IMG/VR virus record: IMGVR_UViG_3300025308_000073 | Span: 1 to 61,468 of that record | Direction: 5' to 3' (one strand) | DNA length: 61,468 nucleotides | DNA from: a virus | Lineage: Duplodnaviria; Caudoviricetes | Translations under genes and position numbers: made by a program | Part shown: piece by piece, positions 1 to 61,468 of the stretch | How the letters are laid out: each line of letters opens with the position of its first letter | Position numbering within the stretch: the stretch's first letter is position 1 | The notes under the pieces: generated by a model | Database searches by the model: none | Told to the model about the DNA's origin: nothing | Seen by the model: only the letters and a program-made list of their open reading frames with translations

Positions 1-143
1 ACATCTGGTAATCGGTAGTTGTGCTGACCGAGTTGGCTAGAGCAACCACAGCACGTCTGAGGTGCGGGGCTCTGGATGGACTGGCAATAGAACGTTCGTC
101 CTCTACGAAACGACATTGCACCCAGCTCCCAGCTTCAGCCAGC

Positions 144-172
144 TTGATTTGTAGTCGCTTTGTAACTACAAT
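144..172 (+). promoter_or_regulatory. sigma70-like promoter of dinJ-yafQ overlapped by a palindromic operator
   Basis: TTGATT (144-149), 17-nt spacer, TACAAT (167-172). Inverted repeat TTGTAGT (149-155)/ACTACAA (165-171) fits TA autorepression. Confidence 0.7.
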
Positions 173-206
173 AAAATCTTACCAACCAGTTTTAAGGAGA
201 GTCACT

Positions 207-473
207 ATGAGTACCGCTGACACTTATGTTCGCGCACGCATTGATACAGCCACCAAGGAACGCGCTGCTGATGCACTGGAAGCGATGGGTCTATCTATCT
301 CGGACGCTATTCGCTTGCTGATGCTGCGTGTAGCGGATGAGCGCCGTTTGCCCTTCGATGTAAAAGTGCCGAACGCGACTACTCGCAAGGCCATTGCCGA
401 ACTCGAATCAGGCAAGGGCAAGCGTTTCGAAAGCGTTGATGCACTGATGGCCGATTTGAATGCGGACGATTGA
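207..473 (+). CDS. dinJ: RelB/DinJ family antitoxin
   Basis: RBS AAGGAG before ATG 207. MSTADTYVRARID...GLSISDAIRL...LPFDVKVPNATTRKAI is a RelB/DinJ RHH signature; overlaps the toxin gene. Confidence 0.9.
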   Translation: MSTADTYVRARIDTATKERAADALEAMGLSISDAIRLLMLRVADERRLPFDVKVPNATTRKAIAELESGKGKRFESVDALMADLNADD

Positions 474-744
474 TCGCTCATCAGCCTTCAAACGAGATTA
501 CAGGCGCGTGATGGCAACGCCGCGCCACAGTAAGGATGTGGGTTCGCTGTTGCCTGGGATTTTGAAATTGCTGCTTGTCGATCAACCTTTGCCAGAGAAA
601 AATCGCGATCATGCGTTGAGCGGTGATTGGACTGGGTATCGAGAGTGTCACGTCAAGCCAGACCTGCTGTTGATCTACCGCAAGCCAGATGCAGACACCT
701 TGCGGTTGGCACGGCTTGGTTCGCACAGTGAGTTATTTGGCTGA
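460..744 (+). CDS. yafQ: YafQ family mRNA interferase toxin
   Basis: FKRDY...DHALSGDWTGYRECHVKPDLLLIY...RLGSHSELF is the YafQ signature. Confidence 0.92.
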   Translation: MRTIDRSSAFKRDYRRVMATPRHSKDVGSLLPGILKLLLVDQPLPEKNRDHALSGDWTGYRECHVKPDLLLIYRKPDADTLRLARLGSHSELFG

Positions 745-796
745 CCAATCCTCTGTTGGTGGTCTGTGTCTTATGCATAGCAGCGCAGTACAGTAG

Positions 797-1762
797 CTAA
801 AGCCGGCCAGCCATATCTTCCGCGCTCTCATTGTAATAAACCATAAGCTGCCGCAGGTCTCGGTGCCCAACTGTTCTGGCTAGTGCCAGAACATCAAGCT
901 TTTTGGCCAGCCGGGTGATGGCTTCATGTCGCGAATCATGGAAGTGTAGCTCATCGACTACAGCCTTAGCTTTCACCTTGCGAAACAGCGCATCGATCTG
1001 CGTAGTGCTGATGTTGAACACGCTGCCCGATTCGGTGCCGATCTCTTTGAGTATCTGGATCGCCTTATCCGATAGCGGCACGTCGCGCTTCGCCGCTGCC
1101 GTCTTCCCCTGCGTTTTGCAATAGCGCTGCGCCAGCCTCACATTGTCCCAAGTCAATCCGGCAATTTCACCAGCACGCATCGCTGTTTCAATAGCAAACA
1201 GAAACGCCTTGCCAACTCGCCCTGTGACAGTTCCAACATCATCCCCGAATACCAACATTAGCCGGTCGATCTCATCCTGCGAGATACGCCGATCACGCGC
1301 CTCAGTAGGTGGCGGTCTACGTACTTCACGCATCGGGTTCTCGGCCAGCCACTTCCATTCTTTCATTGCGATGGTGCAGGCATTGCTCAGCAGATTCCAT
1401 TCGCGCCTCACGCTGGCTGGTGATACCTGAGCCAGTCGCCGATCCCGCCATGCCGCCACATCGCGCGCATCGATCACCCGAAGATTGACTTTAGCGATCT
1501 CATCTCGAAGAGTCAGTCCGATGCGTAGCCGCTCCCAGCGTTCTCCTTTTTTTGTTGGGCTGACCTCATCAGCATACTTGCTCAACAGATCCCCAAATGT
1601 CTTGTTTGGAATATCCCCGCGCTTTCCTGCTATTATATTGGCCTCTTCTTTGGCGGCCCATGCAACGGCCTCGGCCTTAGTAGAGAATGTTGCCGAAGTC
1701 GATATACCTTTGCGCCGTATCTCGGCTGTCCAAGTCAAACCACGTTTACGGAAGCTAGCCAT
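797..1762 (-). CDS. tyrosine recombinase/integrase of the neighbouring left-hand element
   Basis: Catalytic motifs TAMRAGEI, HFHDSRH, GHRD..QLMVYY. Start placed at MASFRKRG by alignment with the integrase at 59830..60810. Lies outside the prophage att repeat. Confidence 0.9.
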   Translation of the reverse strand: MASFRKRGLTWTAEIRRKGISTSATFSTKAEAVAWAAKEEANIIAGKRGDIPNKTFGDLLSKYADEVSPTKKGERWERLRIGLTLRDEIAKVNLRVIDARDVAAWRDRRLAQVSPASVRREWNLLSNACTIAMKEWKWLAENPMREVRRPPPTEARDRRISQDEIDRLMLVFGDDVGTVTGRVGKAFLFAIETAMRAGEIAGLTWDNVRLAQRYCKTQGKTAAAKRDVPLSDKAIQILKEIGTESGSVFNISTTQIDALFRKVKAKAVVDELHFHDSRHEAITRLAKKLDVLALARTVGHRDLRQLMVYYNESAEDMAGRL

Positions 1763-1763
1763 G

Positions 1764-1850
1764 TTGTCGCACTCTTGTCGGAAATTTGTCGCACATGATA
1801 ACGCCAAACCGATACAAACCGCGACAAACCGTGTGTCAATATTGCGACAA
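1764..1850. repeat. putative arm-type integrase binding sites of the left element (TTGTCG repeats)
   Basis: TTGTCG at 1764, 1775 and 1786 (11-bp period); inverted GCGACAA at 1821 and 1844. Confidence 0.55.
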
Positions 1851-1907
1851 GAAGGCAACAAAAAAGCCCCGATAGCTAGTATCTACGGGGCTTTTAATGA
1901 TTTTTGA

Positions 1908-1928
1908 TGGTGCCCAGAAGAGGACTCG
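1908..1928. repeat. att core, left copy (displaced tRNA-Leu 3' end)
   Basis: TGGTGCCCAGAAGAGGACTCG is identical to 60973..60993. Confidence 0.95.
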
Positions 1929-1961
1929 CGTTCCACGTGGAACAAGGCTTTGCTGAGTGTT

Positions 1962-1979
1962 TGGTGCAAACTTGGTACT
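1962..1979. repeat. putative arm-type sites of the prophage integrase, left arm
   Basis: TGGTGCA (1962) and TGGTACT (1973), 11-bp period; same motif occurs at 60819, 60830, 60841 and 60896. Confidence 0.55.
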
Positions 1980-2196
1980 ACGCCGCCAACTTGTTCCGCT
2001 CCGCCCAACTCACAATGTCCGCCCGATGCCAGCGTTTAGGCCGCTTATTCCCGACCGCTACCGGCAATAGTACCGGTTTTGGGAAGTCCGGCAAATGCAC
2101 CCAGCGGTCATAGACGTGGCGCGCGGAGATATTGGCAAGCCGGGACAGGAGTTCTGCTACCTCCGCTTGTGTCATCAGTGGTTCAATGTTGGTCAT
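1978..2196 (-). CDS. AlpA/excisionase-like DNA-binding protein
   Basis: LMTQAEVAELL...VYDRWVHLPDFPKPV...RWHRADIVSW. Next to att, and adjacent to int on the circular form. Confidence 0.75.
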   Translation of the reverse strand: MTNIEPLMTQAEVAELLSRLANISARHVYDRWVHLPDFPKPVLLPVAVGNKRPKRWHRADIVSWAERNKLAA

Positions 2197-2198
2197 GG

Positions 2199-2381
2199 CT
2201 ATCCTCTCGGTGTGGTTGCGGCGCATTTCTCATTCGGCACAAAATCCTCGCAGACATCCTGCCCGGCGCGAAATTCGTTGAAGTCTTGGAACGATTGGAT
2301 GGCGCTCGGTTTCGCCGTGAAGCGGTAGCACTCTTCACGGCTTGGGCATTGCGTGTCTTGGCACATGGATATATCAGGCAT
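2199..2381 (-). CDS. small Cys-rich phage protein
   Basis: MPDISMCQDTQCPSREECYRF; tightly packed in the operon. Confidence 0.6.
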   Translation of the reverse strand: MPDISMCQDTQCPSREECYRFTAKPSAIQSFQDFNEFRAGQDVCEDFVPNEKCAATTPRG

Positions 2382-2390
2382 AGGTAGTCC

Positions 2391-2867
2391 CTAAAAAGGA
2401 ATGTCATCGTCGAAGTTGTCGAAGCTACCCTTTGCCGCGCTTGAAACTGGCGGCTTATCTGGACGCGCATCTGAACCGCCAGGCCTTCCAGCTGGATTTG
2501 AATCGCGCTCTACTGGTGCAGAATGCTCGCCACCATGAGACTTGCCGCCCAGCATGGTCATTTCGTTGACGACAATCTCTGTGGTGTAACGATCCTGCCC
2601 TTCCTTGGTCTGCCATTTGCGGGTTTGCAGTTTGCCCTCGACGTAAATCTGCGAGCCTTTCTTCAAATACTCTCCGGCAATCTCAGCGAGGCGGCGGTAG
2701 AACACCAGATTATGCCACTCGGTTTTTTCCTGCTTCTCGCCGCTCTTGTCCTTCCAGTTTTCGGAAGTCGCCAGCGTGGCGTTGGTCACCGCTTCGCCAT
2801 TGGTCATATAGCGCGTTTCCGGGTCTTTGCCCAGGCGGCCTATCAGAATCACCTTGTTGACTGACAT
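2391..2867 (-). CDS. ssb: single-stranded DNA-binding protein
   Basis: [16 protein letters not shown]...TEWH...DDDIPF C-terminus. Confidence 0.97.
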
Positions 2868-3043
2868 CACTCTTCCTCTTCTTCAAAAATACGTTGTTCA
2901 ATTCCGTGTAGAACCTTTTCTTGTTTTTCAGAAAGGCTGCTGCGCTCCTTGATGCTGGGTAAAAACTCGAACTTCTCCCATGATGAGAGGTCGCTTCCGA
3001 CCGCTTCATCCATGATGCGTTTAACTCGCTCTGCCGTGGTCAT
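2867..3043 (-). CDS. hypothetical 58-aa protein (not in the ORF track)
   Basis: [16 protein letters not shown]...IFEEEEE; ATGA overlap with the upstream gene, stop overlapping the ssb start. Confidence 0.65.
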
Positions 3044-3990
3044 AATCCAGCCTCCGGGTATCCATCATGCAGAACACCGTCAAGTATTCTGCCGGATTCG
3101 TGCTTCCCCATGCGTATCATCCGATAATCGTGCTCGCCCCATTGCTTAAACAGTAACGGCACACCAGCGGCGGCGCACTGGTCGCGCAACGCTCTTGGCC
3201 ATGACGGGTGCATCGGGCGCGCATTGCTGCCCGATTCTCCACCAACAACAACCCAATCCAGCCCAGTTGCTCGATATGCGATACCTTCTTTTTTAGAGAG
3301 CGCATCAAAAGTGAACTCACCATCGCGAACATGGTGCAGATCAATTGCCCCCAGCATCGGCTCCACACTCACCCAGCGCACAGCGGCCGGCGTTTGCAGC
3401 AACAGCGGCACGCGCTCGTCGGCGGCTTCCTGGTTCTCGGCTGTGACGCCGAGCCACACATTCGGCAGTGGGAATTGTGTGAACACGCTCACCTTATTGC
3501 CCGGCTCGCCGATATGCGATAGGTTGGCATAACGCTGCGGCTCCATCGAGTCGGCGAAAGCATCGCCGGCACACGCCCACTTATCACGGACAGCGCTCGA
3601 CCGTAGATAATCCAGCATCCGCTCCGGCCGCTTCGTCAGCACCTGGAATGTGTGCTGTTTCGCCAGCGCCATCACCGCGAACACCTGATCTATAAACTCG
3701 TCCGGCACGCCCTCATGAAACAGGTCGGACATGGAATTCACAAACACCGTGCGCGGTCGCGACCAGTGCAGCGGGTCGGTCAGCTTCTCATGCACTAGCT
3801 TGATCGTGCCATTCCAGCGCCTCGTATCAGGATTGATCGTGCCTTCGTATGGCTGGCCGACACCAGAGAATCGTCCGGCCATCGCTTCGGCGTAGCAGTT
3901 CCTGCAACCCTCTGACACGCGCGAGCAGCCGCGCAACGGGTTCCACGTCTCTTCCGTCCAAGTAATTCCTCCGTTGCGTTGGTCAGCCAT
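3040..3990 (-). CDS. phage Gp37/Gp68 (DUF5131) family protein
   Basis: ITWTEETWNPLRGCSRVSEGCRNCYAE, FVNSMSDLFHE, WVVVGGESG, FKQWGE. Confidence 0.9.
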   Translation of the reverse strand: MADQRNGGITWTEETWNPLRGCSRVSEGCRNCYAEAMAGRFSGVGQPYEGTINPDTRRWNGTIKLVHEKLTDPLHWSRPRTVFVNSMSDLFHEGVPDEFIDQVFAVMALAKQHTFQVLTKRPERMLDYLRSSAVRDKWACAGDAFADSMEPQRYANLSHIGEPGNKVSVFTQFPLPNVWLGVTAENQEAADERVPLLLQTPAAVRWVSVEPMLGAIDLHHVRDGEFTFDALSKKEGIAYRATGLDWVVVGGESGSNARPMHPSWPRALRDQCAAAGVPLLFKQWGEHDYRMIRMGKHESGRILDGVLHDGYPEAGL

Positions 3991-4357
3991 GATGCTCTCC
4001 ATGCGTGTATTCAAACTCTATCCGCGTCACTACAGTTTCTGGTTTGCAGCCTTTGTGGGACGCACAGAACATTTCAATGAACTCATGCGGTGTCATGTGC
4101 TGGAATCCTTCGCGCCTACATTCCATTGCCCCATAATCGCCAAGCGCCATGTGTTGCAACTGTTCGCGGCGCACACTCACCACCCGGATCGGGTCGCGTA
4201 GAGGATCAATTTTCTCGCCCTGCTTTAACCCCATACACTTGCGCACTGGGCGCACCATATCTCCAGGCTTCAAGTTCAGCCATCCAAGCCGCCGCGTTAC
4301 GGTCTTTAATTCATTCTGAATTTGCGCTGTCGTCAATGCGAAACTCATATTGCGCAT
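3983..4357 (-). CDS. ASCH/PUA-like domain protein
   Basis: MSF...KTVTRRLGW..LKPGD...EGF...F...VTRIEF pattern. Confidence 0.65.
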   Translation of the reverse strand: MRNMSFALTTAQIQNELKTVTRRLGWLNLKPGDMVRPVRKCMGLKQGEKIDPLRDPIRVVSVRREQLQHMALGDYGAMECRREGFQHMTPHEFIEMFCASHKGCKPETVVTRIEFEYTHGEHHG

Positions 4358-4367
4358 GTCAGTTCTT

Positions 4368-5642
4368 TCATCGTGTAGCTCCTGTGTGGTTAAGCATTGC
4401 TTGGTAAGAGCGCAGTGCATCTGTTCTGTCGCGCCCGCCTGATTCATGCTGGCGCAAGCGCTGGTGATACCGACCTCGGATGTAGCGCCCAGCAGATATG
4501 TGCTGCGGCCAGACGACGTAGCCGAGGAATGGAATGCCAGCGCTCGCCGGCGCAAGCCGAATCTTGTGCGGGTGGATAGTCAGGCCGTCATTGGCCAGCT
4601 TGACGGTGATCAGTTCTCGCAGGGTTTGCAGTTCTTCGCGCGATTCACCCAGGATGACTATATCGTCCACGTAGCGGATGTACCGGTGGACGCGCAGCGT
4701 TTCTTTGATCCAGTGGTCGAAGTCGTTCAGGAATATGTTGGCGAATAGCTGGCTGGACAAATTGCCGATGGGCATTCCCTTGGCCGCCGTCTGCCGGTAC
4801 AGCGTGCCAGCATCGAACAAGTGATCGTAGCTGCTATCCGTTTGGAACGAGTCGATCAGGTTGACCAGTAGCACGCGCAGTTCGTGATCTCCGATGTAGC
4901 GCAGCACGCGCTCTTTCAGCAGTGCATGGTTGACTGAGTAGAAATACTTGCTGATGTCGAGCTGCAACATCCAAGTGGCTTTATCGCTGCGGGCGAATTG
5001 CGCCAGCCTACGCACGGCGGCATGGGTGCCGCGACCGGGCAGGTTGCCACAGGTGTCATGGATGAACCTCGGCTGCCAGATTGGTAGCATGTACCGGTAC
5101 AGCATCCAGTGAATGATGCGGTCTTTCATTGGAGCATCCACCACGTCGCGCCACTTCTTCTCGCGCACGGTGAATGTCTTGTACGAGCCGAAGGTATATT
5201 TTCGCTCGCGCAGTCTTTTTTGGATTGTAATCAGGTGCCGCAGCGGATCAGTAGAGAAGCGCTGAATGCGCAGGTTATGCGATTTGTTCTTTCGGGTGTT
5301 AAGCCAGCAAGTGAATAGGTTGGGTAGGCTGGTAAGGTGATGGAAGTCACTGCCGCATTCCACTGCGCCGCCCGTAGGCATCGCAGCGGTTTCCGGTTGG
5401 GCATGTTGCCGTGCTTTTGGAACTTGCGCTCCTGGAGATTTTCGACCAAGAGTTAACCTTCCGTGGGTATCCCCAGCGTCTAGGCCGTTTTTTCTTGGGT
5501 CAGCGGAAGCCGATGTTGTCGTTGCGATTGTCGGGGTTGTCGTTGTTGAGATTGAAGACGCCCGCATGCGAGTCGGAATACCAGTAGCTGCCCCGAATGA
5601 GCGCATTGCCAGACCTTTCAGAAAACCCCCATCGTTGTTCAT
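4368..5642 (-). CDS. DGR1 reverse transcriptase (alternative start ATG 5381)
   Basis: KDRIIHW, LDISKYFYSV, GMPIGNLSSQLFAN (DGR-type SQ motif), RYVDD, FLGY; adjacent to TR and Avd. Confidence 0.95.
   Translation of the reverse strand: MNNDGGFLKGLAMRSFGAATGIPTRMRASSISTTTTPTIATTTSASADPRKNGLDAGDTHGRLTLGRKSPGAQVPKARQHAQPETAAMPTGGAVECGSDFHHLTSLPNLFTCWLNTRKNKSHNLRIQRFSTDPLRHLITIQKRLRERKYTFGSYKTFTVREKKWRDVVDAPMKDRIIHWMLYRYMLPIWQPRFIHDTCGNLPGRGTHAAVRRLAQFARSDKATWMLQLDISKYFYSVNHALLKERVLRYIGDHELRVLLVNLIDSFQTDSSYDHLFDAGTLYRQTAAKGMPIGNLSSQLFANIFLNDFDHWIKETLRVHRYIRYVDDIVILGESREELQTLRELITVKLANDGLTIHPHKIRLAPASAGIPFLGYVVWPQHISAGRYIRGRYHQRLRQHESGGRDRTDALRSYQAMLNHTGATR
5501..5615 (-). repeat. DGR1 template repeat (TR1)
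   Basis: 115 nt with 26 adenines on the coding strand, AAC-rich. 15 mismatches to 6559..6673 and 23 to 11505..11619, all at TR adenines. Confidence 0.97.
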
Positions 5643-6487
5643 GGCTGCGCTCCTTGTGAGCGAATGAGCCCGCCAACGAGACGACCAAGTTCAACGGCTA
5701 GACCCGCTCTATGCTCAAAGTTGAGCGCGAGCATTCCTAGCCTTTGAGCCTGTGCGAGATAGTGCTTGAGCAAGTCAACATCGGCTGAAATTGATTTAAG
5801 CAGGAGCTGTTTATTGTCCTCAAGGCCGTACGCCATGACGCCGCGCATGATTCGACCGATGCAAGTGCGCATGTTTTCACCATAGGTTGCACGAATATCG
5901 CGAGACATTTTGATGATGTCCTGCATGATCTGCGTGTCCAAGTCTTGCGCTTTAGCCTTGAGTTGAAACGATGCAGAATCAGGGCTGGCTAACAACTGGG
6001 TGGCCGCAGCCTTGTTCACCTCGCCGCGTTGCATGAGATCGTCTATCACATCACAGATGACTTTCGTTGAAACGGATTCCAGTACCGAATTGTTTCCTGT
6101 TGGCTGATTTGAAACATAGACCGTGTGTCCATCCGCCTGATTGCCGAGTGCTACAACGTAGGGGATACCGAAATCTTCAACGACAGACCATAACCGACGC
6201 TTGAAATTGCCAACTGGAAAGCCAATGCGAATATGCGGCTCGGTGGACGCTCCAACGAGCTTGAGCTTATATTTTTTCAGTGTGGCCAGCGCGTATGCCG
6301 TGCGGTCGTAGCCATGGAGGAAATTGCCGGATTGCACCAATATCAAGTGGCCGGCGTGTTTTTCTTCCAGCTTCTGCGCGATGGTCGCCACCGGATCAGC
6401 CTGCCCAAGTCCGGCCTCAATGCCCTTGAAGGCGCTGATGCTGAACTCTCTGAGTTCGTCGCTTGTCGGTGTTGGTATTGCTTGCAT
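5639..6487 (-). CDS. DGR accessory protein: MutS domain I-like N-terminus fused to an Avd-like helical bundle
   Basis: N-part LILVQSGNFLHGYDRTAYAL resembles MutS-I; C-part ...VDLLKHYLAQA...VELGRLVGGLIRS resembles Avd. Located between target and TR. Confidence 0.75.
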   Translation of the reverse strand: MQAIPTPTSDELREFSISAFKGIEAGLGQADPVATIAQKLEEKHAGHLILVQSGNFLHGYDRTAYALATLKKYKLKLVGASTEPHIRIGFPVGNFKRRLWSVVEDFGIPYVVALGNQADGHTVYVSNQPTGNNSVLESVSTKVICDVIDDLMQRGEVNKAAATQLLASPDSASFQLKAKAQDLDTQIMQDIIKMSRDIRATYGENMRTCIGRIMRGVMAYGLEDNKQLLLKSISADVDLLKHYLAQAQRLGMLALNFEHRAGLAVELGRLVGGLIRSQGAQP

Positions 6488-6509
6488 GATGTTCCTGGTT
6501 AATTTTCTA

Positions 6510-6537
6510 GGTCACGGCTACGCCGCGACCCGTGACC
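6510..6537 (-). other. post-VR hairpin/cruciform (DGR target-recognition element)
   Basis: Coding strand GGTCACG GGTCGCGGC GTA GCCGTGACC just after the target stop; identical copy at 11456..11483. Confidence 0.75.
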
Positions 6538-6542
6538 AGCGA

Positions 6543-7226
6543 TCAGAGACTCTTGGTGCAGCGGAAGCCGAAGTAGTCGCCGCGATTGCCGGGGTTGTCG
6601 TAGTTGAGACTGAAGACGCCCGCACGCGAGCCGGAACACCAGGAGCCGCCCCGAACGAGCGCAAAGCCAGACCAGTTCCGCTCTCCGTCAGGACGCCAGC
6701 CCATTCCCTTTTCTTGGGATGGGTAGGGTGCTGTGGTCAGGCTTGGCGAGTCAGCCTTGATGGTGGTGGTCAATCCCTTGTCGTCTCCCTGGATGTCGTC
6801 GAATACCCACGAAAAAACATTGCCGTTCAAGTCGCAAACCTTCTCTCCGTTTGATAGCGTCAACCAGCGGCGTTCTTTGGCATCTGGCGACTGGAAGTTG
6901 CCTGGCTGCGCGCTGGACACATTGCCTTTGCGTAGGCCACGGAATAGCTTGCCTTCACCGACCTTGCCCTTCGTCCAGTTGCAATCCTGCGCCGCGACGT
7001 TGTGCCGGATCGCCAGTTCTTGAGATTCGGTGATGAGTTTGAACCCAGCCTCTTCGCACGCTATCTTTGCTTCCTCGAAGGTGATGCTCACCCATGGCGC
7101 GCCATCGGCGGTGATGACGGCTTTCCCATCAGCGCCCTTGCTGCAATGAAACTGACCTACCTTGAAAGCGGGGACGACAATGCCGTTCGGCAGTGTCATT
7201 TCTGGGACGGTGATAAATTTGTTCAT
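6543..7226 (-). CDS. DGR1 target 1: FGE-sulfatase/C-type-lectin-fold protein
   Basis: PWVSITFEEAKIAC, DLNGNVFSW, RGGSW...GFRC; carries VR1 at its 3' end; no signal peptide. Confidence 0.9.
   Translation of the reverse strand: MNKFITVPEMTLPNGIVVPAFKVGQFHCSKGADGKAVITADGAPWVSITFEEAKIACEEAGFKLITESQELAIRHNVAAQDCNWTKGKVGEGKLFRGLRKGNVSSAQPGNFQSPDAKERRWLTLSNGEKVCDLNGNVFSWVFDDIQGDDKGLTTTIKADSPSLTTAPYPSQEKGMGWRPDGERNWSGFALVRGGSWCSGSRAGVFSLNYDNPGNRGDYFGFRCTKSL
6559..6673 (-). repeat. DGR1 variable region VR1
   Basis: 15 substitutions versus TR1 (9 A>G, 5 A>T, 1 A>C), none at other bases. Confidence 0.97.
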
Positions 7227-7273
7227 ACGTTCTCCTTGATGCCGCCACTAACTCCAAAGTGGCGGCAATTACG

Positions 7274-8110
7274 TTACGCCGCAAATGGCTTGCCATGAAA
7301 CATTGGGAATCCGGTTGCATCCTTGATATTGGCAGTGAGCGTCTTGGCCGCATCTTCCAGCACCTTGTCAGGGCGGTTCAGCTCGTACCAGAAATCAACC
7401 CTCCCCGCCTTGAGCTGATATTTGAGACGCGCTTCAACCATGTAGGCAGTGCCTCCCCAGAATACCGGCACGCCGATCGCGAACTTACTGAATACTTCCA
7501 TGCTTTTTACCGTCTCGGCGTTGCTGTCCTCGACGTATTCCATGCGCACGCCCCCTGATTGAAGGCGAATCGCGCTCTTGATGGTGGAGTCCTGCGCGAT
7601 TTCCAGATTGGTCGCCATCGTGAGCATCGCCGTGCCGGATGGGAAGCCGTCAACTGTTGCTATGTCGCCCATGTTGTCCTCGATCCAGCAGGCGAATTCA
7701 GCTTGGCTAAATCTCTGGCGATCTTTGTTTGTCCAGCGTTGCCACTCTACCGACTTGGCCGGAGCCAGTTTGGCGATGTGATCGCGCCATTGCTGTCCAT
7801 TCACCTCTTCGCTGTGGTCATTGATGATGCCGGTGTATGCAACAAGCCCTTTTTGGTAGTCGGCCTCACACCAAATTGTTGCGCTGGCAAGCGAGCCGTG
7901 GCGCTTGAGGTAGGAAATAAAGCCTTCTGCGTCGGCCAGCGAGACGGACGCCTTCTTGCGGCGCGGCGTTGGTTGCATGTGCCCGGTGTCTTCCAGCTTC
8001 CAGCCTTCCGGCACGGCATTCATGTCGGCGCTGAGCGCGAACGGCTTGCGCGCCTCGCGCGCCACGGTGGCGGCGATGTTTTCTGCTTCTTGCTTGATAG
8101 GGTCGGCCAT
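7274..8110 (-). CDS. DUF2303 (YfdQ-like) phage protein
   Basis: WRDH.A...SVEW..W...SQAEFACWIEDN...F.IGVPVF.GG..Y..EARLKY. Confidence 0.8.
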   Translation of the reverse strand: MADPIKQEAENIAATVAREARKPFALSADMNAVPEGWKLEDTGHMQPTPRRKKASVSLADAEGFISYLKRHGSLASATIWCEADYQKGLVAYTGIINDHSEEVNGQQWRDHIAKLAPAKSVEWQRWTNKDRQRFSQAEFACWIEDNMGDIATVDGFPSGTAMLTMATNLEIAQDSTIKSAIRLQSGGVRMEYVEDSNAETVKSMEVFSKFAIGVPVFWGGTAYMVEARLKYQLKAGRVDFWYELNRPDKVLEDAAKTLTANIKDATGFPMFHGKPFAA

Positions 8111-8112
8111 GA

Positions 8113-8451
8113 TTATTTCGCTCCCACTTGTTTGAGTTCTGACGGGGTTTGTGCAGCAACGGCCTTAAGTTCCAGCTTTTGCTGCCTTGGATCTTCGGTC
8201 AGAAGATTGCCTTCCGGTGTGGCGAACATCAGCGTTGCGTCAGGTGCCTCCATCGGTTTGCTCATCTTGATGTCGCCAACTACGGCCATAGCCGCTTTGG
8301 TGGATTTCTTGATGGCGATGGTCAGGGTGATCTTCCCGGCCTTGCCGGTGGAATCAACAGCTGCGACGAGTTCTGCCAGTTTTTCGCCTGCTTCGTCGAG
8401 AAACGTGCCGCCCATCAGGTGCCGAAGTGTTTCGTGGATTGGTTTTGCCAT
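8113..8451 (-). CDS. conserved phage protein (usual upstream partner of DUF2303)
   Basis: LAELVAAVDSTGKAGKITLTI...FATPEGNLLTEDPRQQKL; RBS AAGGAG. Confidence 0.7.
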   Translation of the reverse strand: MAKPIHETLRHLMGGTFLDEAGEKLAELVAAVDSTGKAGKITLTIAIKKSTKAAMAVVGDIKMSKPMEAPDATLMFATPEGNLLTEDPRQQKLELKAVAAQTPSELKQVGAK

Positions 8452-8486
8452 GATGCTTTGCTCCTTTTGTGAGTTGAAAAAAATTA

Positions 8487-8729
8487 CTATGCGTCCAGCT
8501 TGGTAAATTTGTGCGCGCCCTTGATATGCTTACCCAGGTGAGAGCCAGCCGATTCAGCGTCACGCATGGCGTTAAACTTTTCTTGAGGCACGTCGTGGTA
8601 GTGGTACACGCCGCCACTGTGAAATTTCACTGCCATTGTCTTGCTGGTTGGGTCGTATCCGATCGAGTGAACCTGACTCGACGTCTTGACCGGGTTCAGG
8701 GTTATTTTGATTGGGCTTTGTTTTTTCAT
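8487..8729 (-). CDS. KTSC domain protein
   Basis: SSQVHSIGYD....MAVKFHSGGVYHYHDVP......AESAGS. Confidence 0.85.
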   Translation of the reverse strand: MKKQSPIKITLNPVKTSSQVHSIGYDPTSKTMAVKFHSGGVYHYHDVPQEKFNAMRDAESAGSHLGKHIKGAHKFTKLDA

Positions 8730-10363
8730 GCTGCCTTCCTTTCTTCGTGCTGAATGTCGCCACGGAACTCTTGCAGAATCCAGTCGAGCATCATTTCTTC
8801 CGGCAGCCCGAAGTTCTCTGAAAGCACTTCGAGTATTTCTGCGCGGCTGGCGCGTGTGCGAGTTGCCGGACTGAATCCCGCGACAACGGTTTTCGCGCCA
8901 GACAGTTTTACCGGCTGCGCCTGTGCGGCCAATTGCGCTTGCTTGCGGCGTTCTTCGACGGCGGCGGCTTCCGATTCGGCGCGCGCCTTGGCCTCTTCCT
9001 CGGCTTGCATTGCCGCGCGCTGTGCTTCGAGCCGTGCTGATTCATCCGCTTTTTGCTTCTCGATGCGGCTGGTGATGGTCAAGGTGAAGTCTTCCATCGG
9101 CTTCACCATCAAAGCCTGCAAATCCGGGAATAGCGCACCGTAACCGACTGCGTTTTCCTTGCACCAGGCCAGCTTGGCGCAAACGTCCTTGGTTTGCGTA
9201 TCGGCGGCAATCTTCACCCCAGCAAGCATGGTTTGGATAGCATCGTGCATGCTGGCGTAGTTGCGCTTGCCCTTGATCGCCTCGGCAAAGTTGGGCGGAG
9301 CCAGCGTTATGCGGATCGGCTTGATTTCCGCTTCCAGCGCGGTGATGTGGTCGGCGTAGGCTTGCCTGCCTTCGAGCACCATTACTTCCTTCTTGGCCTT
9401 ATCCTCGCGCTCCACATCCTTTTCGAGCTGCAGGGCGGTGCCGTTCAGGTCTTTCACCCATGCGTCCATCTTGCGCGCGGCCTCACCGATGGTTTCGGTT
9501 TGCGCCAGCATTGCTTCCTTGGATAGCGCAATGGCCTTGGCCGTCTCGCGGAACTTTTTGGCCGCTTCCTTGGCGTTGGAAAAATCCTGATCCGTCACAA
9601 GCGCGATGGCGCGCACTTCGGCGAGTTTGGCGGTCAGCGCCACACCGAAGGCTTCCATGTTGTGTTCGGTTATCTCGCCCCTGGCGTGAACAAAGAGGGC
9701 GGGCAGTTCGATGCACACTTCGGCCTTGGGCTTTTCGGTGTGCTCGATGTGAACGTAGTTCTCGCGGTCTTTGTTGAACTGTACCCAGCCAGACAGAATG
9801 CGCTCGAACCAAACCGGATCAGGCATCACTTCCATGCTGACCATGTTTTCCTCTGTGCCGTCCGATACCGTGAAAATCCACTTTTCCGCGCCAGTGACAA
9901 GCAAAGCCTGTTGAACCTGCGGCATGTGGGTATCAGGCAATTCATAGCGAGCCACTGCGGAAGCAAGCTCCTTATTCCATTGCTTGTGCTCCCAGCCGAT
10001 AGTTCCGTCCATCGTAATCCCATCGCAGGACGCAGACGGGCGACCGCGCGAACAGATAAGCGGGAACAGTCGAATTCCGAATTGCTTTGCGACTATAGGC
10101 CGCGCCAGAGCTTCAACTTCGTGGCCGTAGTCCAGAATGTTCTTTTGCACCCAATCGCAGAATTCCTTGGCGATGCCGGACGATTTCATGCGCAGCAGTT
10201 CTGTGCGTGTCGTGGTTTTTGACAGGCCGAGCATTGCAGCGGCTTCGCTTGATCCGTCATGCTCAAGACGGAAATCCAGCCATTCCTGAGTACCCTGAAT
10301 AAGCTCATGCTCGACAAGTGGGTTTTCTTGGAGCCATTGCTGTACGTCGCTCATGTTATTCAC
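8726..10363 (-). CDS. YqaJ/lambda-exonuclease family protein with long coiled-coil C-terminus
   Basis: QGTQEWLDFR...SSEAAAMLG...GHEVEALAR...ASCDG...WEHK...QVQQAL. Confidence 0.85.
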   Translation of the reverse strand: MNNMSDVQQWLQENPLVEHELIQGTQEWLDFRLEHDGSSEAAAMLGLSKTTTRTELLRMKSSGIAKEFCDWVQKNILDYGHEVEALARPIVAKQFGIRLFPLICSRGRPSASCDGITMDGTIGWEHKQWNKELASAVARYELPDTHMPQVQQALLVTGAEKWIFTVSDGTEENMVSMEVMPDPVWFERILSGWVQFNKDRENYVHIEHTEKPKAEVCIELPALFVHARGEITEHNMEAFGVALTAKLAEVRAIALVTDQDFSNAKEAAKKFRETAKAIALSKEAMLAQTETIGEAARKMDAWVKDLNGTALQLEKDVEREDKAKKEVMVLEGRQAYADHITALEAEIKPIRITLAPPNFAEAIKGKRNYASMHDAIQTMLAGVKIAADTQTKDVCAKLAWCKENAVGYGALFPDLQALMVKPMEDFTLTITSRIEKQKADESARLEAQRAAMQAEEEAKARAESEAAAVEERRKQAQLAAQAQPVKLSGAKTVVAGFSPATRTRASRAEILEVLSENFGLPEEMMLDWILQEFRGDIQHEERKAA

Positions 10364-11423
10364 CGTTCCCTTCCTGCTGCCATGAGTCGATGGTCAGCTT
10401 TTGATCTTCAGTAAGGATCATCGCGCTGGACAACGTGGTGATGACCTTCTTGGCCTTGAGTTTGCCGCTGCGTACTTGGCTTTCGTATTCCTTCGCCAGT
10501 TCGGCGAATTGGTCGGCGGTGCATTCCTTGATTCCAGGCTTGCTGGATGGCGGCTTGCCCGCGTCTCCGTTCACGCCGTTATCAGTCTTGTTCTGCATCG
10601 CAGTCGCCCAGGTTGCCTCACCATCCTTGATCGCGCCATAGATGCCGCGCAGCGTGACGATCTGCGCCGGAGAGCACTTCTCAAGTCCGTGCCCGAGATA
10701 GCCAGTCAGATCGGTGGCGCTCACGCCTATGGCCGCGAAAGCGTCCACGATCTTCTTGCGCTCTGCATCTGGGTCTTTCGCGGCATCGTCCAAGCGAATT
10801 TTCTTGATGATCTCTTCCGCTTCATCGCACAGATCGCCAGGGATGATGCGCAGGCCAAGCGAGCGCATTGCCTTTGAGATTAGGGCCCCGCGCTTATTGA
10901 GCAGGTCATCGTCAGTACCGAGTACGGTGTAAACGTCCTTGTTGTAGCTGTTTTTGCGCACGCTGATGTAGGAGCCGTCGCTATTTGGCTTGCTGCGTTC
11001 AACGGTTTTTGACACGCGTACGTCAAGCGGGTAGGTGATATTTGCTTCCAGGTCGGTGACTGATACGCGGTGAACTTCCTTTTGCTCATCCTCGAAGATC
11101 ATGGTGGTTTCTACCAGCACGTTCTTCATGCAGCGCAGGGCGACTTCCACAAAGCGGATGCCCAAACCTTCAACACCTTGGCCGATAGGCTTGATGTAAT
11201 AGGCGCTCTTGTTATTTGCGAAGCTCGGGCGGCGGCATTCTTTGAGCAGTTCTTGGCGTACCGAATCCATGTTGCGCGGATTGCGCATTGCCATGATGTA
11301 GCGCGATTCGACCATTGCTTTTGACTGTGCCGCGATTGCCGTTGATGCGGTTTCGACAACCGCCATAGTCCTGCCTGTTCCGCCAAAATCTTCTTGTGTT
11401 ACCAGTGCTGTTCTGTCGTTCAT
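10356..11423 (-). CDS. putative ssDNA-annealing/recombination protein
   Basis: Directly upstream of and overlapping the YqaJ gene; function inferred from position. Confidence 0.5.
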   Translation of the reverse strand: MNDRTALVTQEDFGGTGRTMAVVETASTAIAAQSKAMVESRYIMAMRNPRNMDSVRQELLKECRRPSFANNKSAYYIKPIGQGVEGLGIRFVEVALRCMKNVLVETTMIFEDEQKEVHRVSVTDLEANITYPLDVRVSKTVERSKPNSDGSYISVRKNSYNKDVYTVLGTDDDLLNKRGALISKAMRSLGLRIIPGDLCDEAEEIIKKIRLDDAAKDPDAERKKIVDAFAAIGVSATDLTGYLGHGLEKCSPAQIVTLRGIYGAIKDGEATWATAMQNKTDNGVNGDAGKPPSSKPGIKECTADQFAELAKEYESQVRSGKLKAKKVITTLSSAMILTEDQKLTIDSWQQEGNGE

Positions 11424-11454
11424 GGTGTGCTCCTGTTGTGTTTATATTTAGCGA

Positions 11455-11755
11455 AGGTCACGGCTACGCCGCGACCCGTGACCAGCGATCAGAGACTCTT
11501 GGTGCAGCGGAAGCCGATGCTGACGCCGCGACGGTCGGGGCCGCCGCCGCCGAGACCGAAGACGCCCGCACGCGAGCCGGAACACCAGCAGCCGCCCCGA
11601 ACGAGCGCACCGCCAGACCAGTTCCGCTCTCCGTCAGGACGCCAGCCCATTCCCTTTTCTTGGGATGGGTAGGGTGCTGTGGTCAGGCTTGGCGAGTCAG
11701 CCTTGATGGTGGTGGTCAATCCCTTGTCGTCTCCCTGGATGTCGTCGAATACCCA
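11455..11755. repeat. 301-bp direct repeat, copy 2
   Basis: Offset 4946 bp from 6509..6809. Confidence 0.97.
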
Positions 11756-12397
11756 TGTGTAGCAATTACCGGCGAAGTCATAGATGCGCTCACCGTTGGA
11801 GAGCTGGTGCCAGCGGCGCTCTTCTGCATCGTCGGATTCGTAGGTTCCTTCCTGCGCTTCACTGACGTTTTCTTTGTGGATTCCTTGGAAAATCTTGCCT
11901 TCGCCGACCTTTCCGCCAGTCCAGTTGATGTCTTGCTGGCTGATGTCGTATGCAATCGCCAGCGCGCGGGTTTCAGCGAGAAGGTCGTAACCAGCAACGG
12001 CGCACGCCTTACGCGCCTCGTCGTAGTTGATCTCAACCCAAGGCATTGCGTCAGCGACCGACTGTGGAATTCCTGCTAGGCCGCGTGATGCGATGTACTG
12101 AGCAACTTGGAAGGACGGAACCACTTTGCCGCTGGGCAGCGTTACTTCCGGCACTGTGATGAAAACGCTGCTTGCCTTAACCGTTGCAGCCACTTTTGCG
12201 CGCAGCTCGGAAGCCAGCAGAGGGTATTCAGCCGTGCACGATTCTGCGTATGCCGCAATGGCTGGCATGGTGTGCTTGTCAGTAGTGAGATTGAGTACGA
12301 AGTATTCATCGCCAAAGTGCTTACCGCCTGGCGCATCTGTTCCGTCGGTGCGCGTGACATTGAATTTGTTGTAGATGCCTTGTTCGCGTTGGTTCAT
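11489..12397 (-). CDS. DGR1 target 2: N-terminal phage domain plus FGE/CLec-fold domain
   Basis: Paralogue of 6543..7226 with ~75 extra N-terminal residues; carries VR2. Confidence 0.9.
   Translation of the reverse strand: MNQREQGIYNKFNVTRTDGTDAPGGKHFGDEYFVLNLTTDKHTMPAIAAYAESCTAEYPLLASELRAKVAATVKASSVFITVPEVTLPSGKVVPSFQVAQYIASRGLAGIPQSVADAMPWVEINYDEARKACAVAGYDLLAETRALAIAYDISQQDINWTGGKVGEGKIFQGIHKENVSEAQEGTYESDDAEERRWHQLSNGERIYDFAGNCYTWVFDDIQGDDKGLTTTIKADSPSLTTAPYPSQEKGMGWRPDGERNWSGGALVRGGCWCSGSRAGVFGLGGGGPDRRGVSIGFRCTKSL
11505..11619 (-). repeat. DGR1 variable region VR2
   Basis: 23 substitutions versus TR1 (21 A>G, 1 A>T, 1 A>C), all at adenines. Confidence 0.97.
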
Positions 12398-12460
12398 TTC
12401 TTTATCTCCTGTTGGTTAAATTTCGCTACGTTGCGATGCCGTCTGATTTGCGCTCGGCAC

Positions 12461-12598
12461 TCATCGCCGCCCCGCAGGAATGACCATCCGCGCCATACGG
12501 ATTGCATCACCAAGCCGGTGTCCGCGTTGCAGGTAATACAGGACGTTGTTGGCGAGTTCGTAGGCGCGCAGAATGCGCTGCTCGAGTCGGCGGATCAT
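12461..12598 (-). CDS. hypothetical 45-aa protein (not in the ORF track)
   Basis: MIRRLEQRILRAYELANNVLYYLQRGHRLGDAIRMARMVIPAGRR; ATGA overlap with the upstream gene. Confidence 0.5.
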   Translation of the reverse strand: MIRRLEQRILRAYELANNVLYYLQRGHRLGDAIRMARMVIPAGRR

Positions 12599-12921
12599 TT
12601 CAGTCCCTTCATCAATTTCAATCTGGTACATTGCGACATCACATCGTCAAACGGCACGATCTCCTGCCTGGCACAGCGCGCCATCAGTGCGCTTTCCTTC
12701 CGGGCTGATTCAACCGCAACAAACGTGTCCATGCGATGCTGCGCGACATCACGATAATCTGCCGTGACCATCCATAACACCACCGCTGCCGCAACCCCTA
12801 TAACTGCGTAGAACAGCGGCGTGGCGTGTTTCTCAATTTCATCCATGCGCTGATTCTCGCGTGCGATTTCAGCGCGGCGGTTGAGTCTGTTTGCGATGTG
12901 CTGATGAGCGAGTGTTGTCAT
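12595..12921 (-). CDS. hypothetical single-TM protein
   Basis: Start MTTLAHQ overlaps the upstream stop; hydrophobic segment LFYAVIGVAAAVVLWMV. Confidence 0.6.
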   Translation of the reverse strand: MTTLAHQHIANRLNRRAEIARENQRMDEIEKHATPLFYAVIGVAAAVVLWMVTADYRDVAQHRMDTFVAVESARKESALMARCARQEIVPFDDVMSQCTRLKLMKGLK

Positions 12922-13274
12922 GCCGCTCTCCTCATCATTTCGCCGTCGCGCTTGCGGTCGTGGTGTTCGTCGCTTCGTGCGGCAGCGCATTCGTCGCATG
13001 GGCGTTTGGCTGGACGCGCTTCATAGTTGATTTCCTTCATGAGCGCGTCTGAGGCATCCTCCAATTCGCTGGCGCTGCCAACCAGCGACGACACCCGGTC
13101 TGCCAAGCTGTTTATGATGTGCTTGCATTCCAACAGGCTCGCGCCCTCGATGAAGCGCGCCACATCAACCAGATCATCCAAACGGCTCATTTTGACCGCC
13201 CTAGCCTGAGCCGATTCCATCATCGCCTGAATGTCCGGCAGCTCCATCAGATTGTTGAAAGTGTTGTGAGTCAT
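12918..13274 (-). CDS. hypothetical protein, first gene of the leftward early operon
   Basis: RBS GGAGG before MTHNTF. Confidence 0.6.
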   Translation of the reverse strand: MTHNTFNNLMELPDIQAMMESAQARAVKMSRLDDLVDVARFIEGASLLECKHIINSLADRVSSLVGSASELEDASDALMKEINYEARPAKRPCDECAAARSDEHHDRKRDGEMMRRAA

Positions 13275-13471
13275 ATTGCCTCCACAAAAGTTGTTTGTTG
13301 CCGCATCCTTGTTGCTCAATCAGCAGAGAGAAACCGGTAGCCGATGATGCTGCTCCAAGTGAGCCTAGCGACCGTATGCGAAGCTCCTGCGGGGTTAACC
13401 CGGTGATGCCTCACTACCGATTTCTCGCTACCGGCTTGCTGGTATCCCGCGTTGATCTGTGGGATGGGCGA

Positions 13472-13514
13472 ACTATAGCAATGCTGCATATTGAAGTCAA
13501 TAGCAATGCTGCAT
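13472..13514 (-). promoter_or_regulatory. PL-like early promoter with two repressor operators
   Basis: Minus strand TTGACT-17-TATAGT. ATAGCAATGCTGCAT repeated at 13475 and 13500 (palindromic core AGCAATGCT). Confidence 0.85.
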
Positions 13515-13553
13515 TTTTGCTGTACTGCGAGCCGCCGGGGAAATTTGGGCGAT

Positions 13554-13575
13554 AAAAAACCCGCCGAAGCGGGTT
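13554..13575 (-). terminator. intrinsic terminator ending the repressor operon
   Basis: Minus strand AACCCGC-TTCG-GCGGGTT followed by a T run. Confidence 0.8.
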
Positions 13576-13593
13576 GGTGTGTGGTTTGGTAAG

Positions 13594-13896
13594 TTATTCC
13601 CAGCGATCCTTTTCCTTCGCGGCCTCTTTAGTCTGCCATTGAAGATTTGCAGGATTATCAGCGCCGCCGCGTTTGAGGGCTTGAATATGATCCACAACAT
13701 AGCCAGAGCAGCGGCCAGTTGATTTGCCAGTGGCCGGGCATGGGTTGGTGCGCTTGAAGTCTTTTATCGCGCTGGCGCTGCGCTGGATGCGGCCATTGCT
13801 GTCACGCGGGCAGGTGTCGCAGCGCGGGGATGCGAATGCCAGCGTTGATACCGTAAGGAATGCGGAAATAACAAGGTGGACGAGAATTCGCGGCAT
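13594..13896 (-). CDS. HNH-motif protein with N-terminal signal peptide
   Basis: MPRILVHLVISAFLTVSTLAFA, then CPATG...C.GYVVDHIQALKRGGADNPANLQW. Confidence 0.75.
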   Translation of the reverse strand: MPRILVHLVISAFLTVSTLAFASPRCDTCPRDSNGRIQRSASAIKDFKRTNPCPATGKSTGRCSGYVVDHIQALKRGGADNPANLQWQTKEAAKEKDRWE

Positions 13897-13897
13897 G

Positions 13898-14152
13898 TTA
13901 TTTTTGTTGATCAGCGGCAATCCATAGTGCAAACGCGATCAGTGATGCCACAACAATCTGGATGGCCAGAAGCCCCGTGTTGACGGCAGCGCGGTCATCG
14001 TCCTGGTCTCCGGTAAATATGAAGTGGTAACCGTGCCCGTTAATACCGCCACCAGGATAATGAAGCCCGAACGGCGGGAACAGCATCATTAAAAATATGA
14101 TTGCAGCAGCGGCAATAAGAATAATTTGTCTGGTACTAAATTTGGTTAGCAT
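13898..14152 (-). CDS. small 2-TM membrane protein
   Basis: Two hydrophobic segments around LFPPF...GYHFIF. Confidence 0.6.
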   Translation of the reverse strand: MLTKFSTRQIILIAAAAIIFLMMLFPPFGLHYPGGGINGHGYHFIFTGDQDDDRAAVNTGLLAIQIVVASLIAFALWIAADQQK

Positions 14153-14436
14153 CCGTAAATCCCGGGGTGGCGTTCGCAGTCGTCGCGGGTGTCGCCGTCA
14201 TTTGAATATGCCGCAGACCTATCTCTTGGCTGCTGCGCATCCGAGATAAACCAATACCCGACAGACGAAGCTAGGGAAAATACCGCGACATAGATAAACG
14301 GCATTCCAAAACGGCCAAATTTTGATGCAGCAGACTTGATCCATAGCAGATTTGCGGCAACCGTAATTATCAACAGCGGTGGCACCAGGATGATGTCAAA
14401 TACCAGCACGGCGAAGATGATTTTTATGGTGCTCAT
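14146..14436 (-). CDS. small membrane protein
   Basis: Two hydrophobic segments; tight operon packing. Confidence 0.55.
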   Translation of the reverse strand: MSTIKIIFAVLVFDIILVPPLLIITVAANLLWIKSAASKFGRFGMPFIYVAVFSLASSVGYWFISDAQQPRDRSAAYSNDGDTRDDCERHPGIYGC

Positions 14437-14446
14437 GCTGCGTCAT

Positions 14447-14710
14447 TTAAGATTTTGGCGTTTCTGATTCTGGTGGCCTGAAATCCTTATTATCATCTGC
14501 GTGGCACCCACATGATGGGCTTAACGATCCATCGCAGCATGTTACTCGCTCGCCAGAGCACCCACACACACCGCCATGCCAAGAGCAGCATCCGCTTCGC
14601 GCCAGTTGTTCTTGCGTCGCTCCATCAGCCTTGAGTTTGTCGCATTGCTGTTGATCTGCGGAGTATGCGTTGAAAGAAAATAACAACAGAGTAACGAGTA
14701 GCCATTTCAT
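14447..14710 (-). CDS. secreted Cys-rich protein
   Basis: RBS AAGGAG; signal peptide MKWLLVTLLLFSFNAYS; GCCSWHGGVCGC...CCDG. Confidence 0.7.
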   Translation of the reverse strand: MKWLLVTLLLFSFNAYSADQQQCDKLKADGATQEQLARSGCCSWHGGVCGCSGERVTCCDGSLSPSCGCHADDNKDFRPPESETPKS

Positions 14711-14884
14711 GGTAATTCTCCTTGTGGTTAAGTTGAAAGCCTCCTGGTGAAATGGCGCTTCGCGCTCTCGGTAAATCAGGTTATCAGTCTACCCCCCCCG
14801 CAGCATAAAGCTGTAGCGGGAGTTGAACCGCTTCGTCGTTGCCTCTAAAAACATTCAGGCGCACCCCATGCGAGGCAACCAATA

Positions 14885-15301
14885 TCAAGCGGTGTGCCGG
14901 CGCTCTAATGGCGGATCAGTGGACCTCGCGGCCCGCTCCTGATCTCGCTCCTGTTTTTCCTTGCGCGCCTTGATTGCAGCACGTCTTATCTCAGCTCTCC
15001 ATACATCTGCATCCTCTGGCTCAAGCGCGGCCAAGTCGGCCAGCACCGTGTCGATGGGCGTGGCTTCGCGGGTGACCGGTTTTTGTTTGAGTTGAGAGGC
15101 TTTCCCATCCATCCATCCATTACCAAGATCAAGCACCATTTCAATGTGCCGCGCTACCCCATCGCCAACCGATCTATAACCAGTCAACCATTGATTAACC
15201 TGCCCGGGAGATTTACCAATAGCCCTCCCAAACGCTGCTTGATTGCCACCAAAGCTAGTGTTTATCAGCGTTTCTATTAGAGATTTCCTATTGTAATTCA
15301 T
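14885..15301 (-). CDS. CI-like HTH repressor (no S24 peptidase domain visible)
   Basis: NQAAFGRAIGKSPGQVNQWL...ARHIE..L.L..GWMD; divergent from the cro-like gene. Confidence 0.8.
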   Translation of the reverse strand: MNYNRKSLIETLINTSFGGNQAAFGRAIGKSPGQVNQWLTGYRSVGDGVARHIEMVLDLGNGWMDGKASQLKQKPVTREATPIDTVLADLAALEPEDADVWRAEIRRAAIKARKEKQERDQERAARSTDPPLERRHTA

Positions 15302-15307
15302 GAGTTA

Positions 15308-15368
15308 ACGATAGCATTGCTTGCCTGTCGCATGGCTATTGACCGATTCTGTAGCAATGCTATAGAAT
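15308..15368. promoter_or_regulatory. PRM/PR switch region with operators
   Basis: Operators TAGCATTGCT (15312), TAGCAATGCTA (15352) and degenerate CGCATGGCTA (15329). PR is TTGACC-18-TAGAAT; PRM is an extended -10 TGcTATCGT on the minus strand. Confidence 0.75.
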
Positions 15369-15375
15369 GCGCCGC

Positions 15376-15603
15376 ATGAACCTTCGCACATATTTAGATA
15401 AAAACCCGAATGCAGAATTTGCGCGTGCAATAAATTGCCCGCCAGCATTTGTTAGCCAATGGAAAAACGGGCATCGCCCTGTCCCGCTTGAATACATGGC
15501 CGCCATCGAGCAAGCCACCAACGGCCAAGTCACCCGCAAAGACCTGCGCCCGGATGATTGGGAAAGCATCTGGCCTGAGCTTGCCGACAAGAAAGCCGCC
15601 TAA
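15376..15603 (+). CDS. Cro/YdaS-like transcriptional regulator
   Basis: AEFARAINCPPAFVSQW..G.RPVP....AIEQATNGQVTRKDLRPDDW..IWPEL. Confidence 0.88.
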   Translation: MNLRTYLDKNPNAEFARAINCPPAFVSQWKNGHRPVPLEYMAAIEQATNGQVTRKDLRPDDWESIWPELADKKAA

Positions 15604-15647
15604 TGACTTCTGCCGGCCACAATGCAACACCTCCCTTGGTCGGCTTT

Positions 15648-15676
15648 GCCCGCGCAGAAATGCTGCGGGCTTTTTT
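15648..15676 (+). terminator. tR1-like terminator
   Basis: GCCCGC...GCGGGC followed by TTTTTT. Confidence 0.7.
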
Positions 15677-15691
15677 ACAACAAGGTGCCTC

Positions 15692-15955
15692 ATGAGAGAA
15701 CCGCAAGACGACGCGCCGCTGGCATCACGATCCGGCACGTCAAACCCGTTCGGGAAATGCACAGAAGATGTCCGGGCAAAGGTTCCGTATGCCATCAAAG
15801 AAGGTCTTTCCCGCCTCGTTAATGAAAGCGGGATGAGTGAGGCTGAATATGTGCGTGATGTGCTCATGGTTCATGTTCTCGGTGTTGATGCGGTTATCAA
15901 GATACACGAGGAACGGATCAAGAGGTTTGCTGGAATAGGGCAAGAAAAGGCATGA
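15692..15955 (+). CDS. ribbon-helix-helix regulator in the cII position
   Basis: DVRAKVPYAIKEGLSRLVNESGMSEAEYVRDVL. Confidence 0.6.
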   Translation: MREPQDDAPLASRSGTSNPFGKCTEDVRAKVPYAIKEGLSRLVNESGMSEAEYVRDVLMVHVLGVDAVIKIHEERIKRFAGIGQEKA

Positions 15956-16704
15956 CCAAGACGGATGCATGGATGCCTCTGTGGATCGGCGCATATCTCG
16001 CTGACACACTTCACTTGGCGCGCGATGAGCATGGCGGCTATCTCCTGTTGATTATGGCGTACTGGCGTACTCGCTCACCACTTCCAGATGACGACAAACA
16101 CCTTGCGGCTATCTCAAAAGCCACTCCAAAGGAGTGGAAATCACTTCGCCCAGTTCTTTCGGGATTCTTTCAAATCGAAGATGGTTTGTGGAGACACAAG
16201 CGTATCGACCAAGAGCTTGAGGACGCCGGACAGAAAAAAGCCAAAGCAACAAGCAAAGCTCAAGCAGCAGCTCAAGCACGCTGGAAAGATGCCCCAAGGA
16301 ATGCTCCAAGCATAAATCAGGGCGATGCTCCAAGCACTCATCAAGCATTGCATAAGGAATGCCCTACACCATCACCTATAAAACCTACCAGTCAACCAGT
16401 CAACGCGCGCGACCCCGAAAAATTCGCCATGCGCATCGGCTGGGAGCCATCCGCCCATGTTGCCGACCTTGCCAGGCAATCCGGGGCTCCGCTGGCTGAC
16501 GGCGATTTGCCGGAGTTCATGGCGCACTGGCTTACCGAGCCGGCCACCAAGCGCACGCAGGCCGAGTGGGATAAGGCGCTGCTGCAATGCGCCAAACACC
16601 GAAAGCTGCGCGCCGCGTCGCCTCTACCGGTAACCGGAAAACAACCACGCAAAACCGAGGATTTTTCGCAGAAAAACTACGGAACGGAGATCAGGCCGCT
16701 ATGA
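15952..16704 (+). CDS. DUF1376/YdaU family replication protein
   Basis: WMPLWIGAYLADTLHL...EHGGYLLLIMAYW...LPDDD..LA.I...HKRIDQEL. Confidence 0.85.
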   Translation: MTKTDAWMPLWIGAYLADTLHLARDEHGGYLLLIMAYWRTRSPLPDDDKHLAAISKATPKEWKSLRPVLSGFFQIEDGLWRHKRIDQELEDAGQKKAKATSKAQAAAQARWKDAPRNAPSINQGDAPSTHQALHKECPTPSPIKPTSQPVNARDPEKFAMRIGWEPSAHVADLARQSGAPLADGDLPEFMAHWLTEPATKRTQAEWDKALLQCAKHRKLRAASPLPVTGKQPRKTEDFSQKNYGTEIRPL

Positions 16705-17468
16705 ACCAGCTCAGTGCAATTCTCACCCAGCAATCCCGCGTCGATTCGTGCGATACACACGGTGAATTTGAAAGCCGAAATCTGTTCAACCAGGTCTGGT
16801 CGAAATGCCCTCAGTGTGCCGCCGATAAGCAGGCGACAGACCAGCGCGAGGCTGAGGAAAAAGCGGCAGCACTCAGGCACCAGGAGTGGCAGAAGAAGCT
16901 TGGCGAGGCGGTGATACCGGATCGGTTTAGGACTCGGACGCTGGGCAGCTATGTTGCCGCGAACGATGGCCAGCGGCGTGCCCTGGCGTTTGCCAAGGAT
17001 TACGCTGAGCGGTTCGATGAGGTGCTGGCAAAGGGGCGCGGTGCGATATTTTGCGGAAAACCCGGAACCGGCAAGACCCACCTTGCGGTCGGGATCGGTC
17101 TGCACATCATGCAGCGCAACCGGCTGGTGCTGTTCGTCACCGCGCAGCGCATGTTCTGCCGCATCAAGGATTCGTGGCGCAAAGATTCGCACGAATCTCA
17201 AGGCGATGTGATTCGCTTACTCAGCCAGCCTGATTTATTGATTCTGGACGAGATCGGCGTGCAGTTCGGCTCTAAGTTCGAGGAAGAAGCCTTGTTCGAT
17301 GTGATGAACGAGCGGTACGAAAAGCGCAAGCCAACGCTGCTGTTGTCGAACAAGGACGAGTCCGAGGTGCGCGCGCTGATCGGCGAGCGCGTCTATGACC
17401 GGCTGCGCGAGGATGGCGGTGTATGCGTGCCGTTTGGCTGGGAATCGCACAGAGGGAGGATGGCTTGA
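16701..17468 (+). CDS. DnaC/IstB-like helicase-loader ATPase
   Basis: GKPGTGKTHLA, LLILDEIG, RYEKRKPT...SN, RVYDRL; ATGA overlap. Confidence 0.92.
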   Translation: MNQLSAILTQQSRVDSCDTHGEFESRNLFNQVWSKCPQCAADKQATDQREAEEKAAALRHQEWQKKLGEAVIPDRFRTRTLGSYVAANDGQRRALAFAKDYAERFDEVLAKGRGAIFCGKPGTGKTHLAVGIGLHIMQRNRLVLFVTAQRMFCRIKDSWRKDSHESQGDVIRLLSQPDLLILDEIGVQFGSKFEEEALFDVMNERYEKRKPTLLLSNKDESEVRALIGERVYDRLREDGGVCVPFGWESHRGRMA

Positions 17469-18202
17469 ATGAGCTGGCATTATTTGCGGGGGGGGGCGGT
17501 AGTGTGCTGGCCGGAAAGCTCATTGGATGGCGCACCGTCTGCGCTGTTGAGCTTGATGCCGGAGCACGGCAGATCATGCTCAACCGGCAACGAGACGGAG
17601 TGCTTGAACAATTCCCAATATGGGATGACGTGCGCACCTTCGACGGAATGCTGTGGCGCGGAAGTGTTGATGTCATCACGGGTGGATTCCCTTGCCAGGA
17701 CATCAGCCAATGCGGAGCCGGTGCAGGTATTGCGGGAACAAGATCAGGATTGTGGGTGGAAATGGCAAGGATCATTCGCCAAATACAACCCAGGCTTGTC
17801 GTTGTGGAAAACAGCCCAATGCTCACTTCTCGTGGACTTGGAACAGTCCTTGGAGATTTGGCCTCAATGGGGATGGATGCGCGATGGGGAGTGTTCAGAG
17901 CTTCAACCATTGGAGCGGCTCACCATAGAGCGAGGATTTTCATGGTTGCTTACTCCGACAGCTCAATCTTGGAAAGCATGGACATTCCGAAACCCGCTTG
18001 CATTGATACGAAAAAATCACGCAGACGGCAATTTGCAAGAGCAATTGATGCGGCTTTACCAGCGGATGACTACGCCTCGATGCCAAGAAATCCTGATGAT
18101 GTGGCCCGAGGGATGGACGGACTCAAAGCCACTGGAAACGGATGGGTTCCTGCAATGGCAGCAGGAGCAATTTATAAGCTGTGCAAGGGCGTGATGGCAT
18201 GA
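17465..18202 (+). CDS. C5 cytosine DNA methyltransferase, alpha polypeptide
   Basis: TTG start after GGGAGG. Motifs I (LFAGGGG), IV (GGFPCQD), VI (VENS), VIII (HHRARIF) and X (LKATGNGWVP); motif IX not seen in this frame. Confidence 0.88.
   Translation: MNELALFAGGGGSVLAGKLIGWRTVCAVELDAGARQIMLNRQRDGVLEQFPIWDDVRTFDGMLWRGSVDVITGGFPCQDISQCGAGAGIAGTRSGLWVEMARIIRQIQPRLVVVENSPMLTSRGLGTVLGDLASMGMDARWGVFRASTIGAAHHRARIFMVAYSDSSILESMDIPKPACIDTKKSRRRQFARAIDAALPADDYASMPRNPDDVARGMDGLKATGNGWVPAMAAGAIYKLCKGVMA
17469..18194 (+). CDS. overlapping +1-frame ORF, putative methyltransferase beta polypeptide
   Basis: 241 codons open inside the MTase gene; ends with motif IX-like RMTTPRCQEILMMWPEGWT. Confidence 0.6.
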   Translation: MSWHYLRGGAVVCWPESSLDGAPSALLSLMPEHGRSCSTGNETECLNNSQYGMTCAPSTECCGAEVLMSSRVDSLARTSANAEPVQVLREQDQDCGWKWQGSFAKYNPGLSLWKTAQCSLLVDLEQSLEIWPQWGWMRDGECSELQPLERLTIERGFSWLLTPTAQSWKAWTFRNPLALIRKNHADGNLQEQLMRLYQRMTTPRCQEILMMWPEGWTDSKPLETDGFLQWQQEQFISCARA

Positions 18203-18477
18203 CCGATCTGAAATCCAAACTCCTGCCGTTGCTGGCCAAGGCCACATCCCAAGCGCCGGTAAGCACCGACACGCTGGCGCAGGGGCATCGTAGGCGCGAT
18301 GTTGAGGCTGCACTGACGGGCATGTATCAGGCGCGCATTGTCGGGTGCTGCAAGCTCATTAAAGGCGGCAATGAAAGCGTTCTCTGGTGGCTGGTCGGGC
18401 ATACGGAAAAAACTCCGACGTACCTGCTTGCCAAAAATGCCAAGGCCAGGCGAGCGTCTGCGGAAGCGGAGATATGA
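18199..18477 (+). CDS. hypothetical protein
   Basis: ATGA overlaps at both ends. Confidence 0.6.
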   Translation: MTDLKSKLLPLLAKATSQAPVSTDTLAQGHRRRDVEAALTGMYQARIVGCCKLIKGGNESVLWWLVGHTEKTPTYLLAKNAKARRASAEAEI

Positions 18478-18995
18478 GCAAGCTCACCATCGCGCGCACC
18501 GACGCAGCCATGCCGTCCGGCACGGCCTTGGATGGCGTTCGCTCGTTCCTGTTCGGCGTTCTGGACGGCTTCGGACAGGACGATAAAAAGGCGTGGCGGC
18601 GATTCTGGAAGCGTGTCACGCAGGCGGAGCCGGGGGAAATGTTCAACGTCGAGGTGGTTTCGCCGCGCTCCGGTAAATTCCACCGTTTCCACATGGCGAT
18701 GGAGCAAAGCCTGTTTGATTCTCAGGATCGGTTCGATGATTTCGAGATGTTGCGGTCGTGGCTGAAGATCGGGTCTGGCTGGGTCAAGTGGGTTCCGGGC
18801 GCAAAAGGCGGAATTGTGCCGCTGCCGAAGTCGATCAGCTACGCGAAGGCTGACGAAGATGAATTTCAAAAATACCACGCGGGCGTTGTGCGGTTCCTGC
18901 GCGGCGGGCACGCGGCAAAGTACCTGTGGCCGCACCTTGATCAGCAGGCGCGCGATGAAATGATGGAGTGCATCTTGCAGGTGTTTGAGCAATGA
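18474..18995 (+). CDS. DUF1367-like phage protein
   Basis: PRSGKFHR...FEMLRSWLKIGSG...PKSISYAKADEDEF. Confidence 0.7.
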   Translation: MSKLTIARTDAAMPSGTALDGVRSFLFGVLDGFGQDDKKAWRRFWKRVTQAEPGEMFNVEVVSPRSGKFHRFHMAMEQSLFDSQDRFDDFEMLRSWLKIGSGWVKWVPGAKGGIVPLPKSISYAKADEDEFQKYHAGVVRFLRGGHAAKYLWPHLDQQARDEMMECILQVFEQ

Positions 18996-19315
18996 GCCTG
19001 CTTAAACAACGCCGCCACGAATCACGCTACCTGCGCGACAGCGCGCGCGGCCAGCCGTGTTTGGTTCGCATTCCCGGCGTATGCAACCACGATCCCGCTA
19101 CAACAATACTGGCGCATTTGAATGGCGGCGGTATGGGCACGAAGAAATCAGATTTATTTGGCGCATTCTGTTGTTCCTCTTGCCATGACGTGCTTGATGG
19201 ACGCGCTCGTGTTTCGCCACCGTATACAGTAATGCAAATTGAGCTGATGCACCATGAGGGCGTTGAGCGCACGCAACAGCACTGGCTTGACGTTGGCTTG
19301 GTGGTGTTGAAGTGA
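18992..19315 (+). CDS. DUF1364 (YbcO-like) protein
   Basis: LRDSARGQPCLVRIPGVCNHDPATTILAH...GMGTK..D..GAFCCSSCHD. Confidence 0.85.
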   Translation: MSLLKQRRHESRYLRDSARGQPCLVRIPGVCNHDPATTILAHLNGGGMGTKKSDLFGAFCCSSCHDVLDGRARVSPPYTVMQIELMHHEGVERTQQHWLDVGLVVLK

Positions 19316-19467
19316 GCCTGTGCCACACATGCGACAACCGCGCCTTGCGCCAGATTGGTGGTTTTGCGATTTGGGGATGCCTCAAGCGCAAGATCAGGTT
19401 CGGGAATGAAACAGACTGGAAGGCCGGAAAGAATCAGCCCAAATCGTGTGTGGATTACGCGAAATGA
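19312..19467 (+). CDS. hypothetical 51-aa Cys-containing protein (not in the ORF track)
   Basis: GTGA and ATGA overlaps with both neighbours. Confidence 0.5.
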   Translation: MSLCHTCDNRALRQIGGFAIWGCLKRKIRFGNETDWKAGKNQPKSCVDYAK

Positions 19468-19817
19468 AGCAATCCGCGCCAGAAGCTGCATTTGCCCTGC
19501 ACTGCCGGGCGCACAAGCTGAATCCTGTGCCTGAATTCAAGTTTCATCCGGTGCGGAAGTGGCGCGCTGACTTCGCTTTCCCTGCGCACATGATCCTGGT
19601 GGAGATCGAGGGTGGCGTGTGGGTGAATGGTAGGCATAACCGGGGCGCAGGGTATTCGGCGGATTGTGAGAAGTATTCGCACGCGGCATTGCTTGGGTAT
19701 CGGGTATTTAGGTTCACACCAGACATGGTGAAGAGTGGGGAGGCGGTGCAGATGATTAAAGCGGCTTTGGATAACGAAAGGGTGCGGCGTGAATATCTTT
19801 GCAAAGTGGTTTGGTGA
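19464..19817 (+). CDS. PD-(D/E)XK endonuclease
   Basis: EFKFHPVRKWRADFA....LVEIEGGVW..GRH......DCEKY. Confidence 0.75.
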   Translation: MKQSAPEAAFALHCRAHKLNPVPEFKFHPVRKWRADFAFPAHMILVEIEGGVWVNGRHNRGAGYSADCEKYSHAALLGYRVFRFTPDMVKSGEAVQMIKAALDNERVRREYLCKVVW

Positions 19818-19971
19818 TTTGGCGGCGGCGCGCAGGCTGAAAAAGTTGAAGTCAGCATTTAAGGTGGTGGAGGATGCCGGGTTCTGCGTTTGCAACATCC
19901 AGCAGCGCGGTGGCGTCAACTACTTGGTGGGTGGCAAGGGAGGCTGGTACAAGATTGGAAAGCGGACATGA
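19789..19971 (+). CDS. hypothetical protein
   Basis: Operon packing only. Confidence 0.45.
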   Translation: MNIFAKWFGDLAAARRLKKLKSAFKVVEDAGFCVCNIQQRGGVNYLVGGKGGWYKIGKRT

Positions 19972-20150
19972 GTAGTAATGCACTTCCAGCCTTTATGTAC
20001 CGCGACCCAATGGAAGCCGCCATGCGCGCCGAGGCGACGCGCTGCGATGGTTGTAGGCATCTGACCAAGCTGCTCGACCGGGAGTTCTGTGGTGCCGGCC
20101 GCCGCACGTTGACGCGGTGTAAAAAATTCGACGATAAAAAAAGGGGGTAG
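19968..20150 (+). CDS. hypothetical Cys-containing protein
   Basis: ATGA overlap; YRDPM...CDGC.H...C. Confidence 0.55.
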   Translation: MSSNALPAFMYRDPMEAAMRAEATRCDGCRHLTKLLDREFCGAGRRTLTRCKKFDDKKRG

Positions 20151-20154
20151 ACGC

Positions 20155-20667
20155 ATGTTCAAGTCCGCGCATCATGCTTTGCAATTCGCCTTCAGGACAC
20201 TTGGCATGCCCATCGTCAAAATGTCGTCGGTCAATTCGATGCGCGGCGCCAGCGGTAACGGCGATATGACGCCTCACGACCGGCATGCCCAGGCGGCGAT
20301 GATCCTGGCTCTTGTTGAGCGTGTGGTAGATGTAAATGGGCAGGCATACGTGAGGGCGCATTACGGCAGGGAGCTTGCTGGCGGGGAGCATGAGCGCGCA
20401 CTGGTAAATCATCTGGTGCGCGTGGTGATCGGGACGCTCCCGACCGGCACCCACTACCCGCGTGGTGTTGAGAAGTTGGTGCGCAATTATTTCGGCCAGA
20501 ATATAGGCATGAGCGCGGTGCGGTGCGATATGCGCTGCGGAATCAAGAAGGCGAACGAGTACCGGGATTGGGTGCATCAGGCATTGGACGCAATCGGGAG
20601 GCGCGCCGAATATGAGGTTGACGTGGCATTGCGCGGTGCCGGGCTAATACTGGAAGAGGCCGCATAA
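20155..20667 (+). CDS. putative late-gene regulator (Q position)
   Basis: Last early gene before a promoter-terminator and the lysis genes; function inferred from position. Confidence 0.45.
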   Translation: MFKSAHHALQFAFRTLGMPIVKMSSVNSMRGASGNGDMTPHDRHAQAAMILALVERVVDVNGQAYVRAHYGRELAGGEHERALVNHLVRVVIGTLPTGTHYPRGVEKLVRNYFGQNIGMSAVRCDMRCGIKKANEYRDWVHQALDAIGRRAEYEVDVALRGAGLILEEAA

Positions 20668-20673
20668 AAACCA

Positions 20674-20706
20674 CTTGATTTTTTTTTGATCTACCAGTAG
20701 AAGTAA
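20674..20706 (+). promoter_or_regulatory. putative late promoter
   Basis: CTTGATT-17-TAGAAGTAA; the same motif recurs at 42225..42256. Confidence 0.55.
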
Positions 20707-20744
20707 AAACCGTAGTGTGGGGTTTCTGCCCACTAAATAATTTC

Positions 20745-20768
20745 AAGCCCGCCCTGTGCGGGCTTTTT
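20745..20768 (+). terminator. tR'-like terminator before the lysis genes
   Basis: AAGCCCGC-CCTGT-GCGGGCTT followed by TTT. Confidence 0.75.
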
Positions 20769-20781
20769 ATTTGAGGTCGCA

Positions 20782-21315
20782 ATGCAACTGACTGAGCACT
20801 TTTCACTGGAAGAACTTCTCGCGTCGGATACGGCAACTCGTCTTGGTATCGACAACACGCCGCCGGAGAGCGTGATCGACAACCTGTTAAAGACGGCAAC
20901 ACTGGCCGAAGCGATCCGTGCGGCGTTGACAGAAGAGGCGATGCGTACAGTATTCATCGTTGTGACATCCGGCTATCGCTGCGAGGCGCTTGAGCGCGTG
21001 CTGACCAAGAACGACTTCGCGGAGTGGTGCCGGAAGCGCGATATTCAGACCGATGATGTCGCATGGCGCATGTACTTCCGCGACAAGGCGCATCCGAAAG
21101 GCAAGAGCTTGGACTTCAAGGCTCCGTGCTTCGGCACGCCGTACCAGATTGTTCAATTCATAGCCTCGCGCCCGGACATTATGGCGCAGATCGACAAGAT
21201 CATCATGGAAGGCAATTGGGTGCATGTGTGCTGGAGTGATAAGCCTCGGCATGAGGTTTGGACGGCATCGTTCGACAAAACCGGTAGGCCGACCTACACG
21301 AAAGGACTGGCATGA
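20782..21315 (+). CDS. peptidase M15-family endolysin
   Basis: LTEHFSLEEL..S.TA.RLGIDNTP, TSGYRC, H..G...D, WVHV. Confidence 0.85.
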   Translation: MQLTEHFSLEELLASDTATRLGIDNTPPESVIDNLLKTATLAEAIRAALTEEAMRTVFIVVTSGYRCEALERVLTKNDFAEWCRKRDIQTDDVAWRMYFRDKAHPKGKSLDFKAPCFGTPYQIVQFIASRPDIMAQIDKIIMEGNWVHVCWSDKPRHEVWTASFDKTGRPTYTKGLA

Positions 21316-21734
21316 TTGATCCGATTACACTGGGAGGGGTATTTAATATCGGCGGGAAGCTGATCGATAAATTATTCCCCAACCCGGAAGAGAAGGCGAG
21401 GGCGCAACTCGAATTACTGCGCCTGCAGCAGGCCGGCGAGCTGGACGAGATGAAAACCCAGTTATCCGCCATCATTGCTGAAGCACAAAGCGCCGATCCG
21501 TGGACAAGCCGGGCGCGCCCCTCGTTCCTGTATGTGGTTTATATTCTCCTGTTGTGGTCTATCCCGATGGGGGTTTTGACTATATTCAACCCCGAGGCTG
21601 CCGCCGCGTTTACCGCAGGATTCAAAGCCTGGATGCAGTCCATACCGGAGCCGGTGCTGACATTGTTTGGTTCGGTCATGCTCGGATACGTAGCTGGGCG
21701 TAGTTGGGAGAAGGTCAAGGGGGCTGCGAAATGA
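21312..21734 (+). CDS. holin (GTA 3TM holin-like)
   Basis: LIDKLFP.P.EKA.AQ.EL...AEAQS...WTSRARP.F.Y...LGY...RSWEK. Confidence 0.85.
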   Translation: MIDPITLGGVFNIGGKLIDKLFPNPEEKARAQLELLRLQQAGELDEMKTQLSAIIAEAQSADPWTSRARPSFLYVVYILLLWSIPMGVLTIFNPEAAAAFTAGFKAWMQSIPEPVLTLFGSVMLGYVAGRSWEKVKGAAK

Positions 21735-22042
21735 TCGATCAAGCCCATGCCGTGCTGGATGTGCGCGTCACCAATCTGGAAAAAGTGGTCGAGCGCGTAT
21801 CAACAGCAGTCGAGTCAATCGATGGATCTCTCAAGATGCTTACCCGACTGGATGTCAAGCACGAAGAAGCCAGCAAGGGGTTGGATCGCGCCTTTGTCAA
21901 CATCAAGGATCACGAAACGCGCATCCACGGGCTTGAATTGGAAATGCCTACTATGAAACTGGTGCGCGGCTGGGTGATAACCGGAGCCATTGCATTGGTT
22001 GGACTGATGGGCGTGTCGATTGCCAATCTGGTGTTGAAATGA
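21731..22042 (+). CDS. coiled-coil protein with C-terminal TM (lysis region)
   Basis: ATGA overlaps; C-terminal hydrophobic helix. Confidence 0.55.
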   Translation: MIDQAHAVLDVRVTNLEKVVERVSTAVESIDGSLKMLTRLDVKHEEASKGLDRAFVNIKDHETRIHGLELEMPTMKLVRGWVITGAIALVGLMGVSIANLVLK

Positions 22043-22773
22043 GCAACCCCCCAAAGCATTCCAAAGCCGCCGAGAAGGCACATCCGGCACCGAAGCGGGA
22101 GAGCTTTAAGACCGCAAAGGCTTACGCCGAGGCTTGCCGGTTGGTGTGCGAGGCAAGGATAGAGTTCGATAAAGCTGCCAAATCCGTCAAGGCTAAGGTA
22201 TCAGCCAAGTCAAAGCAATCGACTGTAGCGCGTCCTGGCGGCTCAAAAAACAAGCAAAAGTCTGAAACGGCAGCAAAACCGCTGACCACGGCGCAGAAGC
22301 TGGATGCGATCGGCATTGATGCGGTATGCGAGAAGGTCGCTGATTGCATGACGCTGCAAGTTATAGCCAACGAGGTTGGGGTTTCCAAGGGGTCGTTGAT
22401 TGCGTGGCTGGCTAATTATTCTGACCAATACACGCGCGCGCGCGAGGCGCAGGCAGACAAGATGGCCGAGGACATCCTTGCGATTGCTGATGAAGGCGGG
22501 CTTGAGCCGGTGATGATTGATGACGCTCCGCTGATGTTTGACGGGAAGCCTGTAATGACCGTTTCAAATGCAGCCGTTCAACAGGCGAAGCTGCGGGTTG
22601 ATGCCCGGAAATGGCTGGCAGGCAAGATGGCACCAAAGAAATACGGCGACCGCTTAAACCTTGATGCTGATGTGAGGGTTGTCGATCTTACTGACGAACA
22701 GGTAAATGCAAAGCTGGCAGAGCTGGCCGCGAAAGCGCGCAGCCGCCAGGACTGCAATGGAACTGACGCTTGA
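22039..22773 (+). CDS. terminase small subunit
   Basis: YTRAREAQAD..AEDILAIAD...AKLRVDARKWLAGKMAPKKYGD. Confidence 0.88.
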   Translation: MSNPPKHSKAAEKAHPAPKRESFKTAKAYAEACRLVCEARIEFDKAAKSVKAKVSAKSKQSTVARPGGSKNKQKSETAAKPLTTAQKLDAIGIDAVCEKVADCMTLQVIANEVGVSKGSLIAWLANYSDQYTRAREAQADKMAEDILAIADEGGLEPVMIDDAPLMFDGKPVMTVSNAAVQQAKLRVDARKWLAGKMAPKKYGDRLNLDADVRVVDLTDEQVNAKLAELAAKARSRQDCNGTDA

Positions 22774-23500
22774 AGAGCTGAACCGGCTTAATCCGGTAGA
22801 GCGCAGGCAGTACCTTGAGCTTATTCTCGACCTGGAAAGGCGCAAGAGCCGGAATAAGATCGATGAGTATTACCCTGACACCGGCCCGCTGCGCAGGGAA
22901 CTATACGCCAAACACCTGGAGTTTTTCGAGGCTGGCGCGACATACCGCGAACGCTGCGCGATGTGTGCCAACCGGATCGGCAAGACCGAGGGGATGGGCG
23001 GGTATGAAACGGCGACACATCTGACCGGCACCTATCCTGACTGGTGGACTGGGCGCAGATTCAAGAAGCCGGTGGAGTTTTGGGCGGCCGGCAAAACCTA
23101 TGAAACCACGCGCGACATCGTGCAAGCCAAGCTGTTTGGCAAGGTGGATGATTGTGGTAACCGCAAAACCGTGACAGGCACCGGCTTGGTGCGCGGATCA
23201 ACTGTTGGCGACATAACTTGGAAGCAGGGCGTGCAAGACCTGATCGACACCGTGCAGATACGGCATTCATCGGGGGGGTGGTCAACGCTTGGCATTAAGT
23301 GTTACCAGCAAGGGCGCGGAGCCTTTGAGGGTACAGAGAAGGACGGCATCTGGCTGGATGAAGAGCCGCCGATCGACATCTATGGCGAGTGTTTGATCCG
23401 TACAGCGACGACAAATGGGCTGGTTTACATCACATTCACACCTCTGGAAGGTGTGACGGAAACGGTGATGCAGTTTTTGCCGGAGGGGGTTGATGCCTAA
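22757..23500 (+). CDS. terminase large subunit, ATPase part (P22-like)
   Basis: ANRIGKT, HLTG.YPDWW.GRRF, IWLDEEPP, ITFTPL. Confidence 0.88.
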   Translation: MELTLEELNRLNPVERRQYLELILDLERRKSRNKIDEYYPDTGPLRRELYAKHLEFFEAGATYRERCAMCANRIGKTEGMGGYETATHLTGTYPDWWTGRRFKKPVEFWAAGKTYETTRDIVQAKLFGKVDDCGNRKTVTGTGLVRGSTVGDITWKQGVQDLIDTVQIRHSSGGWSTLGIKCYQQGRGAFEGTEKDGIWLDEEPPIDIYGECLIRTATTNGLVYITFTPLEGVTETVMQFLPEGVDA

Positions 23501-24281
23501 GGTTTCCGGATCAGAATCAAAGTATCTGGTGACGGCAGGCTGGGATGATGTGCCACACCTGGACGAAAAGACCAAGAAGGAGCTGCTGAACGCCACGCCG
23601 ATACACCTGCGCGATGCGCGCTCAAAGGGTGTCCCGGCGATGGGTTCCGGACGGATATTCCAGATCGACGAGGAATTGATACGGGTGGAGCCGTTCGCGA
23701 TACCGAGCCACTGGCCGCGGCTGGCGGCAATCGATTTTGGATGGGATCACCCTGCCGGCATGGTCTGGATCGCGTGGGACAGGGATGCCGATGTGGTGTA
23801 CGTCTACGACTGCGACCGGATGTCGGAAGCGCTACTGCCTGTCCAGGCTGCGGCAATTACTGGTCGCGGAAAGTGGATACCGTGTTCATGGCCACACGAC
23901 GGCTATCAGGTCAAGGATGCCAATACCGGTGAGCAGCATGCGGTGCAGTTCCGCAATGCCGGGGTGAATATGCGGCCGGAACATGCTCAATTTGCCGAAT
24001 CTCAGACGATTGGCGAGACAAAGAAAAGCCGGATATCGACTGAGGCAGGGATTCAGGAAATGCTCACACGTATGAGCACTGGCAAGCTCAAGGTGTTCTC
24101 GCACCTGAGTAAATGGTTTGAAGAGTTCCGGCTGTATCACCGCAAGAGCGGATTGATTGTAAAGCTGCGCGATGACATTTTATCTGCCACGCGCCTGACT
24201 ATTATGGATTTGCGGTTCGCCATTACGGAACCGCGTGCAGACAAGGGAATGGACTATGGCGCAAAGGCAGACTGGTTCTGA
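23493..24281 (+). CDS. terminase large subunit, nuclease part
   Basis: WDDVPHL...DARSKGVP..GSGRIF, IDFGWDHP, WPHDG, EEFRLYHR, DDILSATR. Confidence 0.88.
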   Translation: MPKVSGSESKYLVTAGWDDVPHLDEKTKKELLNATPIHLRDARSKGVPAMGSGRIFQIDEELIRVEPFAIPSHWPRLAAIDFGWDHPAGMVWIAWDRDADVVYVYDCDRMSEALLPVQAAAITGRGKWIPCSWPHDGYQVKDANTGEQHAVQFRNAGVNMRPEHAQFAESQTIGETKKSRISTEAGIQEMLTRMSTGKLKVFSHLSKWFEEFRLYHRKSGLIVKLRDDILSATRLTIMDLRFAITEPRADKGMDYGAKADWF

Positions 24282-26499
24282 CGGTTTAATCGTCATGTCT
24301 GGGCAGGGCGAAGGACTGTCTTTACAGCAGCTTGAGGATATGCTGTCCGACATTCGATTCCAGCCGTTGTGGCGGGAAGAGGCCGCCAAGTGTGCCGACT
24401 ATTACGACGGCCATCAACTGACGCAGGATCGTCTTGACCGAATGGATAGGCTCGGGATACCGCCGCTCATCACCAACCTGATCGCACCAGCAATCAACGC
24501 CGTGCTTGGTATGGAAGCCAAGACCAGAACCGATTGGCGCGTTACACAAGAAAATGAAGTTCAGGATGTTCCAGAAGATATGCTGGATGCCATGAACGCG
24601 AAGCTGAATGAGGCTGAACGCGAAAGCCGTGCCGATCGAGCCATATCCGATGCGTATGCGCCGCAGGTTAAGGCGGGTTTGGGCTGGGTTGAAGTCGGCC
24701 GCTCAACAGATGCGCTTGCCTACCCGTATCGCGTATCTGCCGTTCATCGCGACGAAATATGGTGGGATTGGCGAGCCAGGCAGCCTGATTTATATGATGG
24801 ACGATACTTGATCCGCAAGCGCGTGTTCGATCAGGACGTTCTAATGACAATGATGCCGGAACACAAAGACCTGATTCGCTGGTCTATCGAAGACAAATTT
24901 CGCACCTGGCAGTGGGATACCAAGCAGAACATCAATACCGACCTGGCTTATGCTGCTCACCTGGAGCGCATTACTAATATTGATTCGCTGGAATGGCGTA
25001 ATGCCGACCGCCGCCGCGCCACGCTGTACGAGGCTTGGTATCGTGTCTGGCAGGTTGGCGAGGTGTTCCGTGTGCCCGGGGGGCGCACTGTCATTTTCAA
25101 CAAGAAGAATCCGCGCCACCTTGAGGCTGTCAGAGCAGGTGTTGTTCATCTTGAGAAAAAACCGTATTCGCATGTCAGGGTGGCGTTCTATATGGGCTGC
25201 CACAGGCTGTACGATATGCCGTCACCGTATGCGCATCGTCATTTCCCGTATGTTCCGTTCTGGGGTTATCGGGAAGATACAAGCGGCGTTCCTTATGGCC
25301 TGATCCGCTCCATGATTTCACCGCAAGATGTTGTGAACAGCTCAGATTCGAAGATGCACTGGATGCTGAATAGTCGCCGCCTGCGCGCCGACTCGGACGC
25401 GCTAGACCAGAAACACAACACATGGTCGAACGTGCGCGAGAACCTGGCGCGCGCCGACTCCATCGTGCTCCTTGATCCGTCCAAACCGAATGCGCGATTC
25501 AAGGAGGAGAATGATAACGAGCTTAACGCGCAGCAGTTCCAGCGCCGCATGCAGGCTGCTGCGAACGTAGAGCAGGCGGGCGGCATCTATCGCGCCATGC
25601 TTGGCAATGATAGCAATGCAACATCAGGCATCGCTATCAGCAGCCTGGTCGAGCAGGGAAATATCACGCTGGCCGAGATCAACGACAACTATCAGTACGC
25701 GCGGCGACAGGTAGGCGAGCTGCTGTTCTCGCTTGTGCGCGAGGACATGATGACCGACGAGGTGCCGGTGGCGGTCAAGAAGGAAGGTAAGCGCAGAGTG
25801 ATTGTGCTCAATCAGCGCCTGCCGGACGGCGGTATCGATAACGAGGTTGCAGCGGTTCCGTCCAAAGTGGTTCTGGAGGATGTGCCAAGTACGCCAGCGT
25901 TCCGTCAACAGCAACTTCAGATGCTGAGCCAGTACACCAAAGGGCTGCCGCCGCAAATACAGCTCGCGCTTGCCGATATTGTGATTGGGCTGACCGATGT
26001 ACCCCAAAAAGATAAGGTAATGTCACGCATCAAGAAGATTGCCGGCATCCAAGATGACTTATCGCCGGAAGAAGAAGAGGTAATGCAGCAGGCCGCGGAA
26101 CAGGCGCGAGTCGCGCAGCAGGAAGCGATGATGAAGCGCGAGAACGCGCAGACTGCGCTGCTTGAGGCAAAGGTGACGCAGCTTGAGTCGATGGTCGCGA
26201 AGGGCGAGTCCGAGCGGTTGGTGAAGATGGTGGAAGCCATGTATGCCGCTATGCAGGCTGCTCAGATTGTGGCCAGCGTGCCCGGTGTTGCGCCGGTCGC
26301 CGACGAGATTTTGAAGGGCGCAGGGTATCAGCCGCAGTCAGGCGGACAAGACCCGAACATACCCGACGTGGTGCAAAACCAGCAGCCCGCTTCACCCATG
26401 ATGCCGGGAGGTCAGGTTATGCCCGACGCCCCGGCGCAGGAAGCGGGAATGATGCGCGGCATCGAGACGCCGGGCAACGACGGGGTAATCCCTGCATAG
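24256..26499 (+). CDS. portal protein (P22-like)
   Basis: WREEA....DYYDGHQ, NLIAPAINAVLGME, FPYVPFWGYRED..GVPYGLIR; position after TerL. Confidence 0.85.
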   Translation: MAQRQTGSDGLIVMSGQGEGLSLQQLEDMLSDIRFQPLWREEAAKCADYYDGHQLTQDRLDRMDRLGIPPLITNLIAPAINAVLGMEAKTRTDWRVTQENEVQDVPEDMLDAMNAKLNEAERESRADRAISDAYAPQVKAGLGWVEVGRSTDALAYPYRVSAVHRDEIWWDWRARQPDLYDGRYLIRKRVFDQDVLMTMMPEHKDLIRWSIEDKFRTWQWDTKQNINTDLAYAAHLERITNIDSLEWRNADRRRATLYEAWYRVWQVGEVFRVPGGRTVIFNKKNPRHLEAVRAGVVHLEKKPYSHVRVAFYMGCHRLYDMPSPYAHRHFPYVPFWGYREDTSGVPYGLIRSMISPQDVVNSSDSKMHWMLNSRRLRADSDALDQKHNTWSNVRENLARADSIVLLDPSKPNARFKEENDNELNAQQFQRRMQAAANVEQAGGIYRAMLGNDSNATSGIAISSLVEQGNITLAEINDNYQYARRQVGELLFSLVREDMMTDEVPVAVKKEGKRRVIVLNQRLPDGGIDNEVAAVPSKVVLEDVPSTPAFRQQQLQMLSQYTKGLPPQIQLALADIVIGLTDVPQKDKVMSRIKKIAGIQDDLSPEEEEVMQQAAEQARVAQQEAMMKRENAQTALLEAKVTQLESMVAKGESERLVKMVEAMYAAMQAAQIVASVPGVAPVADEILKGAGYQPQSGGQDPNIPDVVQNQQPASPMMPGGQVMPDAPAQEAGMMRGIETPGNDGVIPA

Positions 26500-26539
26500 A
26501 ACACCGATTTTCGACTGATTGCCGTAAGCAATCGAACCG

Positions 26540-26562
26540 ACCCGCCTGGTGCGGGTTTTTTT
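26540..26562 (+). terminator. intrinsic terminator
   Basis: ACCCGC-CTGGT-GCGGGT followed by TTTTTT. Confidence 0.7.
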
Positions 26563-26617
26563 ATGCCCTTAAAACGGCGTGTCGCAACTCTGCGTAACGA
26601 GTAAATGGAGGTGTCAA

Positions 26618-27607
26618 ATGAGTGGGAACGTAGCGCAAGTCAATCAAACTCTCGCTGATGCGAGCATCGAGCAGATCACAGCAATGGCGTTGGAAAGTGC
26701 CAATGCGGAGCAGCCCGGTGCGGCAGAAGTAGAAGGCAAACAGGACGTATCGGCCTCGTCCGGCCAGACCGAAGAGCAGATAGCAGCAGAAGCAACAAAA
26801 GCAACAAAAGAAGCCGAGGCGAAAGCAACGGCTGTCGAGACTGACAAAGAGGTGAATTTTGCAAAGCTGCGCACCAAGTTGGATGCGCAAGAGCGTGAAG
26901 TTTTACGCTTGGCCGAGGAAAACAAAAGGCTCTCCGAGCGTCAGTATGTTGCAGAACTGCCAGCGGACTACGTGCAAAAGGTGGCTGAAGTTAATGCGCG
27001 GATCGCAGAAATCGATGTGAAGTTCCATGATGGCAGGATGGGTCCAGAAGAGCGGCAAGAGCAGATGCGAACGGCAAATGCCGAACGCGATGCTTTGTTG
27101 GCCGCATCTATCAAGGCGCAAATTGCCAAGGAAATGCAGGATCAAAGCGAGAGAGATGCGGCCGCGCGCGCCGAAGCAGAGTTGGAAGCATCCAAAAAAA
27201 CATGGGATCAGACCGTTGATGGCTTTATCTCCGGGAAGCCTGATTCTGTGGACTATGCAGCCGACGAAGCAAAGCGTAACAGCCTCAACACCTACGTCAA
27301 GGCATTGGCAGCAGACCCTGATAACGAAGGCAAACCGATGGTTTGGTACTTGCAAGAAGCGCATGCGCTGGTGAAAGCCAAGCATGGCGTTGCAACTATC
27401 AGTCAAGCGCCAGCCGATGTGAAACAGGCCGACCCAGCAGCCAAGCCTACCTCACCCATCAACACCTTGAGCGATTTACCGGGCGGCTTAACCCCAGCAA
27501 AGAATGAGATCGAAGCACTGGAGCAGGTGAGCGGAGCGGCTTTAACCAACCGCTTCCAAAACATGACCGCTGCCCAGATCGATGCTGAACTGGCAAAGCT
27601 CGGATAG
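26618..27607 (+). CDS. capsid scaffolding protein
   Basis: RBS GGAGGT; acidic coiled-coil between portal and capsid genes. Confidence 0.65.
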   Translation: MSGNVAQVNQTLADASIEQITAMALESANAEQPGAAEVEGKQDVSASSGQTEEQIAAEATKATKEAEAKATAVETDKEVNFAKLRTKLDAQEREVLRLAEENKRLSERQYVAELPADYVQKVAEVNARIAEIDVKFHDGRMGPEERQEQMRTANAERDALLAASIKAQIAKEMQDQSERDAAARAEAELEASKKTWDQTVDGFISGKPDSVDYAADEAKRNSLNTYVKALAADPDNEGKPMVWYLQEAHALVKAKHGVATISQAPADVKQADPAAKPTSPINTLSDLPGGLTPAKNEIEALEQVSGAALTNRFQNMTAAQIDAELAKLG

Positions 27608-27641
27608 TCACACAGGCTTCCAGGCAATCTGGAATTTATTG

Positions 27642-27664
27642 AACCGCCCTAGAGGCGGTTTTTT
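27642..27664 (+). terminator. intrinsic terminator-like hairpin
   Basis: AACCGCC-CTAGA-GGCGGTT followed by TTTT. Confidence 0.65.
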
Positions 27665-27682
27665 CGTTTAAGGAGAAGCAAC

Positions 27683-28957
27683 ATGCAAACTCAAGTCCCA
27701 GCAGGGTCGGCGCTAGCCCGCAAGGTATTCGGCGCCGCCCTTTTTGCAAAAACCGTGGCATTCGCAGGTATGGTCAAAAACCTTACCGGCGATGCTCCCA
27801 AGCAGTCCGATGCAGAGGCCAAACTGAAAGGCCAAACCGTACCAGACATGCCTATCGTGCGCGTGACCGACCTTCAAAAGTCGGCAGGCGATTCGGTGAG
27901 TGTGGATGCGTTCGACACCATCAGCGGCAAGCCGATCATGGGCGACAAAAATGCGGAAGGGCGCGGCGAATCGTTGTCCAGCTCTTCGATGGACATCAAG
28001 ATCGACAACACCACGAAATCCGTGGATGCCGGTGGAAAGATGAGCCAACAGCGCACCCTGCACAGCCTGCGCGGCATCGCCATGTCGCAATTGGTTGGCT
28101 ACTTTGGCCGTCTCGATAACCAGAAGGCATTGGTTCATCTGGCCGGCGCGCGCGGCACTCTGACTGGTAAGGATTGGATCGTGCCGAAGCAGACCGATGC
28201 AGACTTTGCCGACATCATGGTGAACGCCGTCAAGGCTCCAACGTACAACCGTCACTTGGTTGTCAACGGCACCAGCTTTACCAAAGGCGGCGCGCAACTG
28301 GCATCTATCGCCAGCACCGATCTTTGGACGTTGGCGCTCATAGACGAGCTGTCTGTACTGCTGTCCGATCATGACTTCGGCCTGCAGCCAGTGCGCCTGA
28401 ACGACGATCCCGCGGCTGATGATGATCCAATCAAGGGCGTGCTGTACCTCACAGAGCGCCAATGGGCACAGATCAGCACCAGCGATGCCTACCGCACTGC
28501 GCTGCAAAACGCCTGGGCGCGCAAGAGCCATGGCACGAAGCATCCGCTGTTTTCGGGCGAGCCCATCATGAAGAACGGCATCTTGATTCGCAAGCAACCG
28601 AAATTCGGCATCCGTTTCGTGCAAAGCGATACCACCAAGATCGTGACCGTGGCAAATCGTTACACGGCAACAGAGTCTGATGTGACCGTGAACGCAGGCT
28701 TGACCGCTGGTTACGCAGTCGAGCGCGCTATTTTGGTGGGTGCGCAGGCGCTTGGCTATGTGTTTGGCCGCAATCAAGGCTCCGACACTGGCTTCAACTG
28801 GCTGGAAAACAAGTACAACTTCGAGCGCAATCTTGAAGTGGCCGGTGAATCCATGGGCGGCATGTCGAAACTGCGCTTTACCTTCGATGACGGCGCCGGC
28901 AACAAGGAGCCGACTGATAACGGCGTGTTCGTGATCGATTCTGCGGTGAAGCTGTAG
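27683..28957 (+). CDS. major capsid protein (N4-gp56/DUF4043-like)
   Basis: PIVRVTDLQKSAGD.V, GKPIMGD...EGRGE.L, VDAGGKMSQQRT, HLAGARG. Confidence 0.88.
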   Translation: MQTQVPAGSALARKVFGAALFAKTVAFAGMVKNLTGDAPKQSDAEAKLKGQTVPDMPIVRVTDLQKSAGDSVSVDAFDTISGKPIMGDKNAEGRGESLSSSSMDIKIDNTTKSVDAGGKMSQQRTLHSLRGIAMSQLVGYFGRLDNQKALVHLAGARGTLTGKDWIVPKQTDADFADIMVNAVKAPTYNRHLVVNGTSFTKGGAQLASIASTDLWTLALIDELSVLLSDHDFGLQPVRLNDDPAADDDPIKGVLYLTERQWAQISTSDAYRTALQNAWARKSHGTKHPLFSGEPIMKNGILIRKQPKFGIRFVQSDTTKIVTVANRYTATESDVTVNAGLTAGYAVERAILVGAQALGYVFGRNQGSDTGFNWLENKYNFERNLEVAGESMGGMSKLRFTFDDGAGNKEPTDNGVFVIDSAVKL

Positions 28958-29021
28958 CCGCTGGCAATTGAGTTAGGCCGGCATCTTCCGGCCTGACTTT
29001 CTATTTTTCAAGGAGAGCAAC

Positions 29022-29453
29022 ATGGCAAACGCAAATTATCAACCGCAATCGAACAACGCCCCATATTCGGGCGACTGCGGCAACCGAGTTGTGCATCAAG
29101 ACAGCGCGGTTATCGCCGCCAATCTGGCAACGACCGACAAGGTGCGCCTCTGCAAAATACCAGCAGGCACCCGCGTTGATCGCGTCGTTATCAATAACCC
29201 AGACTTGGATTCTGGCGCCACCCTGGCCGTGAACATAGGCTTTGCACATATCGATGGTTCAAGTGGCGCTTCCGCTACCGCTGTCGCATCTGCTGCAACA
29301 ACATGGCAGGCCGCCGCAACGACCACATACGAGTTGTTCCCGCCTGTCACGCTGGAACGTGATTCGTATCTGGAAGCCGTGCCGACCGTGGCCGGCGTCG
29401 GAACTGGCTCCGTGTACGGCAAGGTTGAAGGCGAAGGGCTCGGCGCGAAGTAA
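29022..29453 (+). CDS. putative capsid decoration protein
   Basis: Beta-rich 143-aa protein right after the capsid gene; RBS AAGGAG. Confidence 0.55.
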   Translation: MANANYQPQSNNAPYSGDCGNRVVHQDSAVIAANLATTDKVRLCKIPAGTRVDRVVINNPDLDSGATLAVNIGFAHIDGSSGASATAVASAATTWQAAATTTYELFPPVTLERDSYLEAVPTVAGVGTGSVYGKVEGEGLGAK

Positions 29454-29510
29454 GCGTCAAATCGTTGGGCGGGCTTCGGCTCGCCCACATCAATTTCCAA
29501 GAGGTGTCCC

Positions 29511-30272
29511 ATGAAAAAAATATACATCGCCAGCATCGCGCATCTTGCGCTGGCCGCATTGAGTGATTTTGCAGGTGAGCAGAATGTGATTCACGAATTC
29601 GATCAGCTGCCAGATGCGCAAAAGGATGGCTTGATTGCTGGCGTGGATATGCTGATCGCCAATAAAGACGCTGGCGCAGATGCGCGGCACAACGCATGGA
29701 TGGAAAATATGCTGGCTGATGGCTGGAAGTTTTCCAAGAAGCGCAGCGACGAGGCCAAAACGCATCCGCGTCTGGTGCCGTTCGATCAACTGCCAAAAAA
29801 GGAGATTGCCAAAGAGAAGCTGCTGCATGCAATCGTGCGCGCCATGGAATCAAGCGACATTCCGAGCGTATCAGTTGCCTCTGTACCAAAGCCTGCTAGC
29901 GCTGCTGGAACCGTGCCTATCAAGTACATCGGCAAGAAGAGCGAGCACAAAGACAATTTGTACGGAACCGGGTTGGAATGGAAGCCCGGAGAAGTGCATA
30001 AAGTACCTGCCGCAGCGGCGGCCAAGATGCTGGCGCATACCGATACCTACGAACAGGATGGCAATGCTGTTGCCGGTGGTGTAGCTGTGGTAGAACAAAA
30101 GAGCGATGGGCAGGATGATATGCAGGCCCCTCTTCCGCAACTGTCTGTAATGGACAAGAACGAACTGATCAACTTCGCCCAGCAGCACTTCGGGGAGAAC
30201 TTGGCTCCAGATATGCCGGAAGCTGATATGCGTAGCACGGTATTTAGTCTGGTGCAGGCAAGGGGTCTGTAA
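29511..30272 (+). CDS. RyR-domain phage protein
   Basis: HNAWM..MLADGWKF......AKTHPRLVPFDQLP..E..K. Confidence 0.7.
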   Translation: MKKIYIASIAHLALAALSDFAGEQNVIHEFDQLPDAQKDGLIAGVDMLIANKDAGADARHNAWMENMLADGWKFSKKRSDEAKTHPRLVPFDQLPKKEIAKEKLLHAIVRAMESSDIPSVSVASVPKPASAAGTVPIKYIGKKSEHKDNLYGTGLEWKPGEVHKVPAAAAAKMLAHTDTYEQDGNAVAGGVAVVEQKSDGQDDMQAPLPQLSVMDKNELINFAQQHFGENLAPDMPEADMRSTVFSLVQARGL

Positions 30273-30904
30273 TGACCGCTTTTTCCGATATGGTGACAGA
30301 AGCCTTAGTCAACCTGCCGGAGTGTCCACAGCCTTCCGTTGAAGCGTATCTGCGACTTTCAGCTATCGAACTCTGCCGCCGTTCTTATGTGTGGCGAGAG
30401 GAACAGGCCGCTGTAAGCAAGGTTTCAACCGATTTCCCGTTGGCGCTGGTTCCTGTTGCTGGCGCGAACATCCTGCAAGTGATGTCCGTGGTAATTGACG
30501 AGAAAAGCCCGGCACTTGATCGCAGCGATGTTCATTACGAAGAAGCTGGAACGACAGATTGGCGCACGGCCACAGGCATTCCAGCGCGCTATATCGAGCT
30601 GCCGCGCGGCACGATCACGCTGATCCCGTTGCCCGCTGTTGCCGTTTCCGTGAAGCCGACCGTGGCATACGAGCCAACCATGACCGCAACATCCATTCCA
30701 GATGCAATTTATGCCGAGCATGGCAGCACGATCATATCGGGCGCAATTGCCAAGCTCGCGTTGATCCCGGGCAGGCCATGGACGAGCGGCGATCTGGCAT
30801 CCGCTCACCGGGGGATATTTGAGTCAGGCATCAGGAGCGCAAGCCGCGAATTCCATCAGCACTACATACAGCAACCAATGAGCGTGGCGACTTCACCAAT
30901 CTAA
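30272..30904 (+). CDS. putative head-tail adaptor
   Basis: Position; LPECPQP.VE..LR.SAIELCRRS.VWR. Confidence 0.55.
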   Translation: MTAFSDMVTEALVNLPECPQPSVEAYLRLSAIELCRRSYVWREEQAAVSKVSTDFPLALVPVAGANILQVMSVVIDEKSPALDRSDVHYEEAGTTDWRTATGIPARYIELPRGTITLIPLPAVAVSVKPTVAYEPTMTATSIPDAIYAEHGSTIISGAIAKLALIPGRPWTSGDLASAHRGIFESGIRSASREFHQHYIQQPMSVATSPI

Positions 30905-30914
30905 GGAGAAAACA

Positions 30915-31631
30915 ATGGCAACAACCAAGGTAATCGACATCATTCGGCGTGCTGAAAAGATATTGAACGACGAAGGAGCGGTGCGCTGGACAAGGCTGGA
31001 GTTGCAGGATTGGATCAACGATGCCTACAAGGAAGTTGTTTTGTTGCGGCCAGACGCCAATTCGCAAACCGCCACCGTCACGCTTGCCGTCGGAACGCGG
31101 CAGAAATTGAGCGACGCAGGCACGATCAACTTGCCTACCGCGCTGCGCGTGCTGGACGTGATCCGCAACATGGCGGCGACATCAAACAAGCGCGCGGTGC
31201 GTTTTGTGGATCGACGGGTGCTGGACGATCAGTTGCCTGGGTGGCATGCGGAAGAGCAGTCGGTAAATGTCGTTCACTGGATGTTTGACATCCGCACCCC
31301 AAAAGAATTCTTAGTTTATCCGCCTGCTACAGCGCTTGCACAGATCGAACTGGCTTATTCGAGCGTGCCAACATCTCATGCGCTTAGCGCTGGTGCGCTT
31401 GATCCTGACGGAGCGGATACGACTGTCATCAGCCTGGATGACATCTACGCGAATGTCATTTTGGATTATCTGCTGTATCGAGCCTACTCGAAAGACGCAG
31501 AGTACGCCGCCAATGGCCAAAGAGCGATCAACCATATCAATTCTTTCAACGCATCGCTTGGCGCAAAAACAACCACAGACATTGCGACAGCTCCGGCAAG
31601 CGTTACCCCAATGACCCAGCGCGGCGCGTAA
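30915..31631 (+). CDS. phage adaptor protein (DUF6682-like)
   Basis: L.D...VRWT..EL.DWINDA......RPDA, F.VYPP, LYRAYSKDAEYAAN. Confidence 0.7.
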   Translation: MATTKVIDIIRRAEKILNDEGAVRWTRLELQDWINDAYKEVVLLRPDANSQTATVTLAVGTRQKLSDAGTINLPTALRVLDVIRNMAATSNKRAVRFVDRRVLDDQLPGWHAEEQSVNVVHWMFDIRTPKEFLVYPPATALAQIELAYSSVPTSHALSAGALDPDGADTTVISLDDIYANVILDYLLYRAYSKDAEYAANGQRAINHINSFNASLGAKTTTDIATAPASVTPMTQRGA

Positions 31632-31644
31632 GGAGAAAGCAATC

Positions 31645-33870
31645 ATGTCATGGTACAAGTCGGGCACGGTATCGGTAACGAATGGCTCTGCCTCGGTAGT
31701 TGGTGTCGATACGCTGTGGGCAACCCAGGCGGCGGCGGGCGACATGTTCACGTTGGACGGTTCAATATTCTACGAGGTGCTGTCCGTCACCGATAACACG
31801 CACCTGGCGCTTGCCAGCATTTATGCCGGGACAACGCTTTCCGCGCAGGCATACGCGATCATCCGTAATTTCACCAGCACGACCAATGCGCAGTTGGCAT
31901 TGAATCTGGCCGACATGATTAACAAGTGGCACCTGTCGCTGGACGAGCTGCTGACATGGCTGACATCGCTTGGTTCTGTAACTTTGACTAATCCGGCAAC
32001 CGGATCGGCTGTTTCTGTTAAAACGCCATCGCAGATTCAGGCTGAGTGGATCGGAGCACTATCAAAGGCAATCACCACGGCGGATGTGGCGCTGACTACG
32101 ACTGAAGCCAGCAATGCTTTCATCAAAGCGACCGGTGCGCTGACCGGCAACCGATCAATGACAGTGCCTGCAGCACAAGGGCATCTGATCGCATTCGAGA
32201 ATGCCACGAGCGGCGCTTACACGCTGACGGTCAAAACCCCGGCTGGTACTGGCGTGGTGGTAGGGCAAAACGAACGGGCGTTGCTGTTTTGCGATGGCAC
32301 GAATGTAGTTAATGCGTTTACCTCTGCTCCAGGCATAAATGCTGCTGATGTGGCGAATACTCCATCAGGGAATGTTACAGCAACTAACATGCAGGCGGCT
32401 GTAAACGAGTTGGATGCAGAAAAGGCAAAATTGGCTGGCGATGCCGCACAGGATTTCTCTGCAAAGAACCTGACTTCCACTGGAAATGCCACTCTCGGCG
32501 ATTCTGCCGCCGACATGCACATTGTCAACGGGCCGATGGTATTCAATCATGGGTTTGTTATTGGGAGTCAGTCTGTAACGGTGAGCAATATCGGCACTCC
32601 CGGCGCAGCCGGATTCGGCGTTGGCATCTGCCCGTCCGCGCCTGCCGGGATGTATCCGTTGAGCAACGGCACATTCAGCCCGTTCGACGACGACTACGGC
32701 AATTACATCTACTCCGATGGCAGCATCATGGTGTGGATTCCGGCGTTTTATTACAAATATGGAACAGGCGCGAATGGGCTGGCGGTGAACGTCGTGGACA
32801 TCAAGCCGCTCGGGTATTTCGTGACGGCCGCGAATTCGCCGTTCAAGAGCGCAGCATTATTTGCGGACGAGGTGACCGCCGCGAACGCCGCTGGCTATGC
32901 GCTGCATCGCGCATTCTATGACGGCGGTGCGCTGCAATATGGCGTGTTCGTGGATAAATACAAATGCTCGAATAATGGCGGCACGGCGTCCAGTATCAGG
33001 ATCGGCAATCCACTCTCCAGCGCCGCCGCCAACAATCCATTCAGCGGGCTGACCGGAGCGCCCGCCAATGCTTACTACGGCGCAATCGCTGCCGCCAAGA
33101 CGCGGGGGGCGAGCTTCTTCCCTTCCAGCCTGTTCATCCGCTCCGCGCTGGCGCTGCTGGCGCTGGCACACGCACAAGCCTCAACCGCAGCGACCTGGTG
33201 CGCCTGGTACAACGCGACCTACAACTTCCCCAAGGGCTGCAACAACAACGCGCTGGGCGACGCGCAGGATAGCGCGCTGACATTCACCTCCGCCGGCAAT
33301 GCGACCTACCCGACGGCGAACAAGACCGGCAGCGCCAATGTGCTGGCGAAAACTACGCACAACGGGCAGGCCTGCGGGGTGGCGGACGTGAACGGCACGA
33401 TATGGGAAGTTTGCCTCGGGCTGACCTCGAACGGCACAAATATCTACATCCTGAAAACGTCCGCCGCGATGAAGGATATTACGTCCGGAAACACACTGGC
33501 GACAGACGCTTGGGGTGCGACCGGCATCGCCGCGCTCTATGACGATCTCGGCACGACGCATGGCGCGCTATGGGCGACAGGCGCAAGTCGTGTTGTCTAT
33601 TTTGGCGCGGCCACTCAGGTGTTCGATGCGGCAACCAGCGGCAACGCATGGAACGCGGCGGGCGCTGGCGTGCCGCTGGCAGGTGGGGTCGGCGGAACCA
33701 ATGCATTCGGTAATGACGGCCTGTGGGACTACAAGCCCAATGAGATGTGCCCGCTCGCCGCCGGCGCCTGGAGCAACTCGTCGAATGCCGGGGTGTGGGC
33801 GTTGAATCTCTGCAATGCGCGGGGCGGCTCGTACAGCGACGTGGGGTTGCGCGCGGCCTTGTATCTCTGA
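31645..33870 (+). CDS. tail fibre / major tropism determinant, DGR2 target
   Basis: Tail-fibre N-terminus MSWYKSGTVSVTNGS; C-terminal CLec-like domain (VADVNGTIWE...GAW...AGVWAL...VGLRA) carrying VR3. Confidence 0.9.
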   Translation: MSWYKSGTVSVTNGSASVVGVDTLWATQAAAGDMFTLDGSIFYEVLSVTDNTHLALASIYAGTTLSAQAYAIIRNFTSTTNAQLALNLADMINKWHLSLDELLTWLTSLGSVTLTNPATGSAVSVKTPSQIQAEWIGALSKAITTADVALTTTEASNAFIKATGALTGNRSMTVPAAQGHLIAFENATSGAYTLTVKTPAGTGVVVGQNERALLFCDGTNVVNAFTSAPGINAADVANTPSGNVTATNMQAAVNELDAEKAKLAGDAAQDFSAKNLTSTGNATLGDSAADMHIVNGPMVFNHGFVIGSQSVTVSNIGTPGAAGFGVGICPSAPAGMYPLSNGTFSPFDDDYGNYIYSDGSIMVWIPAFYYKYGTGANGLAVNVVDIKPLGYFVTAANSPFKSAALFADEVTAANAAGYALHRAFYDGGALQYGVFVDKYKCSNNGGTASSIRIGNPLSSAAANNPFSGLTGAPANAYYGAIAAAKTRGASFFPSSLFIRSALALLALAHAQASTAATWCAWYNATYNFPKGCNNNALGDAQDSALTFTSAGNATYPTANKTGSANVLAKTTHNGQACGVADVNGTIWEVCLGLTSNGTNIYILKTSAAMKDITSGNTLATDAWGATGIAALYDDLGTTHGALWATGASRVVYFGAATQVFDAATSGNAWNAAGAGVPLAGGVGGTNAFGNDGLWDYKPNEMCPLAAGAWSNSSNAGVWALNLCNARGGSYSDVGLRAALYL
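33745..33859 (+). repeat. DGR2 variable region (VR3)
   Basis: 12 mismatches to 34300..34414 (7 A>G, 3 A>C, 2 A>T), all at TR adenines. Confidence 0.97.
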
Positions 33871-33887
33871 TGGCCTGAGCGATAGCG

Positions 33888-34298
33888 ATGGGCCTACACG
33901 ATGAAGCGAAGCTGGATCAAAAGTTCACGGAGTTTGCAAAGCTGATGAATATCCACCTCAATCACTTTCCGCGCCACGAGAAGTATGGCCTCGCCCTGGA
34001 GATCAGGCGCGCGGCCTATGAGGTCTATGGCTATATCGTCGAGGCGCAAAAGCGCTATCACAAGAAAACCACGCTTACCAACCTTGATGTACGCCACGAG
34101 CAGCTGCGCATGCTGATCCGACTGGCGCACTCGCTCGGCTATTTTGAGTTCAAGGATGGTAAGCGCGCAGATAAATCACCCGCCGCACTGGGAGAGCATC
34201 GCTATCTCGCCCTGTCCCGGTTGGTGGATGAATTGGGCAGGATGCTGGGCGGCTGGATAGTCGCCGATCGCCTGCTCGATAAACGGGAGGCGCCTTAA
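33888..34298 (+). CDS. avd: DGR accessory variability determinant
   Basis: FPRHEKYGLALEIRR...LDVRHEQLR.LIRLA...VDELGRMLGGWI. Confidence 0.92.
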   Translation: MGLHDEAKLDQKFTEFAKLMNIHLNHFPRHEKYGLALEIRRAAYEVYGYIVEAQKRYHKKTTLTNLDVRHEQLRMLIRLAHSLGYFEFKDGKRADKSPAALGEHRYLALSRLVDELGRMLGGWIVADRLLDKREAP

Positions 34299-34299
34299 C

Positions 34300-34414
34300 A
34301 TGTGCCCGATCGCCGCCGGCAACTGGAACAACTCGTCGAATGCCGGGGTGTGGGCGTTGAATCTCAACAATGCGCGGGGCAACTCGAACAACAACGTGGG
34401 GTTGCGCGCGGACT
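34300..34414 (+). repeat. DGR2 template repeat (TR2)
   Basis: 115 nt, 25 adenines, AAC/AAT codons; located between avd and RT. Confidence 0.97.
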
Positions 34415-34550
34415 CGAAGCCTCAAAGACCGCAGCTTGGTCAAAGTGGAATCAAGGGAGGCGCTTTCCGGCGCGTGGCGCAAGCCACGGCGAAATCGGCC
34501 GGCTTCCGCCTTTCTGGTAGGGCGGCATGCCGTCTCGAAGGTCGGGCGAT

Positions 34551-35573
34551 ATGAAGCGCATCGGACATCTATACGAGCAGGCTTTTACCCGCGAGGCGTT
34601 GCTGATCGCATTTCACGCGGCAGCGCGCCATAAGCATGGAAAGCGCGCTTGCTTCAACTTCGAAAAGAGCTTGGCCAGCAACCTCGACGCATTACATCGC
34701 GAGCTGACTGACGGAAGTTACCAGCCGCGCCCGTATTACAGCTTCATGGTGCATGAGCCAAAGCCGCGCCGCATCTATGCGCCAGCATTCCGAGACCTGG
34801 TGGTGCAGCACGCCATCTATCGCGTGATCTCGCCTATTTTTGAACCCGGTTTTATCGCACAATCATTCGCCTGTCGCGTCGGCTATGGGACACACAAGGC
34901 GGCAGACTACGCGCAAAGCGCGCTACAGCGCATCCCGCGCGACAGCTACACACTCAAGCTGGATATTCGCAAATTCTTCTATCGCATCGACAGGTCGATT
35001 CTGCGCCAACAGATCGAGCGCAAGATCAAGGATGCGCGCTTTATCGAGATGATGATGCAATTCGCCGACCACGGCGAACCGCAAGGCATCCCCATCGGAA
35101 ATCTGCTGAGCCAGCTCTATGCGCTGATCTATCTAAACCCGCTGGATCACTATATCAAGCGCGAGCTGGGCATCAAGCACTACTGCCGCTACGTCGATGA
35201 CTTCGTGCTGTTCGGCATCAGCCGCGAACGCGCTGTCGAGTGCCAGCGCTTGATCGTTGATTTTATCCGGCGCGAGCTGAGCCTTGAGCTATCCAAGTCA
35301 ACCATCGCACCTATGGCGCGCGGCATCAACTTCGTCGGGTATCGCACCTGGGCGAGCCGCCGCTTCATTCGCCGTCATAGCCTTGGCAACTACCGCATAG
35401 CCATGTGCCGCGGCGAGATTGAATCCGCCGCATCTATTCTCGGCCATGCGCGCCGCACTCATTCTTTGCAGCACATGCTGCGCTTTTCAAGGGAGCACCA
35501 CCATGACCACCATCGTTGCCTACCAAAAATATATCGACTCGCTAATTACGCGCGAACTGCTGCTGCCGGTTGA
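34551..35573 (+). CDS. DGR2 reverse transcriptase
   Basis: MKRIGHLYEQ, RDLVVQHA, LDIRKFF, GIPIGNLLSQLYA, RYVDD, FVGY. Confidence 0.96.
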   Translation: MKRIGHLYEQAFTREALLIAFHAAARHKHGKRACFNFEKSLASNLDALHRELTDGSYQPRPYYSFMVHEPKPRRIYAPAFRDLVVQHAIYRVISPIFEPGFIAQSFACRVGYGTHKAADYAQSALQRIPRDSYTLKLDIRKFFYRIDRSILRQQIERKIKDARFIEMMMQFADHGEPQGIPIGNLLSQLYALIYLNPLDHYIKRELGIKHYCRYVDDFVLFGISRERAVECQRLIVDFIRRELSLELSKSTIAPMARGINFVGYRTWASRRFIRRHSLGNYRIAMCRGEIESAASILGHARRTHSLQHMLRFSREHHHDHHRCLPKIYRLANYARTAAAG

Positions 35574-35922
35574 CGCGGAAAACAACCGCCTCGGCACCGA
35601 GCTGGCGACAGTGGACGGCATCACCTACGTCTGCCTGCCAGCTGGCGCAGCGCTGCCACCCGACCAGCCGGACGAGATACTGGCAAGCATCGCAGAAAAC
35701 ATGACGCTCACCGCCGTGCAGATCGCCGTCATCAAGGATGCCAGCCCGCATGTGCGCCTGATTAACCAGCGCGTCGCCGCGATGATCGCAGCCGAATACA
35801 GTCTGGAGGACGAGATCAAGCTGCTGCGTACCGCGCCGTCGGCAGAATTCGACACCTACAACGCCCACGTCGAGGCGTGCCGGGCATGGGGTAGGGAAGA
35901 GAAGGCAAAGCTGGGGCTGTGA
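35503..35922 (+). CDS. hypothetical protein, possibly tail-fibre associated
   Basis: RBS AGGGAG before MTTIVAYQKY; overlaps the RT 3' end by 71 nt. Confidence 0.6.
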   Translation: MTTIVAYQKYIDSLITRELLLPVDAENNRLGTELATVDGITYVCLPAGAALPPDQPDEILASIAENMTLTAVQIAVIKDASPHVRLINQRVAAMIAAEYSLEDEIKLLRTAPSAEFDTYNAHVEACRAWGREEKAKLGL

Positions 35923-36362
35923 TGAGATACCCCCTAACCTTCTACGTAGACTCCCTCCCACCTGACGTCGGAGGTTGCGCCAACGGCCCGGTGATACGCA
36001 TCCTGAAAAAGTACCGCGACCGCAAGGACGAGGGCATTTATCAGCACGAACTACTGCACGTCAAACAGTGGTTTGCTGTCTCTGTATTCAGCGGGCTTGC
36101 GCTATTTTTCCTCGGCATGGTACTCACCGGCATCTTTGAAATAGATATGTTCGCCATGGCGCTGCTTGGGCTTGGAGTGCATTCGATCCTATCAAAGTTC
36201 GTGCCGGAGTACCGGCTTGCAATTGAAGTTGAGGCATACAAGAAGCAGTTGTGTTTTTACAACGACGACCGCTCAGAATTGTTCGCTGGATTTATCGCCA
36301 CCAGATACAACCTGAACATCACAAAAGAGAATGCACTGAAACTACTTAAGGGTGAGTTATGA
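35919..36362 (+). CDS. membrane protein with HExxH motif
   Basis: HELLHVKQ, two hydrophobic segments, then EVEAY. Confidence 0.6.
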   Translation: MMRYPLTFYVDSLPPDVGGCANGPVIRILKKYRDRKDEGIYQHELLHVKQWFAVSVFSGLALFFLGMVLTGIFEIDMFAMALLGLGVHSILSKFVPEYRLAIEVEAYKKQLCFYNDDRSELFAGFIATRYNLNITKENALKLLKGEL

Positions 36363-37978
36363 CCGGCTATGCAGTGCGGCAATTCAAGGGTATAGCGCCA
36401 AGAGCGGAGCCGCGCCTGCTACAAGAGAACCAGGCGCAGGTCGCGCTGAATTGCAAGCTGTGGCACGGATCATTGCGTCCATTACAGGCAAATCTATTTG
36501 TTGGCAATTTGAGTAAACCTGGAGTGATCCAGACTATTCACCGCTTCGGTCACGCTACGCCCTCCGACACGCAATACTGGTTTCATTGGGCTTCCGATGT
36601 CGATGTTTGCCGCGGGCAGGTATTTGGCGATGTTCAGGAGCGAACCTATTACACCGACGGGACGCTTCCAAAAGTGACCGATGGTACGCTGGCGCTGTCG
36701 GGCGGCGGCACAAATTACCCGAACGCCAGCTACACGCTTGGAATTCCACAGCCCGCCGCCGCTGCGACAGTGGCGCTCAATGGCGCAGGATCGGGTATCG
36801 CCGAGACGCGCGTTTACACCTACACCTATGTTTCAGCGTGGGGCGAAGAGGGGAAGCCTGCAGCCGCATCAGTTCCTATAGACGTACTGCCAGGACAGAC
36901 GGTTGACCTGTCAGCATTGAGTGGTGCGCCTACCGGGGCACACAACATCGTTACCAAGCGCATCTACCGCTCAGTATCGGGTAGTTTCGGCACGGCGTAC
37001 CTATTTGTCGCGGAAATCGCTGTGGCAACCACTTCATATAACGACGCTGTGGCGGCAGATAATCTCGGCGAGCAGTTGCCAAGCCTCGCTTATTCAATGC
37101 CGCCAGCCACACTGAAAGGATTGATCTCGCTACCGAACGGCATGATGGCCGGTTTCGACGGCAAGGATGTGTATTTTTGCGAGCCATATAAGCCGCACGC
37201 TTGGCCGTTGGCGTATGTGATGACCGTGGATTATGACGTGGTTGCATTGGGTGTAACCGATACCACGCTAGTGGTGTTGACGAAAGGCTTTCCGTACCTG
37301 ATGCAAGGAACGCACCCTGACAATATGAGCATGGTCAAGGCAGAAATCCCGCAGGCGTGCGTCTCGAAGCGATCTGTGGCGTTTCTTGGCGGTGCCGTGG
37401 TGTACGCCTCGCCGGATGGGATGTTCGCCATTGGCAACGGCACGATCAATCTCACCGAGCAGATTTTTACCAACAACGAGTGGCGCGCATTCTTCAAGCC
37501 GGATTCGATTCATGGCTACGTCTACGACGATAAGTACATCGGTTTCTACGATACTGGATCGGTACAAGGCGGGTTTATCATCGATCCGAAGCGCGGCGAC
37601 TTTACCATGCTGGACTGGTACGCCACGGCTGGCTACTACGACCCGCAGCGCGACGCGCTTTTCCTGGTGGTCAGCGGGTTGCTGGTCAAATTTGACGAAG
37701 GCGTTACCTACCTGACTGCATTGTGGCGCTCCAAAGTGTTCTACTCGCCACGCCCGGTCAATCTGGGCGCGATCCGCGTGGAGGCGGCGACCTACCCGGT
37801 GAGTGTGCAGGTATTTGCCGATGGGGTTTCAAAGGGAACATTTTCGATTACCAGCGGAATGGCGCAGCGGCTTCCTTCCGGATACACCGCAAAGACGTTT
37901 GAGTTTCTCGTATCATCTGCGGTCGAGGTGTACTCAGTCGCATTCGCCGAATCCATGGCGGAGCTGGCAAATGTCTAA
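36359..37978 (+). CDS. tail tubular/nozzle protein
   Basis: FKGIAPR...L....AQ.A.NC.L, YTYTYVSAWGEEG.P, FCEPY.PHAWP. Confidence 0.65.
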   Translation: MTGYAVRQFKGIAPRAEPRLLQENQAQVALNCKLWHGSLRPLQANLFVGNLSKPGVIQTIHRFGHATPSDTQYWFHWASDVDVCRGQVFGDVQERTYYTDGTLPKVTDGTLALSGGGTNYPNASYTLGIPQPAAAATVALNGAGSGIAETRVYTYTYVSAWGEEGKPAAASVPIDVLPGQTVDLSALSGAPTGAHNIVTKRIYRSVSGSFGTAYLFVAEIAVATTSYNDAVAADNLGEQLPSLAYSMPPATLKGLISLPNGMMAGFDGKDVYFCEPYKPHAWPLAYVMTVDYDVVALGVTDTTLVVLTKGFPYLMQGTHPDNMSMVKAEIPQACVSKRSVAFLGGAVVYASPDGMFAIGNGTINLTEQIFTNNEWRAFFKPDSIHGYVYDDKYIGFYDTGSVQGGFIIDPKRGDFTMLDWYATAGYYDPQRDALFLVVSGLLVKFDEGVTYLTALWRSKVFYSPRPVNLGAIRVEAATYPVSVQVFADGVSKGTFSITSGMAQRLPSGYTAKTFEFLVSSAVEVYSVAFAESMAELANV

Positions 37979-40900
37979 TTGGGGCGGCCTGCCATCCATC
38001 GTCTCGGCGCTGCCGAACGATCTGCGCAACTTCTTGCAGCGCGTCAAGGAAACGCTCGACGGCGCGATGACCGGAAACAGCCGGTTTGTCACGGTCAATG
38101 ACCTGGTGAACGGAAACGTCGCCACGATTGACCAGTACGGTAACGTCACCAACGGCAATCTGTCGTTCGATTACACCCAGCCGCCGGCACCGACCAACCT
38201 GGTAGCGGCTGGCGCGCTTACCACGATCATGCTGCAATGGGATGATCCGCTGTATGCGAATCTTGCTCATGCGGAGATATGGCGCGCCAGCGTGGACAAT
38301 CAAGGCGTGGCGGTGTTGATAGGCACTTCGTCAGGTGTACTGTACGCCGATTCAGTGGATGCGCAGTCGTCCTACTATTATTGGGTGAGGTTTGTTTCCA
38401 AGGCGAACATAACCGGGGCATTCAACGCGATCAATGGGGTGCTTGGCACGACCAGCGCCGACCCATCGGCAATGCTGGAGATTCTGGGTGGGCAGATCAC
38501 GGCGAGCCAGCTTCATGCCGCATTAAACAGCCGCATCGACCTGATCGACACCCCGGCCACCGGGCTGATTGCGCAGGTCGGCACAATCAATTCGCTGACC
38601 GTCCCGACGCTCAACGAGCAAGCAGATAAGCTGGCGTTTGCCATCAACGAGCTTTCCTTGCAGGCAAGCGCCGCGCAGCAAAAGCTGTTGTTCAGCAAGG
38701 CCATTACCGACGCGACGATCACCGTCGATCCTGCAACCGGAACGATCACGCTGAATGCAGTTGAAGCATTAAAAAATGGCTCGGACATTACGCTGAACAC
38801 CGTGGAAACCACGCTGAACGCGCATGATGCCAGCATCATTTCCAATGCCAGCTCGATAAGTTCCGTATCTGGCCGCATGACAAGTGCGGAATCCACTATC
38901 GCGCAGCATTCGTCAGACATCGCACTACGCGCCACAAAGACTGAGCTGAACGACGCAGCCGCTGCAATTCTGGCCGGGTTTACGCCAGCCTATACCTGGG
39001 CATTCAACGGTACGACTGAAAGCTGGACGGCAAATTCTGCCACATTGACCGCATACAGCTACGATATTGAAGTTGCTGAAACAGGTGCTGGTGCATACAT
39101 TGACAGCCCGGTCATTTCGGTTGATGGTTCCATGTACTCGCTGGTCTACCTCAAAATGGACAAGAAGGCCGGAACGGGTTGGACTGGAAAGATTCAATAC
39201 CAGACCGCCGGGCACGGATATTCTGACGCGCACCACAAGGTATTTGCAGAGCCAGCATGGGATGCAACCTACAAGGTGCTGGCGCTGGATATGTCCACGC
39301 TAACGGCTGGAGGCAATGACTGGGAAACCAGCACGATCACCGGCATACGGATTTTCTTGGGCGCAGGTAGTGGCGATACAACAGACATTGACACCATCGA
39401 GATCGGCAAGAGCCAGATTGACCAGATACTGACCGCAGACATCAACGCCCGACTGGGCGCGGCGGAAATCACTATCGACGCCAATACGGCGGCAATCGCA
39501 CTAAAGGCCAGCGAGACGACGGTGGCAGGCCATACGGTGCGGCTCGGAACGGCAGAAGCCACCATTGATGCCCATACGGCAAGTATCAACCTGAAAGCGA
39601 ACAGCACAACAGTCACCGCCATAGATGCCCGCCTCGGCGTGGCTGAGGTCGATATTGACGCGAACACGGCCAGCATCGCCTTGAAGGCATCACAGACCAC
39701 AGTTACCGCGCTGGATACAAGAGTCTCAACGGCAGAAGCGAATATTGACGCGAACACGGGCAGCATTTCGCTCACAACCTCGCAGGCGCAGGACGCGACA
39801 AGCAACGTCAATGCCGTCGGAGATTCGCTGCTGTCCGCGCTGCTCGGGTTGGACAACACGCTTGGGCGGGATCGCGCTTCTTCGTATGGCGTGGCTACGG
39901 CGATGCTGGAAATTTCCTCTGCCGTTGACGCGCTCGGAGCTGAGGCAGCAGCACGGCTATTGCTGGAGGCGGCCTACCAGAGCACGGCGGCGGCATTATC
40001 CAACAACTACTACACCAAAGCGGCGGCGGATGCAGCGGTAGCCAGTTACACCGCCAGCATGTCGGCGGCAGCATTCAAGCAGCGCATTTACCGGCAGCCT
40101 GCCGCGCCGACCAGCGTAACGCTGTTCACTGGGGATGTGTGGATCGACACGGCCAATAATTGCCGGATCAGTTATTGGGACGGAACGGCGTGGCAGCTTT
40201 CGCAAGATACGCGCATTGCGGCCAATGCTGCGGCGATTATATTGGAGCAAACGGCCAGGGCTGACGGGGACAGCGCGAACGCAAGCAGCATCAGCCAAGT
40301 GCAGGCACGGCTCGATGCCGGCGACTATGCCGCAGTAAAAATAGAGTCGTCAGCCAATGCCTCGGCGATTGCCGGGCTTTCTGTCGAGTACAGCCTGAAG
40401 CTGGACGTGAACGGCTTTGTTTCCGGCTACGGCACGGTGAACGATGGGACGAGCAGCGAATTCCTGATCGCCGCCAACAAGTTCGGCATCGTCGCGCCGA
40501 CGCTGAATTCCGATACTGAACCGGTCACGAAGTATCACGGCCTGATCTGGAAGAACATCAGCGCCGGAACGGTGGCCGGGGTTCCACCAGGAGCAAGCCG
40601 CCGCTGGGTGGTTGTGAGTGCGGTCGGTAGCTGGCAACTGGTCGGCTTCGGCGCGCTGCCGTTCGCGGTACTGACGACAGCCACAACGATCAACGGCACC
40701 GAGTTTCAGCCCGGCGTGTATATCGATGGCGCGAGTATCGTTGAAGCGACCATCGGGAATGCGCAGATCGGCACCGAGGCGGTGGATAACTCGAAGATCG
40801 CCGATGTCAGCGCGGCCAAGATCACCTTCGGCGAAATGAGCGGCGACCGGATCGCGGCAAACAGCCTGGACGCAGACCGGATTAAGGCTGGCACTCTGAT

Positions 40901-42218
40901 GGCTGGCTCATGGATTAAGGTGCAAGCGCCTGGCGCATCCTACGGCACGACCATTCACGCGGATGGGTATATTGAAACGGAAGGGGCGCTTGATAAAACA
41001 AGGATGACGGATGGGAACGTCATCACTTATCGCAAGGTTGGCGGCGTCGATTACCAGTACCAATCCCTTTCAAGGGTTGAAACCGGGGTTGCGGTCAACG
41101 ATACGGTTGTCACGATACCCGGATATTTCCCGACTCAACCCAAGGTGCTTGTGAGTCCTGCGGCGTTGACGCTGTATAAAACGAGCTATTCCAATCAGGA
41201 TCAGTTGGTCAGGTGCGAGGTATTGAACCTGCAAGAAACCAGTGCGGGATCTATGCAGTGGCAGTTCACGCCGCGCGCTCAACTGGAGCTGGCGGCCAAT
41301 ACCGGCATGACGGTGCTGAATGCAACGTATGGCCCGATTTCAACCGATGATCCGTATGTATCCGCTGCGCAAACAACGGTGGCAAACTGCATCAGCATAA
41401 TGGTGAACATAAGCTTGCTGTCGGTGCGCGGCAACGGCGCTAGCCAGTATTACCAACGCAAGGTTTCGTGGCGGGTTGGATACCGCACATCAGGAAGCGC
41501 AGAAGCGTACACCTACACCACAGCCCAGGTGAAAGCGATCGGTGAAATCACATCAGGGACGGTGACGGACAACAAGGAGGTAACATTCCCAAGCGCAGGA
41601 ACATGGCAATTCATTGTCGAGTACACAGCATCAGACGTAACCCCTCAGGTGCTGTTCGGTTCAGTAACCTATGACTACACTACCGACACGCGCTCATCCG
41701 CAGGCGAAGTGACAAACCAGATAAGCGCACAGGGATCGAATTCAACCACAATAAATCTTGGTTCTTATACGCCGCCTTCTGGTTACACGGTTTACCAAGT
41801 AGATTACTCGGTTCAATATGCGTACTACGTCTATGCCACAGCTTCGCAGACACTAAGCTCATCCGCGTATGTTCAAAATAGCACTGCGGGGGTTTATAAA
41901 TACGTACAGCCAAGTTGGCCTTTGTACACATCTCTAAGTGATGGGTCATCAACACTTGGCAATTACGCAACCAAGACATTCAGCACGGGATCATATTCGC
42001 CGTCAATTTCATTAACCAATACGGTATACAGCAATGGAGCGGCAGCGATAGCCAAGTCTGGATTGAAAAACGCTACAGCAACGATCTACAGCAGAAGGCC
42101 GACACCAAACACAACAACTCCGTCCAACACCTACAAATTAGATAGCTACAACTTTAACCTTTCTTCTGCTCAAGTGCTGGCATCTGGCACTCTGAACTGG
42201 ATGGCGATCGGCGCGTAA
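37971..42218 (+). CDS. large tail/host-specificity protein
   Basis: FnIII-like N-terminus (YYYWVRFV), coiled-coil repeats, YSLKLDVNGFVSGYG...FLIAANKFGI and GVYIDGASI..ATI segments resembling J/DUF1983 tail-tip proteins. Confidence 0.75.
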   Translation: MSNWGGLPSIVSALPNDLRNFLQRVKETLDGAMTGNSRFVTVNDLVNGNVATIDQYGNVTNGNLSFDYTQPPAPTNLVAAGALTTIMLQWDDPLYANLAHAEIWRASVDNQGVAVLIGTSSGVLYADSVDAQSSYYYWVRFVSKANITGAFNAINGVLGTTSADPSAMLEILGGQITASQLHAALNSRIDLIDTPATGLIAQVGTINSLTVPTLNEQADKLAFAINELSLQASAAQQKLLFSKAITDATITVDPATGTITLNAVEALKNGSDITLNTVETTLNAHDASIISNASSISSVSGRMTSAESTIAQHSSDIALRATKTELNDAAAAILAGFTPAYTWAFNGTTESWTANSATLTAYSYDIEVAETGAGAYIDSPVISVDGSMYSLVYLKMDKKAGTGWTGKIQYQTAGHGYSDAHHKVFAEPAWDATYKVLALDMSTLTAGGNDWETSTITGIRIFLGAGSGDTTDIDTIEIGKSQIDQILTADINARLGAAEITIDANTAAIALKASETTVAGHTVRLGTAEATIDAHTASINLKANSTTVTAIDARLGVAEVDIDANTASIALKASQTTVTALDTRVSTAEANIDANTGSISLTTSQAQDATSNVNAVGDSLLSALLGLDNTLGRDRASSYGVATAMLEISSAVDALGAEAAARLLLEAAYQSTAAALSNNYYTKAAADAAVASYTASMSAAAFKQRIYRQPAAPTSVTLFTGDVWIDTANNCRISYWDGTAWQLSQDTRIAANAAAIILEQTARADGDSANASSISQVQARLDAGDYAAVKIESSANASAIAGLSVEYSLKLDVNGFVSGYGTVNDGTSSEFLIAANKFGIVAPTLNSDTEPVTKYHGLIWKNISAGTVAGVPPGASRRWVVVSAVGSWQLVGFGALPFAVLTTATTINGTEFQPGVYIDGASIVEATIGNAQIGTEAVDNSKIADVSAAKITFGEMSGDRIAANSLDADRIKAGTLMAGSWIKVQAPGASYGTTIHADGYIETEGALDKTRMTDGNVITYRKVGGVDYQYQSLSRVETGVAVNDTVVTIPGYFPTQPKVLVSPAALTLYKTSYSNQDQLVRCEVLNLQETSAGSMQWQFTPRAQLELAANTGMTVLNATYGPISTDDPYVSAAQTTVANCISIMVNISLLSVRGNGASQYYQRKVSWRVGYRTSGSAEAYTYTTAQVKAIGEITSGTVTDNKEVTFPSAGTWQFIVEYTASDVTPQVLFGSVTYDYTTDTRSSAGEVTNQISAQGSNSTTINLGSYTPPSGYTVYQVDYSVQYAYYVYATASQTLSSSAYVQNSTAGVYKYVQPSWPLYTSLSDGSSTLGNYATKTFSTGSYSPSISLTNTVYSNGAAAIAKSGLKNATATIYSRRPTPNTTTPSNTYKLDSYNFNLSSAQVLASGTLNWMAIGA
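39445..39780 (+). repeat. four ~90-nt (30-aa) coding repeats in the tail protein
   Basis: R[LV]xxAExxIDA[NH]TxxIxL at ~39449, 39538, 39628 and 39718. Confidence 0.8.
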
Positions 42219-42224
42219 TCAACG

Positions 42225-42256
42225 CTTGATTTTCCCAAAAAATCAGGTAGAAGTAA
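42225..42256 (+). promoter_or_regulatory. second copy of the putative late-promoter motif
   Basis: CTTGATT-16-TAGAAGTAA upstream of the ejection-protein module. Confidence 0.5.
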
Positions 42257-42283
42257 CAGGCAAGCTCTCCAATTGAGGTTGCC

Positions 42284-42748
42284 ATGTCAGATGACCGCGA
42301 ATACCTGCTGTACGCTTACCAAGGCAACGTCGATGCGGTGTCGCTGGTGCTGGCAATCGCTGAAATATCCCATATCTGGGATGACATGATCGATAAAGAC
42401 AAGCCAGTGACAGATGCGCAGATCAACCGCGCTTTCTCAATCGCGCTGTTGGAACTCCCAAAGAACCCGTTTTATCAGGTGCACTGCCTGGACTTGCTGC
42501 CGGTGATGACGACCGGCACGCTCAATTGGCTCACGGCCAACGAATACGAAAAGACTCAAAACAAAGAAGCACACGCGCTGGCGCATGTGATGCGCTACGG
42601 CATCGCCGATCTGGTGCTGTTCGTCGCCTACCTGATTGGCGGACAGGAGTGGGCGCAGCAGGTCGCGCCTGAGTTACGCCGCATCAGCCAGAAGGACACG
42701 CTGGAAAACTATCTTTCCGAAGTAAGGAGCAAGCACCATGAAACTTAA
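42284..42748 (+). CDS. hypothetical helical protein with DDxxD motif
   Basis: RBS GAGGT; HIWDDMIDKD...LPKNPFY. Confidence 0.6.
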   Translation: MSDDREYLLYAYQGNVDAVSLVLAIAEISHIWDDMIDKDKPVTDAQINRAFSIALLELPKNPFYQVHCLDLLPVMTTGTLNWLTANEYEKTQNKEAHALAHVMRYGIADLVLFVAYLIGGQEWAQQVAPELRRISQKDTLENYLSEVRSKHHET

Positions 42749-43928
42749 ATCATCCCGCAAGTTCGATGCCGCACTGGAAAATCCGTTTACATGCTATCTC
42801 GATCTTGGCGGTGGCGGTTCTGCGCCGGCCCCTGACCCGGCTATCGGTGCAGCTGCGCAGCAAAACGCCGAAGTGGCGAGGGAAGCGCTGACCTTCAACA
42901 AGCAGGTCTATGCCGACAACCAGCCACGCCAGGCAGCCTCTGATGCGCTGGCAACGCGAGTTGTCAACGACCAGCTCGCCATAAGCCAGCAGAACCAGAC
43001 GCAGGCCGCCGATCAGTGGAATCGCTTTCAGACGATATTTGCACCAGTCGAAGAACAAACGGTCGCAGATGCCACCAACATCGATTCTGCAGGTGAGTTG
43101 GCACGCGCATCAGGCGAGGCTGCCACCGGTGTGCAGACGCAGTTCGACAATGCCGCCGGTCAGCGGGCGCGCAGTCAGGCGGCGATGGGGATCAACCCGA
43201 ATTCAGGACGCGCCATGGCGATGGATAGCGAGGCGCAGCTCGGGCTTGCCGCATCCAAGGCTGGCGCATCCAACAACGCCCGGCTGGTAGCGCGGGATCG
43301 TGGGATTGCGCTGCGCGCCGGTGTGGCCAACTTCGGGCGCAACATGCCGAACACTGCCGCTAACGCCTACTCCACGGCGATCACTGGCGGCAACAGCGCG
43401 ATGAATAACCAGAACTCGACGATGGCAACCGCCAACTCCAATGCGGGGCAGATGAATCAAGGTTTCAACACCTCGATCAACGGCACCAATTCTGCGATGC
43501 AGGGGCTGAATCAACAGTACAGCAACCAATTGTCTGCGTTCAACAGCCAAGTTGCACAGGACAACAATAATTTCAATAACTCAATGCGAACGGTAGGGAC
43601 TGTGGCTGCCTTATTCGCATCATCTAAAAAAATCAAGACAAACAAGCAGCCCATCGAGGACGCGAAAATACTCAGTGAGGTCAAGACGCTGCCGGTGGAA
43701 AAGTGGGACTACAAGGGCGGCGAAGGTGATAGCGGCGAGCATGTCGGGCCGTATGCCGAGGATGTGCAGGCCAAGTTCGGCGACAAGGCAGCCCCTGGTG
43801 GTAAGGCTATCGACATTATCTCGATGAACGGTATCACGCTATCGGCAGTGAAGGGCTTATCCAAGCAGGTGGACAAGCTGGAAAAGAAAGTCGCAAACAT
43901 CGCCGCGCGCGGCATCAGGAGGGCGTAA
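42738..43928 (+). CDS. virion/ejection protein with C-terminal peptidase S74-like chaperone domain
   Basis: Ala/Asn/Gln-rich body; SSKKIKTN...LPVEKWDYK...HVGPYAEDV. Confidence 0.7.
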   Translation: MKLKSSRKFDAALENPFTCYLDLGGGGSAPAPDPAIGAAAQQNAEVAREALTFNKQVYADNQPRQAASDALATRVVNDQLAISQQNQTQAADQWNRFQTIFAPVEEQTVADATNIDSAGELARASGEAATGVQTQFDNAAGQRARSQAAMGINPNSGRAMAMDSEAQLGLAASKAGASNNARLVARDRGIALRAGVANFGRNMPNTAANAYSTAITGGNSAMNNQNSTMATANSNAGQMNQGFNTSINGTNSAMQGLNQQYSNQLSAFNSQVAQDNNNFNNSMRTVGTVAALFASSKKIKTNKQPIEDAKILSEVKTLPVEKWDYKGGEGDSGEHVGPYAEDVQAKFGDKAAPGGKAIDIISMNGITLSAVKGLSKQVDKLEKKVANIAARGIRRA

Positions 43929-43930
43929 TC

Positions 43931-45148
43931 ATGGAACTTGATTGGGGTGCATTTGGTGCAGCAGCGCGCGGTGAGAATGTTGGCGAATTCAAGCGCGGCC
44001 GGTCTGAGGAAGAGCGCAGGAAGAAGGAAGAGGAACGTCAAGATACAGAGCGCAAGCAGTACGAAGAGATCATTAAGTCTACGCATGGAGAATTTAAGGA
44101 GGGATTGAAAGCCGCCGGCGGCGCGGCTATGCCGATGCAGGATGCGTATGGAGCCGAGCCAGCTACGCCAGCGTCGGCGAACTCCATTGTCGCGCAAGGT
44201 ATTGTGCGCCCCGCTGCCGCGACAAAAGAGCCGACCTACCGCGAGCCGGACATCAATGACAAGTTTAACTACTCGGACAAGCTGTACGGAAGGCTCATAG
44301 AGGCCGGGCTGTTCGACAAGGCAAAGGAGGTCGGTCAATTCCGTTCCGGGCTGCTGGGCGAGAAGTTGCAGGCTGAGACAAAAGCACGGGAAGATGCTGT
44401 CCGTGGCGGCGTGGCCGCAATCAAATCAAGGAACCCTAAAGCAATTCTTGCTGCACTTCAAAGTGTTTCGCAGTTTGTCCCTGACGGCAATGATGTGACT
44501 GATGTGCAGATGTCAGGCGACGGCAAATATCAAATCACTTACGGCGACAACCCGCCGATAGCAATGGACGAGGGGCAGCTTACCTCATCGATTTTGGGTG
44601 CCGGTAAGGTGGAGACTATTCTGGACTACGATCACCGTCTGCAACAAACCGCATTTCAAAAAGCGCAGGAAGAGCGGCAAACGAAAAAGGATGAACGCGA
44701 CGCGACGCATCAAACCGACACGCTTGCCGAAACCAAGCGCAACCACATCGCCACCGAGGGTATCGCGCGAACCAAGGCGGTAGAAGGATCGGAAGCCACG
44801 ACCGCCGAGATTAAGAACGCGCGAGTATTTTTCCCGGAACTGTATGCAAAGAAACCGGCGGATGCTCTTTCTGCATTCAAGGATTTAACGAATGGGGAAA
44901 AGGACGCATCTGCCGTTCGCATGAAGCTGAACGCAATCTACTCTGACAGCATGAAGGGCGGATGGCCGAAAGAGGCTGGTAAATCTCAACAAGAGCGAGA
45001 TGTCTTCCTTGAAAAGCGGGTGAATTATTTTATGGGGAAAGCTGATGCGCAATCCTTTCCGCCACCAGAAAAACGCGAGATCGGCAAAGCATACCAAACC
45101 CCGAAAGGAATGATGATCTGGCGCGGCAATGGATGGAGCGCTAACTAA
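43931..45148 (+). CDS. putative internal virion/ejection protein
   Basis: Position; charged helical composition. Confidence 0.5.
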   Translation: MELDWGAFGAAARGENVGEFKRGRSEEERRKKEEERQDTERKQYEEIIKSTHGEFKEGLKAAGGAAMPMQDAYGAEPATPASANSIVAQGIVRPAAATKEPTYREPDINDKFNYSDKLYGRLIEAGLFDKAKEVGQFRSGLLGEKLQAETKAREDAVRGGVAAIKSRNPKAILAALQSVSQFVPDGNDVTDVQMSGDGKYQITYGDNPPIAMDEGQLTSSILGAGKVETILDYDHRLQQTAFQKAQEERQTKKDERDATHQTDTLAETKRNHIATEGIARTKAVEGSEATTAEIKNARVFFPELYAKKPADALSAFKDLTNGEKDASAVRMKLNAIYSDSMKGGWPKEAGKSQQERDVFLEKRVNYFMGKADAQSFPPPEKREIGKAYQTPKGMMIWRGNGWSAN

Positions 45149-48100
45149 TGGGTAAGCTGCTATCAGATGATGAGGTGTTTGGCACAGGCGCCGCACCGGC
45201 GCTAATGTCGGATGAGGAGGTGTTTGGCGGTGCTGTTGCAAACGAATCCGAACCACCCAAGCGCGGCTTCATAGGCAGCATGGCATCGCTTGCCAAAGAT
45301 GGCATTGATTCAGCAATCACTTCTGCGCGGCTTTCCGGCGATGTCGCAACCGGCAACTTTGATGAGAACGCGCCAAAGCTGATAGCTGGCTCATTGAACG
45401 TCGATCAATCTGGCAAGCCGCAAGAATTCAAGGAAGTTGCCGAATCATTCGCCCCGGCGCAGCAAGCCAAGGTGGCCGCAGGCGATTGGAGTGAACCGCT
45501 GGATAACGTGGGCGCTGTCGGGCAGATGTTATGGAACGTCGGCAAGCAGGCCGTCACCAACCCGAAAGGCTTGGCATACCTCACCGCTTCGCAGATCGCC
45601 AATATGGCTCCGTCCATTGCCGGAATGATGGCTGGCGCAAAGGGTGGTGCTGCCCTAGGCGCTGTTGCCGCACCGGTTACTGGGGGAGCCTCTATTCCGG
45701 TTGGCGCTCTGGTCGGCGGGTTGGCGGGTGGGTTTTCTGGTGAATGGCCGATGGAAGCCGGATCGGAATTTATCGGGATAATCGGCAAGGAATTGTCCAC
45801 GCGCAACCTTGCGCCAAACGAGCAGAATGTGGCGGCATTGCTGGCCGACAAGGGCTTCATGGAGACTGCGGTATCGCAGGCTAGAACCAAGGCGACCGTC
45901 ACATCTGGCATTGATTCTGCCATGACGTTGGGCGCTGGCCGTTTGGTTGGTGCGCCAGGGCGTGCCGCAGAGAGGGCTGCGCGCGTAGAGTTGGGCGCCG
46001 CCGCTACCGGCGCAGAGATAGCCAAGCGGGCTGGCGAGATCGTAGCGTCTCGCTCCATGCTGCAAAAGACCGGGAACGTCTCAAGGGCTGTTGGTCTTGA
46101 TGTCGCTGGCGGCGGACTATCGGAAGCTGGTGGGCAAGTGGCCGCTTATGGCGAGGCCGATTATGCCGACGTTGGCATGGAAATGCTGGGTGAGCTTGGT
46201 GGCGCAGGAATAGAATTGCCGAGTGCGGCATGGGCGGCTGGCAAGGGTATTGTCAGGCCAGCACCCACTCCTGACGCCAAGCAACCACCACCGCCAGCCC
46301 GACCCGGCTCGCTCACCAGCGCTGCGAACATCGCCGCACAGCAAGGCATCACGCCCACGCCCGTTCCCACGGAAGCAATCGACGCAGCCGAACTACTCGG
46401 AACACCAGACGATACCGCACCGCCACTAGCCGAGGCCGCTCAAGCTCCATTGGCGGAACCCGCTTCAATGAGCATTCTCGATGAAGTAACGAATGGCGCA
46501 ACTTCTCGACCTATCTCCACCACGCTGGATACTGGAAGCGCGACAGGCGCAAGCGATAACACCGCAGGAAGCGATACAAATGGCGTTCTTCAACATGATG
46601 CTGCAACGGGAGCCGGAAGGCTTGGAATGCCCGGAACCGCTGTGGAGGATAATGGAGCGGGTGGAGTTCAGTCGAATGGAAGTAACCAGCCGCGTCATGT
46701 AGGGCATCCGTCCGAAGTTGTGCTGCCGGACAACAGCGCATTGCCTGCGCAGTGGGAGGTGGTTGACGCAGATCAAGTCACGGCCACGCTCAAGGAAGGC
46801 AAGAACCAGCCGCGCGATCGGAGCCGTGCCGCAGCGAATGCCCAGGTGCAGGGTATCGCCAATATGCCGGACTATCGCCGCCTGGCCGATTCTCCCGTCA
46901 TGGACGTTGGCGCCCCGACACTTTCGCAAGATGGCGCAATCGTCGGCGGAAATGGCCGCTTTGAGGGCGTGAGCCGGGCATACGACCAAGGCACTGCCGC
47001 CGAGTACCGCGCGCACCTGGAGGCCGATGCAGCCGCAAAGGGGATCGACCCTGCGACATTCTCCGGCATGAACAAGCCGGTGCTGGTGCGCCGCATCACC
47101 CAGCCGTTTGACACCCGCGCGCTGGCCGTAGCATCCAATTCCGGCGGCAGCTTGCAGTATTCGGCGCTGGAACAAGCTAAGATCGACGGCGAGCGCATGA
47201 ATAGCCTGGGCGACATCGAGGTGAACGACACCGGCGACGTGGTGATGAGCGGCGGCAACATGGCGAACGTGCGCCGCGCGCTGACCGGCTACAACGCCGC
47301 CGAGATGGGCTCGATGACCGATAAGGACGGCTTGCTGTCGCAAGAGGGCATCCGGCGCATCAAGAACGCGCTGCTCTATAAAGCCTACGGCAACAGCTCC
47401 GTGCTGTCGCGCCTGGTGGAGTCTGCCGATCCAGACCTTAAATCAGTGATGGGCGCATTGGTGCGCTCCGCCGGATCGGTGGCCAGCGTGCGCGCCGACA
47501 TGAAGGATGGCAACAAGCCGGCAGATGCCGACATCGCCGAAGACCTGCTTTCAGGCGTCGAGCTTCTTAGCAAGATCAAGGCGCAAGGCTCGTCTGTCGA
47601 GCAGTACATGGCGCAAGATGCGATGTTCGGCAAGGAATACACCAAAGAAGCCGCGGCGATTACACGCTACCTGAGCGATAATATCCGCTCGCAGAAACGC
47701 ATGGCGGAATACATCAAGTCGTACTATGATGGTATCGCCAATGAGGATCATTTAACCGGCAGCATGTTCGAGACTGCGCCGGCATCGAAGAAAGAGAGGC
47801 TTGACCATGCCGCACGACAAGCAGCCGCCGGATCAGCAACAGAGCAAAGACCCACTGAGCGAGGAAGAGAAACAACAACTCCTGTCGTTCATGCACAAGA
47901 TCAACACCAATCCGAAAATGCGCAACGCGCTACTGTACGCGATGGAGCAGTCCAGCAAGATACCGGAGTAACCGGAGACGGCACCAAGGCCGCGCCCATC
48001 AAGGTCGAGCATCACGACCATATCAAGCAGGCCGAACAGCGCGTCAACACCAACCCGACAGACGCACAAAAGAAAAATGGCAATTACGCCATGGGGCATG

Positions 48101-51100
48101 TTGTCTGGAACGGCCTAGACATCACCATCGAGAACCCGCAGGGCAGCGAACGCTCCGGCACCGACGCGAACGGCAAGGCGTGGAGCGTCACCATGCCAGC
48201 TTCGTATGGATATTTGAAGCGTACCGAGGGAGCCGACGGCGATCACATCGACGTTTACTTGGGTAAACACCTGCAAAGCGACAAGGTATTCATCATCGAC
48301 CAGAAACACCTTGGAGGTGGCGAATTCGACGAGCATAAGGTCATGCTGGGCTTCCCGACATTGCGCGAGGCTGAGCGCATCTACAAGCGCGGATTCTCTG
48401 ATGGCAAGGGAGTGGAGAGGCTTGGCGCAATTACGCCAATATCTATTGGAGAGTTCAAGGAGTGGATCAAGACCGAAGATACAACCAAGCCGGTCGCTGA
48501 ATCGCTGCTGACCAGCTACACCCAAGCGGACATCGCAAAGCGCGAGCAGCAAGACACCACCGCCGAAGATCAAGCCGCCGTAGATCGCGCGGTCGAGCAT
48601 TCGCGCAACCAGCCGCTTTCGCTGTCCGCGCAAACCCAAGAGCGCTCCGAGGGCAAAACAGCGCAAGCTGGCATGTTCACGCCCGACGGGCGGGCGACGG
48701 TTGCAGCGGAACAATCTGCCAAAGCCAAGGCAGACGCCGACATTCAGGACGCGCTCAACGACTTGGGCGCAATCATGCGCGACCTGGTTGGCGTGCAGCG
48801 CATCATGCCGGAGGATCAACAAAAGCTATTGCCGGTGCTGGTGCGCCTGTTCGATGCCGCCTTCCGCAAGGGGTATTACGACATCCGCGAAGCCACCCGC
48901 TTTGTGCGCAACTTGCTGGCGGAAAGCGACGCAACTAAGGCTGCCGCCAAATTCCTGCCGGTATCACTGATGGATCAAGCGGCCAAGGAAGCGGCGGCCA
49001 AGATGCCGGAAGGGTTCTTCGAGAACCAGGGCTTGTTCAATCAGGCTGCGCCAAAGCAGGAAGCCGAGCATGTGCAGGATCGCATGACGAACGCGGACAA
49101 GAAGTCGGATAGCCGCAACTTCAAGCTGCCCGCGCTGCATGAGTTCGTGCCTGCCGATGTGCTGCAGCGCGCGCACTACCTGATTGTCAAGACTCCGAAG
49201 GCCAAAGAGCCCACCATCAGCGCCGAGGATCGTGCGGCGGCAGAAGTTGCGCTCAAGCCGCTGATCAAGAAGGCTGAGAAAGCCAAGCCGGAGTTCGACC
49301 GGATTGTGGTCGAGATCGCCAAGGATGTTGGCATCGGTCAGATGCTTGCGGATGTTAAGGGGGTAGGGCGAGCGGCGGAGAAGATGGTATTGGAAAAAGG
49401 TTACTCATACCGCGATTTGATTGGAGCGAGGCAATTTGATGCAAGTAAAATGCGCGACCTGCTGCGCGCTACAGTCGTGGTTGAATCCTATAGTGATGTT
49501 GATGTGGTTGTCGCCGCGATCAAGGCGCGCTTCGCAATCGAGATTGATAAAAAGAACGGCGAGGAACGCTACAAAGATAGGGTTGCCAACCCCACATCAG
49601 AAGGCTACCGCGATGTCATGCTGAATGTGGTATTGAAGGATGGAACGATTGCCGAGATTCAAATAAACATCCCCGCCATGTTGGCCGCGAAGGACTTAGG
49701 GCATGATCTTCATGAGCGCGCTAGGGTGCTTCGTAATGACGATCCGCTCAAGGCTGAATTGGATGATGCTCAGAAGGCGCTTTACGCCCCCGCCTATCAA
49801 GCCTCAACCAGGTCAACCCCGCACTCTTTGGAGAATTCGGCCTCGGTTTTGGGAAACAAGTATCCGCGTGTTCCAATCTCAGAGCCTTCAGAAACAAAGT
49901 CATCCTTGAATGGCGCAAACACCCTGCCATCTGGAACAACACAAAGCGGATCACCGCTTTCTGTCTCCCAAAACTTTGTTCCTTCTGGAAACTTGGCTCC
50001 TGCAATCGGGAATCTATCTGGTAATTTCATTTCTGGTTCCTCCAAGCACACTATAGCAAAAAACGCAAGCGAAGTCCATAATGCCGATACAGGCAGTGGC
50101 GAAAATACAACACAAGGAGCGCAACATGAGAACCGATCAGCTGGTGCTGGCAGCAATGAAGGAAAAAGCGCCACAACTGCTGGCGCAGCTCAAGGAAAGC
50201 CAAAGTCTGGATCAGTACATCCAGACTTTAGCGGAAGACATATCGTCCGAAATAACCACCCTGTCATTGCAGATAGCGATCAAGCACGGGTACAACGACC
50301 CGGACAAGACGCTGCCGGAGCGGGTGGCGATACACAACGGGGCGATACCGCTGGCGCGGGAGATCGTGCTGGCGGAGCTGCTGGACTTCCCGCGGGACAG
50401 CCCGGAACAGGAGCCGTCGGAGTCGTGGACGGGCGTGCCGGACGAGCTGTTCCCGCAGGACGGGACATCCCCGCCAAGACGGGTGGCAATTACCACTTCA
50501 CGGAAGCCGACCTAGACTACAAAGGCAGTTGGTTCACCAAGGCCAAACAGAACGTCGAGGCCGTCGAGCTAGTCAAGAAGCTGGACAAGGAAGGCCGCAA
50601 GGCTACCCGCGCAGAACAAGCCATTCTCGCCAAGTTCATCGGCTGGGGTGCATCTGAAATCCGCAACAACATCTTTGATACCAAGCTGGATGCGCAACTC
50701 GAAACGCTGGCCAAGTACGACGAGGCTATTGCCAGCCTGGGCAACAAGCCCTATCTGACCAACTCCAACTACCGGGAATATCATCCCGCCTTCCTGGTAT
50801 TGCAGGCCAAGAACCCCGCGCTGAGCTGGTACACGGCTGGCAACATCACCAAGGCGATGCTGGATGCGGCCAAGCCTGACAAGTCGGTGAGCGACTGGGG
50901 CAAGCTGCGCGACCGCCTCCAAGCTGTCATGTCGGATGAGGACTGGAAAACCGCCGAGCGCTCTACCCAGTACGCGCACTACACCGGCAAAGAGGTCGTC
51001 ACCGAGATATTGCGCGCCGCCGATCTACTTGGGTTCAAGGGTGGCTCTATGCTTGAACCTGGCGCCGGTATCGGGGTGTTCCCCGGCCTGATGAATTCTG

Positions 51101-54100
51101 CCATGGCAAACAACTCCATCTACACCGGCATCGAATTCGACGCGCTGACCGGCGCGATCCTGCAACACCTGCAACCGGACGAGCGCATCCTAGTCGAGTC
51201 GTTCATCGACTCCGCCTTGCCGGACAACTTCTACGATGTAGCCATCGGCAACCCACCGTTTTCTGATTCCAAGGTGCTGTCCGACCCACGCTACAAGAAG
51301 CACGCCTTCGCGCTGCATGACTACTTCTTCGCCAAGACCATGGATAAGGTCAAGCCGGGCGGGCTGGTGATGTTTGTGACCAGCCGCCACACCATGGACA
51401 AGCAGGGCGATAAGGCGCGGCAATACCTCGCCGAGCGCGCCGACCTGCTGGGCGCGATCCGCCTGCCGCAGACGGCATTCCAAAAGAACGCCGGAACAGA
51501 AGTGGTGACGGACATCCTGTTCCTGCGCAAGAAGGTGCCCGGCGAGACGTTTGAAGGCCACGGCTGGATGGGGTTGGAAAAGATCAAGATCAAGGGCGGC
51601 GATCACCTCATCAATGAGTATTTCGCCAAGCATCCAGAGATGGTGCTGGGAGAAGGCGCACTTGAAAGCGGACAGTTCGGCAAGCAATATACCGTCCTGC
51701 CCAACAAGGATGTGCCGACAACCGAATTGTTGGCGAAGGCGGTTGATAGATTGCCGCGTGATGTGTTCCGCCCGGCAGAAGAATCTGCCGCCAAGGCCGC
51801 GCAAGTGCGCCAGCTCGACTTCAACCCGAAGGCGAAGAAGGAAGGCAACTACTATGTGAGCGATGACGGGAAACTCATGCAGGTAGAGAACCGCCTGGGC
51901 GTGCCGGCAGACAAAGTGAAGGGGATAGATGCGCCTTTGGTCAGGAGCTTCGTGCGACTGCGCGACGCGCTGAACCAGACGCAGTACGACCAATTGAACG
52001 ATGGCGACTGGGAAGCGTCGCTTAAGGCGCTGCAAAAGGAATACAAGGCATTCGTCAGGGTGCATGGCAACCTGCTGCAAAATACCGTTGTTGAGCGCAA
52101 GGCGGTAGTCGAGGACGAAGATGGCAACGAGGTGGAGGATATTATTTCCTCGCGCCGTTTCAAGCTGATCCCCAAGTTGAACGACGATCCCGAATACTCC
52201 AAGGTGCTGGCGCTGGAGACAATCAATGACGACACCGGCGAGATCAAGGAAAGCGACTTCCTCACGAAGCGCACGCTGGATCAGCGCAAGGAATCCAAGA
52301 TCAGCACACCGCACGATGCTTTGCTGTCATCGCTGAACGACCTCGGGCGGGTGGATATTCCGCTGATCGCGCAGCGCATCGGCTTGAGCGAGATCGAGAC
52401 AATCAACTCGCTGGGGTCGGCAATCTATGAATCGCCCTCCAATGGCTGGCAAATGGCGGATGAATACCTGTCCGGCAACGTGAAGGCAAAGCTGAAAGAG
52501 GCAGAAGCTGCCGCGAAAACAGACCGCGGATTCGCGCGCAACGTCGAGGCGCTGATGAACGCCCAGCCGTCGCCGGTTTCGCCATCCGACATCACCACCT
52601 CGCTCGGCATGAACTGGATACCCGGCGAGGTGTACGCGCAGTTCCTGCACGAAAAGACCGGCGTTAAGGCCAATATTTCTTACAACGAGCACACCGGCAA
52701 CTGGAATGTGTCCGTCATATCTGGCAACAAGACCAACCGGGCAACGGTTGACTGGGGGACAGCGGATCGTGATGCGGCCGACATCATGGAAGCCGGGCTA
52801 ACTGGGCGGACAATCCGCATCACCGCCAAAGACCCGGACACGAAGGCGACAGTATTTCAGCCTGCCGCCACCGAGGCCGCCATCCAGAAACTGAAGGAGA
52901 TGCGCCAGGCGTTTGCCGATTGGATGTGGCAAGACAACGAGCGCACAGAGAAGCTGGTCACGCTCTACAACGACAAGTTCAACACCACGGTATCGCGCAA
53001 GTTCGACGGGCGCCACCTGACTTTGCCGGGCACGACGACAACGATCAGCGTGTTCGATCACGTCAAGCGCGGCGCATGGCGCATCATCCAGTCCGGCAAC
53101 ACCTATCTGGCGCACGCGGTCGGGAGCGGCAAGACATGGGAAATGGTGATCTCGGCCATGGAGCAAAAGCGCCTGGGCATGATCAGCAAGCCGATGATGG
53201 TGGTGCCGAACCACATGCTGCAACAGTTCGCGCAGGAATGGCTGCAACTGTACCCTTCCGCCAGGTTGATGGTGGCCGACGAGAAGCAATTCCACACCGA
53301 CAACCGCCGCCGCTTCATCGCGCGCGTGGGCATGTCAGACCTGGATGGCGTCATTATTACGCACTCCGCGTTCAAGCTGCTCGATCTTGATCCCGAGTTC
53401 AAGGACAAGATGATGAACGAGCAGCTGGACTATTACCGCGCCGCGCTGGAAGAGGTGCAGGATGCCGAAGGCGATACCGGCGACGCGAAAAAGAGCCGCA
53501 GCCCGAAAGTTCGCGACATCCAGAACCGCATTGAGAAGCTGGAAGAAAAACTCAAGTCGGCAATGTCAGGCGAAGGGAAGGACAAGAACGTGCGCTTCGA
53601 TGAGATGGGCGTGGATATGCTCTACGTTGACGAGGCGCACGAGTACCGCAAGCTGGAGTTTTCGACGGTGCGCCAGGTGAAGGGGATCAGCTCGACCGGT
53701 TCTGATCGCGCCTTTGACCTGTACATGAAAACGCGCTGGCTCGAAGAGAAGAAGCCGGGGCGCTCGCTGGTGCTGGCATCCGGCACACCGGTGACCAACA
53801 CGATGGCGGAGATGTATTCCGTGCAGCGCTTCATGCAACCCAAGGTGCTTGAAGAGAAGGGGCTGCAAACCTTCGACGCATGGGCTTCGATGTTCGGCGA
53901 AGAGAGCACCGAGATCGAGGCCGACGCCTCCGGCAAGTATGCGCCGGTGACGCGCTTCGCCAATATCGTGAACGTGCCTGAGCTGACGCAGATGTTCCGA
54001 GAATTTGCCGACGTGCTGACCTCCGAACACCTCGCCGAAATGCTGGGTGACAAGCGGCCAAGCGTGAAGTATGGCGCGCGCAAGCTGGTCATCACGCCGC

Positions 54101-57100
54101 AGGTTGACGACTATCTGGACTACAAGAAAGAACTCGCTGCCAGACTTGAGAAGTCGCGGAAGTGGAAGCCGTCGCGCGACGAGCCGAACAATCCAGACCC
54201 GGTAATCCGCATCATCGGCGATGGCCGCCTGGCCGCTATCGACATGCGCTTCATCGACCCGTCACTGCCATCTGATCCGGCCTCCAAGCTGAATGTGATG
54301 GCCGACGGCGTGATTAAATCCTACAAAAAAGGCGCGGACTATACGTTCAAGAACAAAGCGGGCAAGGAAGAAGAGACAAATGGCACTACGCAGATGGTGT
54401 TCTCCGATATCGGATTTGGCGCAGGAGTGGCGGCAAATCGCGGGTTTAATGCGCGCGCGTGGTTCGAGAAGCGCCTGCGCGACGCCGGAATACCGCCGAA
54501 TCAGGTTGTCTTTATGTCCGACCTGAAAAAATCCGACGCCAAGCAAAAGGCGTTCAAGGATATGAACTCCGGGCGTGTGCGCATTCTGGTGGGTAGCAGC
54601 AAGAACATGGGTACCGGCGTCAATGCGCAGCAACGCCTGAGAGCGCTGCATCACCTGGACACTCCGTGGTACCCGGCAGACCTGGAGCAGCGCGAGGGGC
54701 GCATCGTGCGCCAGGGCAACAAGAATCGAAATGTGCGGATATTCGCCTACTCCACCAAGGGGAGCTACGACACGAATATGTGGCAGTTGCTCGCGCGCAA
54801 GCAGCGTTTCATCGACCAGGCGCTATCCGGCGATTCGTCGGTGCGCAGGCTTGAGGATATATCCGAGACAAGCCAATTCCAGATGGCAACCGCCATGACC
54901 GCCGGGGACGAGCGCGCCATCCGGCTGGCCGGGTTGAAGTCGGATATTGACCGCTACCAGCGCCTGTACCGCTCGCATGAAGAGACGCGCATGCGGCTGG
55001 CGCAGGAGATTGTCAGGGCGAAGTATGCAATCGAAGTGGCGGAGCGCAAGCTGCCGGGCGCCGAGAAAATGGCCGGCAAGGTGCAAGACCTGTCCGGCGA
55101 CAAGTTCGCCGCCAAGGCTGGCAAGACGACATACTCCAAGCGCAAGGAATGGGGAGAAGCCTTGTTGGCCAAGCTCAAGGCCTATGCTGATACCGCCAAG
55201 GAAGGTGTCGAGGTTGTCGGCGAAGTGTCGGGCATGCCCATCGAGATCATCGGCAAGATCGACCGCAACAACGACGGCAAGGTGCTCGGCTATTACGTCC
55301 GGCTGGAAATGAAGCTGGGTGAGGATGGCGCAATCATTGGCCGCGATCCGAATGATGATGCGGTGGGATTGTCCATGCGCGCCACGAATGCGCTGGCCGG
55401 CGTGGAGCGCAAGCCGGAAGAGCTGCGCAAAACTGTCTTGGATGCAAAGGCGCAGATCAGCGCGAACGAAAGCCGCACCGGCGCAAAGTTTCAATTCGCT
55501 CAGGAAATGGCCGACAAGATCAAGGAAGCTAAAGAGCTTGAAGCGGAAATGGAGCGCGACGGAAAAGACCATTCCAACTCGGAGCTGGTGCAGAAAGCCA
55601 AGGCTTTCGCCGAGAAGTACCACAGCGAGATTGATCAGCGCCGCAAGTTCACCAACGAGCCGTACATCATGCACCCACAAGGCGTGGTGGACATCCTGCG
55701 CACAGTGCCGCACACCGAGGAAATGCTGGCCGCCGCCTGGGCGCATGACACGGTAGAGGATACCAAGGTAATGCTGGATGACGTGCGCGCGGAACTGGGC
55801 GACAAGGTTGCCGATCTGGTCGAGCAGCTCACCAAGCCATACGACATCAGCAAGATGACGCCGGATGCGCAGACAATCAAGCTGGCCGACATTACGCACA
55901 ACGCACTTGCCGCAAAGGATGCTCCAGCCGACTTTACGCGGCGCTACCTGCCAAAAAAGACTGCCGAGCTTGAGTTGCTGAAAGGCGGCAATCAGGAATT
56001 GTGGGGCAAGGCAAAGCAGGCCATCGAGGGCGATGATGTGCCGCTTGCAAGCGTAGCAAATAAAGCGCAGAGTGACAGCTATGAAGTACAACCAGACACC
56101 GCTCGCAACCTGCCTATCGACGGAGCCACGCTCGTTGAACTACGTCGTGCTGCGGCTGGTATCGAATCGGCAGAACGGGGGGTTACCTTCACCGTCAGCG
56201 CCGACGGCAAAGCCATCGTCACCGGCCCCGCTCGCGTCAAGGTTCCTGCTCGATTCCAGCGATTCGCCAACGAACACGGATTGACGCTGGTCGTTCAGCG
56301 CGCAAGCGCAGCTGGCGGATTCAGCAACGCCAACACAGCCATGCCGACAGCCAACCGCGAAGCTGGCGCGCTTTACTTTGGCGAGATGGGTACAAGTCAT
56401 ATTGACCGCACCGGAAGGACGCGGTTCAGCAAAGCCGAGCAGGCAAACCCAACGCCGCAAACCGTCGAATCCATCAAGCAAGCCACCGCCAAGCTGCGCG
56501 CAAGCTGGCATGGCTTCAAGCGTGTCATCATCGTGCAGTCGGTCAAGGAAATCCCTACCGAACTCTACTTGCGCGCGCTGCGCGCGGCCAAGCCGATAGA
56601 CCAGCATTCTGAGGGTATCTACGATCCCAAGACTTACACCGTCTATCTGGTGGCCGACAACATCGCATCGCCGGAGCGCGCTGTGTGGGTGGCAATCCAT
56701 GAAGTAGTAGGCCATGGCGGGATCCGGATGCTGGGTAGCCCGGTAGTGGATGCGCTGATCCATGCCGCCAAGAACGGCTTTGTGACCAAGCTCGCCCAAG
56801 CCATTGCAACGGATCGCGGCGAAATATTCGACGCTAGGACACACACCGACGAGGCCATCGCCGAGCTGGCGGCGGCCACCATCACCGGCAATGTTGATGC
56901 CATCCTTGAGCGCTACGGCGTGAAGGTGCCTATCGGGATGCGCAGCAACCTGCTGGGCATGATTAGGCGCGTGGTGGACGCGGTGCGCCAGTTCATTGGC
57001 CGCGTGACCGGCAAGCCGATCGAAGAGGTTAGCGACGGCGAGGTACTCGGGCTAATCCGGCAGATGAAGAATGCGGTCGAGGGTAAGGCGCAGGGATATG

Positions 57101-59829
57101 ACACGGCGGGCGTGTCACAAGGTGTTATGGCATCACGCGCGCCCCAAGAAAAACAACCAAGCATCCTGCGCACGGCTAAGGCCGCCAGCATGGAGTCTGA
57201 CGTTTCGCTGATCGACAAGGTGGTTTCCGCTCCGTTCAAGCTGGTCGGATGGAATCGCATCGTTGAGCCTGCGATAGATCTGCTGATGGAACGCGCCGGT
57301 GAGTTCGTGCCGGAGAAGGTTAAGGCCGGGCTGGTATCCGACTACGGATTGGGCGCCGATTATATCGACCGCAAGGCGGAAATGAAGGCGGCAGAAGCGG
57401 CGCTCAACCGTAAATCCGCCGGGCTATCCGAAATGCTGGCCGGGCTGACGCGGGCAGAAAGCCGCATCGCCTACCAGTGGATGCAAGTCAAACCGGACGC
57501 CGCTACCGAAAAGGCGCTGCTGGAGCAACTGCCCGCGGATAGCCGCGACACCCTGGCGACGCTCAAGAAACTGATCTCGGACATGGGTAAGGAGGCGGTA
57601 CGCCTCGGCCAGATGTCGCGCGAAGCCTATGAGCGCAACAATATGTCCTATCTGCACCGCACCTATGCCAAGCACGTTCTGGACAAAGAGGGCGTGATTG
57701 GCAAGATGCTGCGTGCCCGCGCCCTGCGTATCAAGGGCAACCAATACAAGGGGCGGGGGATATTCGACGAAGTGAAGATGGACGCCATCGGCGGGGATCG
57801 TGAATTCTGGCGCAAGCTGCAACAAGGCCGTGCCGATAATTCGCTGGTCGGTGAGAAGGTGATCCGCTTCGAGCGCCGCGATGCCAGCACCGAGGCCATG
57901 GACGCGCTGCCGGGAATGACCAGCAAACCCATGGGCAGGTTGCATGAGGTGATCTACTGGCCGGCCAATCAGGCAGTTCCTGCCAAGTTTGGGGATTGGG
58001 TAAATGCCGGCACATTCGAGGTGCGCGGCACCAAAGGCGACAAGCTGGTGGTGTGGCGCGACTTCACCCCGGAAGAGCGTGAGCGCATGGGAGAACTGGA
58101 CGAAGTGCGCTACGCCGTGGCGCAGACCTTGCAGATGATGACGCACGACATCGAGGTGGGGCGGTTCTTCGAGTGGACGGGCAAGACCTACGGCAAGGTG
58201 AAGCCGGATGGGCGCGAGGTGGTTGCCAGCGAATCCATGCTGCACAGCTACGGCAAGGATGAATGGGTGCAGGTTCCAGCGGCGCTTATTCCAGGGACGC
58301 AAACCAGGAAGTACGGCGCGCTGGCCGGGCTGTATATCCCCGGCGCGGTATGGAACGACATTCGCCAAACAGCCGGAGCGTGGATCGAGCCGTTCGGCCA
58401 CACCCACGAGAAGGTGCTGCAATTCTGGAAAAAGTCGAAAACCGCATGGAGTCCTGCGGTTCACGCGAACAACGTGATGGCGAACTTCGTGATTGCCGAC
58501 TGGCACGACCTGCGCGCGTCCGATCTGGCCGAAGCATTAAAGGTGTGGGCGCTCAACAAAAAGGACGGCTACCGCGAGATTTACCAGCGCTTCGAGGATT
58601 CCGGCGCGCTGGGCGGCATGTTCCTGTCGAACGAAGCCTTGCGCGACGAGATCGCCAAGCAGCTTGAGTCGATGAAGGCCGAGCTGACCGGGGAGCTGGA
58701 AGCCAAGGACGAAATGACGCGCATGGCCAAGGTGATGCACCTGGTCACGATGGCCGGCATGGTTCCAGTGAAGGGTGCCAAGGCGTACACCAGCAACATG
58801 GAGGATGCCTACCAGTTCGAGGATGCGATATTCCGCCTGGCCGCATTTACCAAGGCAATCCGCTACGGTAAGAGCGACATTGAGGCCGGCCGCATCGCGC
58901 GCCACTCATTCCTGAACTACGACATCAACGCGCCATGGATACAGGCCGCGCGCCACACTGCGCTGCCGTTTATCTCGTTCTTCTACCGTGCGCTTCCGAT
59001 GGCTGTGAACACTGCCAAGGCAAAGCCGTGGAAGATACTCAAGCTGCTGGCGTTCTGGCAGATGGTGAACGCCATCGGATATGCAATGTCTGGAGGCGAC
59101 GAGGACGACGAGCGCGATCTGTTGCCGAAGGAAAAGCAGGGCGGGGTGTGGGGTGTCGTGCCGAAGATGGTGCGGATGCCGTGGAATCATGACGACGACG
59201 CGCCTTATTTCCTGGACATTCGCCGCTGGGTTCCGGTCGGCGACGTGGCCGACATGGAAATGGGTTCCGGTATGCTGCCGCCGTGGGCAACACCTGGCGG
59301 CGTGATCCCGTTGCTGGCTGAAGTGCTGTTGATGAACAAGTCGATATTCACCGAGAAGGAGATTGTGCAGGATACCGACACCGCAGGAGAGGCGCTGGAA
59401 AAGCGCATGGATCATCTGTTCAAGGGATTCATGCCGAACGTGCCATTACCGAACCCGCTCAACCTGCAAACACCGATGGGCGAGATCAACCCGCTTGGCT
59501 TGAGCCAAGGCAGCGGACAGTCATACGCATGGTCTGGCATCGAGAGGTCAGCGCTTAAGCGAGAAGGGCAGATAGGCGAGGTGCGAAACACGACAGCGGC
59601 CATTATCAGCGCATTTGGAGTGAAGGCATCTGCCTACCCTGCCGGCAATATGCAGGCTGCCAAGCAGATCGAGATGCGCAAGAATGTTGAAGAAATCAAG
59701 GATGCTATCAAAAAAATTCAGCGTAATTATGGAAACCTTGAAGAACCAACTGAGGCTGAGAATGCAAGATTCGAGCGAGATATTGAGCGGCAGCGTGGGA
59801 AGCTGGAAGAGGCGCAGTTGGAGCGGTAG
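45148..59829 (+). CDS. 4893-aa polyvalent DarB-like protein (ParB-like, PPase-like, RelA/SpoT-like, N6-MTase, SNF2 helicase, HD, metallopeptidase)
   Basis: NQPRDRSR/GGNGR (~46740-47400); IENPQGSER/YGY...GADGDHIDV (~48080-48480); GYRDV/EIQI (~49350-49790); LEPGAGIG/GNPPF (~50960-51760); AHAVGSGKT/VDEAH/QREGRIVRQGN (~53050-54850); EPYIMHP/AHDTVEDT/KLAD (~55590-56020); HEVVGH (~56700). Confidence 0.9.
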   Translation: MGKLLSDDEVFGTGAAPALMSDEEVFGGAVANESEPPKRGFIGSMASLAKDGIDSAITSARLSGDVATGNFDENAPKLIAGSLNVDQSGKPQEFKEVAESFAPAQQAKVAAGDWSEPLDNVGAVGQMLWNVGKQAVTNPKGLAYLTASQIANMAPSIAGMMAGAKGGAALGAVAAPVTGGASIPVGALVGGLAGGFSGEWPMEAGSEFIGIIGKELSTRNLAPNEQNVAALLADKGFMETAVSQARTKATVTSGIDSAMTLGAGRLVGAPGRAAERAARVELGAAATGAEIAKRAGEIVASRSMLQKTGNVSRAVGLDVAGGGLSEAGGQVAAYGEADYADVGMEMLGELGGAGIELPSAAWAAGKGIVRPAPTPDAKQPPPPARPGSLTSAANIAAQQGITPTPVPTEAIDAAELLGTPDDTAPPLAEAAQAPLAEPASMSILDEVTNGATSRPISTTLDTGSATGASDNTAGSDTNGVLQHDAATGAGRLGMPGTAVEDNGAGGVQSNGSNQPRHVGHPSEVVLPDNSALPAQWEVVDADQVTATLKEGKNQPRDRSRAAANAQVQGIANMPDYRRLADSPVMDVGAPTLSQDGAIVGGNGRFEGVSRAYDQGTAAEYRAHLEADAAAKGIDPATFSGMNKPVLVRRITQPFDTRALAVASNSGGSLQYSALEQAKIDGERMNSLGDIEVNDTGDVVMSGGNMANVRRALTGYNAAEMGSMTDKDGLLSQEGIRRIKNALLYKAYGNSSVLSRLVESADPDLKSVMGALVRSAGSVASVRADMKDGNKPADADIAEDLLSGVELLSKIKAQGSSVEQYMAQDAMFGKEYTKEAAAITRYLSDNIRSQKRMAEYIKSYYDGIANEDHLTGSMFETAPASKKERLDHAARQAAAGSATEQRPTERGRETTTPVVHAQDQHQSENAQRATVRDGAVQQDTGVTGDGTKAAPIKVEHHDHIKQAEQRVNTNPTDAQKKNGNYAMGHVVWNGLDITIENPQGSERSGTDANGKAWSVTMPASYGYLKRTEGADGDHIDVYLGKHLQSDKVFIIDQKHLGGGEFDEHKVMLGFPTLREAERIYKRGFSDGKGVERLGAITPISIGEFKEWIKTEDTTKPVAESLLTSYTQADIAKREQQDTTAEDQAAVDRAVEHSRNQPLSLSAQTQERSEGKTAQAGMFTPDGRATVAAEQSAKAKADADIQDALNDLGAIMRDLVGVQRIMPEDQQKLLPVLVRLFDAAFRKGYYDIREATRFVRNLLAESDATKAAAKFLPVSLMDQAAKEAAAKMPEGFFENQGLFNQAAPKQEAEHVQDRMTNADKKSDSRNFKLPALHEFVPADVLQRAHYLIVKTPKAKEPTISAEDRAAAEVALKPLIKKAEKAKPEFDRIVVEIAKDVGIGQMLADVKGVGRAAEKMVLEKGYSYRDLIGARQFDASKMRDLLRATVVVESYSDVDVVVAAIKARFAIEIDKKNGEERYKDRVANPTSEGYRDVMLNVVLKDGTIAEIQINIPAMLAAKDLGHDLHERARVLRNDDPLKAELDDAQKALYAPAYQASTRSTPHSLENSASVLGNKYPRVPISEPSETKSSLNGANTLPSGTTQSGSPLSVSQNFVPSGNLAPAIGNLSGNFISGSSKHTIAKNASEVHNADTGSGENTTQGAQHENRSAGAGSNEGKSATTAGAAQGKPKSGSVHPDFSGRHIVRNNHPVIADSDQARVQRPGQDAAGAGGDTQRGDTAGAGDRAGGAAGLPAGQPGTGAVGVVDGRAGRAVPAGRDIPAKTGGNYHFTEADLDYKGSWFTKAKQNVEAVELVKKLDKEGRKATRAEQAILAKFIGWGASEIRNNIFDTKLDAQLETLAKYDEAIASLGNKPYLTNSNYREYHPAFLVLQAKNPALSWYTAGNITKAMLDAAKPDKSVSDWGKLRDRLQAVMSDEDWKTAERSTQYAHYTGKEVVTEILRAADLLGFKGGSMLEPGAGIGVFPGLMNSAMANNSIYTGIEFDALTGAILQHLQPDERILVESFIDSALPDNFYDVAIGNPPFSDSKVLSDPRYKKHAFALHDYFFAKTMDKVKPGGLVMFVTSRHTMDKQGDKARQYLAERADLLGAIRLPQTAFQKNAGTEVVTDILFLRKKVPGETFEGHGWMGLEKIKIKGGDHLINEYFAKHPEMVLGEGALESGQFGKQYTVLPNKDVPTTELLAKAVDRLPRDVFRPAEESAAKAAQVRQLDFNPKAKKEGNYYVSDDGKLMQVENRLGVPADKVKGIDAPLVRSFVRLRDALNQTQYDQLNDGDWEASLKALQKEYKAFVRVHGNLLQNTVVERKAVVEDEDGNEVEDIISSRRFKLIPKLNDDPEYSKVLALETINDDTGEIKESDFLTKRTLDQRKESKISTPHDALLSSLNDLGRVDIPLIAQRIGLSEIETINSLGSAIYESPSNGWQMADEYLSGNVKAKLKEAEAAAKTDRGFARNVEALMNAQPSPVSPSDITTSLGMNWIPGEVYAQFLHEKTGVKANISYNEHTGNWNVSVISGNKTNRATVDWGTADRDAADIMEAGLTGRTIRITAKDPDTKATVFQPAATEAAIQKLKEMRQAFADWMWQDNERTEKLVTLYNDKFNTTVSRKFDGRHLTLPGTTTTISVFDHVKRGAWRIIQSGNTYLAHAVGSGKTWEMVISAMEQKRLGMISKPMMVVPNHMLQQFAQEWLQLYPSARLMVADEKQFHTDNRRRFIARVGMSDLDGVIITHSAFKLLDLDPEFKDKMMNEQLDYYRAALEEVQDAEGDTGDAKKSRSPKVRDIQNRIEKLEEKLKSAMSGEGKDKNVRFDEMGVDMLYVDEAHEYRKLEFSTVRQVKGISSTGSDRAFDLYMKTRWLEEKKPGRSLVLASGTPVTNTMAEMYSVQRFMQPKVLEEKGLQTFDAWASMFGEESTEIEADASGKYAPVTRFANIVNVPELTQMFREFADVLTSEHLAEMLGDKRPSVKYGARKLVITPQVDDYLDYKKELAARLEKSRKWKPSRDEPNNPDPVIRIIGDGRLAAIDMRFIDPSLPSDPASKLNVMADGVIKSYKKGADYTFKNKAGKEEETNGTTQMVFSDIGFGAGVAANRGFNARAWFEKRLRDAGIPPNQVVFMSDLKKSDAKQKAFKDMNSGRVRILVGSSKNMGTGVNAQQRLRALHHLDTPWYPADLEQREGRIVRQGNKNRNVRIFAYSTKGSYDTNMWQLLARKQRFIDQALSGDSSVRRLEDISETSQFQMATAMTAGDERAIRLAGLKSDIDRYQRLYRSHEETRMRLAQEIVRAKYAIEVAERKLPGAEKMAGKVQDLSGDKFAAKAGKTTYSKRKEWGEALLAKLKAYADTAKEGVEVVGEVSGMPIEIIGKIDRNNDGKVLGYYVRLEMKLGEDGAIIGRDPNDDAVGLSMRATNALAGVERKPEELRKTVLDAKAQISANESRTGAKFQFAQEMADKIKEAKELEAEMERDGKDHSNSELVQKAKAFAEKYHSEIDQRRKFTNEPYIMHPQGVVDILRTVPHTEEMLAAAWAHDTVEDTKVMLDDVRAELGDKVADLVEQLTKPYDISKMTPDAQTIKLADITHNALAAKDAPADFTRRYLPKKTAELELLKGGNQELWGKAKQAIEGDDVPLASVANKAQSDSYEVQPDTARNLPIDGATLVELRRAAAGIESAERGVTFTVSADGKAIVTGPARVKVPARFQRFANEHGLTLVVQRASAAGGFSNANTAMPTANREAGALYFGEMGTSHIDRTGRTRFSKAEQANPTPQTVESIKQATAKLRASWHGFKRVIIVQSVKEIPTELYLRALRAAKPIDQHSEGIYDPKTYTVYLVADNIASPERAVWVAIHEVVGHGGIRMLGSPVVDALIHAAKNGFVTKLAQAIATDRGEIFDARTHTDEAIAELAAATITGNVDAILERYGVKVPIGMRSNLLGMIRRVVDAVRQFIGRVTGKPIEEVSDGEVLGLIRQMKNAVEGKAQGYDTAGVSQGVMASRAPQEKQPSILRTAKAASMESDVSLIDKVVSAPFKLVGWNRIVEPAIDLLMERAGEFVPEKVKAGLVSDYGLGADYIDRKAEMKAAEAALNRKSAGLSEMLAGLTRAESRIAYQWMQVKPDAATEKALLEQLPADSRDTLATLKKLISDMGKEAVRLGQMSREAYERNNMSYLHRTYAKHVLDKEGVIGKMLRARALRIKGNQYKGRGIFDEVKMDAIGGDREFWRKLQQGRADNSLVGEKVIRFERRDASTEAMDALPGMTSKPMGRLHEVIYWPANQAVPAKFGDWVNAGTFEVRGTKGDKLVVWRDFTPEERERMGELDEVRYAVAQTLQMMTHDIEVGRFFEWTGKTYGKVKPDGREVVASESMLHSYGKDEWVQVPAALIPGTQTRKYGALAGLYIPGAVWNDIRQTAGAWIEPFGHTHEKVLQFWKKSKTAWSPAVHANNVMANFVIADWHDLRASDLAEALKVWALNKKDGYREIYQRFEDSGALGGMFLSNEALRDEIAKQLESMKAELTGELEAKDEMTRMAKVMHLVTMAGMVPVKGAKAYTSNMEDAYQFEDAIFRLAAFTKAIRYGKSDIEAGRIARHSFLNYDINAPWIQAARHTALPFISFFYRALPMAVNTAKAKPWKILKLLAFWQMVNAIGYAMSGGDEDDERDLLPKEKQGGVWGVVPKMVRMPWNHDDDAPYFLDIRRWVPVGDVADMEMGSGMLPPWATPGGVIPLLAEVLLMNKSIFTEKEIVQDTDTAGEALEKRMDHLFKGFMPNVPLPNPLNLQTPMGEINPLGLSQGSGQSYAWSGIERSALKREGQIGEVRNTTAAIISAFGVKASAYPAGNMQAAKQIEMRKNVEEIKDAIKKIQRNYGNLEEPTEAENARFERDIERQRGKLEEAQLER
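46493..46702 (+). CDS. possible nested +1-frame gene (69 aa) in a linker of the giant protein
   Basis: Main frame is low-complexity here and the alternative frame is protein-like; RBS weak. Confidence 0.35.
   Translation: MAQLLDLSPPRWILEARQAQAITPQEAIQMAFFNMMLQREPEGLECPEPLWRIMERVEFSRMEVTSRVM
47807..47971 (+). CDS. possible nested +1-frame gene (54 aa)
   Basis: RBS GAGAGG; MPHDKQPPDQQQSKDPLSEEEKQQLLSFMHKINTNPKMRNALLYAMEQSSKIPE. Confidence 0.4.
   Translation: MPHDKQPPDQQQSKDPLSEEEKQQLLSFMHKINTNPKMRNALLYAMEQSSKIPE
49797..50030 (-). CDS. nested antisense gene (77 aa), candidate antitoxin/immunity protein
   Basis: Minus-strand promoter, RBS GGAGG, then MKLPDRFPIAGAKFPEGTKFWETESGDPLCVVPDGRVF...; the main frame is Ser-rich filler here. 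Confidence 0.6.
   Translation of the reverse strand: MKLPDRFPIAGAKFPEGTKFWETESGDPLCVVPDGRVFAPFKDDFVSEGSEIGTRGYLFPKTEAEFSKECGVDLVEA
50050..50082. promoter_or_regulatory. divergent sigma70-like promoters inside the giant ORF
   Basis: Minus strand TGGACT-17-TATAGT with extended TG; plus strand TAGCAA-17-CATAAT (weaker). Confidence 0.55.
50126..50515 (+). CDS. nested +1-frame gene (129 aa), TnpV-like helical protein
   Basis: RBS AAGGAG; MRTDQLVLAAMKEKAPQLLAQLKESQSLDQYI...AREIVLAELL. Confidence 0.6.
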   Translation: MRTDQLVLAAMKEKAPQLLAQLKESQSLDQYIQTLAEDISSEITTLSLQIAIKHGYNDPDKTLPERVAIHNGAIPLAREIVLAELLDFPRDSPEQEPSESWTGVPDELFPQDGTSPPRRVAITTSRKPT

Positions 59830-60810
59830 TTAATCCAGCCGCCCGGCCATATCCGCAGCGCTCTCGTTGTAATAGACCATGAGCTGCTTTAGATCGCGGT
59901 GGCCGACCATGCGCGCCAGCGCCAGCACGTCCAACTTGCGCGCCAGCCGCGTGATCGCGGCATGCCTCAAGTCGTGGAACGTCAGTCCATCGATCTCTGC
60001 CATCTTCTTCGCCTTACGGAAGTTCGAGTCGATCTGCGCGGTGGACAAATTAAACACCGCGCTTTCGGTTCCCATCTGCCGCAGCAGCCGGATCGCCTCT
60101 GTGGATATCGGGACATCGCGCTCCGCTGCATCAGTCTTGCCGCTCTCAACGTGCAGGTAGCGCTTTTGAATGTGAACATTCTTCCAGTCGAGCGCGGCAA
60201 TTTCCCCGGCGCGCATGGCTGTTTCAATAGCGAACAGCATGGCCGCCCCCACCCTGGCGCCCACCGACTTCGGCATCACATTTGCGTTATATCCAAGCGC
60301 CACGGATAGCAGCTCAATTTCATTCGGCGTTGCGATCCTGTCCCTTGCCTTGCCGTGTGCCGGCACCTTTACGCCGCGCATCGGGTGTTCTTTCAGCCAG
60401 TGCCATTCATTGATGGCAGTGGAGCAGGCAGACGACAGCAGCACCCATTCCCGGCGCACACTGGCCGAAGTCACAGATTCAAGCCGCCTATCCCGCCACG
60501 ATGCGAAATCGGGCTGCTTGAGTTCGGCTAGTTTCACCTTGGCTATCTTGTCCCGCATGATAAGGTTGATGCGCAGGCGCTCCCAGCGCTCTCCCTTCTT
60601 GGTTGGCGATACCTCGTCGCGGTATTTTTCAAGAAGCTGCCCAAAGGTTTTGTTGGGAATGTCACCATGTTTTCCTGCTATGATGTCGGCCTCTACTTGT
60701 GCTGCCCAGGCCTGCGCCGCCGTCTTGGTCGGGTGTGTTTCGGATTGAACAACGCCTAACTTGCGCACGATTGCACGCCACGAGTCGCCGCGTTTTTGGA
60801 AGGTGGCCAT
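59830..60810 (-). CDS. int: prophage tyrosine integrase
   Basis: TAMRAGEI, FHDLRH, GHRD..QLMVYY; adjacent to att and the tRNA. Confidence 0.93.
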   Translation of the reverse strand: MATFQKRGDSWRAIVRKLGVVQSETHPTKTAAQAWAAQVEADIIAGKHGDIPNKTFGQLLEKYRDEVSPTKKGERWERLRINLIMRDKIAKVKLAELKQPDFASWRDRRLESVTSASVRREWVLLSSACSTAINEWHWLKEHPMRGVKVPAHGKARDRIATPNEIELLSVALGYNANVMPKSVGARVGAAMLFAIETAMRAGEIAALDWKNVHIQKRYLHVESGKTDAAERDVPISTEAIRLLRQMGTESAVFNLSTAQIDSNFRKAKKMAEIDGLTFHDLRHAAITRLARKLDVLALARMVGHRDLKQLMVYYNESAADMAGRLD

Positions 60811-60818
60811 TTTGAGTT

Positions 60819-60902
60819 TGGTACAGTTGTGGTGCAAAAATGGTACACCAAAAACCGGCAGTAAGCGAGAAAGCCCGTTAAAACGTGGTTTGATGTGGTA
60901 CA
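60819..60902. repeat. putative arm-type sites, right arm (TGGTRCA)
   Basis: At 60819, 60830 and 60841 (11-bp period) and at 60896. Confidence 0.55.
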
Positions 60903-60972
60903 AAAAAGCCAACAAAAAAGCCACTTCAATCGCTTGAAATGGCTTGATTACGGGGTTTTTAGACTGTTGTTG

Positions 60973-60993
60973 TGGTGCCCAGAAGAGGACTCG
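60973..60993. repeat. att core, right copy
   Basis: Identical to 1908..1928; forms the tRNA 3' end. Confidence 0.95.
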
Positions 60994-61057
60994 AACCTCC
61001 ACACCTTGCGGCACACGGACCTGAACCGTGCGCGTCTACCAATTCCGCCATCTGGGC
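60973..61057 (-). tRNA. tRNA-Leu(CAG)
   Basis: GCCCAGATGGCGGAATTGGTAGACGCGCACGGTTCAGGTCCGTGTGCCGCAAGGTGTGGAGGTTCGAGTCCTCTTCTGGGCACCA; 85 nt, long variable arm, anticodon CAG. Confidence 0.97.
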
Positions 61058-61136
61058 TTAGATTTGCTGAAGGCGCGCAATTTAATTGTTAAAGGATATA
61101 TTGTCAATGAATAATAATAAATGTTTTTCACGATTG

Positions 61137-61174
61137 CCCTTTCTCCCGCTTGCGGGGGAAAGTTGGATAGGGGG
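61137..61174. repeat. REP-like palindromic element
   Basis: CCCTTTCTCCCGCTTGCGGGGGAAAG...GGGG resembles the proteobacterial CCCTCTCCC..GGGAGAGGG repeats; single copy in this window. Confidence 0.45.
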
Positions 61175-61183
61175 CGCGAAGCG

Positions 61184-61468
61184 ATGAAAAAGAAAATTAA
61201 TTTACGCCTGCAAGACCCCTACCTGGAGCGCGAACGCGAGCAATACGAGCACCCGCTGCCAAGCCGCGAATTCATCCTGCAAATTCTTGCCGAGCAGGGT
61301 GTCCCGGTCAGCGATGAGGAATTGCTGCAATTGATACATATTGAAGCGCACGAAGAAGACTTGTTTGCGCGCCGCCTCAGGGCGATGGAACGCGACGGGC
61401 AGATCATGCGCAATCGCAAGCGTGCCATCTGCGTGATGGAAAAGCTTGATTTGCTCAAAGGCAAGGTA
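61184..61468 (+). CDS. rnr: ribonuclease R, 5' part (runs off the window)
   Basis: DPYLEREREQYEHPLPSREFIL...RRLRAMERDGQI..NR. Confidence 0.9.
   Translation, partial: MKKKINLRLQDPYLEREREQYEHPLPSREFILQILAEQGVPVSDEELLQLIHIEAHEEDLFARRLRAMERDGQIMRNRKRAICVMEKLDLLKGKV

Follow-up and report, generated by a model that had tools for sequence, protein, structure and literature searches.

How could a phage supply an immunity gene for a toxin-like domain that lies in the middle of a giant virion protein? The question is raised by a RelA/SpoT-like synthetase domain encoded in the window, that is, the whole stretch of 61,468 nucleotides analysed here (IMG/VR virus record IMGVR_UViG_3300025308_000073). With the domain enclosed in a single long ORF, the usual position for an immunity gene, directly after the toxin, is not available. 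The features that set the problem are the following.

45148..59829, plus strand: giant ORF of 4893 aa, a DarB-like polyvalent virion protein (from the ORF list, translation and Pfam)
49117..49806, plus strand: Tas1-like RelA/SpoT (toxSAS-like) synthetase domain, giant-protein residues ~1324-1553, with the Pfam core at ~49429-49704
55597..55866, plus strand: HD_4 domain of the giant protein, small-alarmone-hydrolase-like (SAH-like; Pfam HD_4, E 4.5e-14)

The giant protein combines, according to Pfam, ddrB-ParB, InPase, RelA/SpoT-like, Eco57I-type methylase, SNF2 helicase and HD_4 hydrolase domains, and its homologue in Ralstonia phage Gerry is annotated as DarB-like. It is of the same kind as the giant multidomain virion proteins among the polyvalent proteins of phages and conjugative elements, including the DarB-like proteins of Bcep22-like phages. 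The available text of Iyer et al. 2017 lists RelA/SpoT, InPase and DdrB-ParB as phage-type domains of polyvalent proteins (PMC5512222), and the DarB-like protein of phage JC1 is described as virion-associated by mass spectrometry in the available part of its report (PMC9144972). The phage is temperate, as indicated by two integrases and a repressor-like gene.

The synthetase domain is recognised by Pfam RelA_SpoT in all three aligned members (best E 6.7e-7, 30 bits against a cut-off of 27), and its best solved relative is Tas1 (6ox6, E 0.0021), with the motifs of the two aligning. Residues D114, R117, G163, Y164, D166, E180, I181 and Q182 are common to at least 95% of 24 cores, and we take them to have catalytic roles. 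The domain is assumed to be toxic from its likeness to Tas1, at an E value of only 0.0021. The best solved relatives of the HD_4 domain are Lmo0812, Rel hydrolase domains and MESH1.

A candidate for the missing immunity gene lies on the opposite strand, immediately behind the synthetase core.

49797..50030, minus strand: embedded antisense gene of 77 aa (beginning MKLPDRFP), ATG at 50030 and stop at 49799-49797, candidate cognate inhibitor of the synthetase domain
50039..50043, minus strand: Shine-Dalgarno sequence GGAGG, 8 nt upstream of the ATG at 50030
50050..50058, minus strand: extended -10 element TGC-TATAGT (TATAGT 50055-50050, TG 50058-50057)
50078-50073, minus strand: -35-like TGGACT, weaker, with a 17-nt spacer to TATAGT
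50015..50063, no strand assigned: 49-nt identical island spanning the extended -10, the Shine-Dalgarno sequence, the ATG and the first five codons of the antisense gene

The promoter, the GGAGG, the ATG and the 77-aa ORF had been proposed in a sequence-only reading of this DNA, and direct inspection of the sequence finds each of them where that reading had placed it. Its claim that the ORF stops where the synthetase-like domain ends likewise holds, as the stop, at 49797, falls in the C-terminal tail of the domain.

Taken by itself, the window gives little weight to this gene. A promoter scan of 49500-50700 returned one site against 0.7 +/- 0.8 in shuffled sequences, which is not beyond chance, and the 130-codon open stretch containing the ORF comes only 6th in length among the 117 of this minus frame along the giant gene. 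By codon-usage likelihood the small and giant frames cannot be told apart: they tie in the window and in the related locus L4, and in the relative L2 the giant frame leads by 17 nats. With the giant gene left out of its training set, a sliding codon model prefers another frame at just four places in 14.7 kb; one of these is 49783-50052, where the best model has exactly the frame relation of the small ORF, and another, at 56128-56307, is marginal (deficit 0.4 nats). Contigs from RNA libraries (metatranscriptomes) cover pieces of 48500-51200, but such contigs carry no strand, start or level, and a stretch without cover is uninformative. The significance of the antisense ORF comes from comparison with relatives rather than from this window alone.

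Relatives of the small protein are detected by profiles. Searches with the single 77-aa sequence (word-index search; tblastn against phages) found no homologue, and at the DNA level the sole phage match of the 1.6-kb region was to the methylase part in Ralstonia phage Gerry, while plasmids gave none. At E<=0.001, a profile of three sequences matched 14 proteins among 1.84 billion representatives, including the L4 copy (P0005); among the others, eight of nine scanned are RCC1-repeat proteins, matched in 2-7 stretches and read as an artefact of repeats or composition. An iterated local profile matched only minus-strand ORFs at the same place, namely in the window and in 13 of 29 loci fetched with the synthetase core. 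The family profile, run against 5.8 billion proteins, found 92 matches of 64-127 aa at E<=1e-3 (best 6.8e-23), none of which carries a Pfam domain. By sequence, the antisense ORF belongs to a previously unannotated small-protein family, of which 24 distinct viral sequences were compared. A profile scan of the genome collection found no copy, and a metagenome scan found only two L2-type contigs. Four exact 21-mer matches in Firmicutes genomes were set aside, as those genomes have nothing else in common with the window. Structure comparison added no relative: a Foldseek search of the low-confidence model against the PDB gave nothing at E<=0.001, and the best ESM Atlas score of 0.83 (recognition 1830) is below the useful range.

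Across the 24 sequences the control signals are kept along with the ORF. The start codon (ATG, GTG or TTG) is at the same place in all of them, and a Shine-Dalgarno core lies 4-18 nt upstream of it in 23. The extended -10 pattern TGnTAnnnT occurs within 45 nt upstream of the start in 19 of the 24, against a background of 48 in 4242 windows (1.1%), and in 16 members it ends 19 nt before the start codon. The 49-nt island is the longest exact match to a relative that is ~72-76% identical over the giant gene, the second longest being 29 nt. The ORF, whose conservation in homologues the earlier reading had left to be checked, is retained together with its signals and position in all 24.

Both the small frame and the giant frame are free of stops in 24/24 sequences, whereas each of the remaining four frames contains stops in 12-22 of them. 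Of the six frames, the small one is the most strongly conserved (mean pairwise identity 0.372, BLOSUM62 1.73 per residue), followed by the giant frame (0.341 and 1.34); the other four reach identities of 0.21-0.23 and BLOSUM62 values of 0.32-0.51. This analysis was also made in a version with 12 sequences. The third codon positions of the small ORF coincide with those of the giant frame, which corrects the geometry, so that constraint on one frame leaks into the other; the small frame leads in conservation only modestly, and part of this lead is confounded. When the giant codons of three sequences were shuffled, the probability that the small frame stays open was 0.18, 0.10 and 0.11; in the reverse test, with the small codons shuffled, the giant frame stayed open with a probability of 0.53, 0.65 and 0.26. 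The sequence-only reading had described the giant frame over this span as open and rich in Ser, Pro and Asn, which is correct (Gly is abundant as well), and as mere filler typical of an antisense read, which is incomplete. Since the giant frame is also open in 24/24 sequences, the stretch is dual-coding.

The small gene is tied to the synthetase core in position as well. All 20 loci fetched with the small protein, 12 of them on previously unseen contigs, have the synthetase core on the opposite strand, which bears on the co-occurrence in homologues that the earlier reading had proposed as a check. The distance from the core to the stop of the small ORF is 66 nt in 17 loci, 69 nt in two and 99 nt in one, and in each of the 20 the small ORF lies wholly within an ORF of the opposite strand that runs uninterrupted through the entire locus. 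So strict a linkage of a small gene to a toxin-like domain is what is looked for in a toxin-antitoxin pair; the arrangement as a co-directional, adjacent and non-overlapping cistron is absent, the gene being antisense and wholly inside the toxin-bearing ORF. In the reverse direction, 16 of the 29 loci fetched with the synthetase core have no match to the family; seven of these have a divergent minus-strand ORF at the same place, two have a co-directional downstream ORF, and for seven nothing was noted. In these two relatives the synthetase domain is C-terminal, and the co-directional ORF occupies the usual place of an immunity gene. Comparison of the sequences thus shows the conservation of the antisense gene, its signals, its linkage and the dual coding.

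As a separate observation, one DNA run contains joints 49104->50008 and 49104->50011 (side 30, likeness threshold 80). These hint that the synthetase together with the body of the small ORF is a swappable cassette, but the hint is too weak to use.

Complex prediction, which had been proposed as a check, places the small protein over the catalytic residues of the synthetase domain. Three runs scored 0.87, 0.00 and 0.75, with a median of 0.75 against 0.07 for the best of three controls, from input alignments of only three rows and with the small protein's own fold uncertain. Of 157 solved complexes, 116 clear the pass mark of the procedure, compared with 2 of 215 mismatched pairs. Agreement between the runs amounts to at least 13% of contacts, with a partner pLDDT of at least 45; modelled alone by AF2, the small protein has a pLDDT of 62.1. 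The predicted interface includes R113, D114, Y164, D166 and E180, all invariant in the family. On the side of the small protein, residues 22-27 and 57-60 are predicted to touch R113, D114, Y164 and E180. As a whole, the synthetase residues at the interface are invariant in 13 of 33 cases, compared with 124 of 230 over the domain (Fisher p = 0.089). From these models we infer that the small protein binds the synthetase domain.

The locus holds further ORFs of this embedded kind.

50126..50515, plus strand: second embedded gene, 129 aa, in the +1 frame of the giant ORF, with AAGGAG at 50114-50119, divergent from the antisense gene
47807-47971: ORF of 54 aa in the +1 frame of the giant ORF, a possible third embedded gene

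For the gene at 50126..50515, the codon model favours the +1 frame by 17.6 nats (window, L2 and L4), and a GC3 shift is also seen. Its product has a folded part at residues 1-87, a three-helix, weakly TnpV-like domain, with an AF2 block-mean pLDDT of 86-94 over residues 31-80. TnpV (PF14198) is the top match for both the window and L4 copies and serves as a lead only, since it scores 13.3 bits in the window and 19.6 bits in the L4 homologue, below the cut-off of 27; Foldseek on the model gave nothing at E<=0.001. Syntenic ORFs lie under DarB-like coding sequences in 41 phage records. The +1-frame gene is present at 18 of 23 loci of the small-protein family and is also seen, unaccompanied by the small gene, in Bcep22-like and Ralstonia phages. 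Inspection by eye showed no slippery site for a -1 frameshift that would fuse this ORF to the methylase. It is tempting to suggest, although we rate this somewhat short of an even chance, that giant polyvalent virion genes use genes in other frames or on the other strand as linkers between domains, with at least two and possibly three such genes here, and that the antisense one represents the first antisense immunity family overprinted on the ORF of its own toxin.

For the 77-aa ORF itself, the reading that we favour, with a probability of roughly 0.6, is that it is a genuine antisense cognate immunity or antitoxin gene, placed in a linker and driven by its own promoter, whose product inhibits the synthetase domain of the giant protein encoded in cis. 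The proposal of the sequence-only reading, a real antisense gene tied to the RelA/SpoT-like domain as its neutraliser, gains support from three independent computational lines: the conservation of ORF, promoter and Shine-Dalgarno sequence across deep divergence, the position-fixed linkage in 20/20 loci, and the complex model. Transcription of the antisense gene would start from its own sigma-70-type promoter with an extended -10 element and would not depend on the late operon, and the small protein would be translated from a canonical Shine-Dalgarno-ATG start. By covering the catalytic site, it would keep the synthetase domain inactive. Protection would presumably act both in the virion-producing cell and in lysogens into which kin phages eject the protein; the toxicity of the domain, its neutralisation and the timing of expression are presumed parts of this scheme. 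While the giant gene is being transcribed, convergent late transcription could restrict expression from the antisense strand. In place of a downstream cistron, the immunity gene would be overprinted on the opposite strand of the toxin-bearing ORF, and the giant frame would read the same DNA as a flexible spacer rich in Ser, Pro, Gly and Asn.

Linkage and predicted binding would fit a real, synthetase-tied gene equally well if its product were no inhibitor but helped the domain to fold or be packaged, as a chaperone or adaptor, activated it, or regulated either the giant gene or the +1-frame gene. A divergent control region is common to the small gene and the +1-frame gene at the 18 of 23 loci noted above, and the HD hydrolase domain of the giant protein could itself neutralise the synthetase product in cis, so that it may already be handled. 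We consider such a role unlikely, albeit a reading of some substance. The small protein is less conserved than its partner, at a mean pairwise identity of 0.372 against 0.523 for the synthetase core in the 24 sequences, and to evolve faster than the partner is typical of cognate binders. The +1-frame gene, for its part, is found alone in Bcep22-like and Ralstonia phages, so the two do not form an obligate pair. The predicted interface, moreover, lies on the invariant catalytic residues, a mode that the available accounts describe for the immunity proteins Tis1 and IapK (PMC11782079; PMC12226406).

The transcript from the antisense promoter would be complementary to the giant mRNA, and the functional product might then be an antisense RNA that controls this mRNA, with the promoter selected and the ORF open as a by-product of constraint on the giant frame. 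The promoter is indeed the best conserved part, the coinciding third codon positions do carry giant-frame constraint into the small frame, and codon usage is equivocal. Yet openness by chance, given the giant codons, has a probability of only ~0.1-0.2 per sequence while 24/24 are open; the small frame is better conserved than the giant frame, with invariant positions that are hydrophobic or aromatic, and the model shows a specific interface. The conserved Shine-Dalgarno sequence (23/24), start (24/24) and protein argue that a protein is made, rather than a type I antisense RNA. A terminator-like hairpin at 49960-49943, tried as a candidate and rejected, is not visibly kept in two relatives (alignment read by eye, no folding), which likewise speaks against an RNA product, and we regard this explanation as improbable. 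The absence of any function, in which case the ORF would be a shadow and the promoter-like site a coincidence within a rapidly changing linker, accords with the unexceptional ORF length and promoter score in the window and with the first single-sequence searches. It is strongly disfavoured, to the point of being barely credible, by the 49-nt island, the profile matches, the 92 proteins, the fixed linkage and the frames open in every sequence, the more so as the related loci are not near-identical copies (mean pairwise identity 0.37).

Several described systems resemble this locus in part. In the type VI secretion system, the effector (p)ppApp synthetase Tas1, the best solved relative of the present domain, is paired with the immunity protein Tis1, which, according to the available text, neutralises by binding and blocks the pyrophosphate-acceptor site (PMC11782079); the model here similarly places the small protein over the catalytic site. 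In contrast to Tas1-Tis1, the toxin-like domain is internal to a phage virion polyprotein instead of being a type VI effector, and the putative immunity gene is antisense and embedded instead of a downstream cistron. The small protein also lacks sequence likeness to Tis1 or any solved chain: all PDB chains were searched with profiles A3 and A6, and Tis1 was not among the matches at E<=10. The MuF-Apk2 polymorphic toxins of temperate phages have a virion-associated alarmone-synthetase toxin domain that is neutralised by IapK, a fast-evolving cognate binder, and by Aph1, a hydrolase, as described in the accessible part of the report (PMC12226406). The present locus likewise has a fast-evolving small protein and a SAH-like HD domain. 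In MuF-Apk2, as described there, the toxin is C-terminal and both immunity genes follow on the same strand, whereas here the toxin is internal, the candidate binder is overprinted on the opposite strand and the hydrolase-like domain resides in the same polypeptide. Among PDB chains, the profile searches gave no IapK match.

The toxSAS modules (FaRel, FaRel2, PhRel, CapRel) share the principle of a RelA/SpoT-homologue toxin neutralised by a small adjacent protein or a fused domain, but they are described as co-directional, with either two cistrons or a fusion. Neither a pseudo-Zn-finger nor a Tis1-like domain was detected here. A complete gene within the coding sequence of another is described for Rz1 inside Rz in the available part of PMC9144972, and the +1-frame gene at 50126-50515 is of this type. 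Rz1 and Rz are on the same strand and their products act together in lysis, whereas the gene discussed here is antisense, and the predicted target of its product is a domain of the protein that the host ORF encodes, which it would inhibit. The main text of PMC5512222 contains none of the terms antisense, overlapping, frameshift, linker and opposite strand, and it describes no genes embedded within such ORFs.

Conserved antisense protein-coding genes are rare in bacteria and phages and often doubted. The comparative support for the antisense gene described here is unusually clean, and the function proposed for it can be tested. The gene illustrates a way in which an immunity gene may accompany a toxin domain buried in a polyprotein, and the small protein is a candidate new inhibitor of (p)ppApp/(p)ppGpp-type synthetases. 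The unannotated family comprises 92 clusters in public data, and its members are missed by gene callers wherever the giant ORF is complete. This implies that giant genes annotated as 'DarB-like', among them genes of cultured Burkholderia and Ralstonia phages, may contain further hidden linker genes. If the favoured reading is true, the antisense promoter would let lysogens resist the toxin ejected by kin phages.

The small antisense ORF lies inside a single long ORF whose product carries the Pfam domains ddrB-ParB, InPase, Eco57I-type methylase, SNF2 with Helicase_C, and HD_4. Among annotated proteins, the closest relative of this giant protein is one of Ralstonia phage Gerry labelled 'DarB-like antirestriction', and the DarB-like protein of a related phage, JC1, is described as virion-associated on the basis of mass spectrometry (PMC9144972, in excerpt). 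The synthetase domain scores 30 bits against the RelA_SpoT cut-off of 27, with all three aligned members matching, and its best solved relative is Tas1, a (p)ppApp-synthetase toxin (E 0.0021). The solved structures closest to the HD_4 domain are Lmo0812, Rel hydrolase domains and MESH1. The features concerned are:

45148-59829 (+): giant ORF, one ORF of 4893 codons, enclosing the small ORF
49117-49806 (+): RelA/SpoT-type synthetase domain (RelA_SpoT match), giant residues about 1324-1553
55597-55866 (+): HD_4, small-alarmone-hydrolase-like domain, giant residues 3484-3573, sharing its polypeptide with the synthetase-like domain
50078-50073 (-): -35-like TGGACT, 17-nt spacer to TATAGT, read from the sequence
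50055-50050 (-): -10 TATAGT with extended TG at 50058-50057, read from the sequence
50043-50039 (-): Shine-Dalgarno (SD) GGAGG, read from the sequence
50030-49797 (-): small ORF, ATG at 50030, stop at 49799-49797, 77 aa

Elsewhere in the window, PHROG scans found portal, capsid and internal virion proteins, a repressor-like gene, two integrases and two reverse transcriptases; this gene content is that of a temperate, podovirus-like phage. The tyrosine-integrase genes lie one by each window end (797-1861 and 59830-61014, both minus strand), and two diversity-generating-retroelement gene sets (reverse transcriptase plus Avd-like) occupy 4368-6487 (-) and 33888-35573 (+). Sulfatase-modifying-factor-type matches occur in several ORFs, among them a tail-fibre-like gene, in its C-terminal part; 6543-7226, 11489-12397 and 31645-33870 are further coordinates listed with these retroelement and sulfatase-modifying-factor features. 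Terminase-large-subunit matches are divided between two overlapping ORFs (22706-23500 and 23490-24281, +); a frameshift, an intervening element or two separate genes could account for the split.

All elements named by the sequence-only reading, from the promoter to the 77-aa ORF, were re-read at their coordinates, and the ORF, claimed to end with the synthetase-like domain, terminates within the C-terminal tail of that domain. Taken from the window alone, the ORF and its promoter are unexceptional: a scan found one promoter-like site against 0.7 +/- 0.8 in shuffles, and the 130-codon open stretch is the sixth longest of 117 in the same minus frame of the giant gene. The two frames share third codon positions, and therefore each carries part of the other's constraint.

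The same arrangement is present on two related viral contigs, L2 and L4, in which the small ORF (79 and 70 aa, respectively) and the giant frame are both open. L2 is 91-95% identical to the window in DNA on both flanks and diverged at 49487-49966, a block that takes in the synthetase domain's C-terminal half and the greater part of the small ORF, the two having been exchanged together for a diverged version. This block resembles a toxin-immunity cassette swap; joints at 49104->50008 and 49104->50011, a weak observation from one DNA run, point in the same direction. The L4 giant gene is about 72-76% identical to that of the window, and the longest exact match across the whole gene (49 nt, 50015-50063; the next is 29 nt) comprises exactly the extended -10, SD, ATG and first five codons of the small ORF. 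When giant-frame codons were shuffled in the three sequences, the fractions of trials with the small frame still open were 0.18, 0.10 and 0.11; with small-frame codons shuffled, the corresponding fractions for the giant frame were 0.53, 0.65 and 0.26. Codon usage is equivocal for the small ORF frame. A codon model trained without the giant gene found another frame fitting better at only four places in 14.7 kb, one of them marginal (56128-56307, deficit 0.4 nats) and one at 49783-50052, where the best-fitting model is the one with the frame relation of the small ORF.

It is the distant relatives that decide, on comparative grounds, for a real small gene. Among 24 distinct sequences both frames were stop-free, and the small ORF frame had the highest identity of all six.

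Frame conservation among 24 distinct sequences (stop-free or broken; mean pairwise identity; BLOSUM62 per residue)
Small ORF frame: stop-free 24/24; 0.372; 1.73
Giant frame: stop-free 24/24; 0.341; 1.34
Other four frames: broken in 12-22 of 24; 0.21-0.23; 0.32-0.51

The motif TGnTAnnnT occurs within 45 nt upstream of the start in 19 of the 24 (background, 48 of 4242 windows), and in 16 its end lies 19 nt ahead of the start; an SD core is present in 23. A 12-sequence profile recovered 92 proteins of 64-127 aa among 5.8 billion (E<=1e-3; best 6.8e-23), none of which has a Pfam domain. Most sit on short contigs, which fits gene callers reporting the gene only where the giant ORF is truncated.

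Viral contigs were also searched with the synthetase core, yielding 29 loci. An iterated small-protein profile was applied to every open stretch, in all six frames, of the window and these loci; it matched only minus-strand ORFs at the same place, in the window and 13 of the 29. The 16 loci lacking a match comprise seven whose minus-strand ORF in that position is divergent (68-85 aa), seven in which nothing was seen, and two in which a C-terminal synthetase domain is followed by a co-directional 95-99-aa ORF in the classical immunity position. The latter ORF (L038:2381-2680; L042:2399-2686) overlaps the stop codon and has no sequence relation to the antisense family. In the reverse direction, six small proteins used as queries brought up 20 loci, of which 12 lay on new contigs. 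The co-occurrence in homologues named beforehand as a check was borne out, as all 20 have the synthetase core on the opposite strand, with 66 nt between small-ORF stop and core in 17 loci, 69 nt in two and 99 nt in one. In every one of these loci the small ORF falls fully within an opposite-strand ORF that is open over the whole locus. At the level of sequence, conservation, signals, linkage and dual coding of the small gene are thereby established.

Complex modelling, also proposed beforehand, passed with controls: the synthetase domain with the small protein scored 0.87, 0.00 and 0.75 (median 0.75) against a best of three controls of 0.07, using custom alignments of three rows each and a pass mark that 116 of 157 solved complexes and 2 of 215 mismatched pairs attain. 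Contact agreement between the runs is at least 13%, and partner pLDDT is at least 45; in one run the partner fold is uncertain. Since no solved chain resembles the small protein in sequence, the model is unlikely to have passed by recalling a homologous complex. The predicted interface includes R113, D114, Y164, D166 and E180 of the synthetase domain and residues 22-27 and 51-60 of the small protein; none of these five residues varies among the three close sequences, and all except R113 are common to at least 95% of 24 synthetase cores. Small cognate binders that block the substrate site are described, in the excerpts consulted, for Tas1 (neutralised by Tis1; PMC11782079) and phage Apk2 (neutralised by IapK; PMC12226406). 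As with Tis1 on Tas1, the small protein is predicted to lie over the catalytic site. IapK is described as evolving faster than the hydrolase immunity of Apk2 (PMC12226406, in excerpt), and the small protein is likewise more diverged than the synthetase core (mean identity 0.372 versus 0.523). Apk2 and FaRel also have a second, hydrolase immunity, paralleled here by the SAH/MESH1-like HD domain of the giant protein, which could equally be the real neutraliser instead.

The small gene is accompanied by other embedded ORFs:

50126-50515 (+): +1-frame gene, ATG at 50126, 129 aa, AAGGAG at 50114-50119, divergent from the small gene
L011:5655-5978 and L016 about 701-1024: equivalents in two related loci, same arrangement
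47807-47971 (+): possible third embedded ORF, 54 aa, +1 frame, GAGAGG 8 nt before the ATG

The +1-frame gene lies just ahead of the methylase domain. GC3 and codon likelihood show +1, rather than the giant frame, to be the native frame at 50126-50515, with 17.6 nats in its favour (window, L2 and L4). Its AF2 model consists of a three-helix domain, with a block-mean pLDDT of 86-94 across residues 31-80, plus a disordered tail; its top Pfam match, TnpV, is under cut-off. The window and L2 carry 63 bases more than L4 (50385-50470), with a TTCCCGC-GGAC motif repeated at both ends, extending the giant linker and the tail of this ORF. Of 23 family loci, 18 have the gene. Syntenic +1-frame ORFs, each with an SD and a like shift in GC3, underlie annotated DarB-like CDSs in 41 phage records, among them phage Gerry and Burkholderia phage Bcep22; across these records annotated-frame GC3 falls from about 0.87 to 0.40-0.46. 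They have neither a synthetase domain nor a small antisense gene nearby; the +1-frame gene is therefore, judged by its distribution, an independent and older embedded gene. The possible third ORF, located in the linker that joins the ParB-like domain to the InPase domain, has a frame preferred by the codon model by up to 10.7 nats; the window and the near-identical L2 contig are the only sequences in which it was seen.

The small gene may be an immunity gene overprinted antisense on the linker after the toxin domain because that domain sits inside one long ORF. Its own constitutive-type promoter would decouple it from late transcription, and the same DNA would serve the giant frame as a low-complexity spacer. 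In this reading, binding of the domain, its toxicity and its neutralisation are inferred, as is expression of the small gene in lysogens or producer cells. No description of such embedded genes was found in the literature searched, and in the main text of the polyvalent-protein paper (PMC5512222) the terms antisense, overlapping, frameshift, linker and opposite strand are all absent. As a toxin-immunity pair, the candidate would be of a known kind, in a gene arrangement that is unprecedented.
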